Positions 1 to 64,000 of a stretch of DNA of 64,000 nt are shown here, in pieces. The stretch spans positions 21,175 through 85,174 of the forward strand of contig JAZSOS010000023.1 of assembly GCA_045537045.1 (NCBI GenBank), given 5' to 3'. Under the pieces are notes generated by a model. It was not told the DNA's origin. It searched no databases and saw nothing but the letters and a program-made list of their open reading frames with translations. The position numbers were made by a program, and so were the translations under genes. Origin of the DNA: Eubacteriales bacterium (GTDB lineage: Bacteria; Bacillota; Clostridia; Oscillospirales; JAAYXM01). How positions within the stretch are numbered: the first letter of the stretch is position 1; each line of letters begins with the position of its first letter.

Positions 1-406
1 CTTCCTCAGCCGTCATTGGCTTTACAGAGAAGCGTTTTGTGCGAATAATCGAAAACTCGCGTTCTTCTTCAAGCGGCTCATCGTCAACCTGAAGAAGATT
101 TTCAAAAGCACCGTCACGCAAGCGGCGCTCAAGGCGGGTTTTATTTTTTCTTATCTGTCTTTCAATCGTGGTCTCCGCAGTGTCAATCGCACGGAAAACA
201 TCCGTGTCTCGGCACGCGGCACGAAGGAGCATTCCGTCACTTCTGACGGTCACCTCAAGGCATATATGACCGCGCTCCGTTCTTGCCGTAATTGCGGCTT
301 CTGCATCTGAGCGGAAGAACTTATCAAGCTTTGCAAGCTTCTTCTCTGCGTATGCACGAACATCGGGGGTAAACTCGTAATTTCTTTCTGCGTAGATGTA
401 CTTCAT
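1..406 (-). CDS. hpf: ribosome hibernation promoting factor (long HPF), C-terminus runs off the left window edge
   Basis: Manual translation from ATG 406-404 gives MKYIYAERNYEFTPDVRAYAEKKLAKLDKFF...RQIRKNKTRLERR...KRFSVKPMTAEE. This is the S30AE/YfiA fold plus the start of the C-terminal dimerisation domain. AAGGAG SD lies 8 nt upstream. It is absent from the ORF track because there is no stop in the window. Confidence 0.85.
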   Translation of the reverse strand, partial: MKYIYAERNYEFTPDVRAYAEKKLAKLDKFFRSDAEAAITARTERGHICLEVTVRSDGMLLRAACRDTDVFRAIDTAETTIERQIRKNKTRLERRLRDGAFENLLQVDDEPLEEEREFSIIRTKRFSVKPMTAEE

Positions 407-451
407 GTGTGTCGCTCCTTTCGTATTGGTACTTCTGTACCTCTTACTTAA

Positions 452-480
452 AGTATAGCACACATGAATGTAAATTACAA
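452..480 (-). promoter_or_regulatory. sigma-A type promoter of hpf
   Basis: TTGTAA (480-475), 17 nt spacer, TATACT (457-452), about 45 nt upstream of the hpf ATG. Confidence 0.5.
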
Positions 481-541
481 CAGACTTTTAGAAAAAATAC
501 ACAAAAAATTTAAAATTCAAGGTTCATTTTTAGCAAAAACA

Positions 542-1384
542 CTAAATAACAGCTGAGGCATGACGCGAGATATGGCATCCCATATTCACGACACACGGAA
601 GACCCGCGATGTGAGTTGCATGCTGCTCTATGAAAACCGCAAGTGCCGTAACGGTGCCGCCGAGTCCCTGAGGCCCTATACCGAGCTTGTTCACCTTATG
701 GAGTGCCTGCTTTTCAAGAGAAGCGTAAAGCTCATCAGGATGCTCACTTCCCACTTCACGCAAAAGTGCGCGCTTTGCGCATTCTGCAGCCATATCGACA
801 GTGCCGCCGAGACCTACACCGACAACAACGGGAGGGCACGGGTTTGATCCTGCTTTTGATACGGTTTCTACGATAAAGTCAACTATATCGTCTGTGGTTG
901 CAGAGGGCTTGAACATCTTCATGGCACTCATATTTTCACTTCCGAAGCCTTTTGGAGCAACAGTGATTGAAACCTTATCTCCCGGCACAATTCTGGTATG
1001 TAAAATCGCCGGAGTGTTGTCGTTTGTATTAACGCGACGGATTGGATCACCGACAACAGAAAGACGGAGCTTTCCGTCTACATACCCGCGACGTACACCT
1101 TCGTTTACCGCATCATAAAAGTCACCGTCAATAAGGTGAACATCCTGCCCTACATCTATAAAAACAACAGCCATACCTGTATCCTGACATGCGGGGATTC
1201 CTGAATCAGATGCATACCGGGCATTTTCACACATAACTTTGAAAATATCGCGACCTACGGGTGATTTTTCCTCTTCCATTCCATTCTCAAACGAAGCAAC
1301 AACATCACGTGGAAGATGACAGCATGCCTCTTCACAAAGACGTGCAACCTCGCGCGTTATCTCATTTACCGAAACCTCTCTCAT
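542..1384 (-). CDS. Fe-S type hydro-lyase (class I fumarate/tartrate dehydratase), alpha subunit only
   Basis: 280-aa ORF with alpha-subunit family signatures (IPACQDTGMAVVF, PKGFGSEN, NMGCH). No beta-subunit ORF follows. Confidence 0.85.
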   Translation of the reverse strand: MREVSVNEITREVARLCEEACCHLPRDVVASFENGMEEEKSPVGRDIFKVMCENARYASDSGIPACQDTGMAVVFIDVGQDVHLIDGDFYDAVNEGVRRGYVDGKLRLSVVGDPIRRVNTNDNTPAILHTRIVPGDKVSITVAPKGFGSENMSAMKMFKPSATTDDIVDFIVETVSKAGSNPCPPVVVGVGLGGTVDMAAECAKRALLREVGSEHPDELYASLEKQALHKVNKLGIGPQGLGGTVTALAVFIEQHATHIAGLPCVVNMGCHISRHASAVI

Positions 1385-1387
1385 TTT

Positions 1388-2305
1388 TTACTTCCTTTCT
1401 GTTTCTGCAATATATATGCCTGCCATATGTGCGGCAACTGCGCCGTCTGCACATGCAGTTACAATCTGATAAGAAACCTTTTCCCTGATATCTCCTGCGG
1501 CAAAAATGCCGGGAAGATTCGTTACAGTATCCTCTTTTGCGTCAATATACCCCGAGGGAGTAAGCTTTATACTCTCTTTTATCGCATCGGTATTAGGCAC
1601 ACTGCCTATCGCGATGAAGCATCCGGAAATAGATATCTCTGTTTTTTGATCCGTTTTCACATTTTTAACGGTTACCGAGTTCACCCGTTCATCACCTTTT
1701 ATGCACTCAACAACAGAGTCAAGAACAAGCTCTATATTCTCTGTTTCTGAAACCTGCTTCGCAAGCGTTTCAAAACCGCGGAAGGTATCTCTTCGGTGAA
1801 TAAGATAAACCTTGGTGCAGATTTTCGCAAGGTAAAGTGCATCCTCAAGCGCGGTGTTTCCGCCACCGACAACACACACCTCGCGGCCACGGAAAAAGTT
1901 ACCATCGCACGTTGCACAATACGATACACCAAGACCGCGATACTTTTCCTCTCCCGGAACCCCGAGGGCGCGATGTGAAGCACCGAGCGCAAGAATAACT
2001 GTTTTTGAAACAATATCTCCGCCGCTCGTTTTTACGGTATTGGAAAGCTCTTTGAAATCTATCTCGTTGACAGTGCAGGTTTTAATTTCTGCACCCAAAT
2101 TTTTCGCCTGAGACGACATCTTAGAAGAAAGCTCAAAACCTGAAATGCTTTCAAAGCCTGGGAAGTTGTCTATTTCCGGAGTTTCTCCCATCTGTCCGCC
2201 CGGCATCATTCGCTCAATGACAACAGTTGACAGTCCTGCACGACGGGCATATATCGCCGCAGTCATCCCCGCAGGACCTGAACCGAGAATAGCAACATCG
2301 TACAT
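1388..2305 (-). CDS. trxB: thioredoxin-disulfide reductase
   Basis: 305 aa. FAD motif ILGSGPAG, redox-active CATCDG, NADPH site [17 protein letters not shown]. Confidence 0.93.
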
Positions 2306-2332
2306 AACACATCATCCTTTGCAAAATTTCAC

Positions 2333-3742
2333 TTAAAACTTTTCAAAAAAGGCAGATATCGCCTTATAAGTCATAAATACATCACTTTTCGCAACCGTTT
2401 CGAACGGAGAATGCATTGAAAGCACCGGTACTCCGGCATCAATCGTATCTATATTGCGTTCAGCCGTATACATAGCAACCGTGCCGCCACCGCCCTGGTC
2501 TACCTTCCCGAGCGCCGCCATCTGCCAGAGAACACCGCTTTCGTCAAAAAGCGAACGGAGACGTGCAATAAGCTCACTTGAGGCATCGCTTGCGCCTGAT
2601 TTACCACGTGCACCTGTATATTTGCACAAAGCAACACCGCAGTTTAAAAACGCAGAATTCTTCTTTTCACTTACTTCCGGATATGTCGGATCGAATGCTA
2701 CAGTAACATCCGTTGAAAGACAGGTGCTGCGTTCATAACACGCACGAAGCGGAACTCCCTGTCCCTCACATATATCCTCCATAAACGTATCGAAGAAGTA
2801 AGACTTCATTCCGCTTACACCCTCAGAGCCTATTTCTTCTTTATCGGCGAGGACGCATACAGCGGTTTTTGATATATCCTTAGCATCCAAAAGCGCACGA
2901 AGAGACGGATATGCACAGACACGATCATCATGTCCGTAAGCGCCGATAAGTGAGCGGTCAAATCCGATATCGCGTGCCGAAAACGCCGGAACAACACAAA
3001 GCTCTGCAGACAAGAAATCTTCTTCACAAATTCCGTATTTTTCATTGAGTATGGAAAGGATATTAAGCTTTACTGCATCACTGTCTTTATCCGTCGCACC
3101 TTCTATCGGACGGCTTCCGCAAAGGATATTAAGGCTTTCACCCGTAAATATCTCTCCTGCCTTTTTCGCCATCTGGTCTTTTCCGAGATGCGGAAGAAGA
3201 TCTGTAATAACAAACTGCGGGTCATTTGCATCATTACCAACCGAAACATCTACCGTTTTTCCCGACTTAAGAGAAACAACGCCATACAATTCGAGAGGAA
3301 TTGCCGGCCACTGGTATTTTTTTATTCCGCCGTAATAGTGCGTTTTGAAAAGAGCAAGCCCTTCACTTTCATAAAGCGGTGACTGCTTCAAATCAATTCT
3401 CGGAGAATCAATATGCGCAGCGGCGATATTTGCGCCTTCGCTTAAGCTGTCCTTTCCTATAACAGCGAGAATAAGCGCCTTACCTCTGTTATTTCTGTAT
3501 ATTTTATCTCCCGGAGAGAGCCTCATATCGCGTGTATACGGAACAAATCCCGCCTTCTCCGCAAGGCGGATTGCCTCACGCACACAAAGACGCTCTGTTT
3601 TACCCGCATCAAGAAAAGCTTTATACTCTTCACAAAACTCATCCAAGCCGCAAAGGTCAACATTTTCCGTAAATGCATTTTTATTTTTATACAAAAGCTT
3701 TTCGCGAAGAGCATCAAGCTCTTTCTTTTTAGCATCACTCAT
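2333..3742 (-). CDS. M18-family aminopeptidase
   Basis: 469 aa. Metal-ligand blocks AAHIDSPR, GHDDRVCAY, ADKEEIGSEG, SMHSPFE. Its start overlaps the coaE stop by 8 nt. Confidence 0.85.
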   Translation of the reverse strand: MSDAKKKELDALREKLLYKNKNAFTENVDLCGLDEFCEEYKAFLDAGKTERLCVREAIRLAEKAGFVPYTRDMRLSPGDKIYRNNRGKALILAVIGKDSLSEGANIAAAHIDSPRIDLKQSPLYESEGLALFKTHYYGGIKKYQWPAIPLELYGVVSLKSGKTVDVSVGNDANDPQFVITDLLPHLGKDQMAKKAGEIFTGESLNILCGSRPIEGATDKDSDAVKLNILSILNEKYGICEEDFLSAELCVVPAFSARDIGFDRSLIGAYGHDDRVCAYPSLRALLDAKDISKTAVCVLADKEEIGSEGVSGMKSYFFDTFMEDICEGQGVPLRACYERSTCLSTDVTVAFDPTYPEVSEKKNSAFLNCGVALCKYTGARGKSGASDASSELIARLRSLFDESGVLWQMAALGKVDQGGGGTVAMYTAERNIDTIDAGVPVLSMHSPFETVAKSDVFMTYKAISAFFEKF

Positions 3743-4343
3743 TATCTTTCTCCGGTCCTTTCGTGATTATGTTAAAAATTCTGTTTACTTCATTTTCCAC
3801 AGCTTCTATATCTCCGCTGTTTTCGATCATATAACCACAGCGTTCTGCATAAAAACTGTCCTCCGGCTGAGCATTTATCCTTGCAGATGCTGCCATGGAG
3901 TCTATGCCGTCACGCGACATTATGCGCTCGCACCGCAATTTTCGCGGAGCTGTAACGCCGATTGTCACATCGCATATTTCCGAAAGCCCGCTTTCAAAGA
4001 GCGCAATGGCATCAATGCAAAGATACGCCGTGTTCTGCTCATAAAGACGCGCCATTTCGCGCTCGGTTTCTGCTATGACAAACTTATGAGCAATTTTGTT
4101 TAAATCCGTAAGCGCCTCAACGTCCGAAAAAACAATGGAAGCAAGAGTGCGTCTGTTAAGTTTCCCCTTCTCACACGCCTCCGGAAAGCGCGCACGAAGC
4201 TCACGCATCATATCGGGAGACTCGTTTAAAAGCTTATGATAAACAGCATCGGCATCAATTGTGTGGGCACCGTACTTACAAAAGAGTTCCGATACAGTGC
4301 TTTTTCCACTACCGCTGCCACCCGTGATTCCTATTGTAAGCAT
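3735..4343 (-). CDS. coaE: dephospho-CoA kinase
   Basis: The P-loop GITGGSGSGKST follows directly after Met at 4343. The ORF-track start at 4424 would overlap tsaC and adds non-homologous residues. Confidence 0.9.
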   Translation of the reverse strand: MLTIGITGGSGSGKSTVSELFCKYGAHTIDADAVYHKLLNESPDMMRELRARFPEACEKGKLNRRTLASIVFSDVEALTDLNKIAHKFVIAETEREMARLYEQNTAYLCIDAIALFESGLSEICDVTIGVTAPRKLRCERIMSRDGIDSMAASARINAQPEDSFYAERCGYMIENSGDIEAVENEVNRIFNIITKGPEKDNE

Positions 4344-4353
4344 TAAGTTCACC

Positions 4354-5400
4354 TCATACAGATATACGGTTGAATGCAGCGGCACGACCAAGCCGGTTGA
4401 CAACTGCCTGCTCCATTCCGTCACTTAAATCCGGTTCTCTTGCATAAATTATATCAAGAGTCATCTCATCAAGAGTACGCAAAGCCGAAAAAAGTCCGTG
4501 AGCAAGAGAGTCGGGATCTTTTTTGCTTCCGTATGAAACTGCATTTATCCCTGTATTTGAAAACAGCTCCTTTTCTTCATCAAAGCAAAGAACTGCCGCG
4601 TTTTTTTCTTCTGCATTTGCGATAACATACCGGACAAAAGCTTCTGTTTCACCATCTACTATAACAACCGGAGCTTCCGGAGAATAGTGCTTATATTTCA
4701 TTCCGGGAGATGCAACTTTTTCGCCATCGTGTACCTCTTCGGATATTTTGGGATTGACCAAAACTTCTCCAAGTACGCGACAAAGCTGGGAAAAAGTTAC
4801 TGCCCCGGGGCGAAGCAGCATCGGTTTGTCGCCAGTAAGGTCAATAACCGTGGATTCAAGACCGACTTCACACTCGCCGCCGTCAATTATCATCGGTATT
4901 TTCCCCGCAAGGTCTCTCATAACATGCTGTGCGCTTGTGGGACTTGGTTTCCCTGAGAGATTTGCCGAAGGTGCTGCCAAAGGAACACCCGCTGCCTCAA
5001 TAACAGCGCGGGCATACTTATGCGACGGAAAACGCACAGCAACCGTAGAAAGACCCGCAGTAACTTCAAACGGAATTTTATCATTTTTCTTTAAAATCAT
5101 TGTAAGAGGCCCCGGCCAGAAATTCTCCGCGAGACGGAGAGCTGTTTCCGGAACTTCCTCAGTAATTTTTGCAAGATCATCAAAATCGGAAATATGAACA
5201 ATAAGCGGATTATCCTGAGGTCTTCCCTTAGCTTTGAATATTTTCCCCACGGCATCGGGAGAAAATGCGCTTGCCGCAAGACCGTAAACCGTTTCTGTCG
5301 GAATAGCAACAACCTCGCCGTTTTTGAGAAGATTTCCAGCACGGACAAAATCGTCGAAGTTTTCCATAAGTCCGCGTACTTTTATAAGCTGTGTAGTCAT
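4354..5400 (-). CDS. tsaC: L-threonylcarbamoyladenylate synthase (Sua5/YwlC long type)
   Basis: 348 aa. YrdC domain (PTETVYGLAA, SANLSGKPSPT) plus a C-terminal Sua5 domain. Confidence 0.9.
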   Translation of the reverse strand: MTTQLIKVRGLMENFDDFVRAGNLLKNGEVVAIPTETVYGLAASAFSPDAVGKIFKAKGRPQDNPLIVHISDFDDLAKITEEVPETALRLAENFWPGPLTMILKKNDKIPFEVTAGLSTVAVRFPSHKYARAVIEAAGVPLAAPSANLSGKPSPTSAQHVMRDLAGKIPMIIDGGECEVGLESTVIDLTGDKPMLLRPGAVTFSQLCRVLGEVLVNPKISEEVHDGEKVASPGMKYKHYSPEAPVVIVDGETEAFVRYVIANAEEKNAAVLCFDEEKELFSNTGINAVSYGSKKDPDSLAHGLFSALRTLDEMTLDIIYAREPDLSDGMEQAVVNRLGRAAAFNRISV

Positions 5401-5415
5401 ACCGCAAAACTTCCT

Positions 5416-6501
5416 TTAATCATTTTCGGATGCCTTGAGCTTTTCTGCTTGGTCGGCAGTAATAATCGCATCGATCATTTCATCGAGATCACCGTTAAGG
5501 AACTGCTCAAGCTTATAAAGAGTGAGCGATATGCGATGGTCTGTAACTCTTCCCTGCGGATAGTTGTAGGTACGTATACGCTCGCTTCGGTCTCCCGTAC
5601 CAACCTGACTTTTTCTTTCTGCCGCAATCTGGGATGCCTGTTCCTGCATCTGGATATCATAAAGCTTTGTGCGCAGAATCTTTATAGCACGGTCTTTGTT
5701 CTTATGCTGACTGCGCTCATCCTGACACTCAACAACAATTCCGGTAGGTCTGTGTGTAAGACGTATTGCAGACTCAGTTTTATTGTCGTGCTGACCGCCG
5801 GCACCAGATGCGCGGAAGGTATCTACATCGACATCGGACATATTAAGCTCGACCTCAACCTCTTCTGCTTCCGGAAGAACTGCAACGGTAACGGTTGATG
5901 TATGAATACGACCTGAGGACTCAGTGTCCGGAACACGCTGAACACGGTGAACGCCGCTTTCAAACTTAAGCCTTGAATACGCACCTGCACCTTCAATGAC
6001 AAAGCTTATTTCCTTGATTCCGCCAAGCTCTGTTTCATTTATTGAAACAACATCAATGTTCCAGCGGCGTGCCTCGGCATACATAGAATACATACGGTAA
6101 AGTGAATGTGCAAAGAGAGCCGCCTCTTCACCGCCTGCTCCACCTCGGATTTCAACAATAACGTTTTTATCGTCGAACGGGTCGGTCGGGAGAAGAAGAA
6201 TTTTCAGCTCATGCTCAAGCTCGACAAGCTTTTCTTTCGCCGCAGAAAACTCTTCCTGTGCCATCTCACGGAAATCCGGTTCAAGCTTTCCGTCAAGCAT
6301 TTCACGAAGATCGCGCATTTCCTGCTCTGTTGCGCGATAAGTTCGGTAACACTCGATAATAGGAGTAAGTTCTTTTTGCTCCTTAGATATTTTTGCCGCC
6401 GCAGCGGGGTCATTATACAGATTAGGGTCTGCAAGTTTTTCTTCTATTTCCTTGAATTTTTCTTCAAGAAATGCAAGTTTTTCTAACATGTCGTACCTCA
6501 C
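5416..6501 (-). CDS. prfA: peptide chain release factor 1
   Basis: 361 aa. Contains RVQRVPDTESSGRIHTS (RF1 PxT region) and the GGQ motif (SGAGGQH). Confidence 0.95.
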   Translation of the reverse strand: MRYDMLEKLAFLEEKFKEIEEKLADPNLYNDPAAAAKISKEQKELTPIIECYRTYRATEQEMRDLREMLDGKLEPDFREMAQEEFSAAKEKLVELEHELKILLLPTDPFDDKNVIVEIRGGAGGEEAALFAHSLYRMYSMYAEARRWNIDVVSINETELGGIKEISFVIEGAGAYSRLKFESGVHRVQRVPDTESSGRIHTSTVTVAVLPEAEEVEVELNMSDVDVDTFRASGAGGQHDNKTESAIRLTHRPTGIVVECQDERSQHKNKDRAIKILRTKLYDIQMQEQASQIAAERKSQVGTGDRSERIRTYNYPQGRVTDHRISLTLYKLEQFLNGDLDEMIDAIITADQAEKLKASEND

Positions 6502-6558
6502 ATTTTATCTTTATGTTTTTTATCTTTAAATTATAGTATAACACACATAAAGGAAAAT

Positions 6559-8442
6559 TCAAACACTTTCTTCATACAGAGCTTCCCAAAACGCCATTTT
6601 TTCTTCAAGTTCTGCATTTAATGCTTCTATTTCACCGTACAGACGGTTAAGTGCTTCAAAATCACTTGATGATGCTTCTATCTCACGTTCCTTTTCGGCG
6701 ATGCTTTCCTCAAGCTTTGAAATCTCGCGCTCGGTTTCACGGATTTTTTTATCGTTAAGCTTCTTGTTTACTTTAGGTGCTGACTTTGGCTTTTCTTTTT
6801 TGGGGGCGGGAGTCTTTTGCTTCTGCAAAGTTTCCTCATGCAGTTGCTTCTCGCGCCTGTACTCATCAAAGCTCCCTTTGAAATCGTAAATCACGCCGTC
6901 GCGAAGTTCCCATATCCGGTTGGCAAACTTACTTATAAAAAATCTGTCGTGCGAAACGAACAGCAGTGCACCGTCAAAATCTGTGACAGCTTCTTCTATC
7001 CATTCACGCGATGTGATATCAAGGTGGTTTGTCGGCTCGTCGAGCAGAAGCAGATTTATATCCGCCGCCATAAGCTCACAAAGCTTTAAGCGGCTTCGCT
7101 CTCCGCCGGACAGTGTGCGCACACAGTCAAACACCTCATCACCGAAAAACTGGAACGCAGCAAGCCTGTTTCTCGCCGTCTGCGTCGAAACGCCGATATC
7201 ATAAAGCATTGTGTCAAGAATTGTGCGGTTTTCATCGGCAAAACGTATGACCTGAGGCAGTATTGCCGCTTTTACCGATGGGTTATAGGTTACGGTTCCG
7301 CGGTCAGGCGCAGTGTTTTTTGCGATGATATCAAGCAGCGTTGTTTTCCCCGTTCCGTTGTCACCTACAAGAGCGATTCTGTCTCCGTTTTCCATCGTGA
7401 GATTTATATCACTGAAAAGTATTTTCTCATCATAGGCTTTTTCGATATCGGAAAGCTTTAAAACATTGTCGCCCCAAAATCCTACGGAACTAAAACCTTC
7501 ATTTATATTGCGGTGTATTTCCTTAGGTTTTTCAGTCTTCCTCATTCGCTCAATGCGCTTTTCAATTGCGAAGGCACGAACCTGAAGCTTTTTGTTTCCC
7601 ATCCCCCAGCCGTGCATTCTCTCTGCCGTAAATTCAAGCCGTTCAATCTGTGCCTGCTCAGCCTTATATCTTTTCAATTGCTCTTCATAACGGGCTTCCC
7701 GTTCTTTGAAGTAAAAGCTGTAATTTCCCGGGTAAAATTCTGCCACACCATCGGAAAGTTCAATCACGCGGGTGATACATTTATCTATAAAATATCTGTC
7801 GTGCGAGATTATAAAGACTGTTCCACGAAAGCCCGGAAGGTATCCCTCAAGCCATTCAACAGCATCTATATCAAGATGGTTTGTCGGCTCGTCAAGAAGC
7901 AGAATATCAGGATCCTGCAAAAGAGCGCAGGCAATGACTATTCTTGTCTTTTCGCCGCCGGAAAGCGTTTCGAACACACGCTCACGCATATCCGGTGGGA
8001 TGCCGAGACCATTGCAGGTTTTTGCAATTTCAGTTTCGGTATCGTACCCACCCATATGTTCAAAGCGCGCACTGAGCTTATCATAGCGTGCAAGAACATC
8101 AGCATCGGAGTATATCTCCATCATTTTTTCCAAGCTTCGCATTTCTTCCGCTATCTCGGAAAGGCGGGAAAACGCGCTCAAAAGTACATCGTTTACCGTG
8201 CTACCAGCAGGATAATCCGGTATCTGGGACACTACGGCAATCCTGCGGTCTTTGGGAATCAGTATTTCTCCGGAATCATAATCAAGCTCACCGGAGAGGA
8301 TTTTAAAAAGCGTTGTTTTCCCGCTGCCGTTATCCCCAAGAAGCCCGACACGTTCGCCCTGCTCAATATTGAATGACAAATCGCGCAGAACATGATGCTC
8401 ACCATAAAACTTATTCAGTTTTGAAACCGAAATATCAATCAT
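6559..8442 (-). CDS. ABC-F family ATPase (soluble, translation-factor type)
   Basis: 627 aa. Two ABC cassettes (GDNGSGKTT / GDNGTGKTT, two LSGGE signatures) joined by a charged linker. No TM segments. Lys/Glu-rich C-terminal coiled coil. Confidence 0.88.
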   Translation of the reverse strand: MIDISVSKLNKFYGEHHVLRDLSFNIEQGERVGLLGDNGSGKTTLFKILSGELDYDSGEILIPKDRRIAVVSQIPDYPAGSTVNDVLLSAFSRLSEIAEEMRSLEKMMEIYSDADVLARYDKLSARFEHMGGYDTETEIAKTCNGLGIPPDMRERVFETLSGGEKTRIVIACALLQDPDILLLDEPTNHLDIDAVEWLEGYLPGFRGTVFIISHDRYFIDKCITRVIELSDGVAEFYPGNYSFYFKEREARYEEQLKRYKAEQAQIERLEFTAERMHGWGMGNKKLQVRAFAIEKRIERMRKTEKPKEIHRNINEGFSSVGFWGDNVLKLSDIEKAYDEKILFSDINLTMENGDRIALVGDNGTGKTTLLDIIAKNTAPDRGTVTYNPSVKAAILPQVIRFADENRTILDTMLYDIGVSTQTARNRLAAFQFFGDEVFDCVRTLSGGERSRLKLCELMAADINLLLLDEPTNHLDITSREWIEEAVTDFDGALLFVSHDRFFISKFANRIWELRDGVIYDFKGSFDEYRREKQLHEETLQKQKTPAPKKEKPKSAPKVNKKLNDKKIRETEREISKLEESIAEKEREIEASSSDFEALNRLYGEIEALNAELEEKMAFWEALYEESV

Positions 8443-9229
8443 TTGTTTTTTCTCTCTTTATAAGCTTTGCCGAGATAATTCCGCTGACAACTGCCACCAT
8501 ATCTCCCTCGCACAGCTTCGGCAGATTTTTCGTTTCGTAATTATTCTGGCTTACTGCAACATCAAGCTCGCCCATATCGGTACACAGCGTAAGATGCAGA
8601 AATTCACCCACCGGCGTTTTGTCCGCTATCATAAAGCGGACATCTCCGCCTTTTATCTCTGCGGCAACGCGCGTCATAAGAATATCCGTCGTACATTCCT
8701 CGCCCTCGACCTGCATCATACACATATATACACCTACGGGAGTAAGCGCCCCGAGCACGGTGGATTCATCAGAAAGCACATTTCTCATATCAGCTTCGTT
8801 TTCAAAAAAAGCGATTGAATGAGGAATCATGGACACCTGAAATTCATACTCTTTCCCCACAGCAAGACTTTCAGCCGCATATCTTCCCATAATGCGTGCG
8901 CAAATGCCACTTTCGTTATCGGGATTTTTGAGAAAAGCTTTACAGTCGAGCATATCATCCCGCTCGGCGGAAAATTCACGGGAAAACTCAAGAGACCAGA
9001 CGGTTGAGCCGTTAAAATGAGGGTCTATATTGAGAAGCTGCACACTTTTTGACTCATGGTCAAGCGCCACTCTCTCCCACACCTCTGCTCCGCTTTTATC
9101 GCTCCATACGGCATAAGCACCGTTTTCAACAGGAAGAATACTTCCCGAATTAAGCACAAAATCCGCAAGTCGGTATGCCCCGTCCTCATTTTCAATGTTA
9201 AAACCTATGTTCTCAAAAACCGTTGCCAT
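8435..9229 (-). CDS. hypothetical cytoplasmic protein, no family recognised
   Basis: 264-aa ORF with a strong SD (GGAGGAAACAGAA-ATG). No TM or signal peptide. Its stop overlaps the ABC-F start codon region by 8 nt. Confidence 0.65.
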   Translation of the reverse strand: MATVFENIGFNIENEDGAYRLADFVLNSGSILPVENGAYAVWSDKSGAEVWERVALDHESKSVQLLNIDPHFNGSTVWSLEFSREFSAERDDMLDCKAFLKNPDNESGICARIMGRYAAESLAVGKEYEFQVSMIPHSIAFFENEADMRNVLSDESTVLGALTPVGVYMCMMQVEGEECTTDILMTRVAAEIKGGDVRFMIADKTPVGEFLHLTLCTDMGELDVAVSQNNYETKNLPKLCEGDMVAVVSGIISAKLIKREKTND

Positions 9230-9320
9230 TTCTGTTTCCTCCGTGCAATTTTACATTCATAAAGAATATTTTACCATATGTAGATTAAAATTTCCAGTGT
9301 TTTATATTAAGATATCAAAA

Positions 9321-9893
9321 TTATGCACTTTGAAATCCGAAATAATTAAGAAGTCCCTGATATATTGCGTCCGCGAACTCATATCTGTCCTCATCAAGCT
9401 TTTCGGCATCTTCTTCATTCGTTATATATGCAAGCTCAAGAAGCACCGCCGGCATCTGAGTCCTCCGCAAAACATACAACGAAGGTCGGACAAACACTCC
9501 GTTGCGCTTTGTATCAAGACGTTCTGTTATTGAATCAAGCAGATTCTCCGCAAGTGCCTGAGTCTGACCGCCCGAACGGAAAATATACATTTCAGTTCCG
9601 TTTACATTCGGATTTGGGTTTGCATTTACGTGAATACTTAGAAAATAGTCCGCACCCCAGCTGTTTGCATCGTTTACTCTTGCTGCAAGACTCTCTGCAT
9701 TTGTTGTACCAAGCGTCGTGTCCTCCGTCGGACGTGAAACGCGCGCTTCAAAGCGGGGATCCTGCGACAGAATATCCCGAAGATATATCCCCACATCGTA
9801 TGTTATGTCCTGCTCGCGAAGTCCAAAGCCTTCCGCTCCCGCATTTACTCCCTGCGGATTGTGTCCCTGGTCGATATAAATTTTTATAGCCAT
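9321..9893 (-). CDS. N-acetylmuramoyl-L-alanine amidase (Amidase_3 family), no signal peptide
   Basis: 190 aa. Blocks IDQGHNP..GAEG, FLSIHVNA, LLELAYITN. SD AAGGAGGAG upstream. Confidence 0.85.
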   Translation of the reverse strand: MAIKIYIDQGHNPQGVNAGAEGFGLREQDITYDVGIYLRDILSQDPRFEARVSRPTEDTTLGTTNAESLAARVNDANSWGADYFLSIHVNANPNPNVNGTEMYIFRSGGQTQALAENLLDSITERLDTKRNGVFVRPSLYVLRRTQMPAVLLELAYITNEEDAEKLDEDRYEFADAIYQGLLNYFGFQSA

Positions 9894-10044
9894 TATAAAC
9901 TCCTCCTTTTATATTGCACTATACGGCAGTTTTTGAAAAAAGTTTCCTGAGTTTTAAAAAAAAGGACACGCAAAAGCGAAAATACAGATAATATGCGTGT
10001 GTGTACTTTGCGGAACAAGCCGCAAAAGATACCCATAATAAGTA

Positions 10045-10087
10045 TACAAACTGCCCCGAGGTGTGGATTGCCAACGCCTCGGGGCAG
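10045..10087 (-). terminator. intrinsic terminator after uppP
   Basis: 11-bp GC-rich stem CTGCCCCGAGG/CCTCGGGGCAG (10051-10061 / 10077-10087), followed on the minus strand by UUUGUA. Confidence 0.6.
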
Positions 10088-10105
10088 TCATATATTATAT
10101 AGTTT

Positions 10106-10915
10106 TTATTTTGCAAGAAGGAAGTATCCTATAACAAGAATACCGAGGATGATGCGGTAAACGCCGAAGGCTTTGAAATCGTGCTTGCGGACATACCCGG
10201 TAAGGAACTTTACCGAAATTAGCGACACGACATACGCAGTAATCATAGAAACCGCGAGGATTATCCATTCGCCGGACGACATAATATAGTCGTTCGTAAT
10301 GATTTTGAGAAAACTTACGCCGAACATAACAGGGATTGCGAGGAAGAATGAAAACTCCGCCGCGACGCTTCTTGATGTCCCGAGAAGAATTGCACCGAGG
10401 ATTGTAGCACCCGAGCGCGATGTTCCGGGGATTATGGAAAGAACCTGGAAAAGACCTATGAACAGCGCTGTTTTGTAGGTCATATCCGTCATATCCGCAA
10501 CCTTTACAGGCTTGTTTTTTCGTTCAATTATGATAAATGCAACACCATATACAACAAGCATTATGCTGACAACAAGCGGAGTTGAAACCGCGTCCATTGC
10601 ATCATTGAACAAAAGTCCGAGCACTGCTGCGGGGACGCACGCCACAATGACCTTAAACCACATCTGCCACGTTTGCTTTTTCTCGATGGCTGACTTTGAG
10701 GGAGAGAACGGATTGAGCTTTTTGAAATACAGCGTAGCGATTGCTAAAATCGCGCCAAGCTGGATTACATACAGAAAAATCTGCGATGAGAAAAAGCTCT
10801 TTTCATCTATTCCCATAAACTCATTGACTAAAATCATATGCCCCGTACTGCTTATGGGAAGCCATTCCGTTATACCTTCAACTATACCTATAATTATTGC
10901 TTTTAAAATATCCAT
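10106..10915 (-). CDS. uppP: undecaprenyl-diphosphate phosphatase
   Basis: BacA/UppP blocks [15 protein letters not shown] and [10 protein letters not shown]. Start set to the Met of MDILKAI (10915) by family N-terminus. Confidence 0.92.
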
Positions 10916-10947
10916 AATAATCACCACTGTAAATGTATTCAGGTTTC

Positions 10948-11490
10948 TTACTTTCTATTCTCCATATTCTGCATTATTCTCTCAAAGGCCTTGAGCACAA
11001 GCCACAGCAGAATAATTTCGACAGGCAGAAGCGCAATGTTTTTAATCACGCGTTCAACGAGAAGAACGATATACGCCCTACCGTAAAGATTTGACAGCCA
11101 ATATGTATTGAGCGCAATATTCACGCCGACATTAACCACAGTTTTAGAGACGATTACACGCCAGACGCGAAGTGGCTTTTCATAAAGGAAAATTGCAAAG
11201 ACCAGCACGGTCAGCATCGTGGAAAGCGTGAAGCCGAGGTGCAGAGGTCCTGCCGGACGTATAACATATGCGATAAGGTCACACGCAAGCGCAGCGAGCG
11301 TGCCGGTGAAATGCCCGAAGCGATACCCCAGAAGCCCAAGAACAAGAAATGAAAAAGTGAGCTGCATAGTCGGGGTAACATAGACGGATGCAGTGTCTAT
11401 TGCCACATAGAGCGCAACAAGCACGGCACACATTGCGAGAGAATGGATGTTTTTTATCTCGCCAAGCGAGGATTTGATACGGTTTTGCAT
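10948..11490 (-). CDS. folT: ECF transporter S component, folate family
   Basis: 180 aa with about 5-6 TM helices and a typical ECF S-component size. It sits directly behind a THF riboswitch. Confidence 0.8.
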
Positions 11491-11560
11491 AATTTTAGTC
11501 CTCCTTTGTTAAATTTTGGTACAACAAAACCTGACACAAAGAGGACAGTAAGCCGTATTT

Positions 11561-11661
11561 GCAGCGGGATGCGGAAACATCACGGCAACGCAACTGCGCC
11601 TTCGTCCGCGCGACAACTCCCCGTTCGCACAGCACTTAACCCGATATTCCCTACTCTGCCT
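11561..11661 (-). promoter_or_regulatory. THF (tetrahydrofolate) riboswitch, class I
   Basis: Minus-strand RNA is GGCAGAGUAGGGAAUAUCGGGUUAAGUGCUGUGCGAACGGGGAGUUGUCGCGCGGACGAAGGCGCAGUUGCGUUGCCGUGAUGUUUCCGCAUCCCGCUGC. It carries the conserved AGAGUAG, GUUAAGUG, GGGA, ACGAAG and GCAUCCGCU-type blocks in the order I remember for the crystallised Eubacterium siraeum THF aptamer. It lies upstream of folT. Confidence 0.85.
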
Positions 11662-11670
11662 TTTTGTGAT

Positions 11671-11700
11671 AAAAACAGTATACCATAAAAAGTATACTGT
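11671..11700 (-). terminator. candidate intrinsic terminator of sigG (AT-rich stem, overlaps the folT promoter)
   Basis: Perfect 9-bp inverted repeat ACAGTATAC/GTATACTGT (11675-11683 / 11692-11700), followed on the minus strand by UUUU. Confidence 0.45.
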
Positions 11701-11705
11701 TACAA
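11677..11705 (-). promoter_or_regulatory. sigma-A type promoter of the THF riboswitch-folT unit
   Basis: TTGTAA (11705-11700), 17 nt spacer, TATACT (11682-11677). The predicted start is about 10 nt before riboswitch P1. Confidence 0.45.
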
Positions 11706-11728
11706 GTGTTATTTGAAAATATTACCGT

Positions 11729-12505
11729 TTACAATTGCTTTTTAATTCTGTCAATCGCGCTTTTTTCAAGCCGCGAAACCTGTGCCTGACTTATCCCTAT
11801 TTCATTTGCGACCTCCGTCTGCGTCCGTCCGTCGAAAAAACGCAGAGACAGGATATGCCGTTCCCGCTCGTTGAGATTTGAAATTGCTTCTTTCAATGCT
11901 ATTTTTTCAAGCCAGTTATCATCTGTATTCTTGGTATCGCCCACCTGATCCATAACGCAGATGGTATCTCCCGTTGCATCGGAATATACCGGCTCGTAAA
12001 GCGAAACCGGCTCCATAATCCCATCAAGCGCAAAAACTACATCCTCGCGCTTCATATCCATTGCCTTTGCTATTTCCTCAACCGTAGGTTCCTTTTGCGT
12101 TTCATTTAGAAGTCTTTCCTTAGTCTGCAGGGCGCGGTATGCCGTGTCACGCATTGATCGCGAAACGCGTATCGTGCTGTTATCTCTGAGGTATCTGCGG
12201 ATCTCCCCGATAACCATGGGTACAGCATAAGTACTCAGACGTAATCCCAAGGTTATATCGAAATTGTCGATTGCCTTGATAAGTCCGACACATCCGACCT
12301 GAAAAAGGTCATCCACCTGTTCGCCACGGTTTGCAAAGCGCTGGATTACGCTGAGAACAAGTCTCAAATTGCCGGAAATAAGCTCGTCCCGCGCAGAAAT
12401 ATCCCCTTCGCGGTATTTTTTAAGCAGTTCATATGTTTCATCACCCGAAAGCACCTTGAGTTTTGACGTGTTTACGCCACATATTTCAACCTTACCGTAT
12501 ACCAA
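11729..12505 (-). CDS. sigG: RNA polymerase sporulation sigma factor SigG
   Basis: Near-colinear with my recollection of B. subtilis SigG (KVEICGVNTSKL, GNLRLVLSVIQRF, DLFQVGC.GL.K.IDNF, STYAVPM.IGEIRRYLRDN, ISQAQVSRLEK). Start placed at TTG 12505, 7 nt after GGGAGG. The ORF-track extension to 12628 is non-homologous. Confidence 0.9.
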   Translation of the reverse strand: MVYGKVEICGVNTSKLKVLSGDETYELLKKYREGDISARDELISGNLRLVLSVIQRFANRGEQVDDLFQVGCVGLIKAIDNFDITLGLRLSTYAVPMVIGEIRRYLRDNSTIRVSRSMRDTAYRALQTKERLLNETQKEPTVEEIAKAMDMKREDVVFALDGIMEPVSLYEPVYSDATGDTICVMDQVGDTKNTDDNWLEKIALKEAISNLNERERHILSLRFFDGRTQTEVANEIGISQAQVSRLEKSAIDRIKKQL

Positions 12506-12538
12506 AATAAAAACCTCCCAAAGCAAAAGACTATTATC

Positions 12539-12567
12539 ATTATTACCTCGGGAGATTTTTTTAATAC
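12539..12567 (-). promoter_or_regulatory. candidate forespore (SigF/SigG-type) promoter of sigG
   Basis: GTATT (12567-12563), 15 nt spacer, GGTAATAAT (12547-12539). It resembles my recollection of the SigF consensus (GYATA-15-GGnRAnAnT). Confidence 0.35.
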
Positions 12568-12593
12568 TGTATATAATTGACAAAACATTGGTT

Positions 12594-12648
12594 AATAAAA
12601 ATAACACCAAAAGAACTATGAACTTCACGTCATATTTCTTTTGGTGTT
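12594..12648 (-). terminator. intrinsic terminator ending the iorAB-paaK-ACT operon
   Basis: 13-bp stem AACACCAAAAGAA/TTCTTTTGGTGTT (12603-12615 / 12636-12648), followed on the minus strand by AUUUUUAUU. Confidence 0.6.
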
Positions 12649-12666
12649 TTTGATTTATTCTTTAAT

Positions 12667-13098
12667 TTACTTTAAGCCAAGGTTGGATTTAGAAGCGATT
12701 GCTATTCCTTTTGCCTTAAAGGTTTCAACAAGCTTTTCCTCGTCGTTTGCGCGGAAAACCATATAAGCTTTTTCGTCACCGTGGCTAAGAATTGAATACA
12801 TATACTCAATGTCAATTCCGGTATCCGAAATAACGGCAAGAACCTCAGAAAGACCTGCCGGACGGTCAGGCACTGCAACTACGCAGACAGGAGTCATCGT
12901 GAGAATATTTCCCTGTTCAAGGAGAATGGATGACGCGCGCTCCGCATCGTCAACAATCATACGCAAAACACCGTAATCAGTGGTTTCTGCAATGGAGATT
13001 GCGCGGAGATTTACGCCATTTTCAGCAAGAAGTCCCGTAACCTCTGCGAGCTGACCTGCGCGGTTTTCAAGAAAAACAGAAATCTGATAAATATTCAT
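12667..13098 (-). CDS. ACT domain protein (PaaK-associated)
   Basis: 143 aa with two ACT-like repeats (ISVFLENRAGQLAEVTGLL...). This is the usual position downstream of paaK. Confidence 0.85.
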   Translation of the reverse strand: MNIYQISVFLENRAGQLAEVTGLLAENGVNLRAISIAETTDYGVLRMIVDDAERASSILLEQGNILTMTPVCVVAVPDRPAGLSEVLAVISDTGIDIEYMYSILSHGDEKAYMVFRANDEEKLVETFKAKGIAIASKSNLGLK

Positions 13099-13113
13099 TA
13101 TCCTATACCCTCC

Positions 13114-14424
13114 TTAAATTTTGCGCTTATCAATAACGCGGACAGCTTTGCCCTCGCTTCGTGCAATTGTTTTCGGAGCGACAAGCTTTACCTTTGCCGC
13201 AATACCAAGCATTGCCTTGAGTGCAGAAACGAGACTTTTTTCCATCTCTGCAATTTTTGCAAGAGAATCGGAGAAGTTTTCAGGTGTCATTTCAACCATA
13301 ACTTCAAAGGTGTCAGAATTATTCACACGGTCAACTATAATCTGGTAATTTGCCTGATATCCCTGTTCAAGAAGGACGGTTTCAATCTGCGACGGGAATA
13401 CGTTTACGCCGCGGATGATAAGCATATCATCACTTCTTCCCATCGGCTTGCACATTTTAACGTGCGTTCTGCCGCAGGAGCAGGGCTTGCGAGAAAGAAC
13501 ACAGATGTCGCGGGTACGGTAACGGAGAAGCGGGAACGCTTCTTTTGTGATGCATGTGAAAACAAGCTCACCCTTGCTCCCTTCCGGAAGCACTTCGCCT
13601 GTATCGGGGTCAATGATTTCAGCAATAAAGTGGTCTTCATTTATATGCATACCTGTCTGCTCTTCACATTCGAAAGCAACACCCGGTCCGGAAATTTCCG
13701 TAAGACCGTAGATATCATATGCGCGGATACCAAGCTCACGCTCAATATCTCGGCGCATTTCTTCACTCCATGCCTCGGCACCGAAGATACCCGCCTTAAG
13801 ATTTATCTTGTCCTTTATTCCGCGTTCTTTGATGGATTCTGCAAGATATGCAGCATACGAAGGTGTGCAGCAGATAATAGTGGAACCCAAATCCTCCATA
13901 AACTGGAGCTGACGGTCGGTATTACCCGAAGACATCGGGAGAGTGAGACATCCGACCTTGTGCGAACCACCGTGGAGTCCTGCACCACCGGTAAAGAGAC
14001 CGTAGCCGTAGGCAACGTGGCATACATCTTCTTTTGTTCCGCCAACAGCAACGATTGCACGTGCACAGCAGTCTTCCCAGAGGTCAACGTCATGCTGAGT
14101 ATAGAAAGCCATAACACGCTTGCCGGTTGTTCCGGAGGTGGAATGGATTCTTACACATTCAGACAGCGGTTTTCCGACAAGTCCGTAAGGATATGCATCA
14201 CGAAGATCCGCCTTTGTTATGAACGGAAGCTTATGAAGGTCGTCAACACCCTTGATATCATCCGGGGTTACTCCCTTTTCTTCCATTTTTTTGCGGTAAT
14301 ACGGAACGTTATCCCAAACATGCTTTACCTGATTCACCAAACGCTCACTCTGCCACGCGCGAATCTGCTCATACGATGCAGTTTCTATTTCAGGCTGATA
14401 ATATCTTTTTTCCATTACATTCAC
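13114..14424 (-). CDS. paaK: phenylacetate--CoA ligase
   Basis: 436 aa. PaaK family blocks (HSTSGTTGKR, YGLTE, RYRTRD, GRSDDMLIIRGVNVFP). Confidence 0.9.
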   Translation of the reverse strand: MNVMEKRYYQPEIETASYEQIRAWQSERLVNQVKHVWDNVPYYRKKMEEKGVTPDDIKGVDDLHKLPFITKADLRDAYPYGLVGKPLSECVRIHSTSGTTGKRVMAFYTQHDVDLWEDCCARAIVAVGGTKEDVCHVAYGYGLFTGGAGLHGGSHKVGCLTLPMSSGNTDRQLQFMEDLGSTIICCTPSYAAYLAESIKERGIKDKINLKAGIFGAEAWSEEMRRDIERELGIRAYDIYGLTEISGPGVAFECEEQTGMHINEDHFIAEIIDPDTGEVLPEGSKGELVFTCITKEAFPLLRYRTRDICVLSRKPCSCGRTHVKMCKPMGRSDDMLIIRGVNVFPSQIETVLLEQGYQANYQIIVDRVNNSDTFEVMVEMTPENFSDSLAKIAEMEKSLVSALKAMLGIAAKVKLVAPKTIARSEGKAVRVIDKRKI

Positions 14425-14433
14425 GCTTTCTTT

Positions 14434-15009
14434 CTATTTTGAATTTTTGCCGAGGTTAAATGCTTTTTTATTCATTTCGAGAAACGTTTCAGGAACGCTT
14501 TCCTCAATGGCGCGCATCCACTCTTCCTCGGACGCATCAAAGTAATTTGAAAGACGTCCCATAAGCACGATATTTACAGCCTTTGACGAACCGGCTTCTT
14601 CCGCAAGAGAAAGAGCGTCAAATGCATCTACATCAACACCTGCATCCTTCATTTTTCCTGCAAGATCAGACGGATACTGCGCCGCTCCTGTTATGACAGG
14701 CATGGGGTTAATCTGCTGGGTGTTTGTGACAATCTTTCCGCCGGGCTTTAAAAACTCTGTCCATCGGGCTGCCTCTAAAAGCTCGAATGAAACGATAAAA
14801 TCCGCCTCACCCTTGTCAATAATCGGAGAATAAACTTTCTCGCCGTATCTTACATACGTTACGACGCTTCCTCCGCGCTGGCTCATTCCGTGAACCTCAG
14901 AGACCTTAATGTCATATCCTTTCGTGAGAAGAAGGCGGCCTAAAAGCTTTGAAGCAAGAAGGCTTCCCTGACCGCCAACGCCTACTATCATTACATTTTT
15001 TGTTTCCAT
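14434..15009 (-). CDS. iorB: indolepyruvate ferredoxin oxidoreductase, beta subunit
   Basis: 191 aa. VGVGGQG...SEVHGMSQRGGSV pyruvate/ketoisovalerate oxidoreductase gamma-like domain. It lies 3 nt after iorA. Confidence 0.9.
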   Translation of the reverse strand: METKNVMIVGVGGQGSLLASKLLGRLLLTKGYDIKVSEVHGMSQRGGSVVTYVRYGEKVYSPIIDKGEADFIVSFELLEAARWTEFLKPGGKIVTNTQQINPMPVITGAAQYPSDLAGKMKDAGVDVDAFDALSLAEEAGSSKAVNIVLMGRLSNYFDASEEEWMRAIEESVPETFLEMNKKAFNLGKNSK

Positions 15010-15012
15010 AGC

Positions 15013-16752
15013 TTAGTCCTCCTTCGGAGCATGAAGTGCATCAAACTTGCAAAGCTGTTCGCAGACACCGCAGCCTGTGCAAAGCGTGGTGTCAATCTTT
15101 GCTTTGCCGTTTTCCATACTGATTGCCGGGCAACCAATCTTCATACACATCTTACATCTCTTGCACTTATCGGATTCAACAACAAGCGGCTTATTGTGCT
15201 TAACGTATTTAAGAAGCGCGCACGGACGGCGGGAAATAATAACTGACGGCTCTTCCGCTGCAAGCTCTTCTTTTATCACCGTTTCACACTCTTTGAGGTT
15301 ATACGGGTCTACAACACGGACACGGGAAATTCCCATTGCGCGGCAGAGTGCTTCAAGGTCAATCTTTGATGCGGGATCACCTTTTAAGTTGTATCCGGTG
15401 GTCGGGTTCTGCTGATGTCCCGTCATACCTGTGATTGAGTTATCAAGGATAATAACCGTTGAATTTGATGCGTTATATGCGATATTAACAAGTCCCGTCA
15501 TACCGGAGTGCATAAACGTGGAGTCACCGATAACAGCAACAGTCTTTCCGTCGCTTTCACCACTCTGTGCCTTGTTAAACCCGTGAAGACCGGAAATTGA
15601 CGCACCCATACAAATCGTGCTGTCGAGTGCCGAGAGCGGAGGAACAGCGCCAAGCGTATAGCAACCAATGTCACCGTGTACGGTAATTTTGTTCTTTGCA
15701 AGAGTATAGAACAGACCTCTGTGCGGACATCCCGCGCACATTACCGGAGGACGCTGCGGGATATCATCGGAAAGCTTTACGCCGCAAAGAGTTTCCTTGC
15801 CGAGCTTTTCTGCAACGAGGTTCTGACTGAACTCTCCTATGCAAGAGAACATATCTTTTCCCGAAACCTCTATACCGAGATTTCTGCAATGATCTTCAAC
15901 AAAGCTGTCAAGCTCTTCAACAACTATGAGCTTATCAACGCCTGCCGCAAAATCCTTTATGAGATTTACCGGAAGAGGCCAGATCATACCGAGCTTTAAA
16001 ACCGGATATTTATCGCCGCAGACCTCTTTTACATACTGATATGAGGTTGATGAAGTGATAATACCGATGCTCTTATCCGCACCGTCTTCAACTCGGTTTA
16101 CGGATGCAGTTTCGGCAAACGACGAAAGAGCCATCGTACGCTCTTCAACAACCGGATGGCGGCGCTTAGCATTGCCCGGCATCATAATGTACTTTGAAGG
16201 AGTTTTTTCATATGTTTTTGAAGCTTCTATACGATCAGATGTTTCAACAACGCTCTGGGAATGAGCTACACGCGTGCACATTTTAAGAAGCACGGGGGTA
16301 TCAAACTTTTCCGAAATTTCATATGCAAGCTTTGTGAACTCTATTGCTTCCATCGAATCTGCCGGCTCAAGCATCGGGATTTTTGATGCCCTTGCATAGT
16401 GGCGGGAATCCTGCTCATTCTGTGAGCTGTGCATTCCAGGATCATCTGCAACCGCGATAACCATACCTGCATTAACTCCGGTGTAGGAGATCGTGAAAAG
16501 CGGGTCTGCGGCAACATTGAGTCCGACGTGCTTCATACCGCAGAAGCTTCTCTTCCCTGCCATACACGCACCGAAAGCAGCTTCCATTGCAACCTTCTCA
16601 TTCGGTGCCCACTCGGCATACACCTCTTTGTATTTTGCAACCATCTCGGTAATTTCGGTACTCGGTGTACCGGGGTAACTGGAAACAAAGCTGCAGCCTG
16701 CTTCAAAAAGGCCGCGGGCAACCGCTTCGTTGCCAAGCATTAACTTTTTCAT
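15013..16752 (-). CDS. iorA: indolepyruvate ferredoxin oxidoreductase, alpha subunit
   Basis: TPP-enzyme domains plus C-terminal 2x[4Fe-4S] (CKRCKMCMKIGCP, CTGCGVCEQLC). Start at Met 16752 (MKKLMLGNEAVARG) behind AAGGAGGT. Confidence 0.92.
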   Translation of the reverse strand: MKKLMLGNEAVARGLFEAGCSFVSSYPGTPSTEITEMVAKYKEVYAEWAPNEKVAMEAAFGACMAGKRSFCGMKHVGLNVAADPLFTISYTGVNAGMVIAVADDPGMHSSQNEQDSRHYARASKIPMLEPADSMEAIEFTKLAYEISEKFDTPVLLKMCTRVAHSQSVVETSDRIEASKTYEKTPSKYIMMPGNAKRRHPVVEERTMALSSFAETASVNRVEDGADKSIGIITSSTSYQYVKEVCGDKYPVLKLGMIWPLPVNLIKDFAAGVDKLIVVEELDSFVEDHCRNLGIEVSGKDMFSCIGEFSQNLVAEKLGKETLCGVKLSDDIPQRPPVMCAGCPHRGLFYTLAKNKITVHGDIGCYTLGAVPPLSALDSTICMGASISGLHGFNKAQSGESDGKTVAVIGDSTFMHSGMTGLVNIAYNASNSTVIILDNSITGMTGHQQNPTTGYNLKGDPASKIDLEALCRAMGISRVRVVDPYNLKECETVIKEELAAEEPSVIISRRPCALLKYVKHNKPLVVESDKCKRCKMCMKIGCPAISMENGKAKIDTTLCTGCGVCEQLCKFDALHAPKED

Positions 16753-16768
16753 TTTGCAAGATACCTCC

Positions 16769-18328
16769 TTATTGATGTTCAACCGGATCGCCAATGGCAT
16801 CCTTTTGAGAAACAACTACTTTTTTATCGTAGCATGAGAAAACATTATTAATGTGCTCCTGCGGCGGAGCTTTTGTTACAAGACTTACAACAGGAACAAT
16901 CACAAGTCCTATTACCATACAAAACGCACCTGCGTTAATCGGTGACTGAAGAAACGCCGGAAAAGCTGACTTACAGAGAATATTTGCAAGCATAAATACC
17001 GTTGAGAAAACAAAGCATGCCCATACGGAAGCCTTGGTCGTGCGCTTCCAATAAAGACCATAAAGGAACGGAGCGAGGAACGCGCCGGCAAGAGCGCCCC
17101 ATGAAATTCCCATAAGCTGAGCAATAAAGGTTACGCTTGACTTATACTGCAAGATTGCGATGACCGATGATATTGCAATAAATACAGCAATAAGTATGCG
17201 CATAATGAGAAGCTGAGACTTCTCGCTCATATTTTTAACCACTGTTCCCTTCAGGAAATCAAGGGTAAGCGTTGAACTTGAAGTAAGAACCAGAGAGGAA
17301 AGCGTTGACATTGATGCAGAAAGAACAAGCACAACCACAACAGCAATAAGAACAGTCGGAAGCCCCTCAAGCATGGTCGGAATAACGGAGTCATAACCGT
17401 TTGCCGCAATGTCAATCTTATCGGAGAAAAGTCGACCGAAGCCGCCAAGGAAATAGCATCCGCCGGCAACAACAAGCGCAAAAACAGTGGAGATAATCAT
17501 TCCTTTATTAATTGACTTTTCACTCTTGATTGCATAAAACTTCTGAACCATCTGCGGGAGTCCCCACGTTCCGAGAGATGTGAGAATAACAACGCCAAGA
17601 AGGTTTACCGGGTCAGGACCGAAGAATGAATTGAACACACCGGGAGTTGAAGATACGGACGGGTCACTGATTTTCCCAAGACCGTCCAATGCAGCGAGAA
17701 AACCACCCTGACTGTTAAGGACTGCGGCAATTACCGCTACAATGCCAACAAGCATAATAATGCCCTGTATAAAGTCATTTATTGCAGTTGCCATATATCC
17801 GCCGACAATAACATAAATTGCAGTGAGAACCGCCATAGCAATAACGCAGACGGAATAGTCAATATTAAACGCCATTCCGAAAAGACGCGAAAGACCGTTA
17901 TAAAGCGAGGCGGTATATGGAATAAGGAATATGAATATTACTGCGGATGCGGCAACCTTCAATGCCTTGCCGTCAAAACGCGACTCAAAAAACTGCGGCA
18001 TCGTTGCACTGTCAAGATGCTGAGTCATAACACGAGTTCTTCTGCCGAGCACAGCCCATGCGAGAAGCGAACCCAAAAGCGCGTTTCCGATACCTGCCCA
18101 AGTTGCGGCAATGCCGTATTTCCAGCCGAACTGTCCGGCATATCCCACGAATACAACAGCAGAAAAATACGAGGTGCCGTATGCAAAAGCAGTAAGCCAA
18201 GGACCTACACTTCTGCCGCCGAGAACAAAGCCGTCAACATTTGTCGAATGCTTTCTGCAATAAATACCGACACCTATCATCACGGCAAAAAACGCAACGA
18301 GCATTGATGCCTTTATGAACAAATCCAT
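16769..18328 (-). CDS. sodium:solute symporter family transporter
   Basis: 519 aa, about 13 TM helices, SSF-type sequence (PutP/PanF-like). Confidence 0.85.
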   Translation of the reverse strand: MDLFIKASMLVAFFAVMIGVGIYCRKHSTNVDGFVLGGRSVGPWLTAFAYGTSYFSAVVFVGYAGQFGWKYGIAATWAGIGNALLGSLLAWAVLGRRTRVMTQHLDSATMPQFFESRFDGKALKVAASAVIFIFLIPYTASLYNGLSRLFGMAFNIDYSVCVIAMAVLTAIYVIVGGYMATAINDFIQGIIMLVGIVAVIAAVLNSQGGFLAALDGLGKISDPSVSSTPGVFNSFFGPDPVNLLGVVILTSLGTWGLPQMVQKFYAIKSEKSINKGMIISTVFALVVAGGCYFLGGFGRLFSDKIDIAANGYDSVIPTMLEGLPTVLIAVVVVLVLSASMSTLSSLVLTSSSTLTLDFLKGTVVKNMSEKSQLLIMRILIAVFIAISSVIAILQYKSSVTFIAQLMGISWGALAGAFLAPFLYGLYWKRTTKASVWACFVFSTVFMLANILCKSAFPAFLQSPINAGAFCMVIGLVIVPVVSLVTKAPPQEHINNVFSCYDKKVVVSQKDAIGDPVEHQ

Positions 18329-18373
18329 TATATTATCCTTCTTTCAGAATTTAAATTAACCCAAGAGAAAACA

Positions 18374-20011
18374 TCAGCCTGTAATCTGAGCCTCGACAAG
18401 ACGACCTTTGCAGTACTTTTCACGCAGTACCGGCTTTTCAATTTTTCCGGTAGGATTGCGCGGAATCTTATCGAAGAAGATTTTACGCGGGCGCTTGTAT
18501 CTCGGAAGCTGTTCGCAGAAGGAGTTTATCTCATCCTCCGTGCAGGACATTTCTTCTTTAATCTCAATTATCGCTGCACAAATCTCGCCGAGACGTGCAT
18601 CCGGAAGGCCGATGACAGCAACATCTTTTATCTTTTCGTTTGAACGGAGAAAATCTTCAATCTGAACCGGATAAAGGTTTTCGCCACCGGAAATGACAAC
18701 GTCTTTTTTGCGGTCAACGAGATAGATAAATCCATCTTCATCCTCACGCGCCATATCACCCGTATAAAGCCAGCCGTTCTTTAAGACTTCGTTTGTTGCT
18801 TCTTCGTTTTTGTAATAGCAAAGCATTACGCCATCACCGCGGACGATAAGCTCACCAACGTCGCCACGGGATACGGCATTCCCTTTTTCATCAACGATTT
18901 TTGCTTCCCAATTATATCCGGGCTTGCCGATTGCGCCGACCTTATGTACGTTTTCAACACCGAGGTGAACACAACCGGGGCCGATAGACTCTGAAAGACC
19001 GTAGTTCGTGTCATACTGATGATGTGGGAATACCTCAAGCCAACGCTTTATAAGACTCGGCGGAACAGGCTGGGCACCGATATGCATAAGACGCCACTGT
19101 GAAAGGTGATATTTGGAAACATCCACCCTTCCGGATTCTATTGCATCAAGAAGATCCTGCGCCCACGGAACTAAAAGCCATACGATAGTACATTTTTCTT
19201 CCGTGACAGCGCGGAGAATCCACTCCGGCTTCACGCCGCGCAATAAAACGGCACGGCTTCCCGAAAGAAGAGAGCCGAACCAGTGCATCTTTGCACCGGT
19301 ATGGTAAAGCGGAGGTATGCAGAGGAACACATCGTCACGCGTCTGGCTGTGATGATTCTGCTCCGTGATACACGCGCAGACAAGTGAGCGGTGGTCATGG
19401 AGAATCGCCTTCGGGAATCCGGTTGTACCGGATGAGAAGTAAATTGCCGCGTAGTCATCCTCGCACAGTGCAACGGGAGGTGCGCTTGATGAGCAGAAAT
19501 TCATAAGTGACAAACAGTTTTCCGAATATTCGGGTCCATTATCGCCTACAAAAAACAGTGTATGTACACGCGCAAGGTCATCAGCAATAACATCCATGCG
19601 GCTTATAAACTCAGGGCCAAACGCAAGAACCTCAACATCTGCAAGGTCAAGGCAGTATTTTATTTCATCGCTTGAATAACGGAAGTTCATTGGCACAGCA
19701 ATACATCCGGCTTTTAGAATACCGAAGTAAATCGGAAGCCACTCTATACAGTTCATCAGAAGGATGCCGACCTTTGCACCGCGCGCAATTCCGCGGCTTA
19801 AAAGAAGATTTGCAAAGCGGTTAGCACGCCTGTCAAAATCCTTCCATGTTATTTCGCGGCGGTACGGAGCATCTACCCCAGCACTTTCGATGAGATTAAA
19901 ATCCCACCACGTTGTAACCTTGTCGCGTTCTTCCGAGGGGTTAAGCTCAACAAGACTTGTTTCCGCACCGTAAAGGCGCGCATTTCTTTCAAGAAAATCA
20001 GTAATAACCAT
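18374..20011 (-). CDS. AMP-dependent acyl-CoA synthetase/ligase (class I adenylate-forming enzyme)
   Basis: AMP-binding signature YFSSGTTGFPKA, plus YGLSE, GDMA..DEDGF.Y..DRKKD, GKIEK. Start at Met 20011 (MVITDFLERN) behind GGGAGA. Confidence 0.88.
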   Translation of the reverse strand: MVITDFLERNARLYGAETSLVELNPSEERDKVTTWWDFNLIESAGVDAPYRREITWKDFDRRANRFANLLLSRGIARGAKVGILLMNCIEWLPIYFGILKAGCIAVPMNFRYSSDEIKYCLDLADVEVLAFGPEFISRMDVIADDLARVHTLFFVGDNGPEYSENCLSLMNFCSSSAPPVALCEDDYAAIYFSSGTTGFPKAILHDHRSLVCACITEQNHHSQTRDDVFLCIPPLYHTGAKMHWFGSLLSGSRAVLLRGVKPEWILRAVTEEKCTIVWLLVPWAQDLLDAIESGRVDVSKYHLSQWRLMHIGAQPVPPSLIKRWLEVFPHHQYDTNYGLSESIGPGCVHLGVENVHKVGAIGKPGYNWEAKIVDEKGNAVSRGDVGELIVRGDGVMLCYYKNEEATNEVLKNGWLYTGDMAREDEDGFIYLVDRKKDVVISGGENLYPVQIEDFLRSNEKIKDVAVIGLPDARLGEICAAIIEIKEEMSCTEDEINSFCEQLPRYKRPRKIFFDKIPRNPTGKIEKPVLREKYCKGRLVEAQITG

Positions 20012-20040
20012 TTTAATTCTCCCTTTTTTGATTCTCGGCA

Positions 20041-20077
20041 AAAAACAGAAACGTCCTCTGCCGCAAAGCAGAGGACG
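20041..20077 (-). terminator. T-box terminator hairpin
   Basis: 10-bp stem CGUCCUCUGC/GCAGAGGACG (20077-20068 / 20061-20052), followed by UUUCUGUUUUU, 30 nt before the ligase ATG. Confidence 0.85.
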
Positions 20078-20290
20078 ATTTAAAATCGTGGTACCACCTC
20101 AGTTTACCGCGCAAAAGCGCGGCCTCATTGGTCAAGCTGTGTCGGGCAAACCCGTCTTTGCCTACTGAAAGGACTTGTTCGGCAAAGCCGCTCCGAAAGG
20201 TAATTCCGCACACACGCACCACTGCCTCACAGCAACCGACAGCTCTCTGAAGATAACATTGTACACGTACTGGTTTTCATCATCGCGTTA
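20041..20290 (-). promoter_or_regulatory. T-box leader (tRNA-sensing transcription attenuator)
   Basis: Minus strand: stem I base with K-turn (CGC-GAUGA...GA-GCG), S-turn AGUA (20271-20268), AGAGAG bulge (20248-20243), specifier loop GAAUUACC (20206-19199 region: 20206-20199). T-box sequence AACUGAGGUGGUACCACG (about 20103-20087) can pair GAGG with CCUC of the terminator. The terminator stem follows. A possible extended -10 TGtTAAAAT lies at 20322-20314. Confidence 0.88.
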
Positions 20291-20351
20291 TTATAATAAA
20301 TATATGATGATTTATTTTAACATTTTTGTGCCGACAAGTCAATGGTAAATT

Positions 20352-22220
20352 TCAATTTTCCGACGAATTTTCCCACAAAATGCAGGATGATTTACTTCCG
20401 AGGAGTAACTTTCCAAAAGACAGCGAACATTCACCACATGCAAGCGCAATTTCCGCGTTATCCCGAACCTTAAACAATTTACGTTTATGTCCACGGTTTA
20501 TAAATGCCTTGACTTTGCCTCTGGACACAACAAGAAAGTCCCCCTCGGCGTATTCCACACGGAAGGGCGCTGTGGTCATACATTTATTGCCTGTTTTTAT
20601 TCTTCCCAAGCTTCGGTAAAACTCAAGCAAATCTTCATCGACATTATCCCATGTGTAAAACCTTCTGTTAAATGGATCTTCAAAGCCCTGCATTCCTATT
20701 TCATCGCCGTAATATATGCAGGGAGAGCCCGGAAACATATACTGCAGGATAGCCGCCTGACGCAGACGTTCGCGACCTGCCTTCAGTTCTTTTTTATCAA
20801 GTTCCCGCGTTGCACGAAACTCCTTCGGTTCATGGCAAAGATTTCCCACGGAAAGCTCGTTTACGGCGCGCACTGTATCATGTGTGCCTATAATGTTCAT
20901 AAGACATCGCTGAGAAATCGCGGGGTAATTTTCAATGATGGACATAAGCGAATACTTCGCCTGAACAGCCGATATTCTTCCGCACAAAAAGTCAAGTATA
21001 CTGTTTTTGAGCGGATAGTTCATAACTCCGTCAAGCACACCGTCTGTAAAGTATCTTTTATTTACATCGTACGCTTTTTTTGTAGACGCATCTTCCCAGA
21101 CCTCACCTATGACAAGTGCTTCTTTATTCTCTTTTCGTGCTCTTGTTTTAAGCTGTTCAATAAAGTCATCAGGAAGCTCATCGGCAACGTCAAGTCTCCA
21201 TCCTGAAACACCTGCACGCATCCAATGTGCAATAACGCTGTCTTCACTGTTGATGATGTAGTCGGTATAATCACGGTTAAGTTCATTTACCTGAGGCAGA
21301 GTGTCAATTCCCCACCATGACGAGTAATTCCCATTTCCATCAATATCGAACCAGTTACGGAACGGAGAGCTTTTGTCATTCCACGCACCGGTATTTTCTC
21401 CGTATCTTCCCTCTTTGTTGAAATAGATGCTGTCTGAACCGGTATGGCTGAAAACTCCGTCCAGAATAACGCGCATTCCGTATTTCTTTGCTTCCCTGCA
21501 CAGTTCCGAAAGAATTTTCTCATCTCCGAAGTGAGGGTCAACCTTTTTATAATCAGCAGTATTGTATTTGTGATTTGACCACGCTTCAAATATCGGGCTT
21601 AAGTATATTGTTTTTACGCCAAGACTATCAAGATAAGGCAGTTTTTCAATAACACCTTCAAGGTTTCCGCCGTATATATCTCTGTTTTCTACAACACCTT
21701 GGCTGTTCGGTTTAAAATACGGCACTTCATTTTTATCCTTATGTACCGCGAAAAATGCATCGTCAGACAACTCCGGAGAGGTTGACGCACGATAAAACCG
21801 GTCAACAAACACGTGATAGGTTACACCCTCCGAAAACCACGAAGGCGTGGTATATTCCCGTGACGCAACCGTAAGCTGGAAACTTAATATGTTATTTTCG
21901 TTATCTACAATGCCATTTTTCCCGAAAAAAAGAGACTTACCATCGACTGTGTTGAGCACAAACCAATACCAGAATATCCCGGCTTTTTCAAATCCGGTCA
22001 ATGTGATACCGTATATATCATAAATGCCTTCCCTGCTTTGCCAAGGCATTTCGTATTCTTCTCTTTTTTTATCATATTCCGAAAATCTAACAAGCTTTAC
22101 AGATGTAATTTCCATGCAAAGCGCAGATGCGGAGAGCATCACGCACTCTCCGCACTTTATCGCTCCAAAAGGATTTTTATATTTTTCTGACTGAGAATCA
22201 AAGATAAATAGTTTTTCCAT
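20352..22220 (-). CDS. glycoside hydrolase family 13 enzyme (neopullulanase/maltogenic amylase-like)
   Basis: 622 aa. GH13 conserved regions DGVFSH, GWRLDVADE, GEVWE, GTHDT. Confidence 0.88.
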   Translation of the reverse strand: MEKLFIFDSQSEKYKNPFGAIKCGECVMLSASALCMEITSVKLVRFSEYDKKREEYEMPWQSREGIYDIYGITLTGFEKAGIFWYWFVLNTVDGKSLFFGKNGIVDNENNILSFQLTVASREYTTPSWFSEGVTYHVFVDRFYRASTSPELSDDAFFAVHKDKNEVPYFKPNSQGVVENRDIYGGNLEGVIEKLPYLDSLGVKTIYLSPIFEAWSNHKYNTADYKKVDPHFGDEKILSELCREAKKYGMRVILDGVFSHTGSDSIYFNKEGRYGENTGAWNDKSSPFRNWFDIDGNGNYSSWWGIDTLPQVNELNRDYTDYIINSEDSVIAHWMRAGVSGWRLDVADELPDDFIEQLKTRARKENKEALVIGEVWEDASTKKAYDVNKRYFTDGVLDGVMNYPLKNSILDFLCGRISAVQAKYSLMSIIENYPAISQRCLMNIIGTHDTVRAVNELSVGNLCHEPKEFRATRELDKKELKAGRERLRQAAILQYMFPGSPCIYYGDEIGMQGFEDPFNRRFYTWDNVDEDLLEFYRSLGRIKTGNKCMTTAPFRVEYAEGDFLVVSRGKVKAFINRGHKRKLFKVRDNAEIALACGECSLSFGKLLLGSKSSCILWENSSEN

Positions 22221-22232
22221 ATCTACCCCGGC

Positions 22233-24656
22233 TTATTCGCTTATCTTCTTCAAATTCCAGATATTATTCGCATATTCAGTTATGCTGCGGTCTGCAGCAA
22301 AGCGTCCGGCATTAGCAATGTTGATAAGCGATTTTCTGTTAAACAGCTCCTTATCTCTGTACTCGCGGTAAATTTTGTCATGCGCTTCGCAATAAGACGC
22401 AAAATCCGCAAGAAGCATATACTGATCATGGAAAAGGAGAGAATTTACAATATCGGGATATGAATTTCGCAGCACGCCGACACCTATACCGTCACGGATA
22501 TGGTCAAGAACTCTGCGGAGTTTTGGATCATTATGATAGTAATCTATCGGTGAATACGTTCCGGAGGCTGCCAGAGCCGCCACTTCGTGCGCTTTCATAC
22601 CGAATATATAGATATTCTCCTCACCAACCGCTTCGCATATCTCGACGTTTGCACCGTCAAGCGTACCGATAGTGAGCGCGCCGTTGAGCATAAACTTCAT
22701 ATTTCCCGTTCCTGAGGCTTCTTTACCGGCAATTGATATTTGCTCAGAAATTTCCGCCGCAGGAATCATAAGTTCTGCTATTGAAACATTATAATCCTCA
22801 ACAAACACTACTTTAAGCTTATCCGCCACCCTCTTATCAGAGTTTATCTCAGATGCAACGGAGTTGATTAACCTGATTATATTCTTTGCCATAGCGTATC
22901 CCGCCGCTGATTTCGCACCAAAGAAATATGTTTTCGGTTTAAAATCCATTCCGGGATTGTCAAGTAGCATATGGTATTCATAAAGAATATGCAGAACATT
23001 GAGAAGCTGACGCTTATACTCATGCAGTCTTTTCGACTGAACGTCGAAAATCGAGTCCGGATTTATATTCGTATCAAAGGACATTGCATTTACAAATCTT
23101 ACTTTGTTGTTATGCTTTATCTCGGAAAGCCGCTCCAGAACAGACTTATCATCAGAATACTTTTCAAGCTTTTTAAGAGCCGATGCATCGTAGCGGAAAT
23201 CATTTCCGATAAGCTCGGAAATAAGCGAGGTAAGCTCAGGATTTGCCTGACAGAGCCATCTTCTGTGAGCTATACCGTTGGTTACGTTAGTGAATTTCCC
23301 CGGGAACATATAGTTGTAATCCGAGAAAACAGTTTCCTTTAAAATGTTGCTGTGAAGCGCAGAAACACCGTTTACGGAAAAACATGTTGCTATACAGAGA
23401 TTTGCCATGCGGATTTCGCCGTTTGCAATGATTGCAAGCTTTCCTATCTTCTCTCTGTCTTCAGGGAAGGCGTTCCATAAATCATCACAGAACCTTCTGT
23501 TGATTTCTTCCACAATCATATAAATTCGCGGAAGAAGATGCCTGAACATCGAAATTGTCCAACGTTCCAGTGCTTCTGCCATTATCGTATGGTTTGTATA
23601 CGCCATACATTTTGATACGATCTCCCAGCTTTCATCCCAGCTGTATTCCTCTTCATCAATAAGAATACGCATAAGCTCTGGAATGGCAAGTGTCGGGTGC
23701 GTATCATTGATGTGAATGATAGCCTTATCTGCAAAATTGCGGAGTGTTCCGTATTTTGCCTTATGCTTTTTCACAATGCTTGAAATGGTTGCAGATACAA
23801 AGAAATACTGTTGCTTGAGTCGCAGCGACTTTCCTTCCTCGTGGTTGTCCTCAGGATACAGAATTTTGGAGATGACCTCACTCATCGCCTTCTGCTCCAT
23901 AGATTTTGCATACTCACCCTTTGAGAAAAGGTGCATATCAATACTTTTCGTAGACTTTGCACTCCACAAACGTAATGTGTTGACATTTTTTCCGGGATAT
24001 CCGGATATCAGCATATCGTTCGGCACAGCAAGCACGGTGTAATAATCGTGATGAGAGAATTTAAGCTTGCCGTCTTCCATATAGCTGTCAACCTTGCCGC
24101 CGAACCTTACCTCCTGAGTTTCCTCAATTCTCGGCACAGTCCATACACTTCCGGTTTCAAGCCAGTTATCAGGAAGCTCTACCTGCATTCCGTCGATGAT
24201 TTTCTGCTTGAATATTCCGTATTCATACAGTATGGAAAAGCCCATTCCCGGATAGTCCATAGCTGTGAGCGAATCCATATAGCACGCTGCAAGACGGCCG
24301 AGGCCACCGTTACCGAGGCCTGCATCGCGCTCTACCCCGAACAGCTCATCAAGCGACAAACCTAAGGTTTCAAACGTATTTGCAAACACCTCAGAAAGTC
24401 CGAGATTGTTAATATTGTTGTGCAGAGACTTGCCGATAAGAAACTCCATTGACAGATAATAAACCTGCCGGAGTTCTTTCTTTTCTATTTCATCCTGCGC
24501 ACGAGCCCAGTTTTCCATCAACACATCACGAATGATAAATGAGCAAGCGGAATATAATTCTTCATAACTTGCCTCATTTATTTCTTTTCCAAAATGTCTT
24601 GAAAGCTTACCGGCAATAAGCTCCTTTAATTTTTTTTCATTCAAGTGTATCCCCAT
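22233..24656 (-). CDS. glgP: glycogen/maltodextrin phosphorylase
   Basis: 807 aa. GT35 family, PLP-site block EASGTGNMKFMLNGALTIGTLDGANVE. Confidence 0.95.
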   Translation of the reverse strand: MGIHLNEKKLKELIAGKLSRHFGKEINEASYEELYSACSFIIRDVLMENWARAQDEIEKKELRQVYYLSMEFLIGKSLHNNINNLGLSEVFANTFETLGLSLDELFGVERDAGLGNGGLGRLAACYMDSLTAMDYPGMGFSILYEYGIFKQKIIDGMQVELPDNWLETGSVWTVPRIEETQEVRFGGKVDSYMEDGKLKFSHHDYYTVLAVPNDMLISGYPGKNVNTLRLWSAKSTKSIDMHLFSKGEYAKSMEQKAMSEVISKILYPEDNHEEGKSLRLKQQYFFVSATISSIVKKHKAKYGTLRNFADKAIIHINDTHPTLAIPELMRILIDEEEYSWDESWEIVSKCMAYTNHTIMAEALERWTISMFRHLLPRIYMIVEEINRRFCDDLWNAFPEDREKIGKLAIIANGEIRMANLCIATCFSVNGVSALHSNILKETVFSDYNYMFPGKFTNVTNGIAHRRWLCQANPELTSLISELIGNDFRYDASALKKLEKYSDDKSVLERLSEIKHNNKVRFVNAMSFDTNINPDSIFDVQSKRLHEYKRQLLNVLHILYEYHMLLDNPGMDFKPKTYFFGAKSAAGYAMAKNIIRLINSVASEINSDKRVADKLKVVFVEDYNVSIAELMIPAAEISEQISIAGKEASGTGNMKFMLNGALTIGTLDGANVEICEAVGEENIYIFGMKAHEVAALAASGTYSPIDYYHNDPKLRRVLDHIRDGIGVGVLRNSYPDIVNSLLFHDQYMLLADFASYCEAHDKIYREYRDKELFNRKSLINIANAGRFAADRSITEYANNIWNLKKISE

Positions 24657-24680
24657 TAAATGTACCTCTTCGTTATAAGA

Positions 24681-26126
24681 TTATTCGCAAATCAGAGCGT
24701 CATACAGCTTATTGTATTCTTTAGCTGGTTTTTTCCATGAAAAATCGACGCTCATCCCATTCTCAATAAGCTTTGCCCATTTTTCCTTATTGCGGTAGCA
24801 ATCGCATGCCGCGCGTATTACGCCGAGCATCTCATGTGCATTATATTCAGAAAAGACAAAGCCGTTTCCTTCTCCTCTTTCAGCGTCATACTGCGAAATG
24901 CTGTCCCCAAGTCCGCCGGTTTTTCGCACAATCGGAATTGTTCCGTAGCGGAGCGCGATCATCTGAGCAAGACCGCACGGCTCGCTTTTTGACGGCATAA
25001 GGAACATATCAGAGCCGGCATATATTTTCTGCGCAAGCTCACTGTTAAAGGCGATATTTACCGACAACTTAAACGGATACTGCCACTGCTTATCACGCAG
25101 GAACTGTTCATATTTCCAGTCCCCTGTTCCTACAATGACCATCTGGACATCATCCTCAAGAAGCTCATCAATAACGCATGAAACCAAATCAAGACCTTTA
25201 TGTGAAACAAGGCGCGTTACCATACCGATAACGGGAATATCTCCGTTTTTCGGCAAATTCACAAGTGACTGAAGCTCTTCTTTATTCTGAGCTTTTCCTG
25301 TCATATCCTTTTTCGAGTAGTTAAAGAAAATCCTCTTATCCTTTGCCGGGTCATAAAGCTTCTGGTCGATGCCGTTAATTATTCCGCAAAGCTTGCCTTC
25401 CTCATAACGCAAAATTTCATGAAGGCCATGGGCATACTCCGGAGTTTTTATCTCTTCGGCATATGACGGACTTACGGTAGTTACGCGGTCGGAACAGGTA
25501 ATGGCTGCCTTCATCAGATTAACAGCGCCGCCAAATTCAAGGAAGCCGTTATTAAACTCTTCTATCGGCAAACCAAGAACGTTTTCCACAATTTCTCTGT
25601 CGAAAATGCCCTGATATTCTATATTATGAATCGTGAATACAGTTTTGATACGCTCATACCCCGGACGCATATAGTATTTAAGCTTATAATAAATCGGCAC
25701 AAGCGCGGTCTGCCAGTCGTGAGAATGAATGACATCCGGATAATAATCAATATAGGGCAGAATTTCAAGAACCGCCGTGGAGAAAAACGCGAAGCGCTCT
25801 GCATCATCATAGCATCCGTACAGCGCACCACCACGCTTAAAGTAGTATTCATTATCTATAAAATACCACGTTACGCTTTTTTCTTCGTACTTAAAAATAC
25901 CGCAATACTGACTTCTCCACGCAAGCGGGATAAATATATTGGTTACCGGAACAAGCTTGCGCCTTACCTTTTCCGGAACTCCCTCGTGAAGAGGAATAAC
26001 AACAGCAACCTCGCAATTTTTGCCGGATATAGCCTTCGGGAGCGAACCGATAACATCGCCCAAGCCTCCGGATTTTATGAACGGTGCAGCCTCGGACGCT
26101 GCAAAAAGTATTTTTTTCTTTTCCAT
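24681..26126 (-). CDS. glgA: glycogen synthase (ADP-glucose type)
   Basis: 481 aa with N-terminal KSGGLGDV motif. GT5 family. Confidence 0.95.
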   Translation of the reverse strand: MEKKKILFAASEAAPFIKSGGLGDVIGSLPKAISGKNCEVAVVIPLHEGVPEKVRRKLVPVTNIFIPLAWRSQYCGIFKYEEKSVTWYFIDNEYYFKRGGALYGCYDDAERFAFFSTAVLEILPYIDYYPDVIHSHDWQTALVPIYYKLKYYMRPGYERIKTVFTIHNIEYQGIFDREIVENVLGLPIEEFNNGFLEFGGAVNLMKAAITCSDRVTTVSPSYAEEIKTPEYAHGLHEILRYEEGKLCGIINGIDQKLYDPAKDKRIFFNYSKKDMTGKAQNKEELQSLVNLPKNGDIPVIGMVTRLVSHKGLDLVSCVIDELLEDDVQMVIVGTGDWKYEQFLRDKQWQYPFKLSVNIAFNSELAQKIYAGSDMFLMPSKSEPCGLAQMIALRYGTIPIVRKTGGLGDSISQYDAERGEGNGFVFSEYNAHEMLGVIRAACDCYRNKEKWAKLIENGMSVDFSWKKPAKEYNKLYDALICE

Positions 26127-26141
26127 AATTCCTCCAAAAGT

Positions 26142-27263
26142 TTATAATTTACAGCCCATGGGAAGCACGGTGGGATACATTTCCGCTCCGCGGAGAGAAA
26201 CACCTTTTGATATAACGACCTGCCCGTCGGTGATGCAATACTCAAGCTTTGCATCCTCACCGATATCCGCACCCTGAAGAATGACACAGTTTTTAACAGA
26301 AGCACCTTTGCCGACACGGACGTTTCGTGAAATAATTGAGTTTTCGACAGTGCCCTCAATCACACAGCCATCGGCAAGCATGCTGTTCTTTACAACCGCT
26401 TCTTCACCGAACATTGACGGAACTTCATCAAATATATGTGTTGCAATCTCGCCACCGCTAAAGAGCTCGTCTCTTGTTTTTTCATTGAGCAAATCAAGAT
26501 TTACCTTGAAATACGATTCAACGGAATCTATTTTCTCGGCGTAACCCTTATACTCGCACGCATAGATGTCAAGTGACTGCGCCATATCCTGAATGATGTC
26601 GCGCTCAAAATCATACTTGTTATGCGCAACACATTGGCAGATCAAAAACTCCAGCAAACCACGCTCAATGATATACGTTCCGAGAAGCATATTGCTGTGG
26701 AGCTGTATATCCTGATTTATTGTTATATCCTTAATTCTACCGTCCTTGTCAACATCAATAAAAGCATTGTTTTTAAACTTTGACGGTTCATATACCTCTG
26801 CTTTATACAGTGCTGTCATGTACGCCTGCTTCTCGATATGCGTTTGGAGAAGCTCGGTGTAATCTATATTTGCGATAAGATTTCCGTCTGAGAGCAGGAT
26901 GTATTTACAGTCGCAATTTCTGATATAATCAATAATTCCCATAAGAACAGATATCTTTCCGTTTCTTTCAGAAAACATATCGCGGCTTCCGATAGACGGC
27001 GGTAAGATTGAAAGTCCACCTTTTTTACGGTTCAAATCCCATTCCTTACCAGTACCGAGATGGCTCATAAGCGAATAATAATCGCTTTTGGTAACAACAC
27101 CCACGTTTTTAATTCCGGAATTAACCATACTTGAAAGTGTGAAATCTATCATACGGTATCTTCCGCCAAAAGGCACGGAGGCTGCTGTTCTGTTTTCCGT
27201 AAGTTCGCGCATCGCATCAACCTTGTCGTGCGCAAAAATTATCCCCAAAGTATCTCTTATCAT
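26142..27263 (-). CDS. glgD: glucose-1-phosphate adenylyltransferase, GlgD subunit
   Basis: 373 aa. GlgC paralogue lacking the GGxGxRL motif. Its start overlaps the glgC stop by 4 nt, as in Firmicute glgCD pairs. Confidence 0.88.
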
Positions 27264-28474
27264 AACGCCACCTCCGCATCGGGAATGTCTTCTTCCACTA
27301 TGGTGCCGGGTTCTATCCGGGCATTACTGCCTACCGTAAGCGAATTTCCAACAACAGTTATTTTTTTGCGTTCACCCTCTGCCGGAGCTGCGCCTATTCT
27401 GGCGCCCGCTCTGACAGTAACATTCTCCGCTATAATTGAATACTCAATAACTGCGCCGTCCTCAATTACGCTTCCGGGCATTATAATTGAGTTGTTTACA
27501 ACGGCGTCTTTACCTATCTTTACGTCATAAAAAATTATGGAGTGGTCAACCGTTCCGCAGGTATAACAGCCTTCGGCGATCATGGACTTTTTTACAACGG
27601 CATCCGTTGAAATGAACTGAGCCGGCTTTACGGGGTTCCTTGCATAAATTCTCCAGCCTTTATCGTGGAGAACAAGTCCACTTCCAGGAGTTATAGCGTC
27701 CATATTCGACTCCCACAAGCTGTCTATCGTTCCGACATCCTTCCAATAGCCTTTATACTCATACGCAAAAAGCTTTTTACCGTCTCCAAGCATCTTGGGG
27801 ATAATGTTTTTACCGAAATCGTTCTGGCTTTCGGGATTGTTTTCATCCTCTATAAGATATTTTTCCAGAACCTCCCATGTGAAAATATACACACCCATAG
27901 ACGCTTTGGTGCTTTTTGGTTTTTTGGGTTTTTCCTCAAACTCATAGATGGAATTGTCATCACGAAGATTCATTATTCCAAAGCGCGAAGCTTCCTCAAT
28001 CGGCACATCAATTACCGCTATTGTACAATCCGCCTTCGCTTTTTTGTGTTCACGGAGCATCCAGTCGTAATTCATTTTATAAACGTGGTCTCCTGAAAGA
28101 ACAAGAACATACTTAGGGTTAAAGTTTCTTATAAAGTTTATGTTCTGGTAAATCGCGTTTGCTGTTCCCTTGTACCATGCTCCGCTTGTGCTTGTCATAT
28201 ACGGAGGCAGAATTGCAACACCGCCGTTGGAGCGGTCGAGATCCCATGGCTGGCCGTTTCCGATATATGTGTTGAGTTCAAGCGGCTGATACTGAGTAAG
28301 TACGCCTACCGTATCAATACCCGAGTTGATACAGTTAGACAGCGGAAAGTCTATAATCCTGTACTTTCCGCCAAACGGAACTGCCGGCTTTGCCACGTTT
28401 TTCGTAAGTACGTGAAGTCTGCTTCCCTGCCCGCCGGCAAGAAGCATTGCGATACATTCCTTGGATTTTAACAT
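27260..28474 (-). CDS. glgC: glucose-1-phosphate adenylyltransferase
   Basis: [10 protein letters not shown] nucleotide-binding motif and left-handed beta-helix C-terminus. ATG 28474 behind AAGGGA is preferred over GTG 28480. Confidence 0.93.
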
Positions 28475-28480
28475 TTTCAC

Positions 28481-30382
28481 TCATCCCTTTCTCCTGATAA
28501 AAATCACACTCATCGGCGGTAAAGTCAATGAAAGACAGCTCTCACCCCCGCATGCACTGTTTGTTTTTATATACGGTGGGTATTCTGTTCCGCTCCCTCC
28601 GTACTTTTCCTTATCACTGTTGAAAACAACTCTGTAGCTTCCGGCAGCCGGGACACGGAACGTATACCCTTCCCGCGTAACCGGCGAAAGATTGAGTGCC
28701 GCAATTATCTCTTTGCCATCGCTGTTTTTTCTTTTGAATATAATGACATTGCTGTCGGAATCGTCAACCGTCACCCACTCAAAGCCTTCCCAGCCGGTGT
28801 CCATTTCCCAAAGCTCGGAATTTTTGAGATAAAATTTATTTAAATCACGGACATATTCATGCATTTTACGATGCATATCAAATTCGAGCAGATTCCAGTC
28901 CAGCTCCTTCTCGTAATTCCATTCCGAAAACTGAGCAAATTCATTTCCCATAAAGCTGAGTTTCTTTCCCGGATGTGCAATTATATACCCCAGCATAGCT
29001 CGAAGTCCCGCGAATTTTTGCCAGTAATCTCCGGGTTGTTTGCCTATCAGTGAACATTTGCCGTGAACAACCTCGTCGTGAGAGAACGGAAGAATATAGT
29101 TTTCGGAAAAAGCGTAGGTCAGAGAAAACGTAAGCTCATTATGTTTATATTTTCTGAAAATCGGGTCTGTTGAAAAATACCTGAGTGTATCATTCATCCA
29201 TCCCATATTCCATTTAAAATGGAAACCAAGCCCGTTCATATAGGGCGGTTTTGTAACCATCGGCCATGCGGTTGACTCTTCAGCAATCATAATTATATCA
29301 GGATATGCCCCGCAAACCGTCCCGTTAAGCTCCTTGAGAAAATCCACAGCTTCGAGATTTTCATTCCCACCGTAGCTGTTTGCACGCCACTGACCGTGAG
29401 ACTTACCATAATCAAGATAAAGCATACTCGCAACCGCATCTACGCGTATACCGTCTATATGAAAATATTCGCACCAGAAAACTGCATTTGATATTAGGAA
29501 ATTTTTTACTTCATTTCTGCCGTAATCAAATATCCGCGTTCCCCAATCGGGATGCTCGCACTTCAGTGGATCGGAATACTCATACAATGTTCTTCCGTCA
29601 AACTCGTAAAGCCCGTGTGCGTCTTTGGGGAAATGAGCTGCCACCCAATCTATGATTACACCGATGCCGCACTTATGGCACTCATTAATAAAATGCATAA
29701 AATCCTTCGGCGTTCCGTATCTTGAGCTTGCGGCAAAATATCCCGTAACCTGATATCCCCACGAGCCGTCATACGGAAACTCGGAAACAGGTAATAACTC
29801 AATATGGGTATATCCCATCTTCTTGACATAAGGAACAAGCTCTCTTGCTAAGTCCTTATAAGAATAGAAATTCCCGTCCTGATGCTTTTTCCAAGAGCCC
29901 GGATGCACCTCATATATATTCATTGCTTCCGAAAAAACGCTATGTTCCGACCTGTATTTAAGCCAGTTTTTATCGCCCCAACGGAAACCATCTATGTCAT
30001 AGATTTTTGATGCGGTTCCGGGACGGGTTTCCGCATGAAACGCATACGGGTCTGCTTTTAAGAGCGTCGTTCCATATGTTGTGTCAATGCTGTATTTATA
30101 TATGTCGTATTCACCGAGAGACGGGACAAACACTTCCCAGACAGTTTTGTCGTCCTCGGGATTTTTCATAACATTGGCATTTTTGTCCCAGTTATTGAAA
30201 TCACCTACAACGGAAACCGACACGGCATCCGGTGCCCACACTCTGAACACAACGCCTGGCGCGCCATCCTCTTCTGTAAAGTGCGCACCGAAATATTTAT
30301 ACGCATATATATCTTTTCCCTGATGAAACAACCACCTGTGTTCTCTGCTCTCTGCATTTTCATAATTCCTGTTACAAAGCAT
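28481..30382 (-). CDS. glgB: 1,4-alpha-glucan branching enzyme
   Basis: 633 aa. GH13 branching-enzyme blocks (DWVAAHF, GIRVDAVASM, AEESTAWP, SHDEVVHGK). Confidence 0.95.
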   Translation of the reverse strand: MLCNRNYENAESREHRWLFHQGKDIYAYKYFGAHFTEEDGAPGVVFRVWAPDAVSVSVVGDFNNWDKNANVMKNPEDDKTVWEVFVPSLGEYDIYKYSIDTTYGTTLLKADPYAFHAETRPGTASKIYDIDGFRWGDKNWLKYRSEHSVFSEAMNIYEVHPGSWKKHQDGNFYSYKDLARELVPYVKKMGYTHIELLPVSEFPYDGSWGYQVTGYFAASSRYGTPKDFMHFINECHKCGIGVIIDWVAAHFPKDAHGLYEFDGRTLYEYSDPLKCEHPDWGTRIFDYGRNEVKNFLISNAVFWCEYFHIDGIRVDAVASMLYLDYGKSHGQWRANSYGGNENLEAVDFLKELNGTVCGAYPDIIMIAEESTAWPMVTKPPYMNGLGFHFKWNMGWMNDTLRYFSTDPIFRKYKHNELTFSLTYAFSENYILPFSHDEVVHGKCSLIGKQPGDYWQKFAGLRAMLGYIIAHPGKKLSFMGNEFAQFSEWNYEKELDWNLLEFDMHRKMHEYVRDLNKFYLKNSELWEMDTGWEGFEWVTVDDSDSNVIIFKRKNSDGKEIIAALNLSPVTREGYTFRVPAAGSYRVVFNSDKEKYGGSGTEYPPYIKTNSACGGESCLSLTLPPMSVIFIRRKG

Positions 30383-30385
30383 TTT

Positions 30386-31480
30386 TTACCTTCTCCCAAA
30401 AAAATCAAGAATTTTTCTTATAAATGACTTACATTCACATTCTTGTACCGTATCACAACTTACCACTGACAGCGAACCCAAAACCTCGCCGTTTAAAACA
30501 TATTTTATCTCCCCTACAACATCGCCGGATGTTACCGGTGCATATACAAACCTGGGCAAAAAAACCTCTGCTTTGATACCGTTTTCATTACTTTTTTCCG
30601 TAAGGAAAGAAAGTTCTCCGCACACATTGACGGATACCCTGTCAGCGACTCCTCCGACCACATGAAGTTCCGGAATAGCAATATTCTCCGATGAATATTT
30701 TTTCAAAGCGAAATTGTCAAATCCGTAATCCAGCATCTCTGTATGGTCATCCCAGTCATCGGGTGCAGACAACGTAACGGCAACAAGCGTCATTCCGTTT
30801 CTTTCAGCGCTTGACACAAGGCATCTTCCAGCGGCTTTTGTGAAACCGGTCTTTACCCCGTTTGCGCCTTCGTAAAGTCTCAGCATCTTGTTGTGGTTGG
30901 AAAGAACCCTTCCTGCAACTGTTTTTTCTTTAGTTGCAACTATTTCGGAAAAATGCGGATTTTTCAAAGCGTGCGAGGCTAAAAGTGCCATATCGTACGC
31001 AGTTGAAAAATGCCCTTCTTCCGGCAAACCGCTGGGGTTTTTAAAGCAGGAGTTTTCCATTCCTATATCCCTTGCCGCTCTGTTCATCATTTCCGTAAAA
31101 CGCCGCACATCACCTTTGCCGATATGATATGCAAGCGCAGATGCGGCATCGTTACCGGAACGCAGCAAGAGTCCGTACAACAGGTCGGAAATCGACAAAC
31201 GCTCGTTTTCTTTAAGGTACATAGAAGTTCCTTCCGTTCCGACGACTGCACGCGGGACGGTAACCGTTTCAGAAAGGTCTGCATGCTGCAGCGCCACGAG
31301 CGCTGTCATTATCTTTGTTGTGGATGCCATCGGACGTTCTGTCCTCGAATCCTTTTCAAACAGAACCGTTTTTGTTTCCGGCTCGTAAAGAATTGCAGAC
31401 TTTGCAGACACACCGACGGCAAGTGCCGGAGTGGATAAAAAGCAAAGCAAAATTATCGCTGCAAAAAGACGTTTGCACAC
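30386..31480 (-). CDS. D-alanyl-D-alanine carboxypeptidase (PBP5/DacB-DacF type)
   Basis: 364 aa. Signal peptide MCKRLFAAIILLCFLSTPALA. SxxK (ASTTK), SGN and KTG motifs. Confidence 0.9.
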   Translation of the reverse strand: MCKRLFAAIILLCFLSTPALAVGVSAKSAILYEPETKTVLFEKDSRTERPMASTTKIMTALVALQHADLSETVTVPRAVVGTEGTSMYLKENERLSISDLLYGLLLRSGNDAASALAYHIGKGDVRRFTEMMNRAARDIGMENSCFKNPSGLPEEGHFSTAYDMALLASHALKNPHFSEIVATKEKTVAGRVLSNHNKMLRLYEGANGVKTGFTKAAGRCLVSSAERNGMTLVAVTLSAPDDWDDHTEMLDYGFDNFALKKYSSENIAIPELHVVGGVADRVSVNVCGELSFLTEKSNENGIKAEVFLPRFVYAPVTSGDVVGEIKYVLNGEVLGSLSVVSCDTVQECECKSFIRKILDFFGRR

Positions 31481-31542
31481 TGTCTCACACCTCCACTCAA
31501 AATAATACGATTTACAGAGCGGAAGTATTACTTTTCATCAAA

Positions 31543-31935
31543 TTATTCTTCGTCTTCTTTTTTCTTCTTACTTCTTTTTATATAACCATCAACTCTGTCC
31601 ATCACCTCAGGAACAAGTTCCACAAGTCTGTCAACGGTAGTGTTAGGTGCAGCAACCATTGGAACGAGCCTTACGTTGCCATCCTTAACCACAAGAAAAG
31701 CCTCCGGGTTGATTGATACGCCTGCGCCGCTTCCCCCGCCGAAATTCACGCCCTCTTTCTTGCTGTCAAAATCTGAACCGCCGGAAGCAAACCCGAAGGA
31801 TACTTTCGAAACAGGTATAATTGTTGTTCCGTCGGGAGTTGTGATCTGGTCTCCGATGATTGTGTTTACATCAACCATACTCCTGAGTTTTTCCATAGTG
31901 GTTTTCATTACATCATTCAATGCGTGTTCAGCCAT
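31543..31935 (-). CDS. ytfJ: sporulation protein YtfJ (GerW family)
   Basis: 130 aa. Characteristic TIIPVSKVSFGFASGGSDF...GGGSGAG. Confidence 0.88.
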   Translation of the reverse strand: MAEHALNDVMKTTMEKLRSMVDVNTIIGDQITTPDGTTIIPVSKVSFGFASGGSDFDSKKEGVNFGGGSGAGVSINPEAFLVVKDGNVRLVPMVAAPNTTVDRLVELVPEVMDRVDGYIKRSKKKKEDEE

Positions 31936-32503
31936 TTTTGTGATTTCCCTTCTTTATAGTTATTTTTCTTAAGTATTTATACAAAAACCAGACTGCTATT
32001 GCAATCAGCTGTCCCACAAAAACACGGATGTCTGAAAGCAGGTAAACCGAGATGTTCTCCGCCTCAAAATCAGCATTCACCGATATACTTTTATGCTTTA
32101 TTTTCATTCCGCGGTCTAAAAACGGGAACAGAGCACCTATTCCTGCCGCTGTTTTGCCGTATAACATTGCTGTGGAAAAAGCATCGTGGCTTCCAAGCGT
32201 TATATTCATAACGAGTCTTTTTACAACAAGCCATTTGATAAGACGTCCGAGGGCATCTACTGCCGGACCTATAACGGCGAGCATCTGTTTTGCGTTTCCC
32301 GGCTTCTTTTCTTTTTTTTCAGCTTTATCAGCTTTGCGGGATTCTTTTTTTTCGCCTTTTTTTCTTCCCGGAGTAAACTTAAAAAAGAGAACCTTCAGTT
32401 GCACGCAAAAACCGCTTTCACTGTATTCAATATGAAGGCATATGGGAATAAGACAGATAAGCGCAACAAAAAGAATTATAACGGCAAAAATCAACATACA
32501 CAA
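31928..32503 (-). CDS. DUF2953 (YtfI-like) sporulation membrane protein
   Basis: 191 aa. N-terminal TM helix, Lys-rich linker, and the usual position upstream of and overlapping ytfJ. Confidence 0.7.
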   Translation of the reverse strand: MCMLIFAVIILFVALICLIPICLHIEYSESGFCVQLKVLFFKFTPGRKKGEKKESRKADKAEKKEKKPGNAKQMLAVIGPAVDALGRLIKWLVVKRLVMNITLGSHDAFSTAMLYGKTAAGIGALFPFLDRGMKIKHKSISVNADFEAENISVYLLSDIRVFVGQLIAIAVWFLYKYLRKITIKKGNHKNG

Positions 32504-32509
32504 GCTTCC

Positions 32510-33100
32510 CTATTCTTCATTCTTTTCCGGTTGAGATTCTGCCTCATGTTCTGCTTCACTGAATGTCATCTGACCGTCCTCTGTGTCGGAAAACTCCGGA
32601 AGCTCCGGCAGATCATTCAGACTTTCAAGCCCGAAAACGCGCAAGAAGTCCTTCGTTGTTCTGTAAAGAATAGGCTTTCCGGGGACATCAAGACGACCGG
32701 ATTCGCGAATCAATCCTTTTTCTGTAAGTGATGTTATCGAATAAGAACAGTCTACCCCTCTTACCTGCTCTACATACGCGCGGGTAACCGGCTGGCGGTA
32801 TGCAATGACCGATAAAACCTCAAGAAGCGGAGGAGACAGGCGCGGAGCTCTTTTGGTTTCAAGCGATTTTCTGATATACTCTGCATACTGCGGTGCGGAA
32901 CACATCTGATAGGAATTATCAAGCTTTACAATCCGCACTCCACGCTGTTCAAAATCATAATAGTCGCGCAAATTTGTGATAATTCTTTCAAGCGACGGTT
33001 CATCCACATCGAGAATTTCCGCTATGCGCGAAAGCTCCACCGGATCACCTGTTGCAAAGAGAATAGCTTCCACCGCGCGTTCAATTTCAACAATTTCCAT
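32510..33100 (-). CDS. scpB: segregation and condensation protein B
   Basis: 196 aa. AILFA.GDPV, winged-helix repeats, acidic tail. Confidence 0.92.
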   Translation of the reverse strand: MEIVEIERAVEAILFATGDPVELSRIAEILDVDEPSLERIITNLRDYYDFEQRGVRIVKLDNSYQMCSAPQYAEYIRKSLETKRAPRLSPPLLEVLSVIAYRQPVTRAYVEQVRGVDCSYSITSLTEKGLIRESGRLDVPGKPILYRTTKDFLRVFGLESLNDLPELPEFSDTEDGQMTFSEAEHEAESQPEKNEE

Positions 33101-33102
33101 TT

Positions 33103-33840
33103 TTAATTCACCTGTGTCATTTCTTTATTTTCTTCCGCAAGAAGCGATATATCCTCGGTATCATCGGAAATTTTAATTCTGTTTGTTTTACACAGTTCTA
33201 AAACCGCAAGAAATGTTGCGACAACCTCCGAACGCGTTCTTACGCTGTCGAAAAGATCCATAAAGCTTGTCTTTTTTGTAGAGAGAAGTATTTTGAGGAT
33301 ATACGCAACTTTTTTGCCGACCGAATAAACCTCACGTCCGACAATTCCTGCAAAATTTGTGATTTTCGGAGGAATTTTGGTCTCCGCGCGCTCAAGCATA
33401 TTAAGTATTGCAAGGCGCAGATCCATACGGTCGTGCTCATACTTATACGACTTGTCCGGAGTTATCTGCTCCGGCATTTTTGTGTATATATCAAACCCGT
33501 TTTCCGCGCGGGCGTTGAGCGTTCCGCTGACTTCTTTTATCCGCTGATATTCAAGAAGCATTTCAACAAGGCGCGCTCTCGGGTCCTCTTCATCCTCTAT
33601 ATCGTCATACTTCGGCAGAAGCATTTTTGACTTGATGTAGAGAAGATGCGCAGACATTGCGACAAAATCGCATGTGATCGCAAGATTCCTCTCCTGCATT
33701 TCTTCCAGCGCCTTGTTATATTGCTCCAATATCTCAACAATCGGGATATCGTAAATATTAAGTTTATTTTTTGAAATCAGATGCAAAAGCAGGTCCAGAG
33801 GTCCGTCAAAAACATCAAGATGATAAGTAATTTCTGCCAT
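33103..33840 (-). CDS. scpA: segregation and condensation protein A
   Basis: 245 aa. FDGPLDLLLHLI N-terminus typical of ScpA kleisin. Confidence 0.92.
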   Translation of the reverse strand: MAEITYHLDVFDGPLDLLLHLISKNKLNIYDIPIVEILEQYNKALEEMQERNLAITCDFVAMSAHLLYIKSKMLLPKYDDIEDEEDPRARLVEMLLEYQRIKEVSGTLNARAENGFDIYTKMPEQITPDKSYKYEHDRMDLRLAILNMLERAETKIPPKITNFAGIVGREVYSVGKKVAYILKILLSTKKTSFMDLFDSVRTRSEVVATFLAVLELCKTNRIKISDDTEDISLLAEENKEMTQVN

Positions 33841-33866
33841 AAGAATCTCCTTAAGCCGAGGGCTTA

Positions 33867-34532
33867 TCAGTAAAATATTGACGCCAGCATCGTTATGATG
33901 CCGCGAAAAACCGCTTCACGGATATATGTAAGAAAATCCGTAAAGAAAGGAACGTTAACGAGAATAAGAAGAAGCAACATTCCGTATCGTTCATACTTAA
34001 GTATAAAGCCGTATGCGCGCCGAGGAAGCAGCGAAAACAAAATTTTGGATCCGTCAAGTGGCGGCACGGGAATGAGGTTAAATACCGCAAGACCGATGTT
34101 CAGTACCGCGAACACAAGAAAAAATTCAAGTATTACATTCAAGATACCAATGATCATTTGATTGTCAATATCAAGCAAAGAAACCAAGAGTATAATCGAC
34201 AACGAAATCACAGCCATAAGCAGATTGGAAACCGGACCTGCGATTGAAACGAGCGCCATTCCAAGCTTTCTCTTTCTGAAGAAGTACGGATTGACAGGAA
34301 CGGGTTTTGCCCAGCCAAAGCCGAATAGAATCATACACAAAAGTCCCAAAGGATCCATATGGCTTATTGGATTGAGGGATAATCTCCCACTGTTTTTTGC
34401 AGTCTTATCCCCCAGAAGGTATGCAACGTACCCGTGGCTTATTTCGTGAAAGATTATTGCAAGTAGTGCCGCGGGGATGATAAGCCAGTTTAGCCCCGAA
34501 AACAGCTCTCTGATTCTGCCGACAATACCCAA
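33867..34532 (-). CDS. site-2 protease family (M50) membrane metalloprotease
   Basis: 221 aa, polytopic. HEISH zinc motif and LPVPPLDG motif. TTG start 8 nt after GGAGG. Confidence 0.85.
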   Translation of the reverse strand: MGIVGRIRELFSGLNWLIIPAALLAIIFHEISHGYVAYLLGDKTAKNSGRLSLNPISHMDPLGLLCMILFGFGWAKPVPVNPYFFRKRKLGMALVSIAGPVSNLLMAVISLSIILLVSLLDIDNQMIIGILNVILEFFLVFAVLNIGLAVFNLIPVPPLDGSKILFSLLPRRAYGFILKYERYGMLLLLILVNVPFFTDFLTYIREAVFRGIITMLASIFY

Positions 34533-34573
34533 CGCTAAAACCTCCGTCTGTACAGAAACGATTTCATAAGATA

Positions 34574-34602
34574 ATTATAGCATAAATGATGAGTTTGTAC
34601 AA
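34574..34602 (-). promoter_or_regulatory. sigma-A type promoter of the M50 protease-scpAB unit
   Basis: TTGTAC (34602-34597), 17 nt spacer, TATAAT (34579-34574). Confidence 0.5.
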
Positions 34603-34633
34603 GAAAAACTTATGAAAACCGCCCCCGTTTGAT

Positions 34634-34672
34634 AAAAAAAGAGCACTGCAGATTAGAAAACCCACAGTGTCC
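34634..34672 (-). terminator. weak candidate terminator after the DUF212 gene
   Basis: Imperfect hairpin (CACUG/CAGUG core) at 34641-34672, followed on the minus strand by U7 (34640-34634). Confidence 0.35.
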
Positions 34673-34719
34673 TTATTTGAATTTCATTATATTATAATTC
34701 TGTATGAGATAAAATCATA

Positions 34720-35181
34720 TCAAAACAGTATGTTATACATTATAACTGCGTTTATTACGCCGAGCAGAGCACCGGATATAACCTGAATCGGCGTATGTCC
34801 GACAAACTCCTTAAGCTTTACCTCGGGCAGCTTTTCGGTGGCAAGAATATTGAACGATTCAATAATTTCATTCAAAAGAATAGCCTGCTTTCCGGTTTCA
34901 AGCCGCACCCCCATTGCGTCATGGCAGACAATCACCGCGAGAATAACGCTTATTGCAAACTCAATACTGCCGGTACCGCAAACCAAGCCGCATATCACGG
35001 CAAGCGAACAAACAGTAGCGGAATGCCCGCTCGGCATTCCTCCATCACCAAACAGACGCGTGATGTCAAACTTTTTATATATAACGGTGTGAATTATAAG
35101 CTTCAGAACCTGAGCCACAAGCCACGATGATATTGCCGTGATTATAAACGGATTTGTTACCAGTCCCGTCACTCTGTTCAT
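34720..35181 (-). CDS. divergent PAP2 family (DUF212, acid phosphatase/vanadium haloperoxidase-related) membrane protein
   Basis: 153 aa, 4-5 TM helices. Blocks GGMPSGHSA and HD..GVR. Confidence 0.8.
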   Translation of the reverse strand: MNRVTGLVTNPFIITAISSWLVAQVLKLIIHTVIYKKFDITRLFGDGGMPSGHSATVCSLAVICGLVCGTGSIEFAISVILAVIVCHDAMGVRLETGKQAILLNEIIESFNILATEKLPEVKLKEFVGHTPIQVISGALLGVINAVIMYNILF

Positions 35182-35242
35182 GTTAACCTCCCCATCCTAA
35201 ACATTTCAATTTGTTTTACTTTTACCCTTTTATCTCTAACTT

Positions 35243-35270
35243 ATTTTACCATATATTTACACTTTGTCAA
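35243..35270 (-). promoter_or_regulatory. sigma-A type promoter of the DUF212 gene
   Basis: TTGACA (35270-35265), 16 nt spacer, TAAAAT (35248-35243). Confidence 0.5.
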
Positions 35271-35273
35271 TAT

Positions 35274-35304
35274 CAAAAGTATCACCCGCTGCCACGCGCG
35301 ATAC
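35274..35304 (-). terminator. candidate terminator after the CPS-DapF fusion ORF
   Basis: Hairpin GUAUCGCGCG...CGGGUGAUAC (35304-35279), followed by UUUUG. Confidence 0.5.
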
Positions 35305-35324
35305 AAGCATAGCACACCGAATGA

Positions 35325-38300
35325 TTAATATTCAAACTCGCCCTCATACACGAGATGCGCACTTCCGGTCAAAAGAATGCACTCGTCCGTATAATTTACG
35401 ACAAGCTCGCCGCCCGGCAGCTTTACAACTATATCCTTTTCCTTTTCGCAGAATCCGTTTTCCACTGCGGCAACAACCGCGGCGCATGCACCCGTTCCAC
35501 AGGCAAGTGTTTCTCCGTTTCCGCGCTCCCACACACGGGTTCTGAGCGTGGTAGGATTTATCACACGCACAAATTCCGTATTTATGCGCTCCGGAAAGAC
35601 ATCCGCACATTCAAAGCGAGGGCCCGTCTCCGCAAGGTTTAAGCTATCCAGAGCATCATAGAACACAACGCAGTGCGGGTTTCCTACTGAAAGGCAAGTT
35701 ATGTTATAGCTTCCGCCTGCAATTTTAACGGGATAATTTACAAGCTTTTCCTCAGACAGCAAAGTCGGAAGTGATTTTGCCGAAAGGTCTGCCTTTCCCA
35801 TATTTACAGCCACGGAGCTTACCTTTCCGTCGCGCAGATAAAGCTTCATACGATATATGCCACTGCCGGTTTCCACAGACATATACTCACTTCTTACATA
35901 CCCTTTATCGTAAAGGTACTTGGCTACACAGCGGATACTGTTACCCGCCATTTTGCCCTCGCTTCCGTCGCGGTTGAATGAGCGCATTTTCGCATCAGCA
36001 ACTGTTGATTTTTCAATCAGGACAATCCCGTCACCGCCGATGCCGTAATGGGGCGTACAAAGATTTACGCACAGCGACTCAGCACACGTGAGCTTGCCGT
36101 CAAAGTTTTCTATGAAGATATAATCGTTGCCGCAGGAATGCATTTTTGCAAAGCGGATTTTCTGCCTCCATAGACGCATCGCGTTGATATCTACAAGCTC
36201 CGTGTTGGAAATAGTAAACCGGCTTTCTATGATATCGGCAAGTGCGTTGGCGGTATCCAAGGATGTAAGGCACGGAAGCCCAAGCTGCATTGCGCGGCGG
36301 TGAAGTTTAGTGTAATCGCCTACCGTTGCATCCTTTACTGCACCGGTATAGACAATATAATTAAGCGTTCCGCTTTCCATAAGCTCATAAAGATCATTGT
36401 TCTCCGTTGCATTCGCGACGGAAACAACATCTATACCTGCTTCTGCTATTGCAGCCGCCGTGCCGGTAGTTGCATAAAGCGTTATACCCGCATCAGAAAA
36501 GCGCTTTGCCAGAGATATAATCTCCTGATAGTCGCTTTCTTCAACGCTTACAAGCACCCCCGCCCCTTTCTCGGTATGGGGTGACGGAACAGTGAATCCC
36601 GCCGAGGTGAGACCCTTGAACAGAGCCTCTGCCATTGTTTTTCCTATTCCGAGAACCTCGCCCGTGGATTTCATTTCCGGACCGAGAATTGAATTTACAT
36701 CGTTTAACTTTTCAAACGAAAACACCGGAACCTTTACTGCATAGTACGGCGGAGTGCGATATAATCCAGTACCGTAGCCAAGTTCACGCAGGCTCGCACC
36801 AAGCATTACCTTTGATGCAAGATCTACCATCGGCACATTTGTGACCTTACTGATATACGGAACGGTTCTTGATGCACGCGGGTTCACCTCAATGACATAA
36901 AGCTCATTATCGTAAATAAGATACTGAATATTTACAAGGCCTTTCGTTTTCATCGCAAGAGCAAGCTTTTCCGAACAGTCGCACACCTTCTGCAGGAATT
37001 TATCGTTTAAGTTATACGGTGGATAAACGGCGATTGAATCTCCGCTGTGAACACCCGCACGCTCGATATGCTCCATAATGCCGGGAATGAGAACATCACG
37101 TCCGTCAGATATTACATCCACCTCAAGCTCTGTACCCGGCATATATTTATCAACAAGCACGGGGTTTTCTATGCCGCCGGAAAGAATGGTTTTCATATAC
37201 TTTTCCGTATGCTCGGGAGATCTTGAAATCGTCATATTCTGCCCGCCGATAACATATGACGGACGCAGAAGAACCGGATAACCGAAGCTTTCGGCTGCGG
37301 CAAGCGCCTCTTCGACGGTATTTACACCCATACCACGCGGACGCTTTATTCCGAAGCTTTCAAGAAGCTCATCAAAGCGGCTTCGATCTTCTGCAACATC
37401 TATACTTTCAGCTGATGTTCCGAGGATTTTTATGCCGTTTTTGTCAAGGAACTGCGTAAGCTTTATTGCAGTCTGCCCGCCGAATGCAACAACAACTCCG
37501 ACCGGATTTTCAACGCGAATGATATTCATTACATCTTCCGGTGTAAGCGGTTCAAAGTAAAGCCTGTCTGCCGTGTCATAGTCTGTCGAAACGGTTTCGG
37601 GATTGTTGTTTACTATCACAACGTCATATCCCATTTTGCGCAACGTCCAGACACAATGGACAGAGCTGTAATCAAACTCAATTCCCTGCCCGATACGGAT
37701 AGGACCGGATCCCAGCACCATAACAACGGGCTTTCCGCTGCGTGGGAAACGGCGGGAATCGCAGGATGAATCGTTACACGAATAGAAATACGGTGTTTTA
37801 GCTGAAAAACGTGCAGCGCAGGTGTCAACCATCTTATAGCTGAAGCTGTGCTCCGGAAGCTTTTTTGCCCCGCTGATGCGCGCTATCGCGACATCGGTAT
37901 AGCCAAGTTTCTTTGCCTGCATATAATCGCCATCGGAGAGTCCGTTTGCAATTTTCTTTTCAAAATCGGCAAGATTTTTTATTTTTGCAAGGAAGAAACG
38001 GTCTATTTTTGTTATATCAAATATTTCGTCTATTGAGACACCAGCTTTTAAAGCCTCGAACACGGTAAATATACGCCGGTCGTTCTGTTCGGCAAGGCGC
38101 GCAATTACCGGACGGTTATCAAGTGCAGGAGCATCAAGCGTATCAAAGGATATTTCCGCACCGCGGACTGCTTTCATTATCGCTTCTTCAAAGCTCTGCC
38201 CGATAGACATTACCTCGCCGGTCGCCTTCATCTGTGTTCCGAGCTTGCGCTCGGACTCCGTGAACTTATCAAACGGCCATTTAGGGAACTTTACAACAAC

Positions 38301-39836
38301 ATAATCTATCGTGGGTTCTGCAAGAGCACTTGTAACGCCGGTTATGTCGTTGCGGATTTCATCCAGAGTATAGCCGAGAGCGATTTTTGTGGTTATCTTC
38401 GCAATCGGATAACCCGTGGCTTTTGACGCAAGCGCGGAGGAACGCGAAACGCGCGGATTTACCTCTATTACCGCATATTCAAAACTATCAGGATTCAGCG
38501 CAAACTGACAGTTACATCCGCCGACAATTCCTATGGCTGAAATAATGTCAAGAGAAGCCTTGCGGAGCATCTGATACTCTTTATCTGAAAGCGTCAGCGC
38601 GGGCGCTGCGACAATGGAATCACCGGTATGTATACCCACCGGATCGAAATTTTCCATAGAGCATATAATTATGGCGTTTCCGGCACTGTCGCGCATTGTT
38701 TCAAACTCAATTTCTTTCCATCCCGCGATGCATTTTTCGATGAGCACCTGAGTTATCGGAGACATATCAAGCCCGTTCTTGGCAATAATGCGAAGCTCTT
38801 TCTCGTCCCCGGCAATTCCTCCCCCCGTACCACCAAGCGTAAACGCAGGACGGACAATTACGGGATAACCTATCTTTTCCGCAATGGCAAGCGCGCCTTC
38901 GACATTATCGGTAACATCCGACGGAACGCACGGCTGACCAATCTCTTTCATAGTATCGCGGAAAAGCTCTCTGTCTTCTGCCTTGTCAATGGCATCGACA
39001 TCTGTACCGAGAAGGCGGACATTGTACTTTTCAAGAGTTCCGTTTCTTTCAAGCTGCATTGCGATAGTAAGCCCAGTCTGCCCGCCGAGACCGGCAAGCA
39101 GTCCGTCCGGACGCTCTTTTTCAATTATACGCGCAACCGTCTCTGCATTGAGCGGCTCAAGATAAATCTCGTCTGAGAGGTTTTTATCCGTCATTATCGT
39201 CGCGGGATTAGAGTTTACAAGAACAACGTTTATTCCCTCTTCACGGAGCACACGGCACGCCTGAGCCCCCGCATAGTCAAACTCTGCCGCCTGGCCGATA
39301 ACAATAGGTCCTGAGCCGATTACTAAAACCTTTTTAATTGATGCATCGCGAGAAGATTTCGCGCTGTTTTCTCTGTAAAGCAGCTTAGCGTTACAGTTTT
39401 CAGTTGCAGGTTGTTTTTCAGGCTTTTCGGGCAGTTTTTGCGGAATATCGTCACAAATCACGGCGCTTACCGCCTCTTTATCCCTCAGAATGCGGATAAT
39501 CTCACGCGTATCCACACCGGAGATGCCGCACACACCTTTTTCCTTTAAATATTCATCGAGACGCCCTTCAGAACGAAAATTTGACGGAGCATCACAAAGC
39601 TCACGCACAACGAATCCGAGAGGAGCGTTCTCCCCTATTTCTTCATCCGTTATTATACCGTGGTTTCCTACAAGCGGAAATGCAGACACCACAATTTTCC
39701 CGGCATTTTCTTCCCGGGAGAGAATTTTCATATACTCTGTCTCTGTTGTAAAAACAAGTTCGCCGACAGCGTTGTTTAATGCGCCTACCCGCTTTCCCTC
39801 AAACACATCACCTGTACCGAGCACCAGATATGCCAT
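35325..39836 (-). CDS. carB: fusion protein: CarA N-terminal domain + carbamoyl-phosphate synthase large subunit (CarB) + DapF-like (diaminopimelate epimerase fold) domain
   Basis: Single uninterrupted 1503-aa frame from ATG 39836 (SD GGAGGA 8 nt upstream). Approximate domains: aa 1-130 CarA N-domain, aa 168-1225 CarB (two ATP-grasp halves plus MGS-like allosteric domain), last 278 aa DapF-like (KMHSCGNDY, FNRDGSE, GNPHCV, ERGNGETLACGTGACA). Confidence 0.85.
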   Translation of the reverse strand: MAYLVLGTGDVFEGKRVGALNNAVGELVFTTETEYMKILSREENAGKIVVSAFPLVGNHGIITDEEIGENAPLGFVVRELCDAPSNFRSEGRLDEYLKEKGVCGISGVDTREIIRILRDKEAVSAVICDDIPQKLPEKPEKQPATENCNAKLLYRENSAKSSRDASIKKVLVIGSGPIVIGQAAEFDYAGAQACRVLREEGINVVLVNSNPATIMTDKNLSDEIYLEPLNAETVARIIEKERPDGLLAGLGGQTGLTIAMQLERNGTLEKYNVRLLGTDVDAIDKAEDRELFRDTMKEIGQPCVPSDVTDNVEGALAIAEKIGYPVIVRPAFTLGGTGGGIAGDEKELRIIAKNGLDMSPITQVLIEKCIAGWKEIEFETMRDSAGNAIIICSMENFDPVGIHTGDSIVAAPALTLSDKEYQMLRKASLDIISAIGIVGGCNCQFALNPDSFEYAVIEVNPRVSRSSALASKATGYPIAKITTKIALGYTLDEIRNDITGVTSALAEPTIDYVVVKFPKWPFDKFTESERKLGTQMKATGEVMSIGQSFEEAIMKAVRGAEISFDTLDAPALDNRPVIARLAEQNDRRIFTVFEALKAGVSIDEIFDITKIDRFFLAKIKNLADFEKKIANGLSDGDYMQAKKLGYTDVAIARISGAKKLPEHSFSYKMVDTCAARFSAKTPYFYSCNDSSCDSRRFPRSGKPVVMVLGSGPIRIGQGIEFDYSSVHCVWTLRKMGYDVVIVNNNPETVSTDYDTADRLYFEPLTPEDVMNIIRVENPVGVVVAFGGQTAIKLTQFLDKNGIKILGTSAESIDVAEDRSRFDELLESFGIKRPRGMGVNTVEEALAAAESFGYPVLLRPSYVIGGQNMTISRSPEHTEKYMKTILSGGIENPVLVDKYMPGTELEVDVISDGRDVLIPGIMEHIERAGVHSGDSIAVYPPYNLNDKFLQKVCDCSEKLALAMKTKGLVNIQYLIYDNELYVIEVNPRASRTVPYISKVTNVPMVDLASKVMLGASLRELGYGTGLYRTPPYYAVKVPVFSFEKLNDVNSILGPEMKSTGEVLGIGKTMAEALFKGLTSAGFTVPSPHTEKGAGVLVSVEESDYQEIISLAKRFSDAGITLYATTGTAAAIAEAGIDVVSVANATENNDLYELMESGTLNYIVYTGAVKDATVGDYTKLHRRAMQLGLPCLTSLDTANALADIIESRFTISNTELVDINAMRLWRQKIRFAKMHSCGNDYIFIENFDGKLTCAESLCVNLCTPHYGIGGDGIVLIEKSTVADAKMRSFNRDGSEGKMAGNSIRCVAKYLYDKGYVRSEYMSVETGSGIYRMKLYLRDGKVSSVAVNMGKADLSAKSLPTLLSEEKLVNYPVKIAGGSYNITCLSVGNPHCVVFYDALDSLNLAETGPRFECADVFPERINTEFVRVINPTTLRTRVWERGNGETLACGTGACAAVVAAVENGFCEKEKDIVVKLPGGELVVNYTDECILLTGSAHLVYEGEFEY

Positions 39837-39904
39837 TTTAACATTCCTCCTGTCAAAACACATTATGAGGCAAAACATATCAACCGGATATGCTTTGCTC
39901 CGTC

Positions 39905-39946
39905 TAAAAAAGCAAGCAGACATATGAACGCAGCATATGTCCGCTT
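39905..39946 (-). terminator. intrinsic terminator/attenuator between argF and the CPS fusion ORF
   Basis: 13-bp stem AAGCGGACAUAUG/CAUAUGUCUGCUU (39946-39934 / 39926-39914), followed by GCUUUUUU. Confidence 0.7.
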
Positions 39947-39955
39947 ACCGTGTAT

Positions 39956-40939
39956 TTATAAAGTCGCAGCCATTACCGCTTTTATAGTGTGCATACGGTT
40001 TTCAGCCTCATCAAAAACAATGGACTGTTTTCCCTCGATAACCTCGTCGGTTACTTCCATTGCATCAATGCCGAATTTATCATAGATTTGCTTTCCGATA
40101 GTAGTTTTAAGGTCATGGAATGCAGGCAGACAGTGCATAAAGCGGCACTGCTCTCCGGCGTTTTCCATTATGCGCGAATTGACCTGATACGGGAGCAGGT
40201 CTTCAATTCTTTCTTTCCATACTTCGTCCGGCTCGCCCATTGACACCCATACATCAGTGTAAATAACGTGTGCATCCTTTGTTGCAACCATGGGGTCTTC
40301 GATAAATTCAAGAACAGCGCCTGTTTCCTTTGCAATTCCCTGACAGGTTTTAACAAGTTCTTCATCAGGGAAATATTTTTTCGGCGCGCAGGCAACAAAG
40401 TGCATACCCATCTTCGCACATCCTACCATAAGGGAATTGCCCATATTGTAACGTGCATCTCCCATGTATACGAGTTTTTTGCCGGAAAGATTGCCAAAAT
40501 GCTCTTTTATCGTGAGAAAATCGGCAAGAATCTGGGTCGGATGAAATTCGTTTGTAAGCCCGTTCCATACAGGCACTCCCGCATACTTTGCCAGCTCTTC
40601 CACAACTTCCTGACCAAATCCGCGGTATTCAATACCGTCAAACATTCTGCCGAGGACGCGTGCCGTATCAGCAATGCTTTCCTTTTTACCGATCTGTGAG
40701 CCCTGAGGGTCGAGATATACGGGATGCATACCAAGATCTGCCGCAGCAACCTCAAATGCACAGCGGGTGCGTGTGCTTGTCTTTTCAAATATGAGAGCTA
40801 TGTTCTTGCCTTCGAATGTCTTATGCGGGATTCCGCGCTTTTTCTTTGCCTTATACTCAGAGGCAAGATCTATGAGATAATTGATTTCTGCAGGTGTAAA
40901 GTCAAGCAGCTTCAAGAAATGTCTTCCCTTTAAATTCAT
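39956..40939 (-). CDS. argF: ornithine carbamoyltransferase
   Basis: 327 aa. Motifs STRTR, HPTQ, DVWVSMG, HCLP. Confidence 0.95.
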
Positions 40940-40960
40940 ATCGGCATTTTCCTTTCAAAA

Positions 40961-42127
40961 TCATTGCGCACAAGCGCTTTTTATAACGGCAACAGCCTCT
41001 TTAAGAATATCCATCGGGATATTGAGCGATGGAAGAAGACGAACCTTATCCTTTGCCGTAAGGCAAAGAACACCATTTTCCATACACTTTTTCACAACGT
41101 CGCCTGCCGCCCTTTTAGTCTTTATACCAATCATAAAACCCATACCGCTTACGGACTCGACACCGTCAGCGCCGCAAAGCTCATCAAAGATATATTTACT
41201 TTTGCTCTTTACGTCTGCAAGAAGCTTATCGTCAATTCTTTCAACAATGCTTATTGCGCCTGCCGAGCTTACGGGGTTTCCTCCGAAGGTCGAACCGTGG
41301 TCGCCAAAGCCGAGGACGTTCTTCACTTTATCGGAAAGAAGCACCGCGCCAATCGGTAAACCGCCGCCAAGACCTTTCGCCGTTGACACTACATCCGGTT
41401 TTATACCGAAGTTCATATACGCATACATTTCTCCAGTTCTGCCGTTACCGGTCTGAACCTCATCTACAATGAGAATTATATCGTTTTCTGCCGCATACTG
41501 CGCAGTTTTCTTAACAAAATCAGCCTCAAGAGGAAGCACGCCGCCCTCACCCTGGATACACTCTATCATAATTGCGGCAACCTTATTGTTTTCAGCAGTT
41601 TTAACGAGCGCATCAAAGTCGTTTGCAGGAGTATGAACAAAGCCGGGTGTTAGCGGACAGAACAGCTCGTGGTAATGCTCCTGACCAGTAGCCGCAAGAG
41701 TTGTAAGAGTTCTGCCGTGGAAGCTGTTTTCAAGCGTGATTATCGTAAAACAATCCTTCCCCTTTTTATCTGCTGCATATTTTCTTGCAACCTTTATTGC
41801 ACATTCATTTGCTTCTGCACCGGAGTTGCCGAAGAACACCTTGCTCATTCCCGTCTTTTCACACAGAAGCTTTGCAAGACGCGCACACGGCTCGGTATAA
41901 TAGAGATTGGACATATGCTGAACCTTGGAAAGCTGGTCGACTACTGCATTTTTCCACTCGTCATCCGCTATTCCGAATGCTGTTACGCCGATGCCGGTCC
42001 CCATATCAATGTAACGCTTGCCGTCGGTGCCGTAAACCTCGGCACCCTTACCGTGGGAGATTTCTATCGGAAATCTGTTGTATGTTCCGGCAACGTATTC
42101 CTTATCAATAGAAGTAATATTACTCAT
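40961..42127 (-). CDS. argD: acetylornithine aminotransferase
   Basis: 388 aa. Class-III aminotransferase, DEVQTG..RTG, PLP Lys in TAKGLGGG. Confidence 0.92.
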   Translation of the reverse strand: MSNITSIDKEYVAGTYNRFPIEISHGKGAEVYGTDGKRYIDMGTGIGVTAFGIADDEWKNAVVDQLSKVQHMSNLYYTEPCARLAKLLCEKTGMSKVFFGNSGAEANECAIKVARKYAADKKGKDCFTIITLENSFHGRTLTTLAATGQEHYHELFCPLTPGFVHTPANDFDALVKTAENNKVAAIMIECIQGEGGVLPLEADFVKKTAQYAAENDIILIVDEVQTGNGRTGEMYAYMNFGIKPDVVSTAKGLGGGLPIGAVLLSDKVKNVLGFGDHGSTFGGNPVSSAGAISIVERIDDKLLADVKSKSKYIFDELCGADGVESVSGMGFMIGIKTKRAAGDVVKKCMENGVLCLTAKDKVRLLPSLNIPMDILKEAVAVIKSACAQ

Positions 42128-42992
42128 TTTTACCTCCGGTTACCATCGTACCCGCACCTTCATCAGTGAGAAGCTCCATAAGAATGGAGTGGGATACTCT
42201 TCCGTCCATGATGATTACGTTTTTTACACCCTCGTGAATTGCTTCTATGCAGCAATTTACCTTCGGAATCATACCGCCGGATATGACCCCCTCTTTATAC
42301 AGAGAAGCAGCTTCGTCTATCGTGATTTCCGTGATAAGCGTTGACGGGTCATCCTTATCGCGTAGGATGCCTGCGATATCCGTCATCATTATAAGACGCT
42401 CTGCACCAAGCGCACCTGCAATGTATGCTGCAGCGGTATCACCGTTGATGTTGTATGTATTTCCTTCCGCATCGCAGCCAAGAGTTGAAATTACGGGGAT
42501 ATAGTTCTTTTCAAGCAGGTCAATAACCGGCTTTATATTGACTTTGGTAATGTCTCCGACATATCCAAGGCGCTCATCACGCATTTTTGACTCAATAAGG
42601 CGTCCATCCATACCGGAGATTCCCATAGCCTTGCCGCCCTTCATTTCAAGAAGGTTTACAAGCGTTTTGTTTACCTTACCGGCAAGTACCATCTGGACAA
42701 TATCAACAGTTTCTTTATCGGTTACGCGAAGACCGTCCACAAACTCTGCCTTCTTGCCAAGACGAGACATAAGGTCATTGATTTCCGGACCGCCGCCGTG
42801 AACAAGAACTATTTTTACACCGATAAGCCACAGAAGAACGATATCCTCCATAACCTGTTCTTTGAGCTGTTCGTCAATCATTGCGTTTCCGCCGTATTTG
42901 ACAACAACGATTTTGCCGTTGTATCTCTGTATGTAAGGCAGAGCCTGGGTTAAAACCTCTGCGCGCTCTGCATTTGAAAAAAAGCCTTCCAT
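42120..42992 (-). CDS. argB: acetylglutamate kinase
   Basis: 290 aa. VVKYGGNAM, LVHGGGP, amino-acid-kinase fold. Overlaps the argD start by 8 nt. Confidence 0.95.
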   Translation of the reverse strand: MEGFFSNAERAEVLTQALPYIQRYNGKIVVVKYGGNAMIDEQLKEQVMEDIVLLWLIGVKIVLVHGGGPEINDLMSRLGKKAEFVDGLRVTDKETVDIVQMVLAGKVNKTLVNLLEMKGGKAMGISGMDGRLIESKMRDERLGYVGDITKVNIKPVIDLLEKNYIPVISTLGCDAEGNTYNINGDTAAAYIAGALGAERLIMMTDIAGILRDKDDPSTLITEITIDEAASLYKEGVISGGMIPKVNCCIEAIHEGVKNVIIMDGRVSHSILMELLTDEGAGTMVTGGKNE

Positions 42993-43005
42993 AATACTTT
43001 CTCCT

Positions 43006-44229
43006 TTATGTACGGTAGTCTCCGTTTATTTTCACGTAATCGTAAGTAAGGTCACAGCCCCAGGCTGTCGCGCCAAACTCTCCGTCACCTACGGAAACGA
43101 TAATCTCGATTTCAGGTTCAAGGAGAATTTCCTTTGCAATCTCTTCGGAGAACGGAACACCCGCTCCGTTTTTGCAGACCGAAATTTCGCCCTTTGCACT
43201 CTTAAACGAAACGTCGACACGGCTAACATCAACAGCAGCGCCGCTGTAACCTATTGCACAGAGAACGCGTCCCCAGTTTGCATCTGCACCGAACATTGCC
43301 GCCTTTAAAAGACTTGAGCAAATAACACTCTTTGCAACGGTCTTTGCCGTAGCTGAGCTTGACGCACCGCTGACGGTGCACTCAAGCATCTTTGTAGCGC
43401 CCTCGCCGTCTGCTGCTATCATCCGGCAAAGGTGGACAGTAACAGTATTGAGAGCTTTCATAAACACTGCAAAGTCTTCATCCTCGGTGGTAACCTCAGC
43501 ATTACCTGCCATACCGTTTGCAAGGACGGTTACCATATCGTTGGTAGACGTATCGCCGTCGATACTTACCATATTGAACGTATCTTTTATATCCGCAGAC
43601 AGCGCTTTCTGCAAAAGCGCCGGGGATATAGCCACGTCGGTTGTAATGAAAACAAGCATAGTCGCCATATTGGGATGGATCATACCGCTTCCCTTAGCGA
43701 TGCCGCCCATTCTGCAGACTTTACCGCCAAGCGTGAACTCTACGGCGATTTCTTTTTTAACGGTATCCGTTGTCATAATTCCCTCTGCAGCAACCTCACC
43801 GCCGTCAACAGAAAGACCTGCAGAAAGTGCCGGAAGCCTGTCTGCAATTGGGGTGATATCAAGTGGCTGACCGATAACACCGGTGGACGCGACAACAATG
43901 TCGTTAGCAGAAATACCAAGAGCCGATGCCGTAAGCGCGCTCATTTTCTCCGCCACCTCAATGCCGTCTGCATTGCAGGTGTTGGCGTTTCCGCTGTTGC
44001 AGATAACAGCCTGCGCATACCCGTCGGATATATGATTTTTTGTAACAGTAAGCGGTGCGCCCTTGACGAGGTTGGTAGTATACACAGCCGCAGCTGATGC
44101 CCGAACGTCACTTGCTATAAGCGTAAGGTCTCTCTTTGTTTTATTTTTTCTGATACCACAGTGAATACCATTTGCCCTAAAGCCTTTTGCGGCACATACT
44201 CCGCCGTTTATAATCTTCATTTTTATCAC
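43006..44229 (-). CDS. argJ: bifunctional ornithine acetyltransferase/N-acetylglutamate synthase
   Basis: 407 aa. Autoprocessing region HPNMATMLVFITTD and C-terminal YVKINGDYRT. Confidence 0.95.
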   Translation of the reverse strand: MIKMKIINGGVCAAKGFRANGIHCGIRKNKTKRDLTLIASDVRASAAAVYTTNLVKGAPLTVTKNHISDGYAQAVICNSGNANTCNADGIEVAEKMSALTASALGISANDIVVASTGVIGQPLDITPIADRLPALSAGLSVDGGEVAAEGIMTTDTVKKEIAVEFTLGGKVCRMGGIAKGSGMIHPNMATMLVFITTDVAISPALLQKALSADIKDTFNMVSIDGDTSTNDMVTVLANGMAGNAEVTTEDEDFAVFMKALNTVTVHLCRMIAADGEGATKMLECTVSGASSSATAKTVAKSVICSSLLKAAMFGADANWGRVLCAIGYSGAAVDVSRVDVSFKSAKGEISVCKNGAGVPFSEEIAKEILLEPEIEIIVSVGDGEFGATAWGCDLTYDYVKINGDYRT

Positions 44230-44240
44230 CGTTTCCTTTG

Positions 44241-45164
44241 TTAAACGTTAAGTCCTGTTTTTTCATCCACACCGAGAAGGATGTTCATATTTTGAATTGC
44301 TGAGCCGGATGCGCCTTTGCCAAGATTATCAAACCTCGACACGAGAAGAATTCTCTCATCATTGCCGCAGACGGATATTTCCATATCGTCGCGATTAGAC
44401 AATGCGCCTGCCGACATAAAACCCGTTTCATCAGCAGTATCAGTATAGCGGACAAGACCATTCTTATAATAATCAGCATAAACCCTTTTTATATCTTCGA
44501 TACTGCCCTGAATTTGATTTGCGTGGAGCGGAATTGTAACTTCCATTCCGCTGTAATACGGAGCTACTATCGGACAGAACACCGGTGCAGACATGAGGCC
44601 ACATACCTTGACGATTTCCGGAAGATGCTTGTGAGTCTGTGAAAGGCCGTACATCCTGGGTGCATCAAGAAGAACACTCCGCTCTGCAGCTTCATACTCC
44701 GCTATCATCTTCTTTCCGCCTCCGGAATATCCGGTGAGCGAAAAAGCAGATAACTGAAGCTCACGTCCTATAACTCCCGCTTCAACCAGCGGTGCCGTAA
44801 GCGCAACAACGCCGCTTGCGTGGCAACCGGGGTTTGCAATGCGCTTTGAAGCTTTTATTTTGTCACGACCGCCTGAGATTTCCGGAAAACCGTATGCCCA
44901 CGAATCATTTGTGCGGTGGGCAGTTGATGTATCAATAACCGCGGTATTTTTACTCTCGACCATGCTTACAGCCTCAATTGCTGCCGCATCCGGCAGGCAG
45001 AGAAAAACGATATCCGCCGCATTGAGCATTTCACGGCGGGCAGATGCGTCCTTACGCAGCTCCTCTGAAAGAAGCATAAGCTCTATATCACGTCTTCCTG
45101 CCAATCGCTCGTGAATGCGCAGCCCCGTTGTTCCCGCGCTTCCGTCAATAAATACCTTAGTCAT
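44241..45164 (-). CDS. argC: N-acetyl-gamma-glutamyl-phosphate reductase (short type)
   Basis: 307 aa. Active-site NPGCH and C-terminal DNLGKGASG. Confidence 0.92.
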   Translation of the reverse strand: MTKVFIDGSAGTTGLRIHERLAGRRDIELMLLSEELRKDASARREMLNAADIVFLCLPDAAAIEAVSMVESKNTAVIDTSTAHRTNDSWAYGFPEISGGRDKIKASKRIANPGCHASGVVALTAPLVEAGVIGRELQLSAFSLTGYSGGGKKMIAEYEAAERSVLLDAPRMYGLSQTHKHLPEIVKVCGLMSAPVFCPIVAPYYSGMEVTIPLHANQIQGSIEDIKRVYADYYKNGLVRYTDTADETGFMSAGALSNRDDMEISVCGNDERILLVSRFDNLGKGASGSAIQNMNILLGVDEKTGLNV

Positions 45165-45224
45165 TTCAATTCCTCTTTTATATGTTTTTCATTTTAACAG
45201 CAAAAACAGCTTGCTATGATGCAT

Positions 45225-45242
45225 TTTGAATTATTATACACC
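45225..45242 (-). promoter_or_regulatory. candidate ARG box (ArgR/AhrC operator) overlapping the -10
   Basis: Plus strand reads TTTGAATTATTATACACC. The core TGAAT-TATT-ATACA has one mismatch to TGAAT-WWWW-ATTCA. Confidence 0.45.
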
Positions 45243-45262
45243 TCAACAGCTCTTTTTGTCAA
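45233..45262 (-). promoter_or_regulatory. sigma-A type promoter of the arg operon
   Basis: TTGACA (45262-45257), 18 nt spacer, TATAAT (45238-45233). Confidence 0.5.
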
Positions 45263-45290
45263 CATCTATTTTATATTTATTTATTATTTT

Positions 45291-45303
45291 TGAATATTAT
45301 TCA
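45291..45303. promoter_or_regulatory. ARG-box-like perfect palindrome upstream of the arg promoter
   Basis: TGAATATTATTCA has perfect TGAATA/TATTCA half sites, but the centre is one base shorter than the canonical ARG box. Confidence 0.3.
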
Positions 45304-45310
45304 TTATATC

Positions 45311-45832
45311 TCATTTCTTTATGCAATTTTTCTCAGCGAGAATATCAAGTCTTACAATTGCAAGAATTATAGAAGCCATATTGATGACCTCGGTAAGCAC
45401 ACCACCCCACGCACAGCTTACAAAATTGTAAACAAGCCAGAGCGGTGAGCTTGGAAGAGCACACAGACGAACGTACTTCGGTGTTTTAATCCAAAAAGCA
45501 ACGGTAGTGCATACCATACCAAGAATAGGAAGAACGGACAATGCGTTCTGCCATGTAAATATCCCTGCCGCAACCGACACCGCACAGAAAAGCCACAGCC
45601 ACAATCTGTTATCCGCCCACGTCTTACCCTTGTTTACAAAAACAACTGAACGCGCAAGTGCCACGGCGTTTAAAATCGCGCCTGTATATGCCCCCAGAAG
45701 TCCGAAATGAAGAACGAATGCAAAATTTGCAGCAAGCTGAAACGCAATAATATATTTATGCGTTTTCTGCTGAAAAGAAATTACAGCAAGAACAAGCGCA
45801 ACAGCCCCTATTATTTGTGCAATTATATACAT
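45311..45832 (-). CDS. YgjV-like inner membrane protein
   Basis: 173 aa, 5-6 TM helices. N-terminus IIGAVALVLAVISFQQKT is typical of the family. Confidence 0.7.
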   Translation of the reverse strand: MYIIAQIIGAVALVLAVISFQQKTHKYIIAFQLAANFAFVLHFGLLGAYTGAILNAVALARSVVFVNKGKTWADNRLWLWLFCAVSVAAGIFTWQNALSVLPILGMVCTTVAFWIKTPKYVRLCALPSSPLWLVYNFVSCAWGGVLTEVINMASIILAIVRLDILAEKNCIKK

Positions 45833-45911
45833 AACGAGGTTTTCTCCTTGATTTTTTTACCATTTACTATTATAATACTGTTTGAAGAAACTTTCAAGGA
45901 GATTATATTAT

Positions 45912-47237
45912 ATGAAGGATAAAATTTCAAAGGAAAAAAACGGTAACTTTTTGGCACTTTTGCCGATTGGAGTTTTTCTCGTCCTCTACCTTGGTCTCGG
46001 CATTACTTTCGAGTACATTTTAAAGTATGAAATGGGCTTTTACAACATTCCCATAGTTGTTATTTTCCTAATATCTCTTTTTATCGCCTGCCTGCAGAAC
46101 AGGAAACTTTCATTTGACGAGAAGCTTTCCGTTATGGGAGCCGGTGCGGGAGATAAGAACATTATAACAATGGTGCTTATCTTCCTTGTAGCGGGAATAT
46201 TCGTCGGCGTGGTCGGACGTTCAAGTGCCGACAGCGTTGCTTACTTTTTGCTGTCGGTAATCCCGCCGAAGTTCTCGGTTGCGGTTCTTTTTACCGTAAG
46301 CTGCTTTGTTTCTCTTGCAATGGGAACTTCTGTGGGAACTATAACGCTTATAACGCCGATTGCGGTTTCGGTTTCCGCGGCAAGCGGATTTTCGCTTCCG
46401 CTGTGCGTCGGCTCAGTTGTTGGCGGTGCAATGTTCGGCGACAACCTTTCATTCATCTCCGATACCACCATTGCTGCATGCAACGGTCAGGGGTGCCGTA
46501 TGCGCGATAAATTCAGCGCAAACTTTGCAATAGCACTTCCGGCGGCAATCGTCACTCTTGTCCTCATTCTTGTCCTCTCTCTCAACACAGAGATCACCGG
46601 AGAGGTTTTACACGACTACAATTTAGTTCAGATTATCCCGTACATACTCGTCCTTATAGGCGGTATCGCGGGCATCAACGTCTTTTCCGTTCTTCTTATC
46701 GGTATTGTTTCCGGTGCGGTTATAATGCTCTCAACTGGTGCTACAGATGCAATGACGCTTCTTGTTAATATGAAAGACGGCGCGGCGGGTATGTTTGAAA
46801 CCGCAATGGTTGCAATTCTCGTTTCTGCAATATGTGCACTAATGCGCGAGCACGGTGGCTTTGATGCTCTGCTGTATGCAATTAAAAAGATTTTTAAAGG
46901 AACGCGCGGCGGGCAGATAGGTATGGGGCTTCTTGTCGGTGCAATGGATATAGCAACGGCAAACAACACCGTTGCAATAGTTATGGCAAACCCGATTGCC
47001 AAGGAAATGTCCGAAAGCTACGGCATTTCCCCTAAAAAAGCTGCATCTCTTCTCGATACGTTCTCCTGCGTTTTTCAGGGCGTTATTCCCTACGGCGCAC
47101 AGCTTCTCGTTGCGATTTCCGCAGTTGCCGTTGCAGGGTATAACATTTCGGCATTTGACATTATGCCCTATCTCTTCTATCCGTATCTTTTGCTTATAAG
47201 CTCTCTGATTTCGATTTTTGTGTCGAAAGATAAATGA
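45912..47237 (+). CDS. nhaC: Na+/H+ antiporter NhaC family protein
   Basis: Polytopic membrane protein of about 441 aa. Start at ATG 45912 behind CAAGGAG. Confidence 0.85.
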   Translation: MKDKISKEKNGNFLALLPIGVFLVLYLGLGITFEYILKYEMGFYNIPIVVIFLISLFIACLQNRKLSFDEKLSVMGAGAGDKNIITMVLIFLVAGIFVGVVGRSSADSVAYFLLSVIPPKFSVAVLFTVSCFVSLAMGTSVGTITLITPIAVSVSAASGFSLPLCVGSVVGGAMFGDNLSFISDTTIAACNGQGCRMRDKFSANFAIALPAAIVTLVLILVLSLNTEITGEVLHDYNLVQIIPYILVLIGGIAGINVFSVLLIGIVSGAVIMLSTGATDAMTLLVNMKDGAAGMFETAMVAILVSAICALMREHGGFDALLYAIKKIFKGTRGGQIGMGLLVGAMDIATANNTVAIVMANPIAKEMSESYGISPKKAASLLDTFSCVFQGVIPYGAQLLVAISAVAVAGYNISAFDIMPYLFYPYLLLISSLISIFVSKDK

Positions 47238-47243
47238 TCGCAA

Positions 47244-47270
47244 AATCCCACCCGCTGCGCGGGTGGGATT
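47244..47270. terminator. GC-rich hairpin between convergent genes (serves the minus-strand peptidase gene, U-tract on minus)
   Basis: 12-bp stem AATCCCACCCGC/GCGGGTGGGATT. On the minus strand it is followed by UUUUGCG. Confidence 0.65.
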
Positions 47271-47287
47271 AGTGTTAATCACAGGAA

Positions 47288-47317
47288 CTGTAATGGGATT
47301 TCCATCACAGTTTTTTT
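47288..47317 (+). terminator. intrinsic terminator of nhaC
   Basis: 9-bp stem CTGTAATGG/CCATCACAG (47288-47296 / 47302-47310), followed by T7. Confidence 0.7.
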
Positions 47318-47318
47318 C

Positions 47319-47765
47319 TTATTTCTTAGGAATTATTTTTCTGTAAATTCGGGCAAGGACACGGCGGGATTTCCTTAAAAACATCCGCAATGGAAACGAC
47401 TTTACAATAAATACCGAGTAAAGACGGTAGCACCAATTCTCTACGGTGAAATACTTATCCTTACGGTAAAAAGCGGTGAGAACGCCGATAATATTGTCAT
47501 CCGTTATGTCATACTCATAGCTTTCACAATTATCGCCGCAAATAACATATGAATCCGGAAGTACATCCACAATTCGGTGAAGAACACACTTTTCTCCGCG
47601 TCTATACAATGGAACATCATATTTTTTCAATCTGCCGTTTACCGGAAGAATAATAACCGTATCACGCCGATTTCCCAGAAGCGGCTTCATACTTACCCCG
47701 GCAGTTGATAAAACAAGCTTTCCTTCCTCTAAAATCACCTGCTCGATGCTTTTAATCTCACTCAT
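47319..47765 (-). CDS. S24/S26-family peptidase, ER/SipW-like (Ser/His) signal-peptidase fold, no N-terminal anchor
   Basis: 148 aa. Nucleophile box GVSMKPLL, VLHRIV (His where bacterial SPase I has the KR Lys), ICGDNCES box. Basic amphipathic C-terminus. Confidence 0.75.
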   Translation of the reverse strand: MSEIKSIEQVILEEGKLVLSTAGVSMKPLLGNRRDTVIILPVNGRLKKYDVPLYRRGEKCVLHRIVDVLPDSYVICGDNCESYEYDITDDNIIGVLTAFYRKDKYFTVENWCYRLYSVFIVKSFPLRMFLRKSRRVLARIYRKIIPKK

Positions 47766-48037
47766 ACCTCAAGAAGCCCCGTCTCGGTCATCTGAGATAT
47801 CATTGCAGCTGTATCCGCCTTTGCCTTATCAATCGAAAGCTCGTATTTTCCCGCAAGACGCGCGGCAATATCAACCTCAGACAAACCCTCGGAAATCCAT
47901 TCCCATATATCAGCTGCTGAGTCGTTAAGCTTGACCATACCGTGAAAATCATGGCTTGCTTTTCCGCTTGCTATTACAATCGCCTCATCAAGAACACGGC
48001 GAAGAACAAATCCTTCTTTTATTTTCATCGCAATCAC
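47762..48037 (-). CDS. PqqD-family protein (RiPP recognition element-like)
   Basis: About 88-91 aa. LNDSAADIWEWISEGLSEVDIAARLAGKYELSIDKAKADTAAMISQMTETGLL matches the PqqD winged-helix pattern. The start is ambiguous (GTG 48037 or ATG 48028). Its stop overlaps the peptidase ATG by 4 nt. Confidence 0.8.
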   Translation of the reverse strand: MIAMKIKEGFVLRRVLDEAIVIASGKASHDFHGMVKLNDSAADIWEWISEGLSEVDIAARLAGKYELSIDKAKADTAAMISQMTETGLLEV

Positions 48038-48059
48038 TTACCCTCGTTTGTTTTTTATT

Positions 48060-48088
48060 ATTGTATCATAAAAAGAAAACAATTACAA
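48060..48088 (-). promoter_or_regulatory. sigma-A type promoter of the PqqD-peptidase pair
   Basis: TTGTAA (48088-48083), 17 nt spacer, TACAAT (48065-48060). Confidence 0.5.
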
Positions 48089-48194
48089 GCAAAAGAAGGT
48101 TAGGTAGTTAAAAACTCATGAGCTTATGGATTAACTTACTTTTGAAATAAAATATTGTATTATAGCCTTGGACAAAATAAAAGCGAGCTGTGAT

Positions 48195-49505
48195 TTACTC
48201 TCCGATACTTTTATGGTCATCAGTGGCGGGGTTATCAATAACCTCGCCGTTTTCATTAAAGCGCGAGCCGTGGCACGGGCAATCCCACGTATGCTCGGCG
48301 CGGTTATATTTGAGCACGCAGCCGAGGTGCGGACAGCGCGGTGCGGTGGGCGTTAAAAGTCCCACGGTTGATTCAAAAGCGTTGAGGGCAAGCTGCGGAC
48401 GCAGGATGCTCCGCGAAGGTGAAAAGACTTCGGCATACTTATTTGGTTTTTCGGTCACCATATCGCAGAGGATATCTGCGGCGACCATCGCATTCGTCAT
48501 CCCCCATTTATTAAAGCCAGTTGCCACGTATACATTGGGCGTGGATGCGGAATATTGCCCGATATACGGAACACCGTCCAGCGTCATACAGTCCTGAGTT
48601 GCCCATTTACCGACAATTTCTGAATTGGGGTAAGCTTTTCCGGCGAAGGCTCCAAGCTCCTGCCAGCAACCTCCCTGCTTTCCCGTGCGGTGTCCCCCTC
48701 CGCCGAGAAGCAACAACTCTCCGTATGTGCGAAATGAAAGCCCGGTTTCTGATTCATCCACGTACATTCCGTCCGGTCCTTTAGCGTTCTTGAGCGCGAG
48801 AACGTAGGAGCGGTGCTGATAGAGCTTGATGAAATATGAACCGTGCTTATTGAATATTGGAAAATGGGTTGTGACGAGAAGTTTTTTGAAGTTTATACTT
48901 CCGTGGTTGGTTAGAACTTTGTTTGGCGAAAACTCCACAACCTTTGTGTTCTCATATATGGGGAGGTTATTTGCAAGAGTATACAAGAACTTCAGCGGGT
49001 GGAACTGTGCCTGTCCACGCACACGCACTGCCCCTGCAACCTTAAACGGAAGCTCCCCGGCATCGGAAAATTCAGCTTTCGCGCCAAGGCGTTGCAAAGC
49101 TTCAATTTCCCGCTCAATCTTTCTGCGGTTATTGAGAGAATAAACGTAAGAATCTTTTATTTCAAAGTCACAGTCAACCTTGCGGCAAAGCGTGAAATAT
49201 TCTTTCATTACCTGTACCTGCGCATCCAGATAAAGCCGAGCCTTATCCTCGCCAAAGCGCTTTATCAGCTTGTCGTAAATCAATCCGTGACCGAGAGTTA
49301 TCTTTGCTGTGGTGTTTTCCGTAACGCCGCCGCAAATATTTCCGGCTTCCGCAAGCATGCAATCCACACCCGCGTTTTTTAATTTGTGTGCACACAAAAT
49401 GCCTGCGATTCCCCCGCCGACGATTAAAACGTCGGTGGTTTTGTTTTCTTTTAGTGAGCTAAACAGCACGCGCGGTGCGTTCCTTTCCCAAACCGAGTCC
49501 ATCAT
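48195..49505 (-). CDS. FAD-dependent oxidoreductase fused to a C-terminal Rieske [2Fe-2S] domain (YhfW-like)
   Basis: DVLIVGGGIAGI dinucleotide fold and C-terminal CPHLGC...CPCHGS Rieske motifs. Start at ATG 49505 (MMDSVW) directly behind GGAGGAAGT. The track start is an upstream TTG. Confidence 0.85.
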   Translation of the reverse strand: MMDSVWERNAPRVLFSSLKENKTTDVLIVGGGIAGILCAHKLKNAGVDCMLAEAGNICGGVTENTTAKITLGHGLIYDKLIKRFGEDKARLYLDAQVQVMKEYFTLCRKVDCDFEIKDSYVYSLNNRRKIEREIEALQRLGAKAEFSDAGELPFKVAGAVRVRGQAQFHPLKFLYTLANNLPIYENTKVVEFSPNKVLTNHGSINFKKLLVTTHFPIFNKHGSYFIKLYQHRSYVLALKNAKGPDGMYVDESETGLSFRTYGELLLLGGGGHRTGKQGGCWQELGAFAGKAYPNSEIVGKWATQDCMTLDGVPYIGQYSASTPNVYVATGFNKWGMTNAMVAADILCDMVTEKPNKYAEVFSPSRSILRPQLALNAFESTVGLLTPTAPRCPHLGCVLKYNRAEHTWDCPCHGSRFNENGEVIDNPATDDHKSIGE

Positions 49506-49606
49506 ACTTCCTCCGAAACATAATACAGTTAGTGTTTGCGGATTCTCAGTGAATATTCCTTCGGGTTCGTTTTGTCTATTCAAAAGCTTTTTTCCTATTT
49601 TCTATA

Positions 49607-49649
49607 AAAAGGACTGCAAAAAAGTAAATAACTTTTTTACAGTCCTTTT
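49607..49649 (-). terminator. intrinsic terminator after queH
   Basis: 10-bp outer stem AAAAGGACTG/CAGTCCTTTT plus inner 7-bp stem AAAAAGT/ACTTTTT. A U-run follows on the minus strand. Confidence 0.7.
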
Positions 49650-49650
49650 A

Positions 49651-50280
49651 TCAATTTCCACACGTAAACGAGAACTCACACCCGCAATATTCCTGACGGT
49701 AGATATCATATTTTTTTGAGAGCTCTATTGAGCGTTTATAGCCCTCTCTCTTTTTAAAATCAGACGGAAGATATGTAACTCCGTATTTCTCAGATAGCTC
49801 TTTTCCGATGCTGTTAAGAAGTGCCGCATTTTTATGCGGGCTTACCGAAAGAGTTGTCGCAAAGACATCGAAGTTCTGTTCCTTTGCAATTTCCGCACAT
49901 CTGCCAAGGCGCAGACGGAAGCACTCCGTGCATCTTGCGCCGCCTTCCCGCTCGTTCTCGAAACCGTGGGTAAAAGCGAGAAACTCCGAGTAGTCATACG
50001 GAACAGTAAGCAGCGATACGGGATTTTCAAAGCTCATCAGCTCAATGAGCTTTTTCTGTTCAGAAAGGCGTTTTTCATATTCGCTTTGTGGGTAAATATT
50101 CGGATTAAAGAAAAGCACGGTTATCTCAAAAAAAGCAGACAAATATTCAAGAACGTACGAGCTGCATGGCCCGCAACAGCTGTGAAGCAAAAGCCGCGGT
50201 CTTTTACCATTCTCGGTAAGCTCTTTTATCTTTTCATCGCATACAAGCTGGTAATTAATCTTCATGTTTTCCTCATTCAA
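49651..50280 (-). CDS. queH: epoxyqueuosine reductase QueH (DUF208)
   Basis: 209 aa. LLLHSCCGPCSS and C.EC...R Cys motifs. Confidence 0.88.
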   Translation of the reverse strand: MNEENMKINYQLVCDEKIKELTENGKRPRLLLHSCCGPCSSYVLEYLSAFFEITVLFFNPNIYPQSEYEKRLSEQKKLIELMSFENPVSLLTVPYDYSEFLAFTHGFENEREGGARCTECFRLRLGRCAEIAKEQNFDVFATTLSVSPHKNAALLNSIGKELSEKYGVTYLPSDFKKREGYKRSIELSKKYDIYRQEYCGCEFSFTCGN

Positions 50281-50962
50281 GAATTATTTCTTTTTCTCCT
50301 CCGTCACAAATCACAACAATGCAGTTTGCCGATTTAAAATAAAACTCACAATCCTCAATCCCGTTTACATCACGAAGTATGTCCCGAAGCGTTATCTCTG
50401 CCCCGTCGTTCTGCTTTACGTTATAATAATTTGCGGTATCTGACGGATATGTGGTTACACAGTAAGAATACACGTTTTCATCAGCGTAAAGCTCCGAAAC
50501 TTTACCGTAAGCACCTTCAAAATTTTCCGACTTTACCGATTCTTCGATGCTTTCGTCAATTTTTTTCTCGACATACATATTGTACATAGACATTTTGGAA
50601 TTAGCTTTAAACTCTGCGGTGCTTTCTGTTTCGACATCCGCAGCAGTCGGTGTCTCATCCGCATATACTCCGTTTTCCGCATCTGCCGTGGGTACGCTTC
50701 TTGCAAGCTCAGGCACACCCGCATCTGTACTATCAGTGCCAACTAAGCTTTCATTATGACCGCTTTTCGGAAGTGTGCTTATGCCGATAACAAGACAAAT
50801 GACAGCGCAAGCAGCAACCGGAGCAATGTGAATAAAACGTTTCCTTGCACGGCTCTTTTGCTTTTTCTCAAACTGTTTTATAGAATTTTCTATAATCTCA
50901 TCCAGTTCCCGCGGGATTTCCGTTGAATTGTATATTTCTTTTGCTTTATTAAAATCAATCAT
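50273..50962 (-). CDS. putative anti-sigma factor (single-pass membrane protein)
   Basis: Short cytoplasmic N-domain, TM helix IHIAPVAACAVICLVIGI, extracytoplasmic domain. Its start overlaps the ECF sigma stop by 8 nt. Confidence 0.6.
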   Translation of the reverse strand: MIDFNKAKEIYNSTEIPRELDEIIENSIKQFEKKQKSRARKRFIHIAPVAACAVICLVIGISTLPKSGHNESLVGTDSTDAGVPELARSVPTADAENGVYADETPTAADVETESTAEFKANSKMSMYNMYVEKKIDESIEESVKSENFEGAYGKVSELYADENVYSYCVTTYPSDTANYYNVKQNDGAEITLRDILRDVNGIEDCEFYFKSANCIVVICDGGEKEIILE

Positions 50963-51455
50963 CTTCTCCCGCCTCCTCATATACTTTTTTCAATTTTTTC
51001 AGTGCAGTATACAGACGTGTTTTTATGGTGCTTAAGTTCGTTCCCGTTATTCTCGCAATATCCGCAAGCGGAAGATCTTCAAAAAAGCGCAGAACGATAA
51101 CCGTTCTTAAGTTCTCCGGAAGATTTTCCACCATCCGGTAAACTCCGTCATCCTTATCATACGCCTTTTCGTGGTAAACACCCTCCGGCATTTCTTCGTC
51201 TGCAGTGGCGTATTCTCTGCTGTGTTTTTTCAGATAAGAATAAACCTCGTTAAGCAGAACGCGGTAAAACCACGAGTTAATCTTACTTATATCGCGTATA
51301 TCAGTGTAATGCTCAAGAGCCTTACATATGGCATTCTGAACAATATCAAGAGAAGCTTCTTTTCCTTTCGCGTAGCTGTACGCAAAGCGGTAAAACTTCT
51401 CTCTGTTTTCCGTCAGATAAGTAACCATTTCGCTGTAAATCATTTCTTTTGTCAT
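50955..51455 (-). CDS. ECF-type RNA polymerase sigma-70 factor
   Basis: Region 2 (DIVQNAICKA) and region 4 HTH (LPLADIARITGTNLSTIKTRLYTALKKL). ATG 51455 behind GAGG is preferred over GTG 51461. Confidence 0.85.
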   Translation of the reverse strand: MTKEMIYSEMVTYLTENREKFYRFAYSYAKGKEASLDIVQNAICKALEHYTDIRDISKINSWFYRVLLNEVYSYLKKHSREYATADEEMPEGVYHEKAYDKDDGVYRMVENLPENLRTVIVLRFFEDLPLADIARITGTNLSTIKTRLYTALKKLKKVYEEAGEDD

Positions 51456-51613
51456 AAGCACGCCTCGCTATGTTGCACACATTAGTTAGATAGATTTTTT
51501 CTCAAAAAAGTTTTACAAAAAAGAAAAAATATTGTTGTATCGGGTAGGTATTTTATGGTATTATATATCAGTAAGCCACAAATATATAATACCCCAAGGC
51601 GGAGGTTTTGTCA

Positions 51614-52030
51614 ATGAGGATTGTTGGTATAGACTATGGAGATAAGCGTATAGGAGTTTCCTTTTCAGATGTAATGGGTCTTCTTGCCGGAGAGAGCTTT
51701 ACAATCAACGTCACCAATCCCGAAAAGGCATTTGACGAGCTGTGCGAGAGCATAACATCAAGAAAAGCCGAGGAAATTGTTCTGGGATACCCAAAGCACA
51801 TGAATGCAGATATCGGTGACCGCGCAAAAAAAAGCGAGGAAATTGCAGAAAGACTTCGCGAACGGCTTGGTCTTCCCGTCATTCTATGGGACGAGCGATG
51901 CACCACGGTGGATGCGCACAGAATATTATCAGAAACGGGATACCACGGCAAAAAGCGCCGTGCAAAGGTTGATTCCGTTGCAGCAGCGCTTATATTACAG
52001 AACTATCTTGATTTTAAAGCAGGACGCTAA
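51614..52030 (+). CDS. ruvX: Holliday junction resolvase-like RuvX (YqgF)
   Basis: MRIVGIDYGDKRIGV N-terminus, ERCTT and ILQNYLD blocks. GGAGG lies 8 nt upstream. Confidence 0.92.
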   Translation: MRIVGIDYGDKRIGVSFSDVMGLLAGESFTINVTNPEKAFDELCESITSRKAEEIVLGYPKHMNADIGDRAKKSEEIAERLRERLGLPVILWDERCTTVDAHRILSETGYHGKKRRAKVDSVAAALILQNYLDFKAGR

Positions 52031-52039
52031 AAAGGCTTC

Positions 52040-52072
52040 GGAACGCAAAAATGCTTTTTGCGTTCCTTTTCT
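52040..52072 (+). terminator. intrinsic terminator of ruvX (palindromic, can act both ways)
   Basis: Perfect 12-bp stem GGAACGCAAAAA/TTTTTGCGTTCC, followed by TTTTCT. Confidence 0.8.
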
Positions 52073-52618
52073 TTAAGAATTTTCTTTATCGGGTGCAGGC
52101 TCTGACTGTTCCTGTTCGGCTGTTTCAGCTGTTTCAGCAAGACCATGCATAAATCCGCCAATCTTTGGCGAGCACACATCACCGCCGATAAGTTTGTTTT
52201 TATACACTATGATATTTGCAACCACTCCTTCTTCGTTGCTCGGGTGGTTGTTTACTTTATATGTATATCTCATAACACGTTTGCCTGAATAATCAGCAAG
52301 ATCCATTCCCTGACGCTTCTGGATTTCGTTATATTCATTATACACACCATCAAACACATCGGGGATTTTCACTTCCATAAACTCAAGCGGCTCGTTGTCA
52401 ACTTCCCAGCCGTATTCGTTAAGCAGTGCAACGCGCTCATCATTCGTTTTTAGTTTTCTTCCTTCAAAAATTGGTTTTTGTTCATCGGACACGGAGACCA
52501 TATTGTCGCCTGCTCCGTCGCGGATAATGACAAATGCAGAGCATATAATTATGCACAGTGCAAGGATTCCCGAAACAATCTTTCGCCTTGTAAGCTTTGT
52601 GGTAAATACTATCATCAT
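52073..52618 (-). CDS. DUF4830 domain protein (membrane-anchored)
   Basis: N-terminal TM helix followed by ERVALLNEYGWEV...GKRVMRYTYKV...GGDVCSP..GGFMHGL, typical of DUF4830. Start at ATG 52618, 6 nt after AAGGGA. Confidence 0.75.
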   Translation of the reverse strand: MMIVFTTKLTRRKIVSGILALCIIICSAFVIIRDGAGDNMVSVSDEQKPIFEGRKLKTNDERVALLNEYGWEVDNEPLEFMEVKIPDVFDGVYNEYNEIQKRQGMDLADYSGKRVMRYTYKVNNHPSNEEGVVANIIVYKNKLIGGDVCSPKIGGFMHGLAETAETAEQEQSEPAPDKENS

Positions 52619-52696
52619 ACACATTCCCTTCAAGAAATTTATATTAGATATGTATGCCGGAAAGCGGAAGATATGACTGTTTTTTTGAATATTACC

Positions 52697-52730
52697 AATA
52701 AAATAACGGACAGCCGGAAAGCTGTCCGTT
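52697..52730 (-). terminator. intrinsic terminator of the TAXI-TRAP operon
   Basis: 10-bp stem AACGGACAGC/GCTGTCCGTT (52705-52714 / 52721-52730), followed on the minus strand by AUUUUAUU. Confidence 0.75.
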
Positions 52731-52739
52731 TCTTTAGTT

Positions 52740-54692
52740 TTAAGCAGTGGGTTGTTTTGTATGATGCTTTTTGCTTATTATCTGAAGCACTATGACCGTT
52801 GCAACAAGAACAAGACCTATTACATCGGTAACCGCACCCGGATAAATAAGAAGCAAACCACCAACAGCACTGATAACGCGCTGATACCACGGCATATCCA
52901 TGAGCAGATATCCTTCAAGAGATGCCGAAACGCCGAATATACCAACAAGTGAGGTTATGCATATGAGAACAACCTCAAAGGCAGTTGTATCAACAAACAG
53001 CATAGCGGGATTGAGCGCAAACACATACGGAACGATGAACGCGCCTATTGCAAGCTTTGTTGCCGTGATTGCCGTTTTCATCGGGTTTGCCTGAGCGATT
53101 GCCGCGCCTGCATACGCCGCAAGAGCAACCGGCGGGGTAAGGTCAGCAACGATACCGAAATAGAAAACAAAGAAGTGTGCCGCAACATCCGGAACACCCA
53201 TGCGAACGAGAATCGGTGCACAGGTCGCCGCCATAATGCAGTAGTTTGCAGTAGTCGGAACACCCATACCGAGAACAATGCAGCAGAGCATTGTGAGGAA
53301 CAGAGCGACAATAACCTGATTGCCCGCGAGAGCAACGATGCCGTTAATAATGGTATTTGCAAGACCAGTCATTGTGATTGCACCTGCGATGATACCCGCA
53401 ACTCCGCAAGCTGCGGCAACAGTTATCATTCCCTGGCCGCCCGCGGCGAGCGCTTCCCATATACGCTTTGGCGTTATGCGGTTTTCCTTATTAAACAGGC
53501 TGACAACAATCGCAACTACGATAGCTATTGCAGCGGCGTACTGGATAGAATTTTTTGCTGTTCCTACAAGATAAATGAGGAGCACGAGCGGTGCAAGCAG
53601 ATAAATCTGCTTAAGAAGCGGCAAGAATCGCGGAAGCTCTTCCTTTGAAAGACCACGAAGACCTTCCTTCTTAGCCTCAAGATGAACTGCAATAAAGATA
53701 CCTGCAAAATACAGAATTGCCGGAAGAATCGCCTTAACAACAACATTACTGTACGGCATACCGAGATAATCTGCCATAAGGAACGCCGCAGCACCCATAA
53801 TCGGCGGCATAATCTGTCCGCCGGTCGATGCGGAAGCTTCTGCGGCTGCGGCAAACTCCGGCTTATAACCAGTTTTCTTCATAAGCGGGATTGTGACAGA
53901 GCCTGAACCGACTGTATTTGCAACAGACGAACCGGAAACCATTCCCTCAAGCGCACTTGCAACAACTGCAACCTTTGCCGGTCCGCCGGAAAAACCGCCG
54001 ACAACGGCGTTTGAAATCTTAATAAAGAAGTCCGCAATGCCGGTTCTTTCAAGAAATGCACCGAATATGATAAACACGACGATGAACTTCGAGCATACAT
54101 TTATCGGAGTTGAAAGAATACCCTCTTTTCCGTAGAAAAGATAATGAACAGTATAATTAAGCTTACCCCAGAAGGTGGGATTTGAAAGACCCCAGATAAG
54201 GGCATATGCAACAAAGCACGCGCCAACTATAACTATCGGAAGCCCAACACTCCGGCGGCAAACCTCACCGATTGAGATTATGCCGATTACTCCAATAATA
54301 ATCTGATACCACTGGAAGTTTGCACCCTGCTGAATAATCGTCAGCGCGTTTGCCGCGTAGTACAAAAATGCACCCGTTCCGCAAATCATGAGCACCACAT
54401 CATACCACGGCATATAATTTGCCTTCTGCGCACCCTTCTTCGCAGGAAAGACCAGATAACCAATGAATACAATGAAAGCCACGAAGGTCGTAAGGCGAAG
54501 CTCTTCAAGCCACGTTGCAAAGAGCGTTACATAAATACAGAACAGAGAAAATGCGGCAAGCACACAGTTTACAGCAATCTTTGCCTTGCCTTCCCAGATA
54601 CGGGTGTTGGATTCTCTGTCAAATTTTTTCATAACCGCGTCGAGATCCATAGGAGCCTCGGCAGCCACTGACTTTTTCTTACCGAAAAGCAC
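52740..54692 (-). CDS. TRAP transporter fused 4TM/12TM permease (TAXI type)
   Basis: 650 aa, highly hydrophobic polytopic protein, immediately downstream of a TAXI solute receptor. Confidence 0.88.
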   Translation of the reverse strand: MLFGKKKSVAAEAPMDLDAVMKKFDRESNTRIWEGKAKIAVNCVLAAFSLFCIYVTLFATWLEELRLTTFVAFIVFIGYLVFPAKKGAQKANYMPWYDVVLMICGTGAFLYYAANALTIIQQGANFQWYQIIIGVIGIISIGEVCRRSVGLPIVIVGACFVAYALIWGLSNPTFWGKLNYTVHYLFYGKEGILSTPINVCSKFIVVFIIFGAFLERTGIADFFIKISNAVVGGFSGGPAKVAVVASALEGMVSGSSVANTVGSGSVTIPLMKKTGYKPEFAAAAEASASTGGQIMPPIMGAAAFLMADYLGMPYSNVVVKAILPAILYFAGIFIAVHLEAKKEGLRGLSKEELPRFLPLLKQIYLLAPLVLLIYLVGTAKNSIQYAAAIAIVVAIVVSLFNKENRITPKRIWEALAAGGQGMITVAAACGVAGIIAGAITMTGLANTIINGIVALAGNQVIVALFLTMLCCIVLGMGVPTTANYCIMAATCAPILVRMGVPDVAAHFFVFYFGIVADLTPPVALAAYAGAAIAQANPMKTAITATKLAIGAFIVPYVFALNPAMLFVDTTAFEVVLICITSLVGIFGVSASLEGYLLMDMPWYQRVISAVGGLLLIYPGAVTDVIGLVLVATVIVLQIISKKHHTKQPTA

Positions 54693-54724
54693 TGTATAAC
54701 CTCCTATACTTAGAATACACCAAA

Positions 54725-54753
54725 TTGGCTGCGGCGTTATTCGCCGCAGCCAA
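54725..54753 (-). other. intercistronic GC-rich hairpin between the TAXI receptor and permease genes
   Basis: Perfect 12-bp stem TTGGCTGCGGCG/CGCCGCAGCCAA with a 5-nt loop. It is followed on the minus strand by UUUGGUGUAUUC. Confidence 0.7.
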
Positions 54754-54770
54754 TATTATGCTTGGCTGAT

Positions 54771-55730
54771 TTAGCCAACTGCTACATCAACGCCCTTTTC
54801 AGCAAAGTACTTTGCAGCACCTGCGTGGAACGGTACAGTCATACCGCTTGTGGCGTTTTCAATGCTGAGCTCTGCACCCTTTGCGTTTTCAGCGGTGATT
54901 GCCTCTGCATTGTCAAAAATAGCAGCTGTGAGGTTGTATACATCCTCTTCGTTTGCATCTGCATTAACGATGAGAGTTGCCTTAACCGTAACGGTCTTAA
55001 CATCTTCTGTCTGACCTGCGTATGTACCTGCCGGAACAGTGTAGACAGTGTAGAACGGGCAGGAAGCCATAAGAGCATCTGCAACAGCGCCGTCAATCGG
55101 AACAAGATATGCACTGTTTGTTGTGCAAAGCTCTGTGATTGCCGGAGTCGGAGCGCCTGCTACGATGAATGCAGCGTCAATTTTGCCGTCCTTAAGTGCA
55201 TCTGCGCTGTCAGCAAAGGACTGGTACTGAGCCTTGATATCAGCTTCAGTAAGACCTGCTGCTGTGAGGACGTCCATAGCGTTGAAGTAAACGCCGGAAC
55301 CCGGAGCGCCGATAGAAACGGACTTACCCTTAAGGTCTGCAACGCTCTTTATAGCCGGATCCATGGTAACGAGCTGGACAGATTCAGCATAAAGGCCTGC
55401 AACAGTGCGGAAGGATTCAACCTTGCCTTCAGACTCGAAGGAACGTGTGCCTTCCCAAGCGTAGGACATAACATCAGACTGAACCGTGCCGAGCTGATAG
55501 TTGCCGGCGTCAATTCCCTGAATGTTAGCCTTGGAACCGTCTGTAGAAACGACGGTGACATTGATGCCGGCGTTGTTCTTGATGTACTGACCAAGCACGC
55601 CGCCGTAACCGTAGTATGTGCCCGAAGTACCGCCGGTACCCATGGTCATACTTGTGCCCGCTCCACCGGAGCAAGCTGCCAGGGCAAAAAGCATAATCAT
55701 TGCCATGACGAGAGAGACTATTCTTTTCAT
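54771..55730 (-). CDS. TAXI-family TRAP transporter solute-binding lipoprotein
   Basis: Lipoprotein signal MKRIVSLVMAMIMLFALAAC-SG. TAXI blocks GGTSGTYYGYGG and QSDV. Start ATG 55730 behind GGAGATGGAGG. Confidence 0.88.
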   Translation of the reverse strand: MKRIVSLVMAMIMLFALAACSGGAGTSMTMGTGGTSGTYYGYGGVLGQYIKNNAGINVTVVSTDGSKANIQGIDAGNYQLGTVQSDVMSYAWEGTRSFESEGKVESFRTVAGLYAESVQLVTMDPAIKSVADLKGKSVSIGAPGSGVYFNAMDVLTAAGLTEADIKAQYQSFADSADALKDGKIDAAFIVAGAPTPAITELCTTNSAYLVPIDGAVADALMASCPFYTVYTVPAGTYAGQTEDVKTVTVKATLIVNADANEEDVYNLTAAIFDNAEAITAENAKGAELSIENATSGMTVPFHAGAAKYFAEKGVDVAVG

Positions 55731-55783
55731 AATTTCCTCCATCTCCCGGTAAGCCAAAACCGGGATTTTATTTTAACGTCATT

Positions 55784-55812
55784 ATTATACTATAATTTTC
55801 TTAGTTTTTCAA
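55784..55812 (-). promoter_or_regulatory. sigma-A type promoter of the TAXI-TRAP operon
   Basis: TTGAAA (55812-55807), 17 nt spacer, TATAAT (55789-55784). Confidence 0.5.
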
Positions 55813-56030
55813 GCGAAATTGCATTTTTTTGCAAATTAAGATGTTAACAAGCAGAAAATAACGCCGTTGTTCTTCTCTCTTCTTTCTATATGAAAAACAC
55901 ACAGCAATCTACTGTCCTACGAATCTTCCGCAGAGCGGTAACCTTTTTGCGTACATTTAAATATACTGATAATGAAAAGAGAAATAAACAAAGCTCTATG
56001 CGTTCCCTTTTATGAAAGGACGATTATATT

Positions 56031-56906
56031 ATGACAGAAAATCTGAAACTTGCAGTTGTAGGCGGTGACGAGCGCCAGGCAAAGCTTTGCAATCTACTTG
56101 CAAACGACGGACATAAAGTGTATTCATTCGCGCTGGACAAAGCAAAGCTCTCGGACAGCGTTCTGCGCGGCGGAGATATTTCCGGTCTTTCAAAAAAGTT
56201 TGACTGCATCATTCTCCCTGTCCCCGTATGTTCTGACGCAAACCGCCTAAACACCCCTCTTTCTGCCTATGAATACCGTATTGATGACCTATTTTCACTC
56301 TTTTCCGCAGGACAGACCGTTATTGCCGGACGGGTTGACAACGAGCTTTTCTCAAAAGCCGGCAGAAACGGAATAAGGCTTTACGATTATCTTGAGCGCG
56401 AGGATTTCACCGTACTCAACTCTATTCCGACTGCAGAGGGTGCAATAGAGGTTGCGATGCGGGAACTTGACACTACGCTCAACCGTAAAAGATGCCTTGT
56501 TTTAGGTTTCGGTCACATTGGAAAGCTTCTTTGCCATTACATCCGCGGACTTGGCGCAACAGTAACTGCAACAGCGCGCAAATTCGGCGATCTTGCGTGG
56601 ATACATGCATACGGATATGAGGCATTAGAAACCTCACGCATAAAAAACTCTCTTTCAAAATACGATATCATTTTCAACACCATACCGGCGCTTATTCTCG
56701 ATGAGGAAGCACTCACCCATGTGCGAGGCGATGCGTTTATATGCGACCTCGCCTCAAAGCCGGGCGGAGTCGATTTCAACGCCGCAAGACAGCTCGGTCT
56801 TCATACCGTACAGGCCCTTTCCCTTCCCGGAAAATGCGCACCGATGTCTGCCGCTGCGGCGATGCGCGACACCATTTACAACATCCTTGACGAATGGGGG
56901 AATTAA
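56031..56906 (+). CDS. dpaA: dipicolinate synthase subunit A
   Basis: 291 aa. LAVVGGDERQ N-terminus and Rossmann VLGFGHIGK. SpoVFA family. Confidence 0.9.
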   Translation: MTENLKLAVVGGDERQAKLCNLLANDGHKVYSFALDKAKLSDSVLRGGDISGLSKKFDCIILPVPVCSDANRLNTPLSAYEYRIDDLFSLFSAGQTVIAGRVDNELFSKAGRNGIRLYDYLEREDFTVLNSIPTAEGAIEVAMRELDTTLNRKRCLVLGFGHIGKLLCHYIRGLGATVTATARKFGDLAWIHAYGYEALETSRIKNSLSKYDIIFNTIPALILDEEALTHVRGDAFICDLASKPGGVDFNAARQLGLHTVQALSLPGKCAPMSAAAAMRDTIYNILDEWGN

Positions 56907-56909
56907 ACC

Positions 56910-57482
56910 TTGTCAAAAATCACCGTAGGCTTTGCACTGTGCGGTTCATTCTGCACCTTCGCAAAGGTTATTCCCGAGATAGAAAAGCTCGTCCGCGAAG
57001 GATACAACGTCGTTCCGATAATGTCGGGCACTGCTTACAGCACCGACACACGCTTTGGAAAAGCACGCGATTTTGCCGAAAAGCTTGAAAGCATCTGTGA
57101 TGCTCCGATAATAAAAACCATCCCTGAAGCCGAACCTATCGGTCCGAAAAAGCTCCTTGACGCGCTGATTATAGCGCCGTGCACCGGAAACACCGCGGCA
57201 AAGCTTGCCTGTGGCATAACCGACACCTCCGTTACCATGGCGGCAAAAGCACATCTGCGAAACGCACGTCCGCTCGTTATCGCAATCTCCACCAACGACG
57301 GGCTCGGCATCAACCTTAAAAACATAGGCACATTGGCTACCGTGAAGAATGTTTTCTTCGTGCCTTACGGTCAGGACGACAGCCGTGGCAAGCCGAACTC
57401 GCTCGTTGCCGATATGACAAAAATCTCCGATACGCTGAAATATGCGCTTGAAGGTAAGCAATACCAACCGGTGCTTATGTAA
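56910..57482 (+). CDS. dpaB: dipicolinate synthase subunit B
   Basis: 190 aa. Flavoprotein fold GFALCGSFCT...APCTGNT. TTG start 8 nt after GGGGGA. Confidence 0.9.
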   Translation: MSKITVGFALCGSFCTFAKVIPEIEKLVREGYNVVPIMSGTAYSTDTRFGKARDFAEKLESICDAPIIKTIPEAEPIGPKKLLDALIIAPCTGNTAAKLACGITDTSVTMAAKAHLRNARPLVIAISTNDGLGINLKNIGTLATVKNVFFVPYGQDDSRGKPNSLVADMTKISDTLKYALEGKQYQPVLM

Positions 57483-57486
57483 AAAC

Positions 57487-57526
57487 AAACATAGGTGCGG
57501 AAAAACCGCACCTATGTTTATTTTTA
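57487..57526. terminator. bidirectional intrinsic terminator between dpaB and the convergent five-gene operon
   Basis: Perfect 14-bp stem AAACATAGGTGCGG/CCGCACCTATGTTT, flanked by an A-run and a T-run. Confidence 0.85.
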
Positions 57527-57565
57527 CATCATTTTCTTTTCCTCTTAGCTGCCAAAACTCATATA

Positions 57566-57973
57566 TTATTCTCTGTATTCACCGGCAACAAGTCTGCCAG
57601 TTTTTTTATCCACATAGATGACGATCGGTCCGAGAAGCCCGTCTTCAAACGTATGAAACTTCACCCTGTACACAGTCCTGCCGGTATCATCTCTGTTTTT
57701 GTCGAAGAGCCTCGCCCGCGTTTGATCTATTTCTTCAACCAGCATTTCTTCTATAATTGGGTTATCGAGGTTTGTGATTGTTTTTATCGTCTTTCTTCCG
57801 AGGTTATTTTTTACAATTTCCGCCGCATCCTGCGCTAACAGTTCCTTTCCCCACGACGAAAAAATTACAGGCTCATAATTTTTCATTCTGTGCATATCAA
57901 CAGCATAGGCACAGCCTATGACAATAGCTACAAGCACAATAACAGACGTTATTATGATGATCTTCTTTTTCAC
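57566..57973 (-). CDS. small membrane-anchored protein, unknown function
   Basis: N-terminal TM helix (KKKIIIITSVIVLVAIVIGCAYAV) plus a domain of about 100 aa. GTG 57973 lies 8 nt after GAGGGAGG. Confidence 0.6.
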   Translation of the reverse strand: MKKKIIIITSVIVLVAIVIGCAYAVDMHRMKNYEPVIFSSWGKELLAQDAAEIVKNNLGRKTIKTITNLDNPIIEEMLVEEIDQTRARLFDKNRDDTGRTVYRVKFHTFEDGLLGPIVIYVDKKTGRLVAGEYRE

Positions 57974-57987
57974 AGCAAATGCCTCCC

Positions 57988-58311
57988 TCACAAAATCTCA
58001 CGGAGTTTATCCAAAAAAGCCTCTTCTCCAAAGGTGTTTATTTTGAAAAACATTGCCTGACTTCCGCCTGAAGTGATAGCTGAAATATGGATTGTATCGC
58101 CGTTGCCAAACAAAGTTATATTAAGGCTCACACGGTTTTTCCCCATATAACTGTATCTTTCAAAAACTCTTACGCTGCATCGGGTATCGCCGATGCGAAA
58201 ATCGCTGCTTTCTTCAAGACTTGCTGATACACTTCCGTTTAAAATTCCATCCTCTATTCTGCTCAATATCTCGTTAAAACTTCCTCTTACCGTTGTTTCT
58301 AACTTTGCCAT
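57988..58311 (-). CDS. hypothetical protein (resembles DUF6054 family from memory)
   Basis: 107 aa from ATG 58311 behind AGGAGGAG (MAKLETTVRGSFNEIL...SAITSGGSQAMFFKINTFGEE). Confidence 0.65.
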   Translation of the reverse strand: MAKLETTVRGSFNEILSRIEDGILNGSVSASLEESSDFRIGDTRCSVRVFERYSYMGKNRVSLNITLFGNGDTIHISAITSGGSQAMFFKINTFGEEAFLDKLREIL

Positions 58312-58337
58312 TTTTTTGCTCCTCCTATATTCAACAT

Positions 58338-58892
58338 TTAAAAACTCGGTATGTCCTTGAGTCTCTGCCGCCGGGCTTTCCAATCCGGCATTACCTTTTC
58401 AAGCTCACTGTAAAACAGCGGCGAGTGGTTCGGTTGCAGGAAATGCGTAAGCTCATGCGCGACAACGTATTCAATACATTCCGGCGGGACGTACGCAAGC
58501 CGCGTATTGAACGTTAACACGCCTTTCTTCGGATGGCAGTTTCCCCATTGTGATTTCATTTTTCTGAACTTAATCTCCGGAAAATCCACTCCCCTTTTTT
58601 CAAAATGCGGGTATATTTTTTGGCACAATGTCGCAATCACTTCCCTTATCTCATCCTCATCAAAATATCTGATTAAAGTTTTTTTCTTTCCGTCTTCTAT
58701 CTTTTTCAGTGCATTCGATATAAAGGTCTCTTTTGATACAAGAAAAGCCTCTATCGTCTTTTGCGGAACATATTTGTTTGCCGAAACGCTAACTCTCCCG
58801 TCCGGCTTAATGCGAAGATTTATATTCTTCACCCTTTTACACTCAAAGTCATATTGGACATTCTTCCCTGCCAGCTCTATAGTCCTTATCAT
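58338..58892 (-). CDS. YgjP-like (DUF45/M48-related) zinc metallohydrolase
   Basis: 184 aa. QWGNC and HELTH (HExxH) motifs. Confidence 0.8.
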   Translation of the reverse strand: MIRTIELAGKNVQYDFECKRVKNINLRIKPDGRVSVSANKYVPQKTIEAFLVSKETFISNALKKIEDGKKKTLIRYFDEDEIREVIATLCQKIYPHFEKRGVDFPEIKFRKMKSQWGNCHPKKGVLTFNTRLAYVPPECIEYVVAHELTHFLQPNHSPLFYSELEKVMPDWKARRQRLKDIPSF

Positions 58893-58903
58893 ACTTCGTT
58901 TCC

Positions 58904-59956
58904 TCAGGCTTCCTGTTCTTCGATTTTTGTCAGCTCAGCAACAATAATTTCGGGCTTATTGTTTATTCTGAAAGGAAAGATACTGTTTCCAATTCCGCGG
59001 CTCACTATCATTTCCGTATTATCTTTTATATATGAGCCTTCATAATATTCCGGAAGAAAACCTTGCCCCGGCGCAATCAAGCCTCCGACAAACGGAATGA
59101 TAAACTGTCCGCCGTGTGCGTGTCCGGAAAGAACAAGATCCGCCTTTCCCGAATAAACAGCGAAATATTCCGGACGATGTGCAAGCAGAACCTTGTAATT
59201 ATAATTTTCAGGAAAAACATTTATAAGCTGATGTGCCACGTTTTGCTCCATATCATCATCCGCAAGCTTCATAGCAAAAGCCGGATCATTTATTCCGACA
59301 AGTGTTATTGTTTCATCACCGATTGTAATATCTACTGATGAATTTTCGAGTATAGTCACACCCACTTCAATAAGTCCTTTTTTCAGTTTTTCGTATTCTT
59401 GCGGTACTCTTGATTCGTGATTTCCGTTTACATAATAGACAGGAGCAATATTCACCGCTTTTTGCGCAAATGAAATTGCCGATGCAACATCCGTTTTCCT
59501 TGAATCTATCATATCACCGGTGATTACAATAATGTCGGGGTTGGAATAAAATACAGGTGCAAGCACAGTGCTGTTATATTTATCAAATTTTGCATTGTGC
59601 AAATCCGACACCTGTACTATACGGAAGCCGTCAAAGCTTTCCGGAATTTTTTTCGATTTTACATTATATGTATATGTATCGACATCATAGTTTCCTAAAA
59701 TCACAAACGCAATAGCAATCACCGCGATTGCAGATATGATAGCATACCATTTTTCTCTTTTCTTCTCTATCGGTTTTACTTTACCGAAATCAATCAGAAG
59801 AAAAAATGTGGTAAGTACTGCAAAAAAAGCCGCTATAAGAAACTTATAAATAATCCCGCCGTAGTTTTCACCGTTGTATATGTCAATAATCACAACCGTT
59901 ATCCACAGCAGCACAAGAAAAAAGTTTCCTTTCGTCCTTCCCGAAAGCTTGTACAT
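58904..59956 (-). CDS. membrane-anchored metallophosphoesterase (YkuE/YaeI-like)
   Basis: 350 aa. Three N-terminal TM helices, then calcineurin-like motifs QVSDLH, GD..D, GNHE, GHAHGG. Confidence 0.85.
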   Translation of the reverse strand: MYKLSGRTKGNFFLVLLWITVVIIDIYNGENYGGIIYKFLIAAFFAVLTTFFLLIDFGKVKPIEKKREKWYAIISAIAVIAIAFVILGNYDVDTYTYNVKSKKIPESFDGFRIVQVSDLHNAKFDKYNSTVLAPVFYSNPDIIVITGDMIDSRKTDVASAISFAQKAVNIAPVYYVNGNHESRVPQEYEKLKKGLIEVGVTILENSSVDITIGDETITLVGINDPAFAMKLADDDMEQNVAHQLINVFPENYNYKVLLAHRPEYFAVYSGKADLVLSGHAHGGQFIIPFVGGLIAPGQGFLPEYYEGSYIKDNTEMIVSRGIGNSIFPFRINNKPEIIVAELTKIEEQEA

Positions 59957-60014
59957 AGCTTCACCTCCGCACGTTTAATAAAACTGTTTTTAATCTTTTT
60001 TCTTTCCTTTCACA

Positions 60015-61037
60015 TTACTCTTTTCCAAATAAGAGAGTTCCGTCTTTGTCATATATCATTTCACCGCGGTTATATATCCCCGCCAGCTCAGGAACGCGTT
60101 TCGGTTCGCGGGCATTTCCGTTCTCATCCGGACGCTGCCATTTAAAAGCACAGACTTTATGTACATAGCCGAGCGAATCTTCCGCAACAATGTATAGTTT
60201 GAGTTCTTCGCTTTCTCCTATTTCGTATATTTCACGGAACGGCGAGGAAAGCGCAACGCTTGCTTCCGTCTGATTTGTGCGTTCTGCAACTATCTCTTTA
60301 AGAACTTCTTTTGAGCCAACTGCTCCGTCATTGTGATTTTTAGCCGCGCCCGCGGTTATGGCTTTTCTCGCAATTTCGCCCTTTTCCGTTTCCGCCAGCA
60401 CATACAGCTTTTCAAAAACAACTTCCGGTGAAAGCTTTGAAAGACAATACGACATTTCCATATATCCGTTCACCATAACTGTGCTTTTATCGCCAGCTTC
60501 CCGCAATGTTACATCCTCATTCCAAATCTCTGCGTTTTCAATAGCCGGAAGATAATTTGACCAAAGATATGACACCGGTACGGTTTCGAGATATTCGTTT
60601 TTTGTTTCATTGCCCGTGCGGATTGTGGCGAGAGGTGCTGTGTCGTATTCTTCAAACATCCCCACCGGAACGATTGCGGTATATTTTCCGTTTTTCTTTT
60701 TCATTTCTGCAGTTTGCTCACCTACGGAAAGTGTGACCTTCATTCCGTCAATTTCTGTTTTCGGGACAACGGAAATACCAAGCATCGCCTTACGGTTTTC
60801 TGCATCAAGTGCGCCGAGAACATGCTCCACACCAGAAAATAAACTTGCTTCTTTTTTCATTTGTTCATCCACGTCATTGTGGATATTTGATATGCGCTGT
60901 TGTAAGCTATGTAAGTCGTTTTGCCGATCATGGCGCAGCATCTGTATATCAGTTTCAAGCGAGCTTATCCTAACGAAGCTTGCCACCGCTACGGCGGTAA
61001 GAACGATTATTGCAGCATTTGTTATTTTCTCTTTCAT
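60015..61037 (-). CDS. hypothetical membrane-anchored protein with coiled-coil stalk
   Basis: 340 aa. TM helix AAIIVLTAVAVASFV, then a heptad-like segment, then a large extracytoplasmic domain. GGAGGG SD. Confidence 0.65.
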   Translation of the reverse strand: MKEKITNAAIIVLTAVAVASFVRISSLETDIQMLRHDRQNDLHSLQQRISNIHNDVDEQMKKEASLFSGVEHVLGALDAENRKAMLGISVVPKTEIDGMKVTLSVGEQTAEMKKKNGKYTAIVPVGMFEEYDTAPLATIRTGNETKNEYLETVPVSYLWSNYLPAIENAEIWNEDVTLREAGDKSTVMVNGYMEMSYCLSKLSPEVVFEKLYVLAETEKGEIARKAITAGAAKNHNDGAVGSKEVLKEIVAERTNQTEASVALSSPFREIYEIGESEELKLYIVAEDSLGYVHKVCAFKWQRPDENGNAREPKRVPELAGIYNRGEMIYDKDGTLLFGKE

Positions 61038-61283
61038 ATCTGTACCCTCCGTTTTTTAGATAAATTTTCCACACAAAAAGTTTTGCAAAAAAGCAAAAAG
61101 TGTGTAACCCTATACCGAGCTACACACTGAAAAACGCACAAACTTCGGAATAAGGCTGCTACACACTTATACTTACATACTTCATCACAAAGTTGTTTTT
61201 CCGAAGTGTACGCTTTTGCCAATTTAGCGTACACCTTGTGATGAAAAGTTATACTTACCCTATTGTAAGTATAGTATGTAGCA
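61038..61283 (-). promoter_or_regulatory. long structured 5' leader (unclassified) with internal terminator-like hairpin
   Basis: Nested and mutually exclusive helices are described in the findings. Hairpin GUGUGUA-14 nt-UACACAC (61127-61100) is followed by UUUUUGCUUUUUUGC (61099-61085). Confidence 0.5.
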
Positions 61284-61288
61284 TAGTA

Positions 61289-61317
61289 ATTATAACACAT
61301 ATTTAACATAACAGCAA
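61289..61317 (-). promoter_or_regulatory. strong sigma-A type promoter (extended -10)
   Basis: TTGCTG (61317-61312), 17 nt spacer, TATAAT (61294-61289), preceded by TGt. Confidence 0.55.
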
Positions 61318-61325
61318 TGGTTTTG

Positions 61326-61368
61326 GTGAAAAAATAAGATAACAAAGCTTTCTTTGCTTCGTTATCTT
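61326..61368 (-). terminator. intrinsic terminator of the ileS-lspA-rluD-DUF1294 unit
   Basis: 13-bp stem (one mismatch) AAGATAACGAAGC/GCTTTGTTATCTT spanning the DUF1294 stop codon, followed by AUUUUUUC. Confidence 0.6.
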
Positions 61369-61673
61369 ACTTTCTCAAGATTTTCAAGTATTTCAAGGGT
61401 TTTTTCGGGTGCGATGCCAAAGGTTGCGATGAGCGCAACGTTCAGCACGGCAAGCGCGGGAATAAGAATTTTAAATTTGGTATGCTTTGTCTTGTGGCGG
61501 AATTTCTTCATCCCGAAATATGCACCAACTGCACCGAAGCACACGGCGCAGAGAATAAGCGTTTTTTCAGGTATGCGCCACGCGTCTCTTCTTGCCTTCC
61601 ACTTATCAATTCCGTAAAGCAGAAAAACGGCAAAATTCCATATTATGTAAGCAAAAACGAGATAGTTATTCAT
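61362..61673 (-). CDS. DUF1294 membrane protein
   Basis: 103 aa. FLLYGIDKWKA....WRIPE signature. Overlaps the rluD stop by 8 nt. Confidence 0.8.
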   Translation of the reverse strand: MNNYLVFAYIIWNFAVFLLYGIDKWKARRDAWRIPEKTLILCAVCFGAVGAYFGMKKFRHKTKHTKFKILIPALAVLNVALIATFGIAPEKTLEILENLEKVR

Positions 61674-62571
61674 AGCTTTTTCTCAGCTTTCTAAGGATTT
61701 CCTCAAAGTAATCAGGAAGATTTGATTCAAAATACATTTCCTTTCCTGTGCACGGATGCACAAAGGTTACATTTTTTGAGTGAAGACACTGTCCTGCAAG
61801 ACCAAGCTTATCGCGCGCACCGTAAACGGCATCTCCGACAACGGGATGACCGATATGCGACATATGAACGCGTATCTGATGAGTACGCCCCGTCTCCAAA
61901 AGGCAGGATGCATATGTAAAGCCGCGATAGCGTTCAATTACATTATAGTGCGTTGTGGCTTCCTTTGAGTTATTCTCCGTCACCGCCATTTTCTTGCGGT
62001 CGGTTTTGTGCCTGCCTATCGGAGCGGAGATTGTGCCGGTATCTTCACGCAAGTTTCCGATAACTACGGTATGATACTCTCGGCGCACGGAATGAACCTT
62101 TATCTGCTCTGCAAGACCGTTATGCGCAACGTCGTTTTTTGCAACAAGCATAAGCCCGCTTGTGTCCTTATCAAGCCTATGCACGATACCTGGACGAAGG
62201 ACTCCGTTTATTCCCGAAAGCCTCTCCCCGCAATGATACATAAGTGCATTGACAAGCGTTCCGTCCGGATTTCCCGCGGCGGGGTGAACCACCATTCCGC
62301 GGGCTTTGTTGATAACCAGCAAATCGTCATCTTCATATACGATATCCAGCGGGATGTTTTGCGGAACTACGTCAATCTCCCGTGGTTCGGGAATCGTCAC
62401 TTCTATCTCATCGCCTGCTCGCAGCTTGTAATTCTTTTTGAGCGCCAAAACGCCGCCGCTCTCAATGAGAGCCGCTGCGGCGTGTCTTGTTATATCCAAT
62501 TTTTGAGAGAGGAACACGTCAAGACGTGTTCCCTCATCACATATTTCTGCCGTAAGGCGAGCTTTATTCAT
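61666..62571 (-). CDS. rluD: 23S rRNA pseudouridine synthase, RluD family
   Basis: S4 domain plus catalytic HRLDKDTSG. Start ATG 62571 (MNKARLTAE) overlaps the lspA stop. Confidence 0.92.
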   Translation of the reverse strand: MNKARLTAEICDEGTRLDVFLSQKLDITRHAAAALIESGGVLALKKNYKLRAGDEIEVTIPEPREIDVVPQNIPLDIVYEDDDLLVINKARGMVVHPAAGNPDGTLVNALMYHCGERLSGINGVLRPGIVHRLDKDTSGLMLVAKNDVAHNGLAEQIKVHSVRREYHTVVIGNLREDTGTISAPIGRHKTDRKKMAVTENNSKEATTHYNVIERYRGFTYASCLLETGRTHQIRVHMSHIGHPVVGDAVYGARDKLGLAGQCLHSKNVTFVHPCTGKEMYFESNLPDYFEEILRKLRKSYE

Positions 62572-63028
62572 CTTTTTTCTCCGGATTATAAAAGAATATC
62601 GCGTAGATAAAGAACAGAACTGCACCGACGGTTACGCATATATCGGCAACGTTGAAAACCGGAAAATTGATAAGCTCAAAATCAAACATATCAACAACCG
62701 CACCGCGCCAGATACGGTCTATAAGGTTTCCGAGTGCACCGGACAGAATCATCGTAATTCCCCAAGTGCCGAGCTTTGAATTGATTTTCTTTGCCGAAAG
62801 AATATAAATCATAAGGATACACGCAACAATCGGAATAATTGTGAGCAGAAACGTTTTGCCCTGAAGTATGGAAAATGCGGCGCCGGTGTTTTCAACATAG
62901 CGCAGATTGAACACACCTTCAATAACCGATATTTCTCCTATCGGACGAAGCGCATTTACTGCCCACAGCTTTGTAGCTTGGTCAAGTGCTGTAAGAAGCA
63001 CAACGGTTAAAAACTGAACAATCACCAA
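62564..63028 (-). CDS. lspA: lipoprotein signal peptidase II
   Basis: 154 aa, 4 TM helices. Motifs NTGAAFS and FNVAD. Confidence 0.92.
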   Translation of the reverse strand: MVIVQFLTVVLLTALDQATKLWAVNALRPIGEISVIEGVFNLRYVENTGAAFSILQGKTFLLTIIPIVACILMIYILSAKKINSKLGTWGITMILSGALGNLIDRIWRGAVVDMFDFELINFPVFNVADICVTVGAVLFFIYAIFFYNPEKKDE

Positions 63029-63037
63029 CTTACCGTC

Positions 63038-64000
63038 TTACCCCTTAACAACTGCGGTACAACGCGGGCAAAGCTCAGGATGCTCAGGATCGGTTCCTGC
63101 ATCTTCCGAGAATGTCCAGCAACGCGGGCATTTTGTGCCGGATGCCTTTTCAATCTTAACCGAGATACCGTCAATTTCGCCGCTTAAGGCTTCATCCTTT
63201 ACGACATTTACAGCCGATACGATAAAGAGCTTATCAAGACCGTCAATTGCGTTAATGAAGTCATACGCATCGCCATTTGCGGAAATTGTAACCTTGGCTT
63301 CAAGAGACTTTCCAATTTCCTTTGCAGCACGCGCTTCTTCGAGCGAACGGTTTACACGATCGCGAAGTGCAGCGACGCGCTCCCACTTCTGCTCAAGAGC
63401 TGTATCAAGAACAGTATTGTCAACCTTCGGGATGTCATTGAGCATAACGTTTTCAAGGCGAACACCATCATGATGCGGCATTGCCTTCCAGATTTCATCA
63501 CTTGTAAACGCAAGAATCGGAGAGAGAATGCGAACAAGAGTATCAAGGATGCGGTAGATAACAGTCTGTGCACCACGGCGGGAAGCACCGTCAACACCAT
63601 CACAGTAAAGTCTGTCTTTGATAACATCAAGGTAGAAGTTTGACATATCGACAACGCAGAAGTTGTGTACAGCGTGAACAACCGTGTAGAACTCATACTT
63701 GTCATACGCTTCAATGCAACGAGCAAGGAGCGTATTAAGACGCGAGAGCGCCCATTTATCCATTTCGCAAAGCTCGGATGTGGGAACACAGTTGTTCGGG
63801 TCAAAGCCTGCGAGGTTTCCGAGGATATATCTTGAAGTGTTTCTTATCTTGAGGTAAGTGTCGGAAAGCTGCTTGAATATCGCATCAGAGCAACGCATAT
63901 CCTGACGATAATCAGCAGATGCCGCCCAGAGGCGAAGAATATCTGCGCCGTACTTTTCAATGATTTCTTCCGGAGCAACGCCGTTACCAAGGGACTTGTG
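63038..64000 (-). CDS. ileS: isoleucine--tRNA ligase, C-terminal part (N-terminus beyond the right window edge)
   Basis: The frame stays open to position 64000 (HKSLGNGVAPEEIIEKYGADILRLWAAS...). Anticodon-binding domain and C-terminal zinc finger CPRCW...CPRC. Confidence 0.93.
   Translation of the reverse strand, partial: HKSLGNGVAPEEIIEKYGADILRLWAASADYRQDMRCSDAIFKQLSDTYLKIRNTSRYILGNLAGFDPNNCVPTSELCEMDKWALSRLNTLLARCIEAYDKYEFYTVVHAVHNFCVVDMSNFYLDVIKDRLYCDGVDGASRRGAQTVIYRILDTLVRILSPILAFTSDEIWKAMPHHDGVRLENVMLNDIPKVDNTVLDTALEQKWERVAALRDRVNRSLEEARAAKEIGKSLEAKVTISANGDAYDFINAIDGLDKLFIVSAVNVVKDEALSGEIDGISVKIEKASGTKCPRCWTFSEDAGTDPEHPELCPRCTAVVKG

What the first reader, a model, noticed from the sequence alone, without database searches (positions are those of the whole stretch)
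12667..20011. T-box control implies this iorAB-paaK operon works in the biosynthetic (arylacetate to aromatic amino acid) direction
Six tightly spaced genes lie between the T-box leader and the terminator at 12594-12648, with gaps of 3-45 nt. They are an acyl-CoA ligase, a Na+:solute symporter, iorA, iorB, paaK and an ACT-domain protein. IOR plus PaaK clusters are usually annotated as aromatic amino-acid catabolism. Established physiology of rumen anaerobes and methanogens includes the reverse route. In that route arylacetates are taken up, activated to CoA thioesters, and reductively carboxylated to arylpyruvates, which are then transaminated to Phe, Tyr or Trp. A T-box switches genes ON when the cognate tRNA is uncharged. 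That logic fits a salvage-biosynthesis module (uptake by the symporter, two ligases for different aryl acids, IOR running in reverse, ACT protein as amino-acid sensor). It does not fit a degradative one. This regulatory link is, to my knowledge, not described.
Basis: inference. Interest (0 to 1): 0.65.

Follow-up and report, generated by a model that had tools for sequence, protein, structure and literature searches.

The report
Tyrosine T-box controls arylacetate-salvage operon
In an uncultured bovine-gut Clostridia bacterium, an RNA switch that senses uncharged tyrosine tRNA turns on a six-gene operon (two acyl-CoA ligases, a symporter, indolepyruvate:ferredoxin oxidoreductase, an ACT protein), which suggests the operon builds tyrosine and phenylalanine from arylacetates rather than breaking them down.

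Summary
A full-length T-box leader (20068-20292, minus strand, 141 bits) with its own promoter and terminator precedes six tightly packed genes: a FadD-like ligase, an SSF symporter, iorA, iorB, a PaaK-like ligase and an ACT-pair protein. A hairpin with a U-run at 12594-12648 closes the unit.

The specifier is UAC (Tyr). Its register is fixed by a covarying 4-bp helix, paired in 23 of 23 related leaders, and by a tyrS leader that carries UAC in the same column.

The link recurs. I found 47 leaders (37 distinct clusters) in front of orthologous genes in gut and rumen Clostridia. All carry UAC (Tyr) or UUC (Phe). Leaders before the FadD-like ligase are mostly Tyr (25 Tyr, 6 Phe). Leaders directly before (yerC-)iorA are all Phe (6 of 6). 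Two genomes split the operon into a Tyr unit (ligase, with or without the symporter) and a Phe unit (iorAB-paaK-ACT).

Starvation-induced control, two AMP-forming ligases and no ATP-yielding step all favour arylacetate to aromatic amino acid salvage. The direction remains inferred. About 70% of syntenic operons lack a T-box.

The anabolic idea for IOR-ligase clusters is already published. I found no description of the T-box link.

The parts
20314..20342 (-). Sigma-70-type promoter: TTGACT, 17 nt (TG-extended), TAAAAT
   Evidence: 10 of 12 matches, the best in the region; for positions. Consensus match only.
20068..20292 (-). T-box leader RNA. It has Stem I with a K-turn, an S-turn specifier loop, the AGAGA bulge and the distal loop, then Stem II, IIA/B, Stem III and the T-box/antiterminator.
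   Evidence: RF00230, 141.3 bits, E 1.8e-31, model positions 1-219 of 219. The same-species contig L081 keeps it at 97% identity.
20200..20202 (-). Specifier codon UAC (Tyr) within the 3' strand of the specifier loop, GAA-U-UAC-C (20199-20206)
   Evidence: The register is fixed by the covarying lower helix and by the tyrS leader in L045.
20071..20105 (-). T-box sequence AAACUGAGGUGGUACCACG and the antiterminator helix. The UGGU bulge would pair with the tRNA 3'-ACCA end.
   Evidence: read directly from the sequence.
20040..20077 (-). Leader intrinsic terminator (CGUCCUCUGC/GCAGAGGACG plus a U-tract). Its 5' arm overlaps the 3' arm of the antiterminator.
   Evidence: 11 bp, 7 GC.
18374..20011 (-). 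FadD-like AMP-forming acyl-CoA ligase (545 aa). Proposed 4-hydroxyphenylacetate-CoA ligase, the Tyr branch.
   Evidence: PF00501 and PF13193; no NCBIfam cutoff reached. (closest structures are FadD13, FadD5, feruloyl-CoA and 4-coumarate-CoA ligases). The Tyr link comes from T-box specifiers. The substrate is inferred.
16769..18328 (-). Sodium:solute symporter family transporter (519 aa). Proposed arylacetate uptake.
   Evidence: PF00474 191 bits; PutP and PanF models score below their cutoffs. The substrate is inferred.
15013..16752 (-). Indolepyruvate:ferredoxin oxidoreductase alpha subunit, IorA (579 aa)
   Evidence: TIGR03336 720.6 bits, above the cutoff of 650.9; 8000 homologues at E <= 1e-50; those that carry a source name are called IorA.
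14434..15009 (-). IOR beta subunit, IorB (191 aa)
   Evidence: NF005325 276.6 bits, above the cutoff of 230. PF01558.
13114..14415 (-). PaaK-family AMP-forming arylacetate-CoA ligase (433 aa from the ATG; a GTG lies at 14424)
   Evidence: TIGR02155 516 bits, below the cutoff of 646. (E 3e-123 to 2y27, 6.6e-121 to 4r1l).
12667..13098 (-). ACT-domain-pair protein (143 aa), conserved partner of paaK
   Evidence: PF19571 90 bits. (2f06, E 4e-25). It follows paaK in most related loci.
12594..12648 (-). Operon-end intrinsic terminator (13-bp AU-rich stem plus AUUUUUAUU)
   Evidence: dG -22.3, z -3.69.

Best explanation
This is a transcription-attenuation T-box riboswitch specific for tRNA-Tyr. It gates a six-gene operon.

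How the switch works: when tRNA-Tyr is uncharged, its GUA anticodon pairs with UAC in the specifier loop. Its free ACCA end pairs with the UGGU bulge and stabilises the antiterminator. RNA polymerase then reads through the leader terminator. These RNA elements are shown by sequence and by the Rfam model; the switching itself is inferred from how the family works.

What the products then do (inferred):
1. The SSF symporter imports arylacetates.
2. The two AMP-forming ligases activate them. The FadD-like enzyme would take 4-hydroxyphenylacetate and the PaaK-like enzyme phenylacetate.
3. IorAB reductively carboxylates the arylacetyl-CoA with reduced ferredoxin and CO2 to give 4-hydroxyphenylpyruvate or phenylpyruvate.
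4. An aminotransferase encoded elsewhere converts these to Tyr or Phe.
5. The ACT protein probably binds an amino acid and modulates PaaK or IOR. This last step is speculative.
For: 1. T-box. It scores 141 bits with all elements present, including a mutually exclusive antiterminator and terminator.

2. Specifier register. The 4-bp helix just 3' of the codon is perfectly paired in 23 of 23 leaders, in five compensatory variants. The Rfam alignments place UAC or UUC in the codon columns. A leader with GAA-UAC-A in the same column precedes a bona fide tyrS (TIGR00234, 417 bits). The UGGU bulge fits an A73 discriminator base, which I take from general knowledge to be that of tRNA-Tyr and tRNA-Phe.

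3. Recurrence.
- 19 of 72 genome loci anchored on IorA have a T-box in front of the operon.
- 25 of 77 metagenome loci anchored on the ligase have one.
- That makes 47 leaders in 37 clusters at 90% identity.
- Every one reads Tyr or Phe.

4. Partition by first gene. Ligase-first units are 25 Tyr and 6 Phe. Units that start with (yerC-)iorA are 0 Tyr and 6 Phe (Fisher p = 0.0004; the clusters are not phylogenetically independent).

5. Split operons. L013 and L024 each carry two promoter, T-box and terminator sets: Tyr for the ligase (with the symporter in L024) and Phe for iorAB-paaK-ACT.

6. Standalone units. Monocistronic T-box(Tyr)-ligase units exist in L126, L138 and L139.

7. Enzymology. 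Both ligases belong to the AMP-forming ANL superfamily, and the operon has no Pta/Ack or ADP-forming ligase. PMC13285125 argues that this pattern favours synthesis and cites anabolic IOR in Methanobacterium.

8. Habitat. The sequence occurs in bovine gut metagenomes. From my own knowledge, arylacetates are abundant there, and reductive carboxylation of phenylacetate to Phe is classical rumen physiology (Allison 1965).
Against: - There is no direct evidence of flux direction, expression or tRNA response. No RNA runs were found.
- About 70% of syntenic operons have no T-box. The control is lineage-specific, so the direction in those genomes is not addressed.
- No aminotransferase lies in the operon, and no aromatic-pathway gene lies in the window. 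Whether the genome lacks the shikimate or prephenate route could not be checked.
- PMC13285125 reports that a homologous IOR in Bacteroides thetaiotaomicron is involved in Phe to phenylacetate conversion. Such clusters can therefore run oxidatively.
- In the split loci, Tyr starvation alone would not induce IOR. That requires basal IOR expression.
- The base after the codon is C, not the usual purine.
- PaaK scores below the equivalog cutoff.
Confidence: 0.7

Rival explanations
1. Catabolic reading. IorAB oxidatively decarboxylates arylpyruvates during amino-acid fermentation. The T-box would be incidental, or would serve another gene in the operon.
For: IOR is a peptide-fermentation enzyme in Pyrococcus. 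IOR is reported to take part in Phe to phenylacetate conversion in B. thetaiotaomicron (PMC13285125). Most syntenic operons lack a T-box.
Against: A T-box induces genes when the cognate amino acid is scarce, and degrading that amino acid then would be counter-productive. T-boxes also sit directly before (yerC-)iorA in six clusters. Two AMP-forming ligases and no Pta/Ack or ADP-forming ligase means no ATP gain from the thioester.
Confidence: 0.1
2. Transporter-centred reading. The T-box is there because the SSF symporter imports tyrosine itself, which is a common type of T-box target. The ligases and IOR would be co-transcribed passengers, or the operon would be bidirectional.
For: The symporter's best family models are PutP and PanF, both below their cutoffs, so its substrate is unknown. 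Amino-acid transporters are typical T-box targets (general knowledge).
Against: Many T-box-controlled versions have no symporter at all (L030, L037, L049, L068, L096, L100-L109). Some control only the ligase (L126, L138, L139) or only yerC-iorAB.
Confidence: 0.1
3. Mis-read specifier. The codon is ACC (Thr) or UUA (Leu) in a shifted register, so the operon would answer to a non-aromatic amino acid.
For: The loop reads GAAUUACC, and the usual purine after the codon is replaced by C. Across leaders, a +1 shift would give ACC/ACA (Thr) and UCC/UCA (Ser).
Against: The lower helix covaries and is paired in 23 of 23 leaders, which makes the +1 codon's following base a paired residue. The Rfam alignment puts UAC and UUC in the codon columns. 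The tyrS leader has UAC-A in the same column. UGGU fits A73 rather than the G73 of tRNA-Ser (general knowledge).
Confidence: 0.03

Closest known systems
T-box leader family (Rfam RF00230), e.g. the Bacillus subtilis tyrS leader
   Same: All structural elements are present, the mechanism is terminator/antiterminator switching, and the UAC specifier is the one used by tyrS leaders. A tyrS leader in L045 aligns with it column for column.
   Different: The target is not an aminoacyl-tRNA synthetase, a de novo biosynthesis gene or an amino-acid transporter. It is a 2-oxoacid:ferredoxin oxidoreductase operon with two acyl-CoA ligases. The base 3' of the codon is C in 17 of 23 related leaders.
Anabolic IOR of methanogens (Methanobacterium thermoautotrophicum; Methanococcus maripaludis) and reductive carboxylation of phenylacetate in rumen bacteria
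   Same: The proposed chemistry is the same: arylacetate to arylacetyl-CoA to arylpyruvate to aromatic amino acid. Tersteegen 1997 is cited in PMC13285125. Allison 1965 and Porat 2004 are from my own knowledge.
   Different: Those cases rest on labelling and enzymology with no known RNA regulator. Here the evidence is regulatory and genomic only, and the organism is a Clostridia bacterium.
Bacteroides iorAB cluster with an AMP-forming arylacetate-CoA ligase
   Same: IorAB lies next to a PaaK-type AMP-forming ligase. The authors suggest an anabolic role on thermodynamic grounds (PMC13285125). The window PaaK matches 4r1l at E 6.6e-121 (deposited as phenylacetate-CoA ligase) and the window ACT protein matches 2f06 at E 4e-25. 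From memory, both entries are Bacteroides thetaiotaomicron proteins; the search output does not give source organisms.
   Different: Bacteroides is outside the lineages where T-boxes are usually found (general knowledge; not checked here). No second FadD-like ligase or symporter is described for that cluster. Experiments there showed involvement in phenylacetate production.
Aerobic phenylacetate catabolon (paa cluster, PaaK)
   Same: The ligase family is the same (E 3e-123 to Burkholderia PaaK1).
   Different: No paaABCDE ring-epoxidase genes or later paa genes are present. The ligase is paired with IOR and is induced by amino-acid starvation logic, not by its substrate.

Membership tests
T-box leader (RF00230) | Covariance-model score at or above Rfam's gathering score over the full model | tested here: met
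   141.3 bits against 93, model positions 1-219 of 219.
T-box leader (RF00230) | Stem I with a K-turn, a specifier loop with the S-turn (AGUA/GAA) and a codon at the 3' end of the loop, the AGAGA bulge and the distal loop | tested here: met
   GCGAUGA...GGAGC, CCAGUA / GAA-U-UAC-C, CAGAGAG, GGUUGCUGUGAGG. The usual (not defining) purine after the codon is C here.
T-box leader (RF00230) | Conserved T-box sequence with a UGGN bulge in an antiterminator that competes with an intrinsic terminator | tested here: met
   AAACUGAGGUGGUACCACG at 20087-20105 and the terminator at 20077-20052 share the CGUCCUC arm.
T-box leader (RF00230) | Read-through that depends on uncharged cognate tRNA | not testable with these tools
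   This needs in vitro transcription or in vivo reporters.
Indolepyruvate:ferredoxin oxidoreductase (IorAB, EC 1.2.7.8) | Alpha and beta subunits reach the equivalog cutoffs; TPP and 4Fe-4S domains are present | tested here: met
   TIGR03336 720.6 against 650.9; NF005325 276.6 against 230; PF02775, PF01855, PF00037, PF01558.
Indolepyruvate:ferredoxin oxidoreductase (IorAB, EC 1.2.7.8) | Activity on arylpyruvates / arylacetyl-CoA, and the in vivo direction | not testable with these tools
Phenylacetate-CoA ligase PaaK (TIGR02155) | Equivalog-level score | tested here: not met
   516.2 bits against a cutoff of 646.3. It is clearly in the PaaK family (E 3e-123 to 2y27), but I do not file it as the equivalog. 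I call it PaaK-like arylacetate-CoA ligase.
Anabolic arylacetate to aromatic amino acid route | AMP-forming activation plus IOR, with no ATP-conserving thioester cleavage enzymes in the unit | tested here: met
   Two PF00501 ligases; no PF01515, PF00871 or PF13607 among the six genes.
Anabolic arylacetate to aromatic amino acid route | Induction by limitation of the aromatic amino acid | tested here: inconclusive
   This is predicted from Tyr and Phe T-boxes in 37 leader clusters. No expression data were found.
Anabolic arylacetate to aromatic amino acid route | Incorporation of arylacetate carbon into Tyr or Phe; an aminotransferase step; status of the de novo pathway in the genome | not testable with these tools
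   There is no aminotransferase in the operon and no aro/phe/tyr genes in the 64-kb window.

The most novel reading that the evidence does not exclude
T-box specifiers act as built-in substrate labels and reveal a modular, two-branch arylacetate salvage network in gut and rumen Oscillospirales.

In this reading the FadD-like enzyme is a previously unrecognised 4-hydroxyphenylacetate-CoA ligase. It forms the Tyr branch and is sometimes a stand-alone T-box(Tyr) gene. iorAB-paaK-ACT forms the Phe branch. Single-base UAC/UUC switches and leader duplications re-wire the two.

If so, these abundant bacteria consume phenylacetate and 4-hydroxyphenylacetate when they are starved for Phe or Tyr. From general knowledge, those compounds are the precursors of phenylacetylglutamine and p-cresol.
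Probability: 0.4. Interest if true: 0.7.

Novelty: new member of a known kind. Interest (0 to 1): 0.55.

Why it matters
IOR-PaaK clusters are routinely annotated as aromatic amino-acid or phenylacetate degradation. A starvation-sensing T-box in front of them gives independent, sequence-readable evidence that in many gut and rumen Clostridia they run the other way.

That matters for three reasons. First, it affects metabolic models of amino-acid auxotrophy and cross-feeding. Second, it bears on who produces and who consumes phenylacetate and 4-hydroxyphenylacetate, which (from general knowledge) are precursors of host-relevant phenylacetylglutamine and p-cresol. Third, it assigns a candidate function to a widespread ligase currently labelled as a long-chain fatty-acid CoA ligase.

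It also makes the old rumen-physiology observation genetically testable. The predictions are specific: a tRNA-Tyr response, a UAC to UUC specificity swap, and defined ligase substrates.

Tried and rejected
- Literature. Six full-text searches combining T-box or riboswitch terms with indolepyruvate, phenylacetate or paaK turned up no paper that links the two, and a search on IOR, PaaK and phenylalanine biosynthesis did not either. Two key T-box and IOR papers could not be opened: Vitreschak 2008 (two look-ups) and Porat 2004. Prior description in subscription literature or in RegPrecise is therefore not excluded.
- Exact look-up of the window's IorA found nothing. The 98%-identical P0001 gave L081.
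- RNA-seq evidence: only DNA metagenome runs hold the sequence.
- Folding the whole leader gave an uninformative MFE (z -0.97), as expected for a two-state switch. I relied on the covariance model and on direct reading instead.
- A strict regex for the T-box motif produced many chance hits inside genes. I replaced it with an nhmmer profile plus Rfam checks.
- The L047 Trp-like leader before a TrpB-like gene did not reach Rfam's gathering score. I treat it as weak.
- L013a and L024a (CAA instead of GAA in the S-turn) are strong nhmmer hits but were not listed by Rfam at the gathering score.
- No T-box with a Trp specifier was found in front of any ior operon.
- Promoter-like and terminator-like counts in the region do not exceed shuffles overall. 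Only the specific leader sites are used.


Full report
**1. Observation**

Rfam finds exactly one T-box in the window, at 20068-20292 on the minus strand. It scores 141.3 bits against a gathering score of 93 (E 1.8e-31) and matches the full model.

Upstream lies the best promoter-like site of the region: TTGACT, 17 nt with TG, TAAAAT, at 20342-20314. At the 3' end of the leader an 11-bp terminator (20077-20052) is followed by UUUCUGUUUUUU.

Twenty-eight nucleotides later an ATG with a good RBS opens a run of six minus-strand genes. The gaps between them are 45, 16, 3, 18 and 15 nt. Pfam and NCBIfam identify them as follows:
- a FadD-like AMP-binding ligase, which reaches no curated cutoff
- an SSF symporter
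- IorA (TIGR03336, 720.6 against 650.9)
- IorB (NF005325, 276.6 against 230)
- a PaaK-family ligase (516 bits, below the equivalog cutoff of 646, but E 3e-123 to solved PaaK)
- an ACT-pair protein (PF19571; E 4e-25 to 2f06)

The unit ends in a 13-bp AU-rich hairpin plus a U-run at 12594-12648 (dG -22.3, z -3.7). After it come sigG and a THF riboswitch with folT.

**2. Which amino acid does the T-box sense?**

The 3' strand of the specifier loop reads GAA-U-UAC-C and is followed by the helix UUUC, which pairs with GAAA. The Rfam alignment places UAC in the codon columns.

I collected related leaders (section 3 below) to fix the register. The 4-bp helix immediately 3' of "codon + 1 nt" is perfectly paired in 23 of 23 leaders. 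It occurs in five compensatory versions: GAAA/UUUC, GGAA/UUCC, GGAG/CUCC, GAAG/CUUC and AAGA/UCUU.

One aligned leader (L045) has GAA-UAC-A in the same columns and precedes a genuine tyrS (TIGR00234, 417 bits). That calibrates the reading.

The bulge is UGGU, which fits an A73 discriminator. By general knowledge that matches tRNA-Tyr and tRNA-Phe, not the G73 of tRNA-Ser. A shifted reading (ACC Thr, UUA Leu) is therefore very unlikely.

One oddity remains. The residue after the codon is C rather than the usual purine. The same holds in 17 of 23 leaders.

**3. Is the link between T-box and operon a one-off?**

No. I ran two scans.

Genome scan, anchored on IorA. This returned 80 loci, mostly Oscillospirales and other Clostridia MAGs. 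The order ligase-(symporter)-iorA-iorB-paaK-ACT is widely conserved. An nhmmer profile, checked with Rfam on a subset, finds T-box leaders in front of the operon in 19 of 72 loci that have enough upstream sequence. Syntenic loci such as L002, L003, L004, L008, L009, L011 and L044 have none. In L003 the upstream spacer is only about 150 nt.

Metagenome scan, anchored on the FadD-like ligase. This returned 80 more loci, including human-gut and bioreactor metagenome contigs by their record names. Of these, 25 of 77 have a T-box before the ligase.

Altogether there are 47 leaders in 37 clusters at 90% identity. Every specifier is UAC (Tyr) or UUC (Phe).

**4. An added pattern: specifier tracks the first gene**

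The specifier tracks the first gene of the unit.
- Ligase-first units: 25 Tyr and 6 Phe clusters.
- Units that start directly with iorA, or with a small YerC/YecD TrpR-like gene followed by iorA (TIGR02531, 88 bits): 0 Tyr and 6 Phe clusters.
- Fisher p = 0.0004. The clusters are not phylogenetically independent.

In L013 and L024 the operon is split into two units. Each has its own TTGACT-17-TAGAGT promoter, its own T-box and its own terminator. The units are T-box(Tyr) with the ligase (plus the symporter in L024) and T-box(Phe) with iorA-iorB-paaK-ACT.

In more distant organisms the ligase is a monocistronic T-box(Tyr) gene (L126, L138, L139) or a T-box(Tyr) ligase-symporter pair (L128).

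Closely related Faecousia loci differ only by UAC against UUC.

The FadD-like enzyme would belong to the tyrosine branch, with 4-hydroxyphenylacetate as the obvious candidate. PaaK would belong to the phenylalanine branch.

**5. Mechanism and direction**

Shown: the RNA elements of a transcription-attenuation T-box for tRNA-Tyr, the operon structure and the family assignments.

Inferred from the established behaviour of T-boxes: the operon is expressed when tRNA-Tyr is uncharged. In relatives the signal is uncharged tRNA-Phe.

Genes under such control raise the supply of the cognate amino acid. For this gene set the only coherent way to do that is:
1. uptake of arylacetate
2. ATP-dependent (AMP-forming) activation
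3. reductive carboxylation by IOR with reduced ferredoxin
4. transamination

The absence of Pta/Ack or an ADP-forming ligase in the unit fits. PMC13285125 (2026) makes the same thermodynamic argument for Bacteroides IOR plus an AMP-forming arylacetate-CoA ligase and cites anabolic IOR in Methanobacterium.

The sequence is found in bovine-gut metagenomes. That habitat is the classical one for phenylacetate to phenylalanine synthesis (Allison 1965, my own knowledge).

**6. Caveats**

- There are no expression or labelling data, and no RNA runs hold the locus.
- About 70% of syntenic operons lack the T-box.
- No aminotransferase is in the operon. No aromatic-pathway gene is in the 64-kb window. 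The rest of the genome could not be inspected.
- IOR is reversible, and a Bacteroides homologue is reported to contribute to phenylacetate formation.
- In the split loci, Tyr starvation alone would not induce IOR.
- The symporter's substrate and the ACT protein's role are guesses.

**7. Comparison with what is known, and novelty**

The leader is an ordinary member of the T-box family. IorAB, the PaaK-like ligase and the ACT pair are ordinary members of their families. The anabolic use of IOR is established in methanogens and rumen bacteria, and has been suggested for Bacteroides clusters.

I could not find any description of T-box control of an ior/arylacetate-ligase operon in the open literature. 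I also found no description of the Tyr/Phe specifier partition between the FadD-like ligase and iorAB-paaK. The main comparative T-box paper could not be opened, so prior mention is not excluded.

I rate this as a new member of a known kind: a new T-box regulon member. It has useful consequences for annotation and for gut and rumen aromatic metabolism. Interest is 0.55. Confidence in the proposed mechanism is 0.7 overall. By component, it is about 0.99 that the T-box is real, about 0.93 that it reads Tyr, and about 0.7 that the operon runs in the biosynthetic direction.

Noticed in passing
window 11560-11660 (-) and 10948-11490 (-): A THF riboswitch (RF01831, 81.8 bits) lies directly upstream of a folate-family ECF S-component (folT, TIGR04518 102 bits). 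It is a second riboswitch-controlled unit just downstream of the operon.
   Followed up: partly
window 35325-39923 (-): A single 1532-aa ORF combines the N-terminal domain of the carbamoyl-phosphate synthase small chain (no glutaminase domain detected), a full CarB and a C-terminal diaminopimelate-epimerase domain. It sits at the end of an argC-J-B-D-F cluster. This is either an unusual fusion or a frame artefact.
   Followed up: no
window 20199-20206 (-) and leaders in L001-L069: The residue 3' of the specifier codon is C in 17 of 23 aligned leaders, including the window. The usual residue is a purine. The tyrS leader (L045) and the yerC-iorA leaders have A.
   Followed up: partly
L013 5587-8000 and L024 3882-8000: The promoter, T-box and terminator cassette is duplicated inside the operon, with identical TTGACT-17-TAGAGT promoters but different specifiers (UAC, then UUC). 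It looks like a leader duplication followed by a one-base change of specificity.
   Followed up: partly
L060 7660-8007; L062 7654-7965; L065 7627-7944; L055 5331-5771: A small YerC/YecD TrpR-related protein (TIGR02531, 88 bits) is encoded between the Phe T-box and iorA in Lawsonibacter-like genomes. It may be a second, protein-based regulatory layer linked to aromatic amino acids.
   Followed up: partly
L045 12283-13927; L079 12466-14076; L047 1-1683 (-): In other Clostridia the ior/paaK cluster sits directly next to aromatic-supply genes that are preceded by T-box-like sequences. In L045 an nhmmer-detected leader with a UAC specifier precedes tyrS. In L079 only a T-box motif match precedes trpE, and the profile search did not detect a leader there. 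In L047 a weak leader with UGG, below Rfam's gathering score, precedes a TrpB-like enzyme.
   Followed up: partly
L062 11578-11651 (-); L060 10327-10692: In L062 a fluoride riboswitch (46 bits) lies about 1.3 kb downstream of iorB, on the opposite strand. In the related locus L060 an ORF that looks like the fluoride channel CrcB (judged by eye; no family search run) sits between iorB and paaK.
   Followed up: no
window 18327-18355 (-): A promoter-like site (TTTAAA-17-TATAAT, 10 of 12) lies in the 45-nt gap before the symporter gene. It could give T-box-independent expression of the downstream genes. It is a consensus match only.
   Followed up: no
window 20352-30382 (-): A complete glycogen cluster lies immediately upstream of the T-box promoter on the same strand: branching enzyme, glgC, glgD-like, glgA, phosphorylase and an amylase/debranching-like enzyme. 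The same arrangement is in L081.
   Followed up: partly
window 12600-20350: Near-identical sequence is held mainly by bovine-gut metagenome runs, and also by food-production and other gut metagenomes. No RNA runs were found.
   Followed up: partly

What the first reader, a model, noticed from the sequence alone, without database searches (positions are those of the whole stretch)
35325..36161. DapF-like domain fused in frame to the C-terminus of CarB and lacking one of the two catalytic cysteines
The last 278 aa or so are an unmistakable diaminopimelate-epimerase fold (RFAKMHSCGNDYIF, FNRDGSEGKM-A-GNSIRCVAKY, VGNPHCVVF, WERGNGETLACGTGACAAV). There is no stop codon between the CarB MGS-like allosteric domain (...NTELVDINAMR) and this domain. 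In DapF the first thiol sits in the DGSE..(Q/M)CGNG motif. Here that codon is GCG (Ala, 35946-35948) and the motif reads MAGNS. The second thiol (ACGTG) is retained. A two-base epimerase cannot work with one thiol, so the domain may be a pseudo-enzyme or ligand sensor appended to the CPS regulatory domain. It could also have a changed chemistry. I do not know of a described CarB-DapF fusion.
Basis: partly seen in the sequence, partly recalled or inferred. Interest (0 to 1): 0.75.

Follow-up and report, generated by a model that had tools for sequence, protein, structure and literature searches.

The report
One-thiol DapF domain fused to CarB
The arginine-pathway carbamoyl-phosphate synthetase of this gut Clostridium-type bacterium, and of at least 80 (probably over 500) related species, ends in a well-conserved diaminopimelate-epimerase domain that has lost one of its two catalytic cysteines, so it probably binds diaminopimelate without converting it.

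Summary
One ORF (35325-39836, minus strand, 1503 aa) encodes a CarA N-domain without a glutaminase domain, then a complete CarB, then a complete DapF domain about 20 residues after the CarB match ends. The first catalytic Cys (E. coli Cys73) is Ala (GCG, 35946-35948). The second (Cys217) is kept.

The CarB-DapF fusion is in frame in all 80 species genomes retrieved, and 507 candidates passed the tblastn check. These are Oscillospirales-type gut and rumen bacteria. The gene usually lies in argCJBDF-carA-carB::dapF operons. Position 73 is Ala or Gly and never Cys. Nearly every other DAP-contact residue, Cys217 and the dimer-interface aromatic residue are kept; only Asn11 varies (Asp in about 20%). 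dN/dS is 0.04-0.21.

Sister fusions that keep both cysteines exist, so the fusion probably came first and the thiol was lost later.

Best reading (confidence about 0.45): a non-epimerising, DAP-binding module that regulates the arginine CPS or holds it in an oligomer. A one-base enzyme or a residual epimerase is not excluded. I could not determine whether these genomes carry a second, canonical dapF. I found no paper describing this fusion. Loss of the glutaminase domain is confined to the window's own small lineage.

The parts
35325..39836 (-). Whole gene: CarA-N / CarB / DapF* triple fusion, 1503 aa from the ATG at 39834-39836; stop TAA at 35325-35327
   Evidence: the N-terminus MAYLVL matches CarA starts in L004 and L005
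39846..39850 (-). GGAGG ribosome-binding site 9 nt upstream of the likely start codon
   Evidence: read directly from the sequence
39456..39827 (-). CarA N-terminal (CPSase_sm_chain) domain; the conserved TDPSY motif has degenerated to SREEN
   Evidence: PF00988, E = 6.7e-30; alignment with L004 and the L005 CarA
39348..39455 (-). Short linker occupying the place of the missing glutaminase (GATase) domain
   Evidence: No GATase match anywhere in the window; alignment
36219..39347 (-). Complete CarB: two ATP-grasp halves, oligomerisation domain and MGS-like allosteric domain
   Evidence: NF003671 1436 bits, TIGR01369 1407 bits; Pfam domains
36159..36218 (-). Junction: conserved CarB C-terminal strand NTELVDINxMR plus about 8 residues before DapF strand 1. 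The 60-nt spacing is the same in nearly all homologues.
35328..36158 (-). DapF-like domain (DapF*), 277 aa, full two-lobe fold
   Evidence: TIGR00652 270 bits; PDB matches at E = 2e-66; AF2 model pLDDT 88, TM 0.91 to 9MRO
35946..35948 (-). GCG = Ala at the position of catalytic Cys73 (E. coli numbering)
35499..35501 (-). TGT = retained second catalytic Cys (the Cys217 equivalent)
35346..35348 (-). TAT = Tyr equivalent to E. coli DapF Tyr268, the dimer-interface residue. It is Y or F in 119 of 120 relatives.
   Evidence: position 335; the role of Y268 is from PMC6061791
39956..45164 (-). Upstream arginine operon, same strand: argC 44241-45164, argJ 43006-44229, argB 42120-42992, argD 40961-42127, argF 39956-40939
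   Evidence: NCBIfam matches

Best explanation
The C-terminal domain descends from a genuine diaminopimelate epimerase that was first fused, still active, to the end of CarB. In one large Oscillospirales subclade it then lost the Cys73 thiol. It no longer interconverts LL- and meso-DAP. It still folds as a DapF and keeps nearly all of the DAP pocket and Cys217, so it most likely still binds DAP or a very close two-headed amino acid without turning it over. DapF is known to clamp shut on its substrate. Only about 8 residues separate the conserved CarB C-terminal strand from the first DapF strand. The domain also keeps the aromatic residue that DapF uses to dimerise. I therefore infer that it acts as a ligand-responsive or oligomerising add-on to the arginine-pathway CPS, possibly tying carbamoyl-phosphate supply to the aspartate-derived DAP, lysine and cell-wall branch. 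Shown here: the fusion, the thiol loss, pocket retention, purifying selection, the arg-operon context, and clade-specific thiol loss with two-Cys sister fusions. Inferred: ligand binding, absence of epimerase activity, and any effect on CPS.
For: Ala aligns with catalytic Cys73. In 84 clade members against 55 canonical DapFs, Cys73 is the only residue invariant in the canonical set that is replaced in every clade member (A 70, G 14). N64, G74, N75, N157, H159, N190, E208, R209, C217, G218 and T219 are 95-100% kept. Ala and Gly interchange repeatedly within the clade, so that side chain has no role. dN/dS of the domain is 0.04-0.21 against 0.03-0.12 for CarB in the same gene pairs. Among the 150 best 50%-identity representatives, every A or G at this position sits in a protein carrying an N-terminal extension where CarB would be, or in a short fragment, and all full-length stand-alone DapFs keep Cys or, in one case, Ser. 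Two-Cys CarB-DapF fusions exist (P0125, 1349 aa, and P0122, P0124, P0159), and three of them (P0122, P0124, P0125) group with stand-alone Oscillospirales DapFs. The linker is conserved and fixed in length. The Tyr268 equivalent is Y or F in 119 of 120 sequences. In E. coli DapF, the C73A/C217A double mutant and the monomeric Y268A mutant are inactive, and DapF regulates RppH regardless of its dimeric state (PMC6061791). 38 of 51 loci with enough upstream sequence have argF just upstream. From my own knowledge, not checked here: CPS already uses enzyme-derived non-catalytic domains, namely the MGS-like allosteric domain and the inactive glutaminase-like domain of CPS I.
Against: No binding or activity data exist. 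Cys217 is 98% conserved, which a pure binder would not obviously need, and this favours some retained chemistry. I could not show that the same genomes hold a working DapF, Ddh or DapF2, which this reading predicts. The only support is circumstantial. Canonical stand-alone DapFs occur in Oscillospirales (P0272). SEED tables list a dapF (peg.2707) that is not numbered next to either arg gene cluster (peg.296-302, 2096-2099) in Oscillibacter ruminantium, and dapF beside dapL in Intestinimonas. Asn11 is Asp in about 20% of members, so the pocket is not entirely static. The AF2 interdomain geometry is only moderately confident (pTM 0.68, linker pLDDT about 62). There is no known physiological reason for DAP to control arginine CPS.
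Confidence: 0.45

Rival explanations
1. One-base enzyme with changed chemistry. Cys217 still abstracts the alpha-proton of a D-centre, but with no acid on the opposite face the outcome is an elimination, dehydration or other irreversible step on a DAP-like substrate. This would parallel the proline-racemase relatives that became hydroxyproline dehydratases after losing one Cys.
For: Cys217 and the whole pocket are 98-100% conserved while only Cys73 is gone. Purifying selection is as strong as for an enzyme. trans-3-hydroxy-L-proline dehydratases appear as structural relatives of the model (6R76, 4K7G). From my own knowledge, not checked here: H. influenzae C73A and C217A DapF mutants still catalyse stereospecific HF elimination from 3-fluoro-DAP.
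Against: No natural DAP analogue with a beta leaving group is known in these organisms. The distal and proximal binding residues are unchanged, so the substrate should still be DAP itself, and one base gives no net reaction on DAP. The replacement is Ala or Gly rather than a conserved new functional residue. Nothing in the operon suggests a new substrate.
Confidence: 0.22
2. It is still the cell's diaminopimelate epimerase, working slowly or with water or another residue replacing Cys73, and is simply co-expressed with CarB.
For: It scores well above the DapF equivalog cutoff. The pocket, Cys217 and the dimer residue are intact. No other dapF lies in the 64-kb window or in any 20-kb flank examined. 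The window encodes dipicolinate synthase, so the DapA branch is probably active. Sister fusions with both Cys presumably are active epimerases.
Against: Cys73 is invariant in all 55 canonical sequences compared and in all but one (a Ser) of the full-length stand-alone representatives. No compensating conserved Cys, Ser, Thr, Asp or His appears in the clade. Position 9 is C/T/S but varies in canonical DapFs too, and position 76 is N/S/A/C. Ala/Gly interchange argues that no chemistry happens there. From my own knowledge: single Cys-to-Ala DapF mutants lack epimerase activity. An epimerase needed for cell wall synthesis would be oddly placed under arginine-operon control.
Confidence: 0.15
3. A purely structural relic. 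The domain is kept only because CarB folding, stability or dimerisation came to depend on it. Ligand binding is irrelevant.
For: The linker length is fixed and the junction conserved. The dimer-interface aromatic residue is conserved. DapF dimerises tightly, Kd 22 nM (PMC6061791).
Against: A scaffold would not need 95-100% conservation of a dozen buried ligand-contact residues plus Cys217 across sequences as little as 52-60% identical to the window's domain.
Confidence: 0.1
4. Sequencing or assembly artefact, or a pseudogene: a lost stop codon and a miscalled base.
For: None in the window. Two homologous loci do show damage: L001 has two in-frame TAG codons in carB, and L044 has a frameshift in dapF.
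Against: The same frame, the same 60-nt spacing and the same Ala or Gly are seen in 80 independent species assemblies and 120 metagenomic proteins, with dN/dS well below 1.
Confidence: 0.01

Closest known systems
Canonical diaminopimelate epimerase DapF (TIGR00652 / PF01678; e.g. B. anthracis 2OTN, cyanobacterial 9MRO, H. influenzae 1GQZ)
   Same: Same two-lobe fold (TM 0.91 to 9MRO). 38-40% identity in the structure-based alignment to 2OTN and 9MRO, with phmmer E = 2e-66 to 2OTN. All DAP-contact residues, Cys217 and the dimer-interface Tyr are present.
   Different: Cys73 is Ala. The domain is not a free-standing protein but the C-terminus of CarB. It is encoded in an arginine operon rather than with dap or lys genes.
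Two-cysteine CarB-DapF fusions in other Oscillospiraceae-labelled MAGs (P0125, 1349 aa, MGI6497870.1; also P0122, P0124, P0159/P0406)
   Same: Same CarB-MGS-linker-DapF architecture and the same conserved junction motif. These are unremarked database entries annotated only as 'carbamoyl-phosphate synthase large subunit'.
   Different: They keep MCGN (Cys73), so they are presumably bifunctional. The P0125 locus is carA-carB::dapF on its own, not inside an arg operon.
Engineered DapF active-site mutants (C73S 2Q9H, C217S 2Q9J; E. coli C73A/C217A)
   Same: Loss of one catalytic thiol with the fold and pocket intact. 2Q9H is a close structural match.
   Different: Those are laboratory mutants. This is a natural substitution held for a whole clade under purifying selection.
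trans-3-hydroxy-L-proline dehydratase of the proline-racemase family (6R76, 4K7G)
   Same: Same superfamily fold. It is the precedent for a two-thiol racemase that lost one Cys and became a one-base enzyme.
   Different: Different family (PF05544, 13-15% identity). There the replacement is a conserved Thr and the substrate carries a leaving group. Here the replacement is Ala or Gly and the pocket is unchanged.
E. coli DapF-RppH complex
   Same: It shows that a DapF can act as a protein-level regulator: monomeric, catalytically inactive DapF (Y268A) still stimulates RppH (PMC6061791).
   Different: That complex is non-covalent, involves a fully active DapF and an RNA pyrophosphohydrolase, and has no link to CPS.
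Enzyme-derived non-catalytic domains of CPS (MGS-like allosteric domain; inactive glutaminase-like domain of CPS I)
   Same: CPS repeatedly recruits enzyme folds as regulatory modules.
   Different: A DapF-fold appendage has not been described for any CPS, as far as my searches show.

Membership tests
Diaminopimelate epimerase (DapF, EC 5.1.1.7) | Full-length match to the family HMM above the curated cutoff | tested here: met
   TIGR00652 scores 265-270 bits against a cutoff of 114.65; PF01678 matches in two repeats
Diaminopimelate epimerase (DapF, EC 5.1.1.7) | Two-lobe DapF fold | tested here: met
   AF2 model pLDDT 88; Foldseek to 9MRO_A gives TM 0.91 and rmsd 1.8 A
Diaminopimelate epimerase (DapF, EC 5.1.1.7) | DAP-contact residues (N11, N64, G74, N75, N157, N190, E208, R209, G218, S/T219) | tested here: met
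   All are present in the window and 95-100% conserved in the clade, except N11, which is N 65 / D 17 / S 2
Diaminopimelate epimerase (DapF, EC 5.1.1.7) | Catalytic thiol pair Cys73 + Cys217 | tested here: not met
   Cys73 is Ala (GCG, 35946-35948); Cys217 is present. By this criterion it cannot be filed as a functional DapF.
Diaminopimelate epimerase (DapF, EC 5.1.1.7) | LL/meso-DAP epimerase activity | not testable with these tools
   Needs an enzyme assay or complementation
Carbamoyl-phosphate synthetase large subunit (CarB) | Full CarB: two ATP-grasp halves, oligomerisation domain and MGS-like allosteric domain | tested here: met
   NF003671 1436 bits (cutoff 599), TIGR01369 1407 bits (cutoff 1027); Pfam domains in the expected order
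Carbamoyl-phosphate synthetase large subunit (CarB) | Partner CarA carrying a class-I glutaminase domain | tested here: not met
   In the window only the CarA N-domain is present, fused in frame, and there is no GATase match in 64 kb. Most relatives do have a complete separate carA.
Carbamoyl-phosphate synthetase large subunit (CarB) | Arginine-pathway context | tested here: met
   argCJBDF lies immediately upstream on the same strand; argF is upstream in 38 of 51 relatives
Pseudo-enzyme / enzyme-derived ligand-binding domain | Loss of an essential catalytic residue, conserved across the clade | tested here: met
   A 68 / G 12 / C 0 in the species genomes; A 115 / G 6 in the proteins
Pseudo-enzyme / enzyme-derived ligand-binding domain | Binding pocket retained under purifying selection | tested here: met
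Pseudo-enzyme / enzyme-derived ligand-binding domain | A catalytically competent paralogue or bypass (dapF, ddh, dapF2) in the same genome | not testable with these tools
The available evidence is circumstantial and at order or genus level.
Pseudo-enzyme / enzyme-derived ligand-binding domain | Ligand binding with an effect on the host enzyme | not testable with these tools
   Needs biochemistry
One-Cys members of the racemase superfamily (hydroxyproline dehydratase type) | Membership of the proline-racemase family (PF05544) with a conserved Thr replacing one Cys | tested here: not met
   The domain belongs to PF01678. The replacement is Ala or Gly. Structural similarity to 6R76 and 4K7G is only at superfamily level, 13-15% identity.

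The most novel reading that the evidence does not exclude
The one-thiol DapF domain is a previously unknown allosteric or oligomerisation module. It would make the arginine-pathway carbamoyl-phosphate synthetase of at least 80, and probably several hundred, gut and rumen Oscillospirales species respond to diaminopimelate. That would be a direct regulatory link between the cell-wall/lysine branch and arginine synthesis, built from a dead epimerase. Alternatively, the domain carries a new one-base chemistry on a DAP-like substrate.
Probability: 0.35. Interest if true: 0.8.

Novelty: new variant of a known kind. Interest (0 to 1): 0.62.

Why it matters
CPS is a textbook allosteric enzyme, and a fourth kind of appended domain on it has not been described. 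This one is a naturally disabled epimerase held under strong selection in at least 80, and probably several hundred, abundant gut and rumen species. That makes it a clean natural case of an enzyme turning into a binder, with the two-cysteine intermediate still living. There is also a practical consequence. Automated annotation scores the domain above the DapF equivalog cutoff, and databases label fragments of the fusion 'diaminopimelate epimerase'. Metabolic reconstructions of lysine and peptidoglycan synthesis in Oscillospirales may therefore credit genomes with a DapF activity they lack. In the window's own lineage the CPS has additionally lost its glutaminase domain, which suggests direct use of ammonia in an ammonia-rich habitat.

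Tried and rejected
1. Sequencing error or pseudogene: rejected by conservation across species.

2. A relocated catalytic Cys. I scanned all clade-conserved cysteines. C98, C141, C227 and C289 (numbering of the 341-aa query) also occur in canonical DapFs. Position 9 is C/T/S but is equally variable in canonical DapFs. Position 76 is N/S/A/C. No conserved substitute was found.

3. A separate internal translation start for DapF. The only GGAGG (the TGG AGG codons) lies 21 nt from the Met of KMH, and the W-R pair is not conserved. Rejected.

4. The domain supplies ammonia in place of the missing glutaminase. Rejected because nearly all relatives with the same Ala/Gly domain keep a full carA.

5. 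Testing for a second dapF in the same genome. There is no hit in the window or in any flank. The window protein is not on record. The context of canonical P0272 sits in an unrelated MAG. Cluster-member look-ups gave no named isolates. I compared contig lengths between the fused and canonical hit lists by eye and found no shared contig. This question remains unresolved.

6. Literature searches for a CarB-DapF fusion or a DapF pseudo-enzyme found nothing relevant.

7. The full 1503-aa protein exceeds the structure-prediction limit, so only MGS+DapF was modelled. The interdomain orientation is not reliable (pTM 0.68).
Full report
**What is in the sequence**

The minus-strand ORF 35325-39923 is open throughout. 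Its likely start is the ATG at 39834-39836. A GGAGG lies 9 nt upstream, and the resulting N-terminus MAYLVL matches CarA starts in relatives. This gives a protein of 1503 aa.

Pfam and NCBIfam place three parts on it:
- a CarA N-terminal domain (PF00988, aa 5-128) with no glutaminase domain;
- a complete CarB (NF003671, 1436 bits against a cutoff of 599, aa 165-1207);
- a complete DapF (TIGR00652, 265-270 bits against a cutoff of 115, aa 1228-1502).

About 20 residues separate the end of the CarB match from the start of the DapF match, and there is no stop or frame change.

Alignment to solved DapF structures puts the query's MAGNS opposite the MCGNG/SCGNG motif that holds the first catalytic cysteine, and ACGTGAC opposite the second. 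The retained Cys codon is at 35499-35501.

argC, argJ, argB, argD and argF lie directly upstream on the same strand. This is therefore the arginine-operon CPS.

**It is real and widespread**

A protein search with the junction plus DapF returned more than 120 proteins at 59-78% identity that cover the junction completely. Most are gene fragments from short contigs. All carry Ala (115) or Gly (6) at the Cys73 position, and 120 of 121 keep the second Cys.

The 80 best are gut and rumen MAGs plus one isolate. They are labelled Oscillospiraceae, Acutalibacteraceae, Oscillibacter, Dysosmobacter, Ca. Limivicinus, Faecousia, Christensenellaceae and similar.

In every retrieved locus carB and dapF are in the same frame, almost always with the same 60-nt spacing between the two matches. 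The ORF is typically 1342-1356 aa. Position 73 is A 68, G 12, C 0, and position 217 is C 76, S 1.

Of 51 loci with enough upstream sequence, 38 have argF immediately upstream and about 20 show the full argCJBDF set.

**The domain is under selection and only one thing has changed**

I compared 84 clade members with 55 canonical or two-Cys sequences, using E. coli numbering (the E. coli DapF sequence was written from memory and checked only for length and for the residues at nine key positions). Cys73 is the only residue invariant in the canonical set that is replaced throughout the clade.
- N64, G74, N75, N157, H159, N190, E208, R209, C217, G218 and T219 are 95-100% retained.
- Asn11 is Asp in about 20% of members, and Gly8 is relaxed.
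- The residue equivalent to the E. coli dimer-interface Tyr268 is Tyr or Phe in 119 of 120 sequences.

Nei-Gojobori dN/dS for the domain is 0.04-0.21 in pairs where dS is not saturated. CarB in the same gene pairs gives 0.03-0.12.

An AlphaFold model of the MGS plus DapF region is confident (mean pLDDT 88). It superposes on a ligand-bound cyanobacterial DapF with TM 0.91 and rmsd 1.8 A. The orientation between the two domains is not reliable (pTM 0.68, linker pLDDT about 62).

**Evolutionary order**

Among the 150 best 50%-identity representatives, every Ala or Gly at position 73 sits in a protein carrying an N-terminal extension where CarB would be, or in a short fragment. Every full-length stand-alone DapF keeps Cys, apart from one with Ser.

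CarB-DapF fusions that keep both cysteines also exist. P0125 is a full 1349-aa protein from an Oscillospiraceae-labelled MAG. P0122, P0124 and P0159 are further examples.

In a neighbour-joining tree the Ala/Gly fusions form one clade. Three of the two-Cys fusions (P0122, P0124, P0125) group with stand-alone Oscillospirales DapFs. Gly arises several times inside the Ala clade. The tree is midpoint-rooted and has no bootstrap support, so these groupings are provisional.

The P0125 locus is carA-carB::dapF on its own, not inside an arg operon.

The simplest history is that dapF fused to carB while still active, and the thiol was lost once in the ancestor of a large subclade. A third variant pairs a degenerate CarB-like N-terminus with an intact DapF (P0176, P0228, P0251). 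That is the opposite decay path.

**How it most likely works**

No canonical DapF compared here lacks Cys73, and only one stand-alone representative has Ser there. The E. coli C73A/C217A double mutant has no detectable activity (PMC6061791). From my own knowledge, single Cys-to-Ala mutants also lack epimerase activity.

No conserved replacement residue appears in the clade, and Ala/Gly interchange shows the side chain at this position does nothing. Normal two-base epimerisation is therefore very unlikely.

The pocket is preserved far too well for a mere scaffold. The pattern of one catalytic residue removed and everything else kept is what substrate-binding pseudo-enzymes show.

DapF closes like a clamp on DAP, which is established knowledge. 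The domain hangs on a short, conserved linker from the C-terminus of the CPS allosteric domain. It also keeps the DapF dimer residue.

My best explanation (confidence about 0.45) is a DAP-binding, non-epimerising module that modulates the arginine CPS or holds it in an oligomer. A possible logic, which is inference only, is that DAP reports the state of the aspartate-derived branch. That branch competes with arginine and pyrimidine synthesis for aspartate.

The main rival (about 0.22) is retained one-base chemistry through Cys217, because Cys217 is conserved at 98%. Its weakness is the lack of any plausible substrate carrying a leaving group.

A residual housekeeping epimerase (about 0.15) and a ligand-independent structural relic (about 0.10) remain possible.

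**What I could not settle**

The pseudo-enzyme reading predicts a second working DapF, a Ddh or a DapF2 in the same genomes. I could see only 20-kb flanks, and none holds another dapF. The 64-kb window has none either, although it encodes dipicolinate synthase dpaAB, so the DapA branch probably exists.

The available evidence is circumstantial:
- Canonical stand-alone DapFs occur in Oscillospirales.
- Curated SEED tables list a dapF (peg.2707) and a dapL (peg.2245) whose numbers are not adjacent to either arg gene cluster (peg.296-302, 2096-2099) in Oscillibacter ruminantium. That genus carries the fused form in MAGs L062, L065 and L068.
- The same tables list dapF next to dapL in Intestinimonas (PMC9026213 supplements).

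**Comparison with what is known, and novelty**

By descent the domain is a DapF. By the catalytic definition it fails membership, because the thiol pair is not met.

The nearest precedents are:
- engineered C73 mutants of DapF;
- hydroxyproline dehydratases of the sister proline-racemase family;
- DapF acting as a regulator of RppH even when monomeric and catalytically inactive;
- the use by CPS of other enzyme-derived regulatory domains.

Full-text searches found no paper on a CarB-DapF fusion or a DapF pseudo-enzyme. Database entries are labelled only 'carbamoyl-phosphate synthase large subunit' or 'diaminopimelate epimerase, partial'.

I rate it a new variant of a known kind, with interest 0.62.

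**The window's extra twist**

Only the window, its closest relative L004 (goat-colon MAG RGIG2118) and a few metagenomic fragments (P0471, P0472, P0485) lack the glutaminase domain and have the CarA N-domain fused in frame to CarB. In them the TDPSY motif has degenerated. All other relatives keep a full separate carA, apart from four that have none nearby. The DapF change therefore has nothing to do with the glutaminase loss. That loss probably reflects direct use of ammonia.

Noticed in passing
window 39348-39836 (-); also L004 6488-7000: The CPS small subunit is reduced to its N-terminal domain and fused in frame to CarB. The glutaminase domain is absent and no GATase match exists in the 64-kb window. 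This is shared only with L004 and fragments P0471, P0472 and P0485. The TDPSY motif is degenerate (SREEN / TNPEN). It suggests an ammonia-dependent CPS in this small lineage.
   Followed up: partly
L001 about 8612-8614 and about 9989-9991 (ENA ERZ27247188 k141_60464); same product in L002: A homologous carB::dapF has two in-frame TAG codons. They replace a conserved Ser (NPRVSR[S]SALASKATG) and a conserved Glu (MEHI[E]RAGVHSGDS) in an otherwise intact single frame. The same 574-aa truncated product is seen in two samples. It could be a recent pseudogene or some form of recoding.
   Followed up: partly
P0176 (692 aa), P0228 (1046 aa), P0251 (742 aa): These are the mirror-image variant: a strongly degenerate CarB-like N-terminus joined to a DapF domain with both cysteines intact. 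Two are annotated 'diaminopimelate epimerase [Clostridiales bacterium]'. In these lineages the CarB half appears to have decayed instead.
   Followed up: no
L044 about 2410-2413: One homologue has a frameshift inside the DapF domain: the match splits between two frames at residue 67-70. This is either an assembly error or a pseudogene.
   Followed up: no
window 56031-57482 (+): Dipicolinate synthase subunits DpaA and DpaB are present. This implies a spore-former with an active dihydrodipicolinate branch.
   Followed up: no
window 20352-30382 (-): A glycogen metabolism cluster on one strand: alpha-amylase-family enzyme, glycogen phosphorylase, glycogen synthase, two further unexamined ORFs that may be glgC/glgD, and the branching enzyme GlgB.
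   Followed up: no
window 39905-39945 (-): A short AT-rich inverted repeat (ACATATG...CATATGT) followed by a T-run lies between the argF stop and the CPS start. It may be a weak terminator or attenuator inside the operon.
   Followed up: no
and outputs: Full-length fusion proteins (about 1350 aa) are hidden in the protein collection as members of clusters whose representatives are short fragments. Searches therefore list only pieces under 600 aa, which can make the fusion look like a partial-gene artefact.
   Followed up: partly
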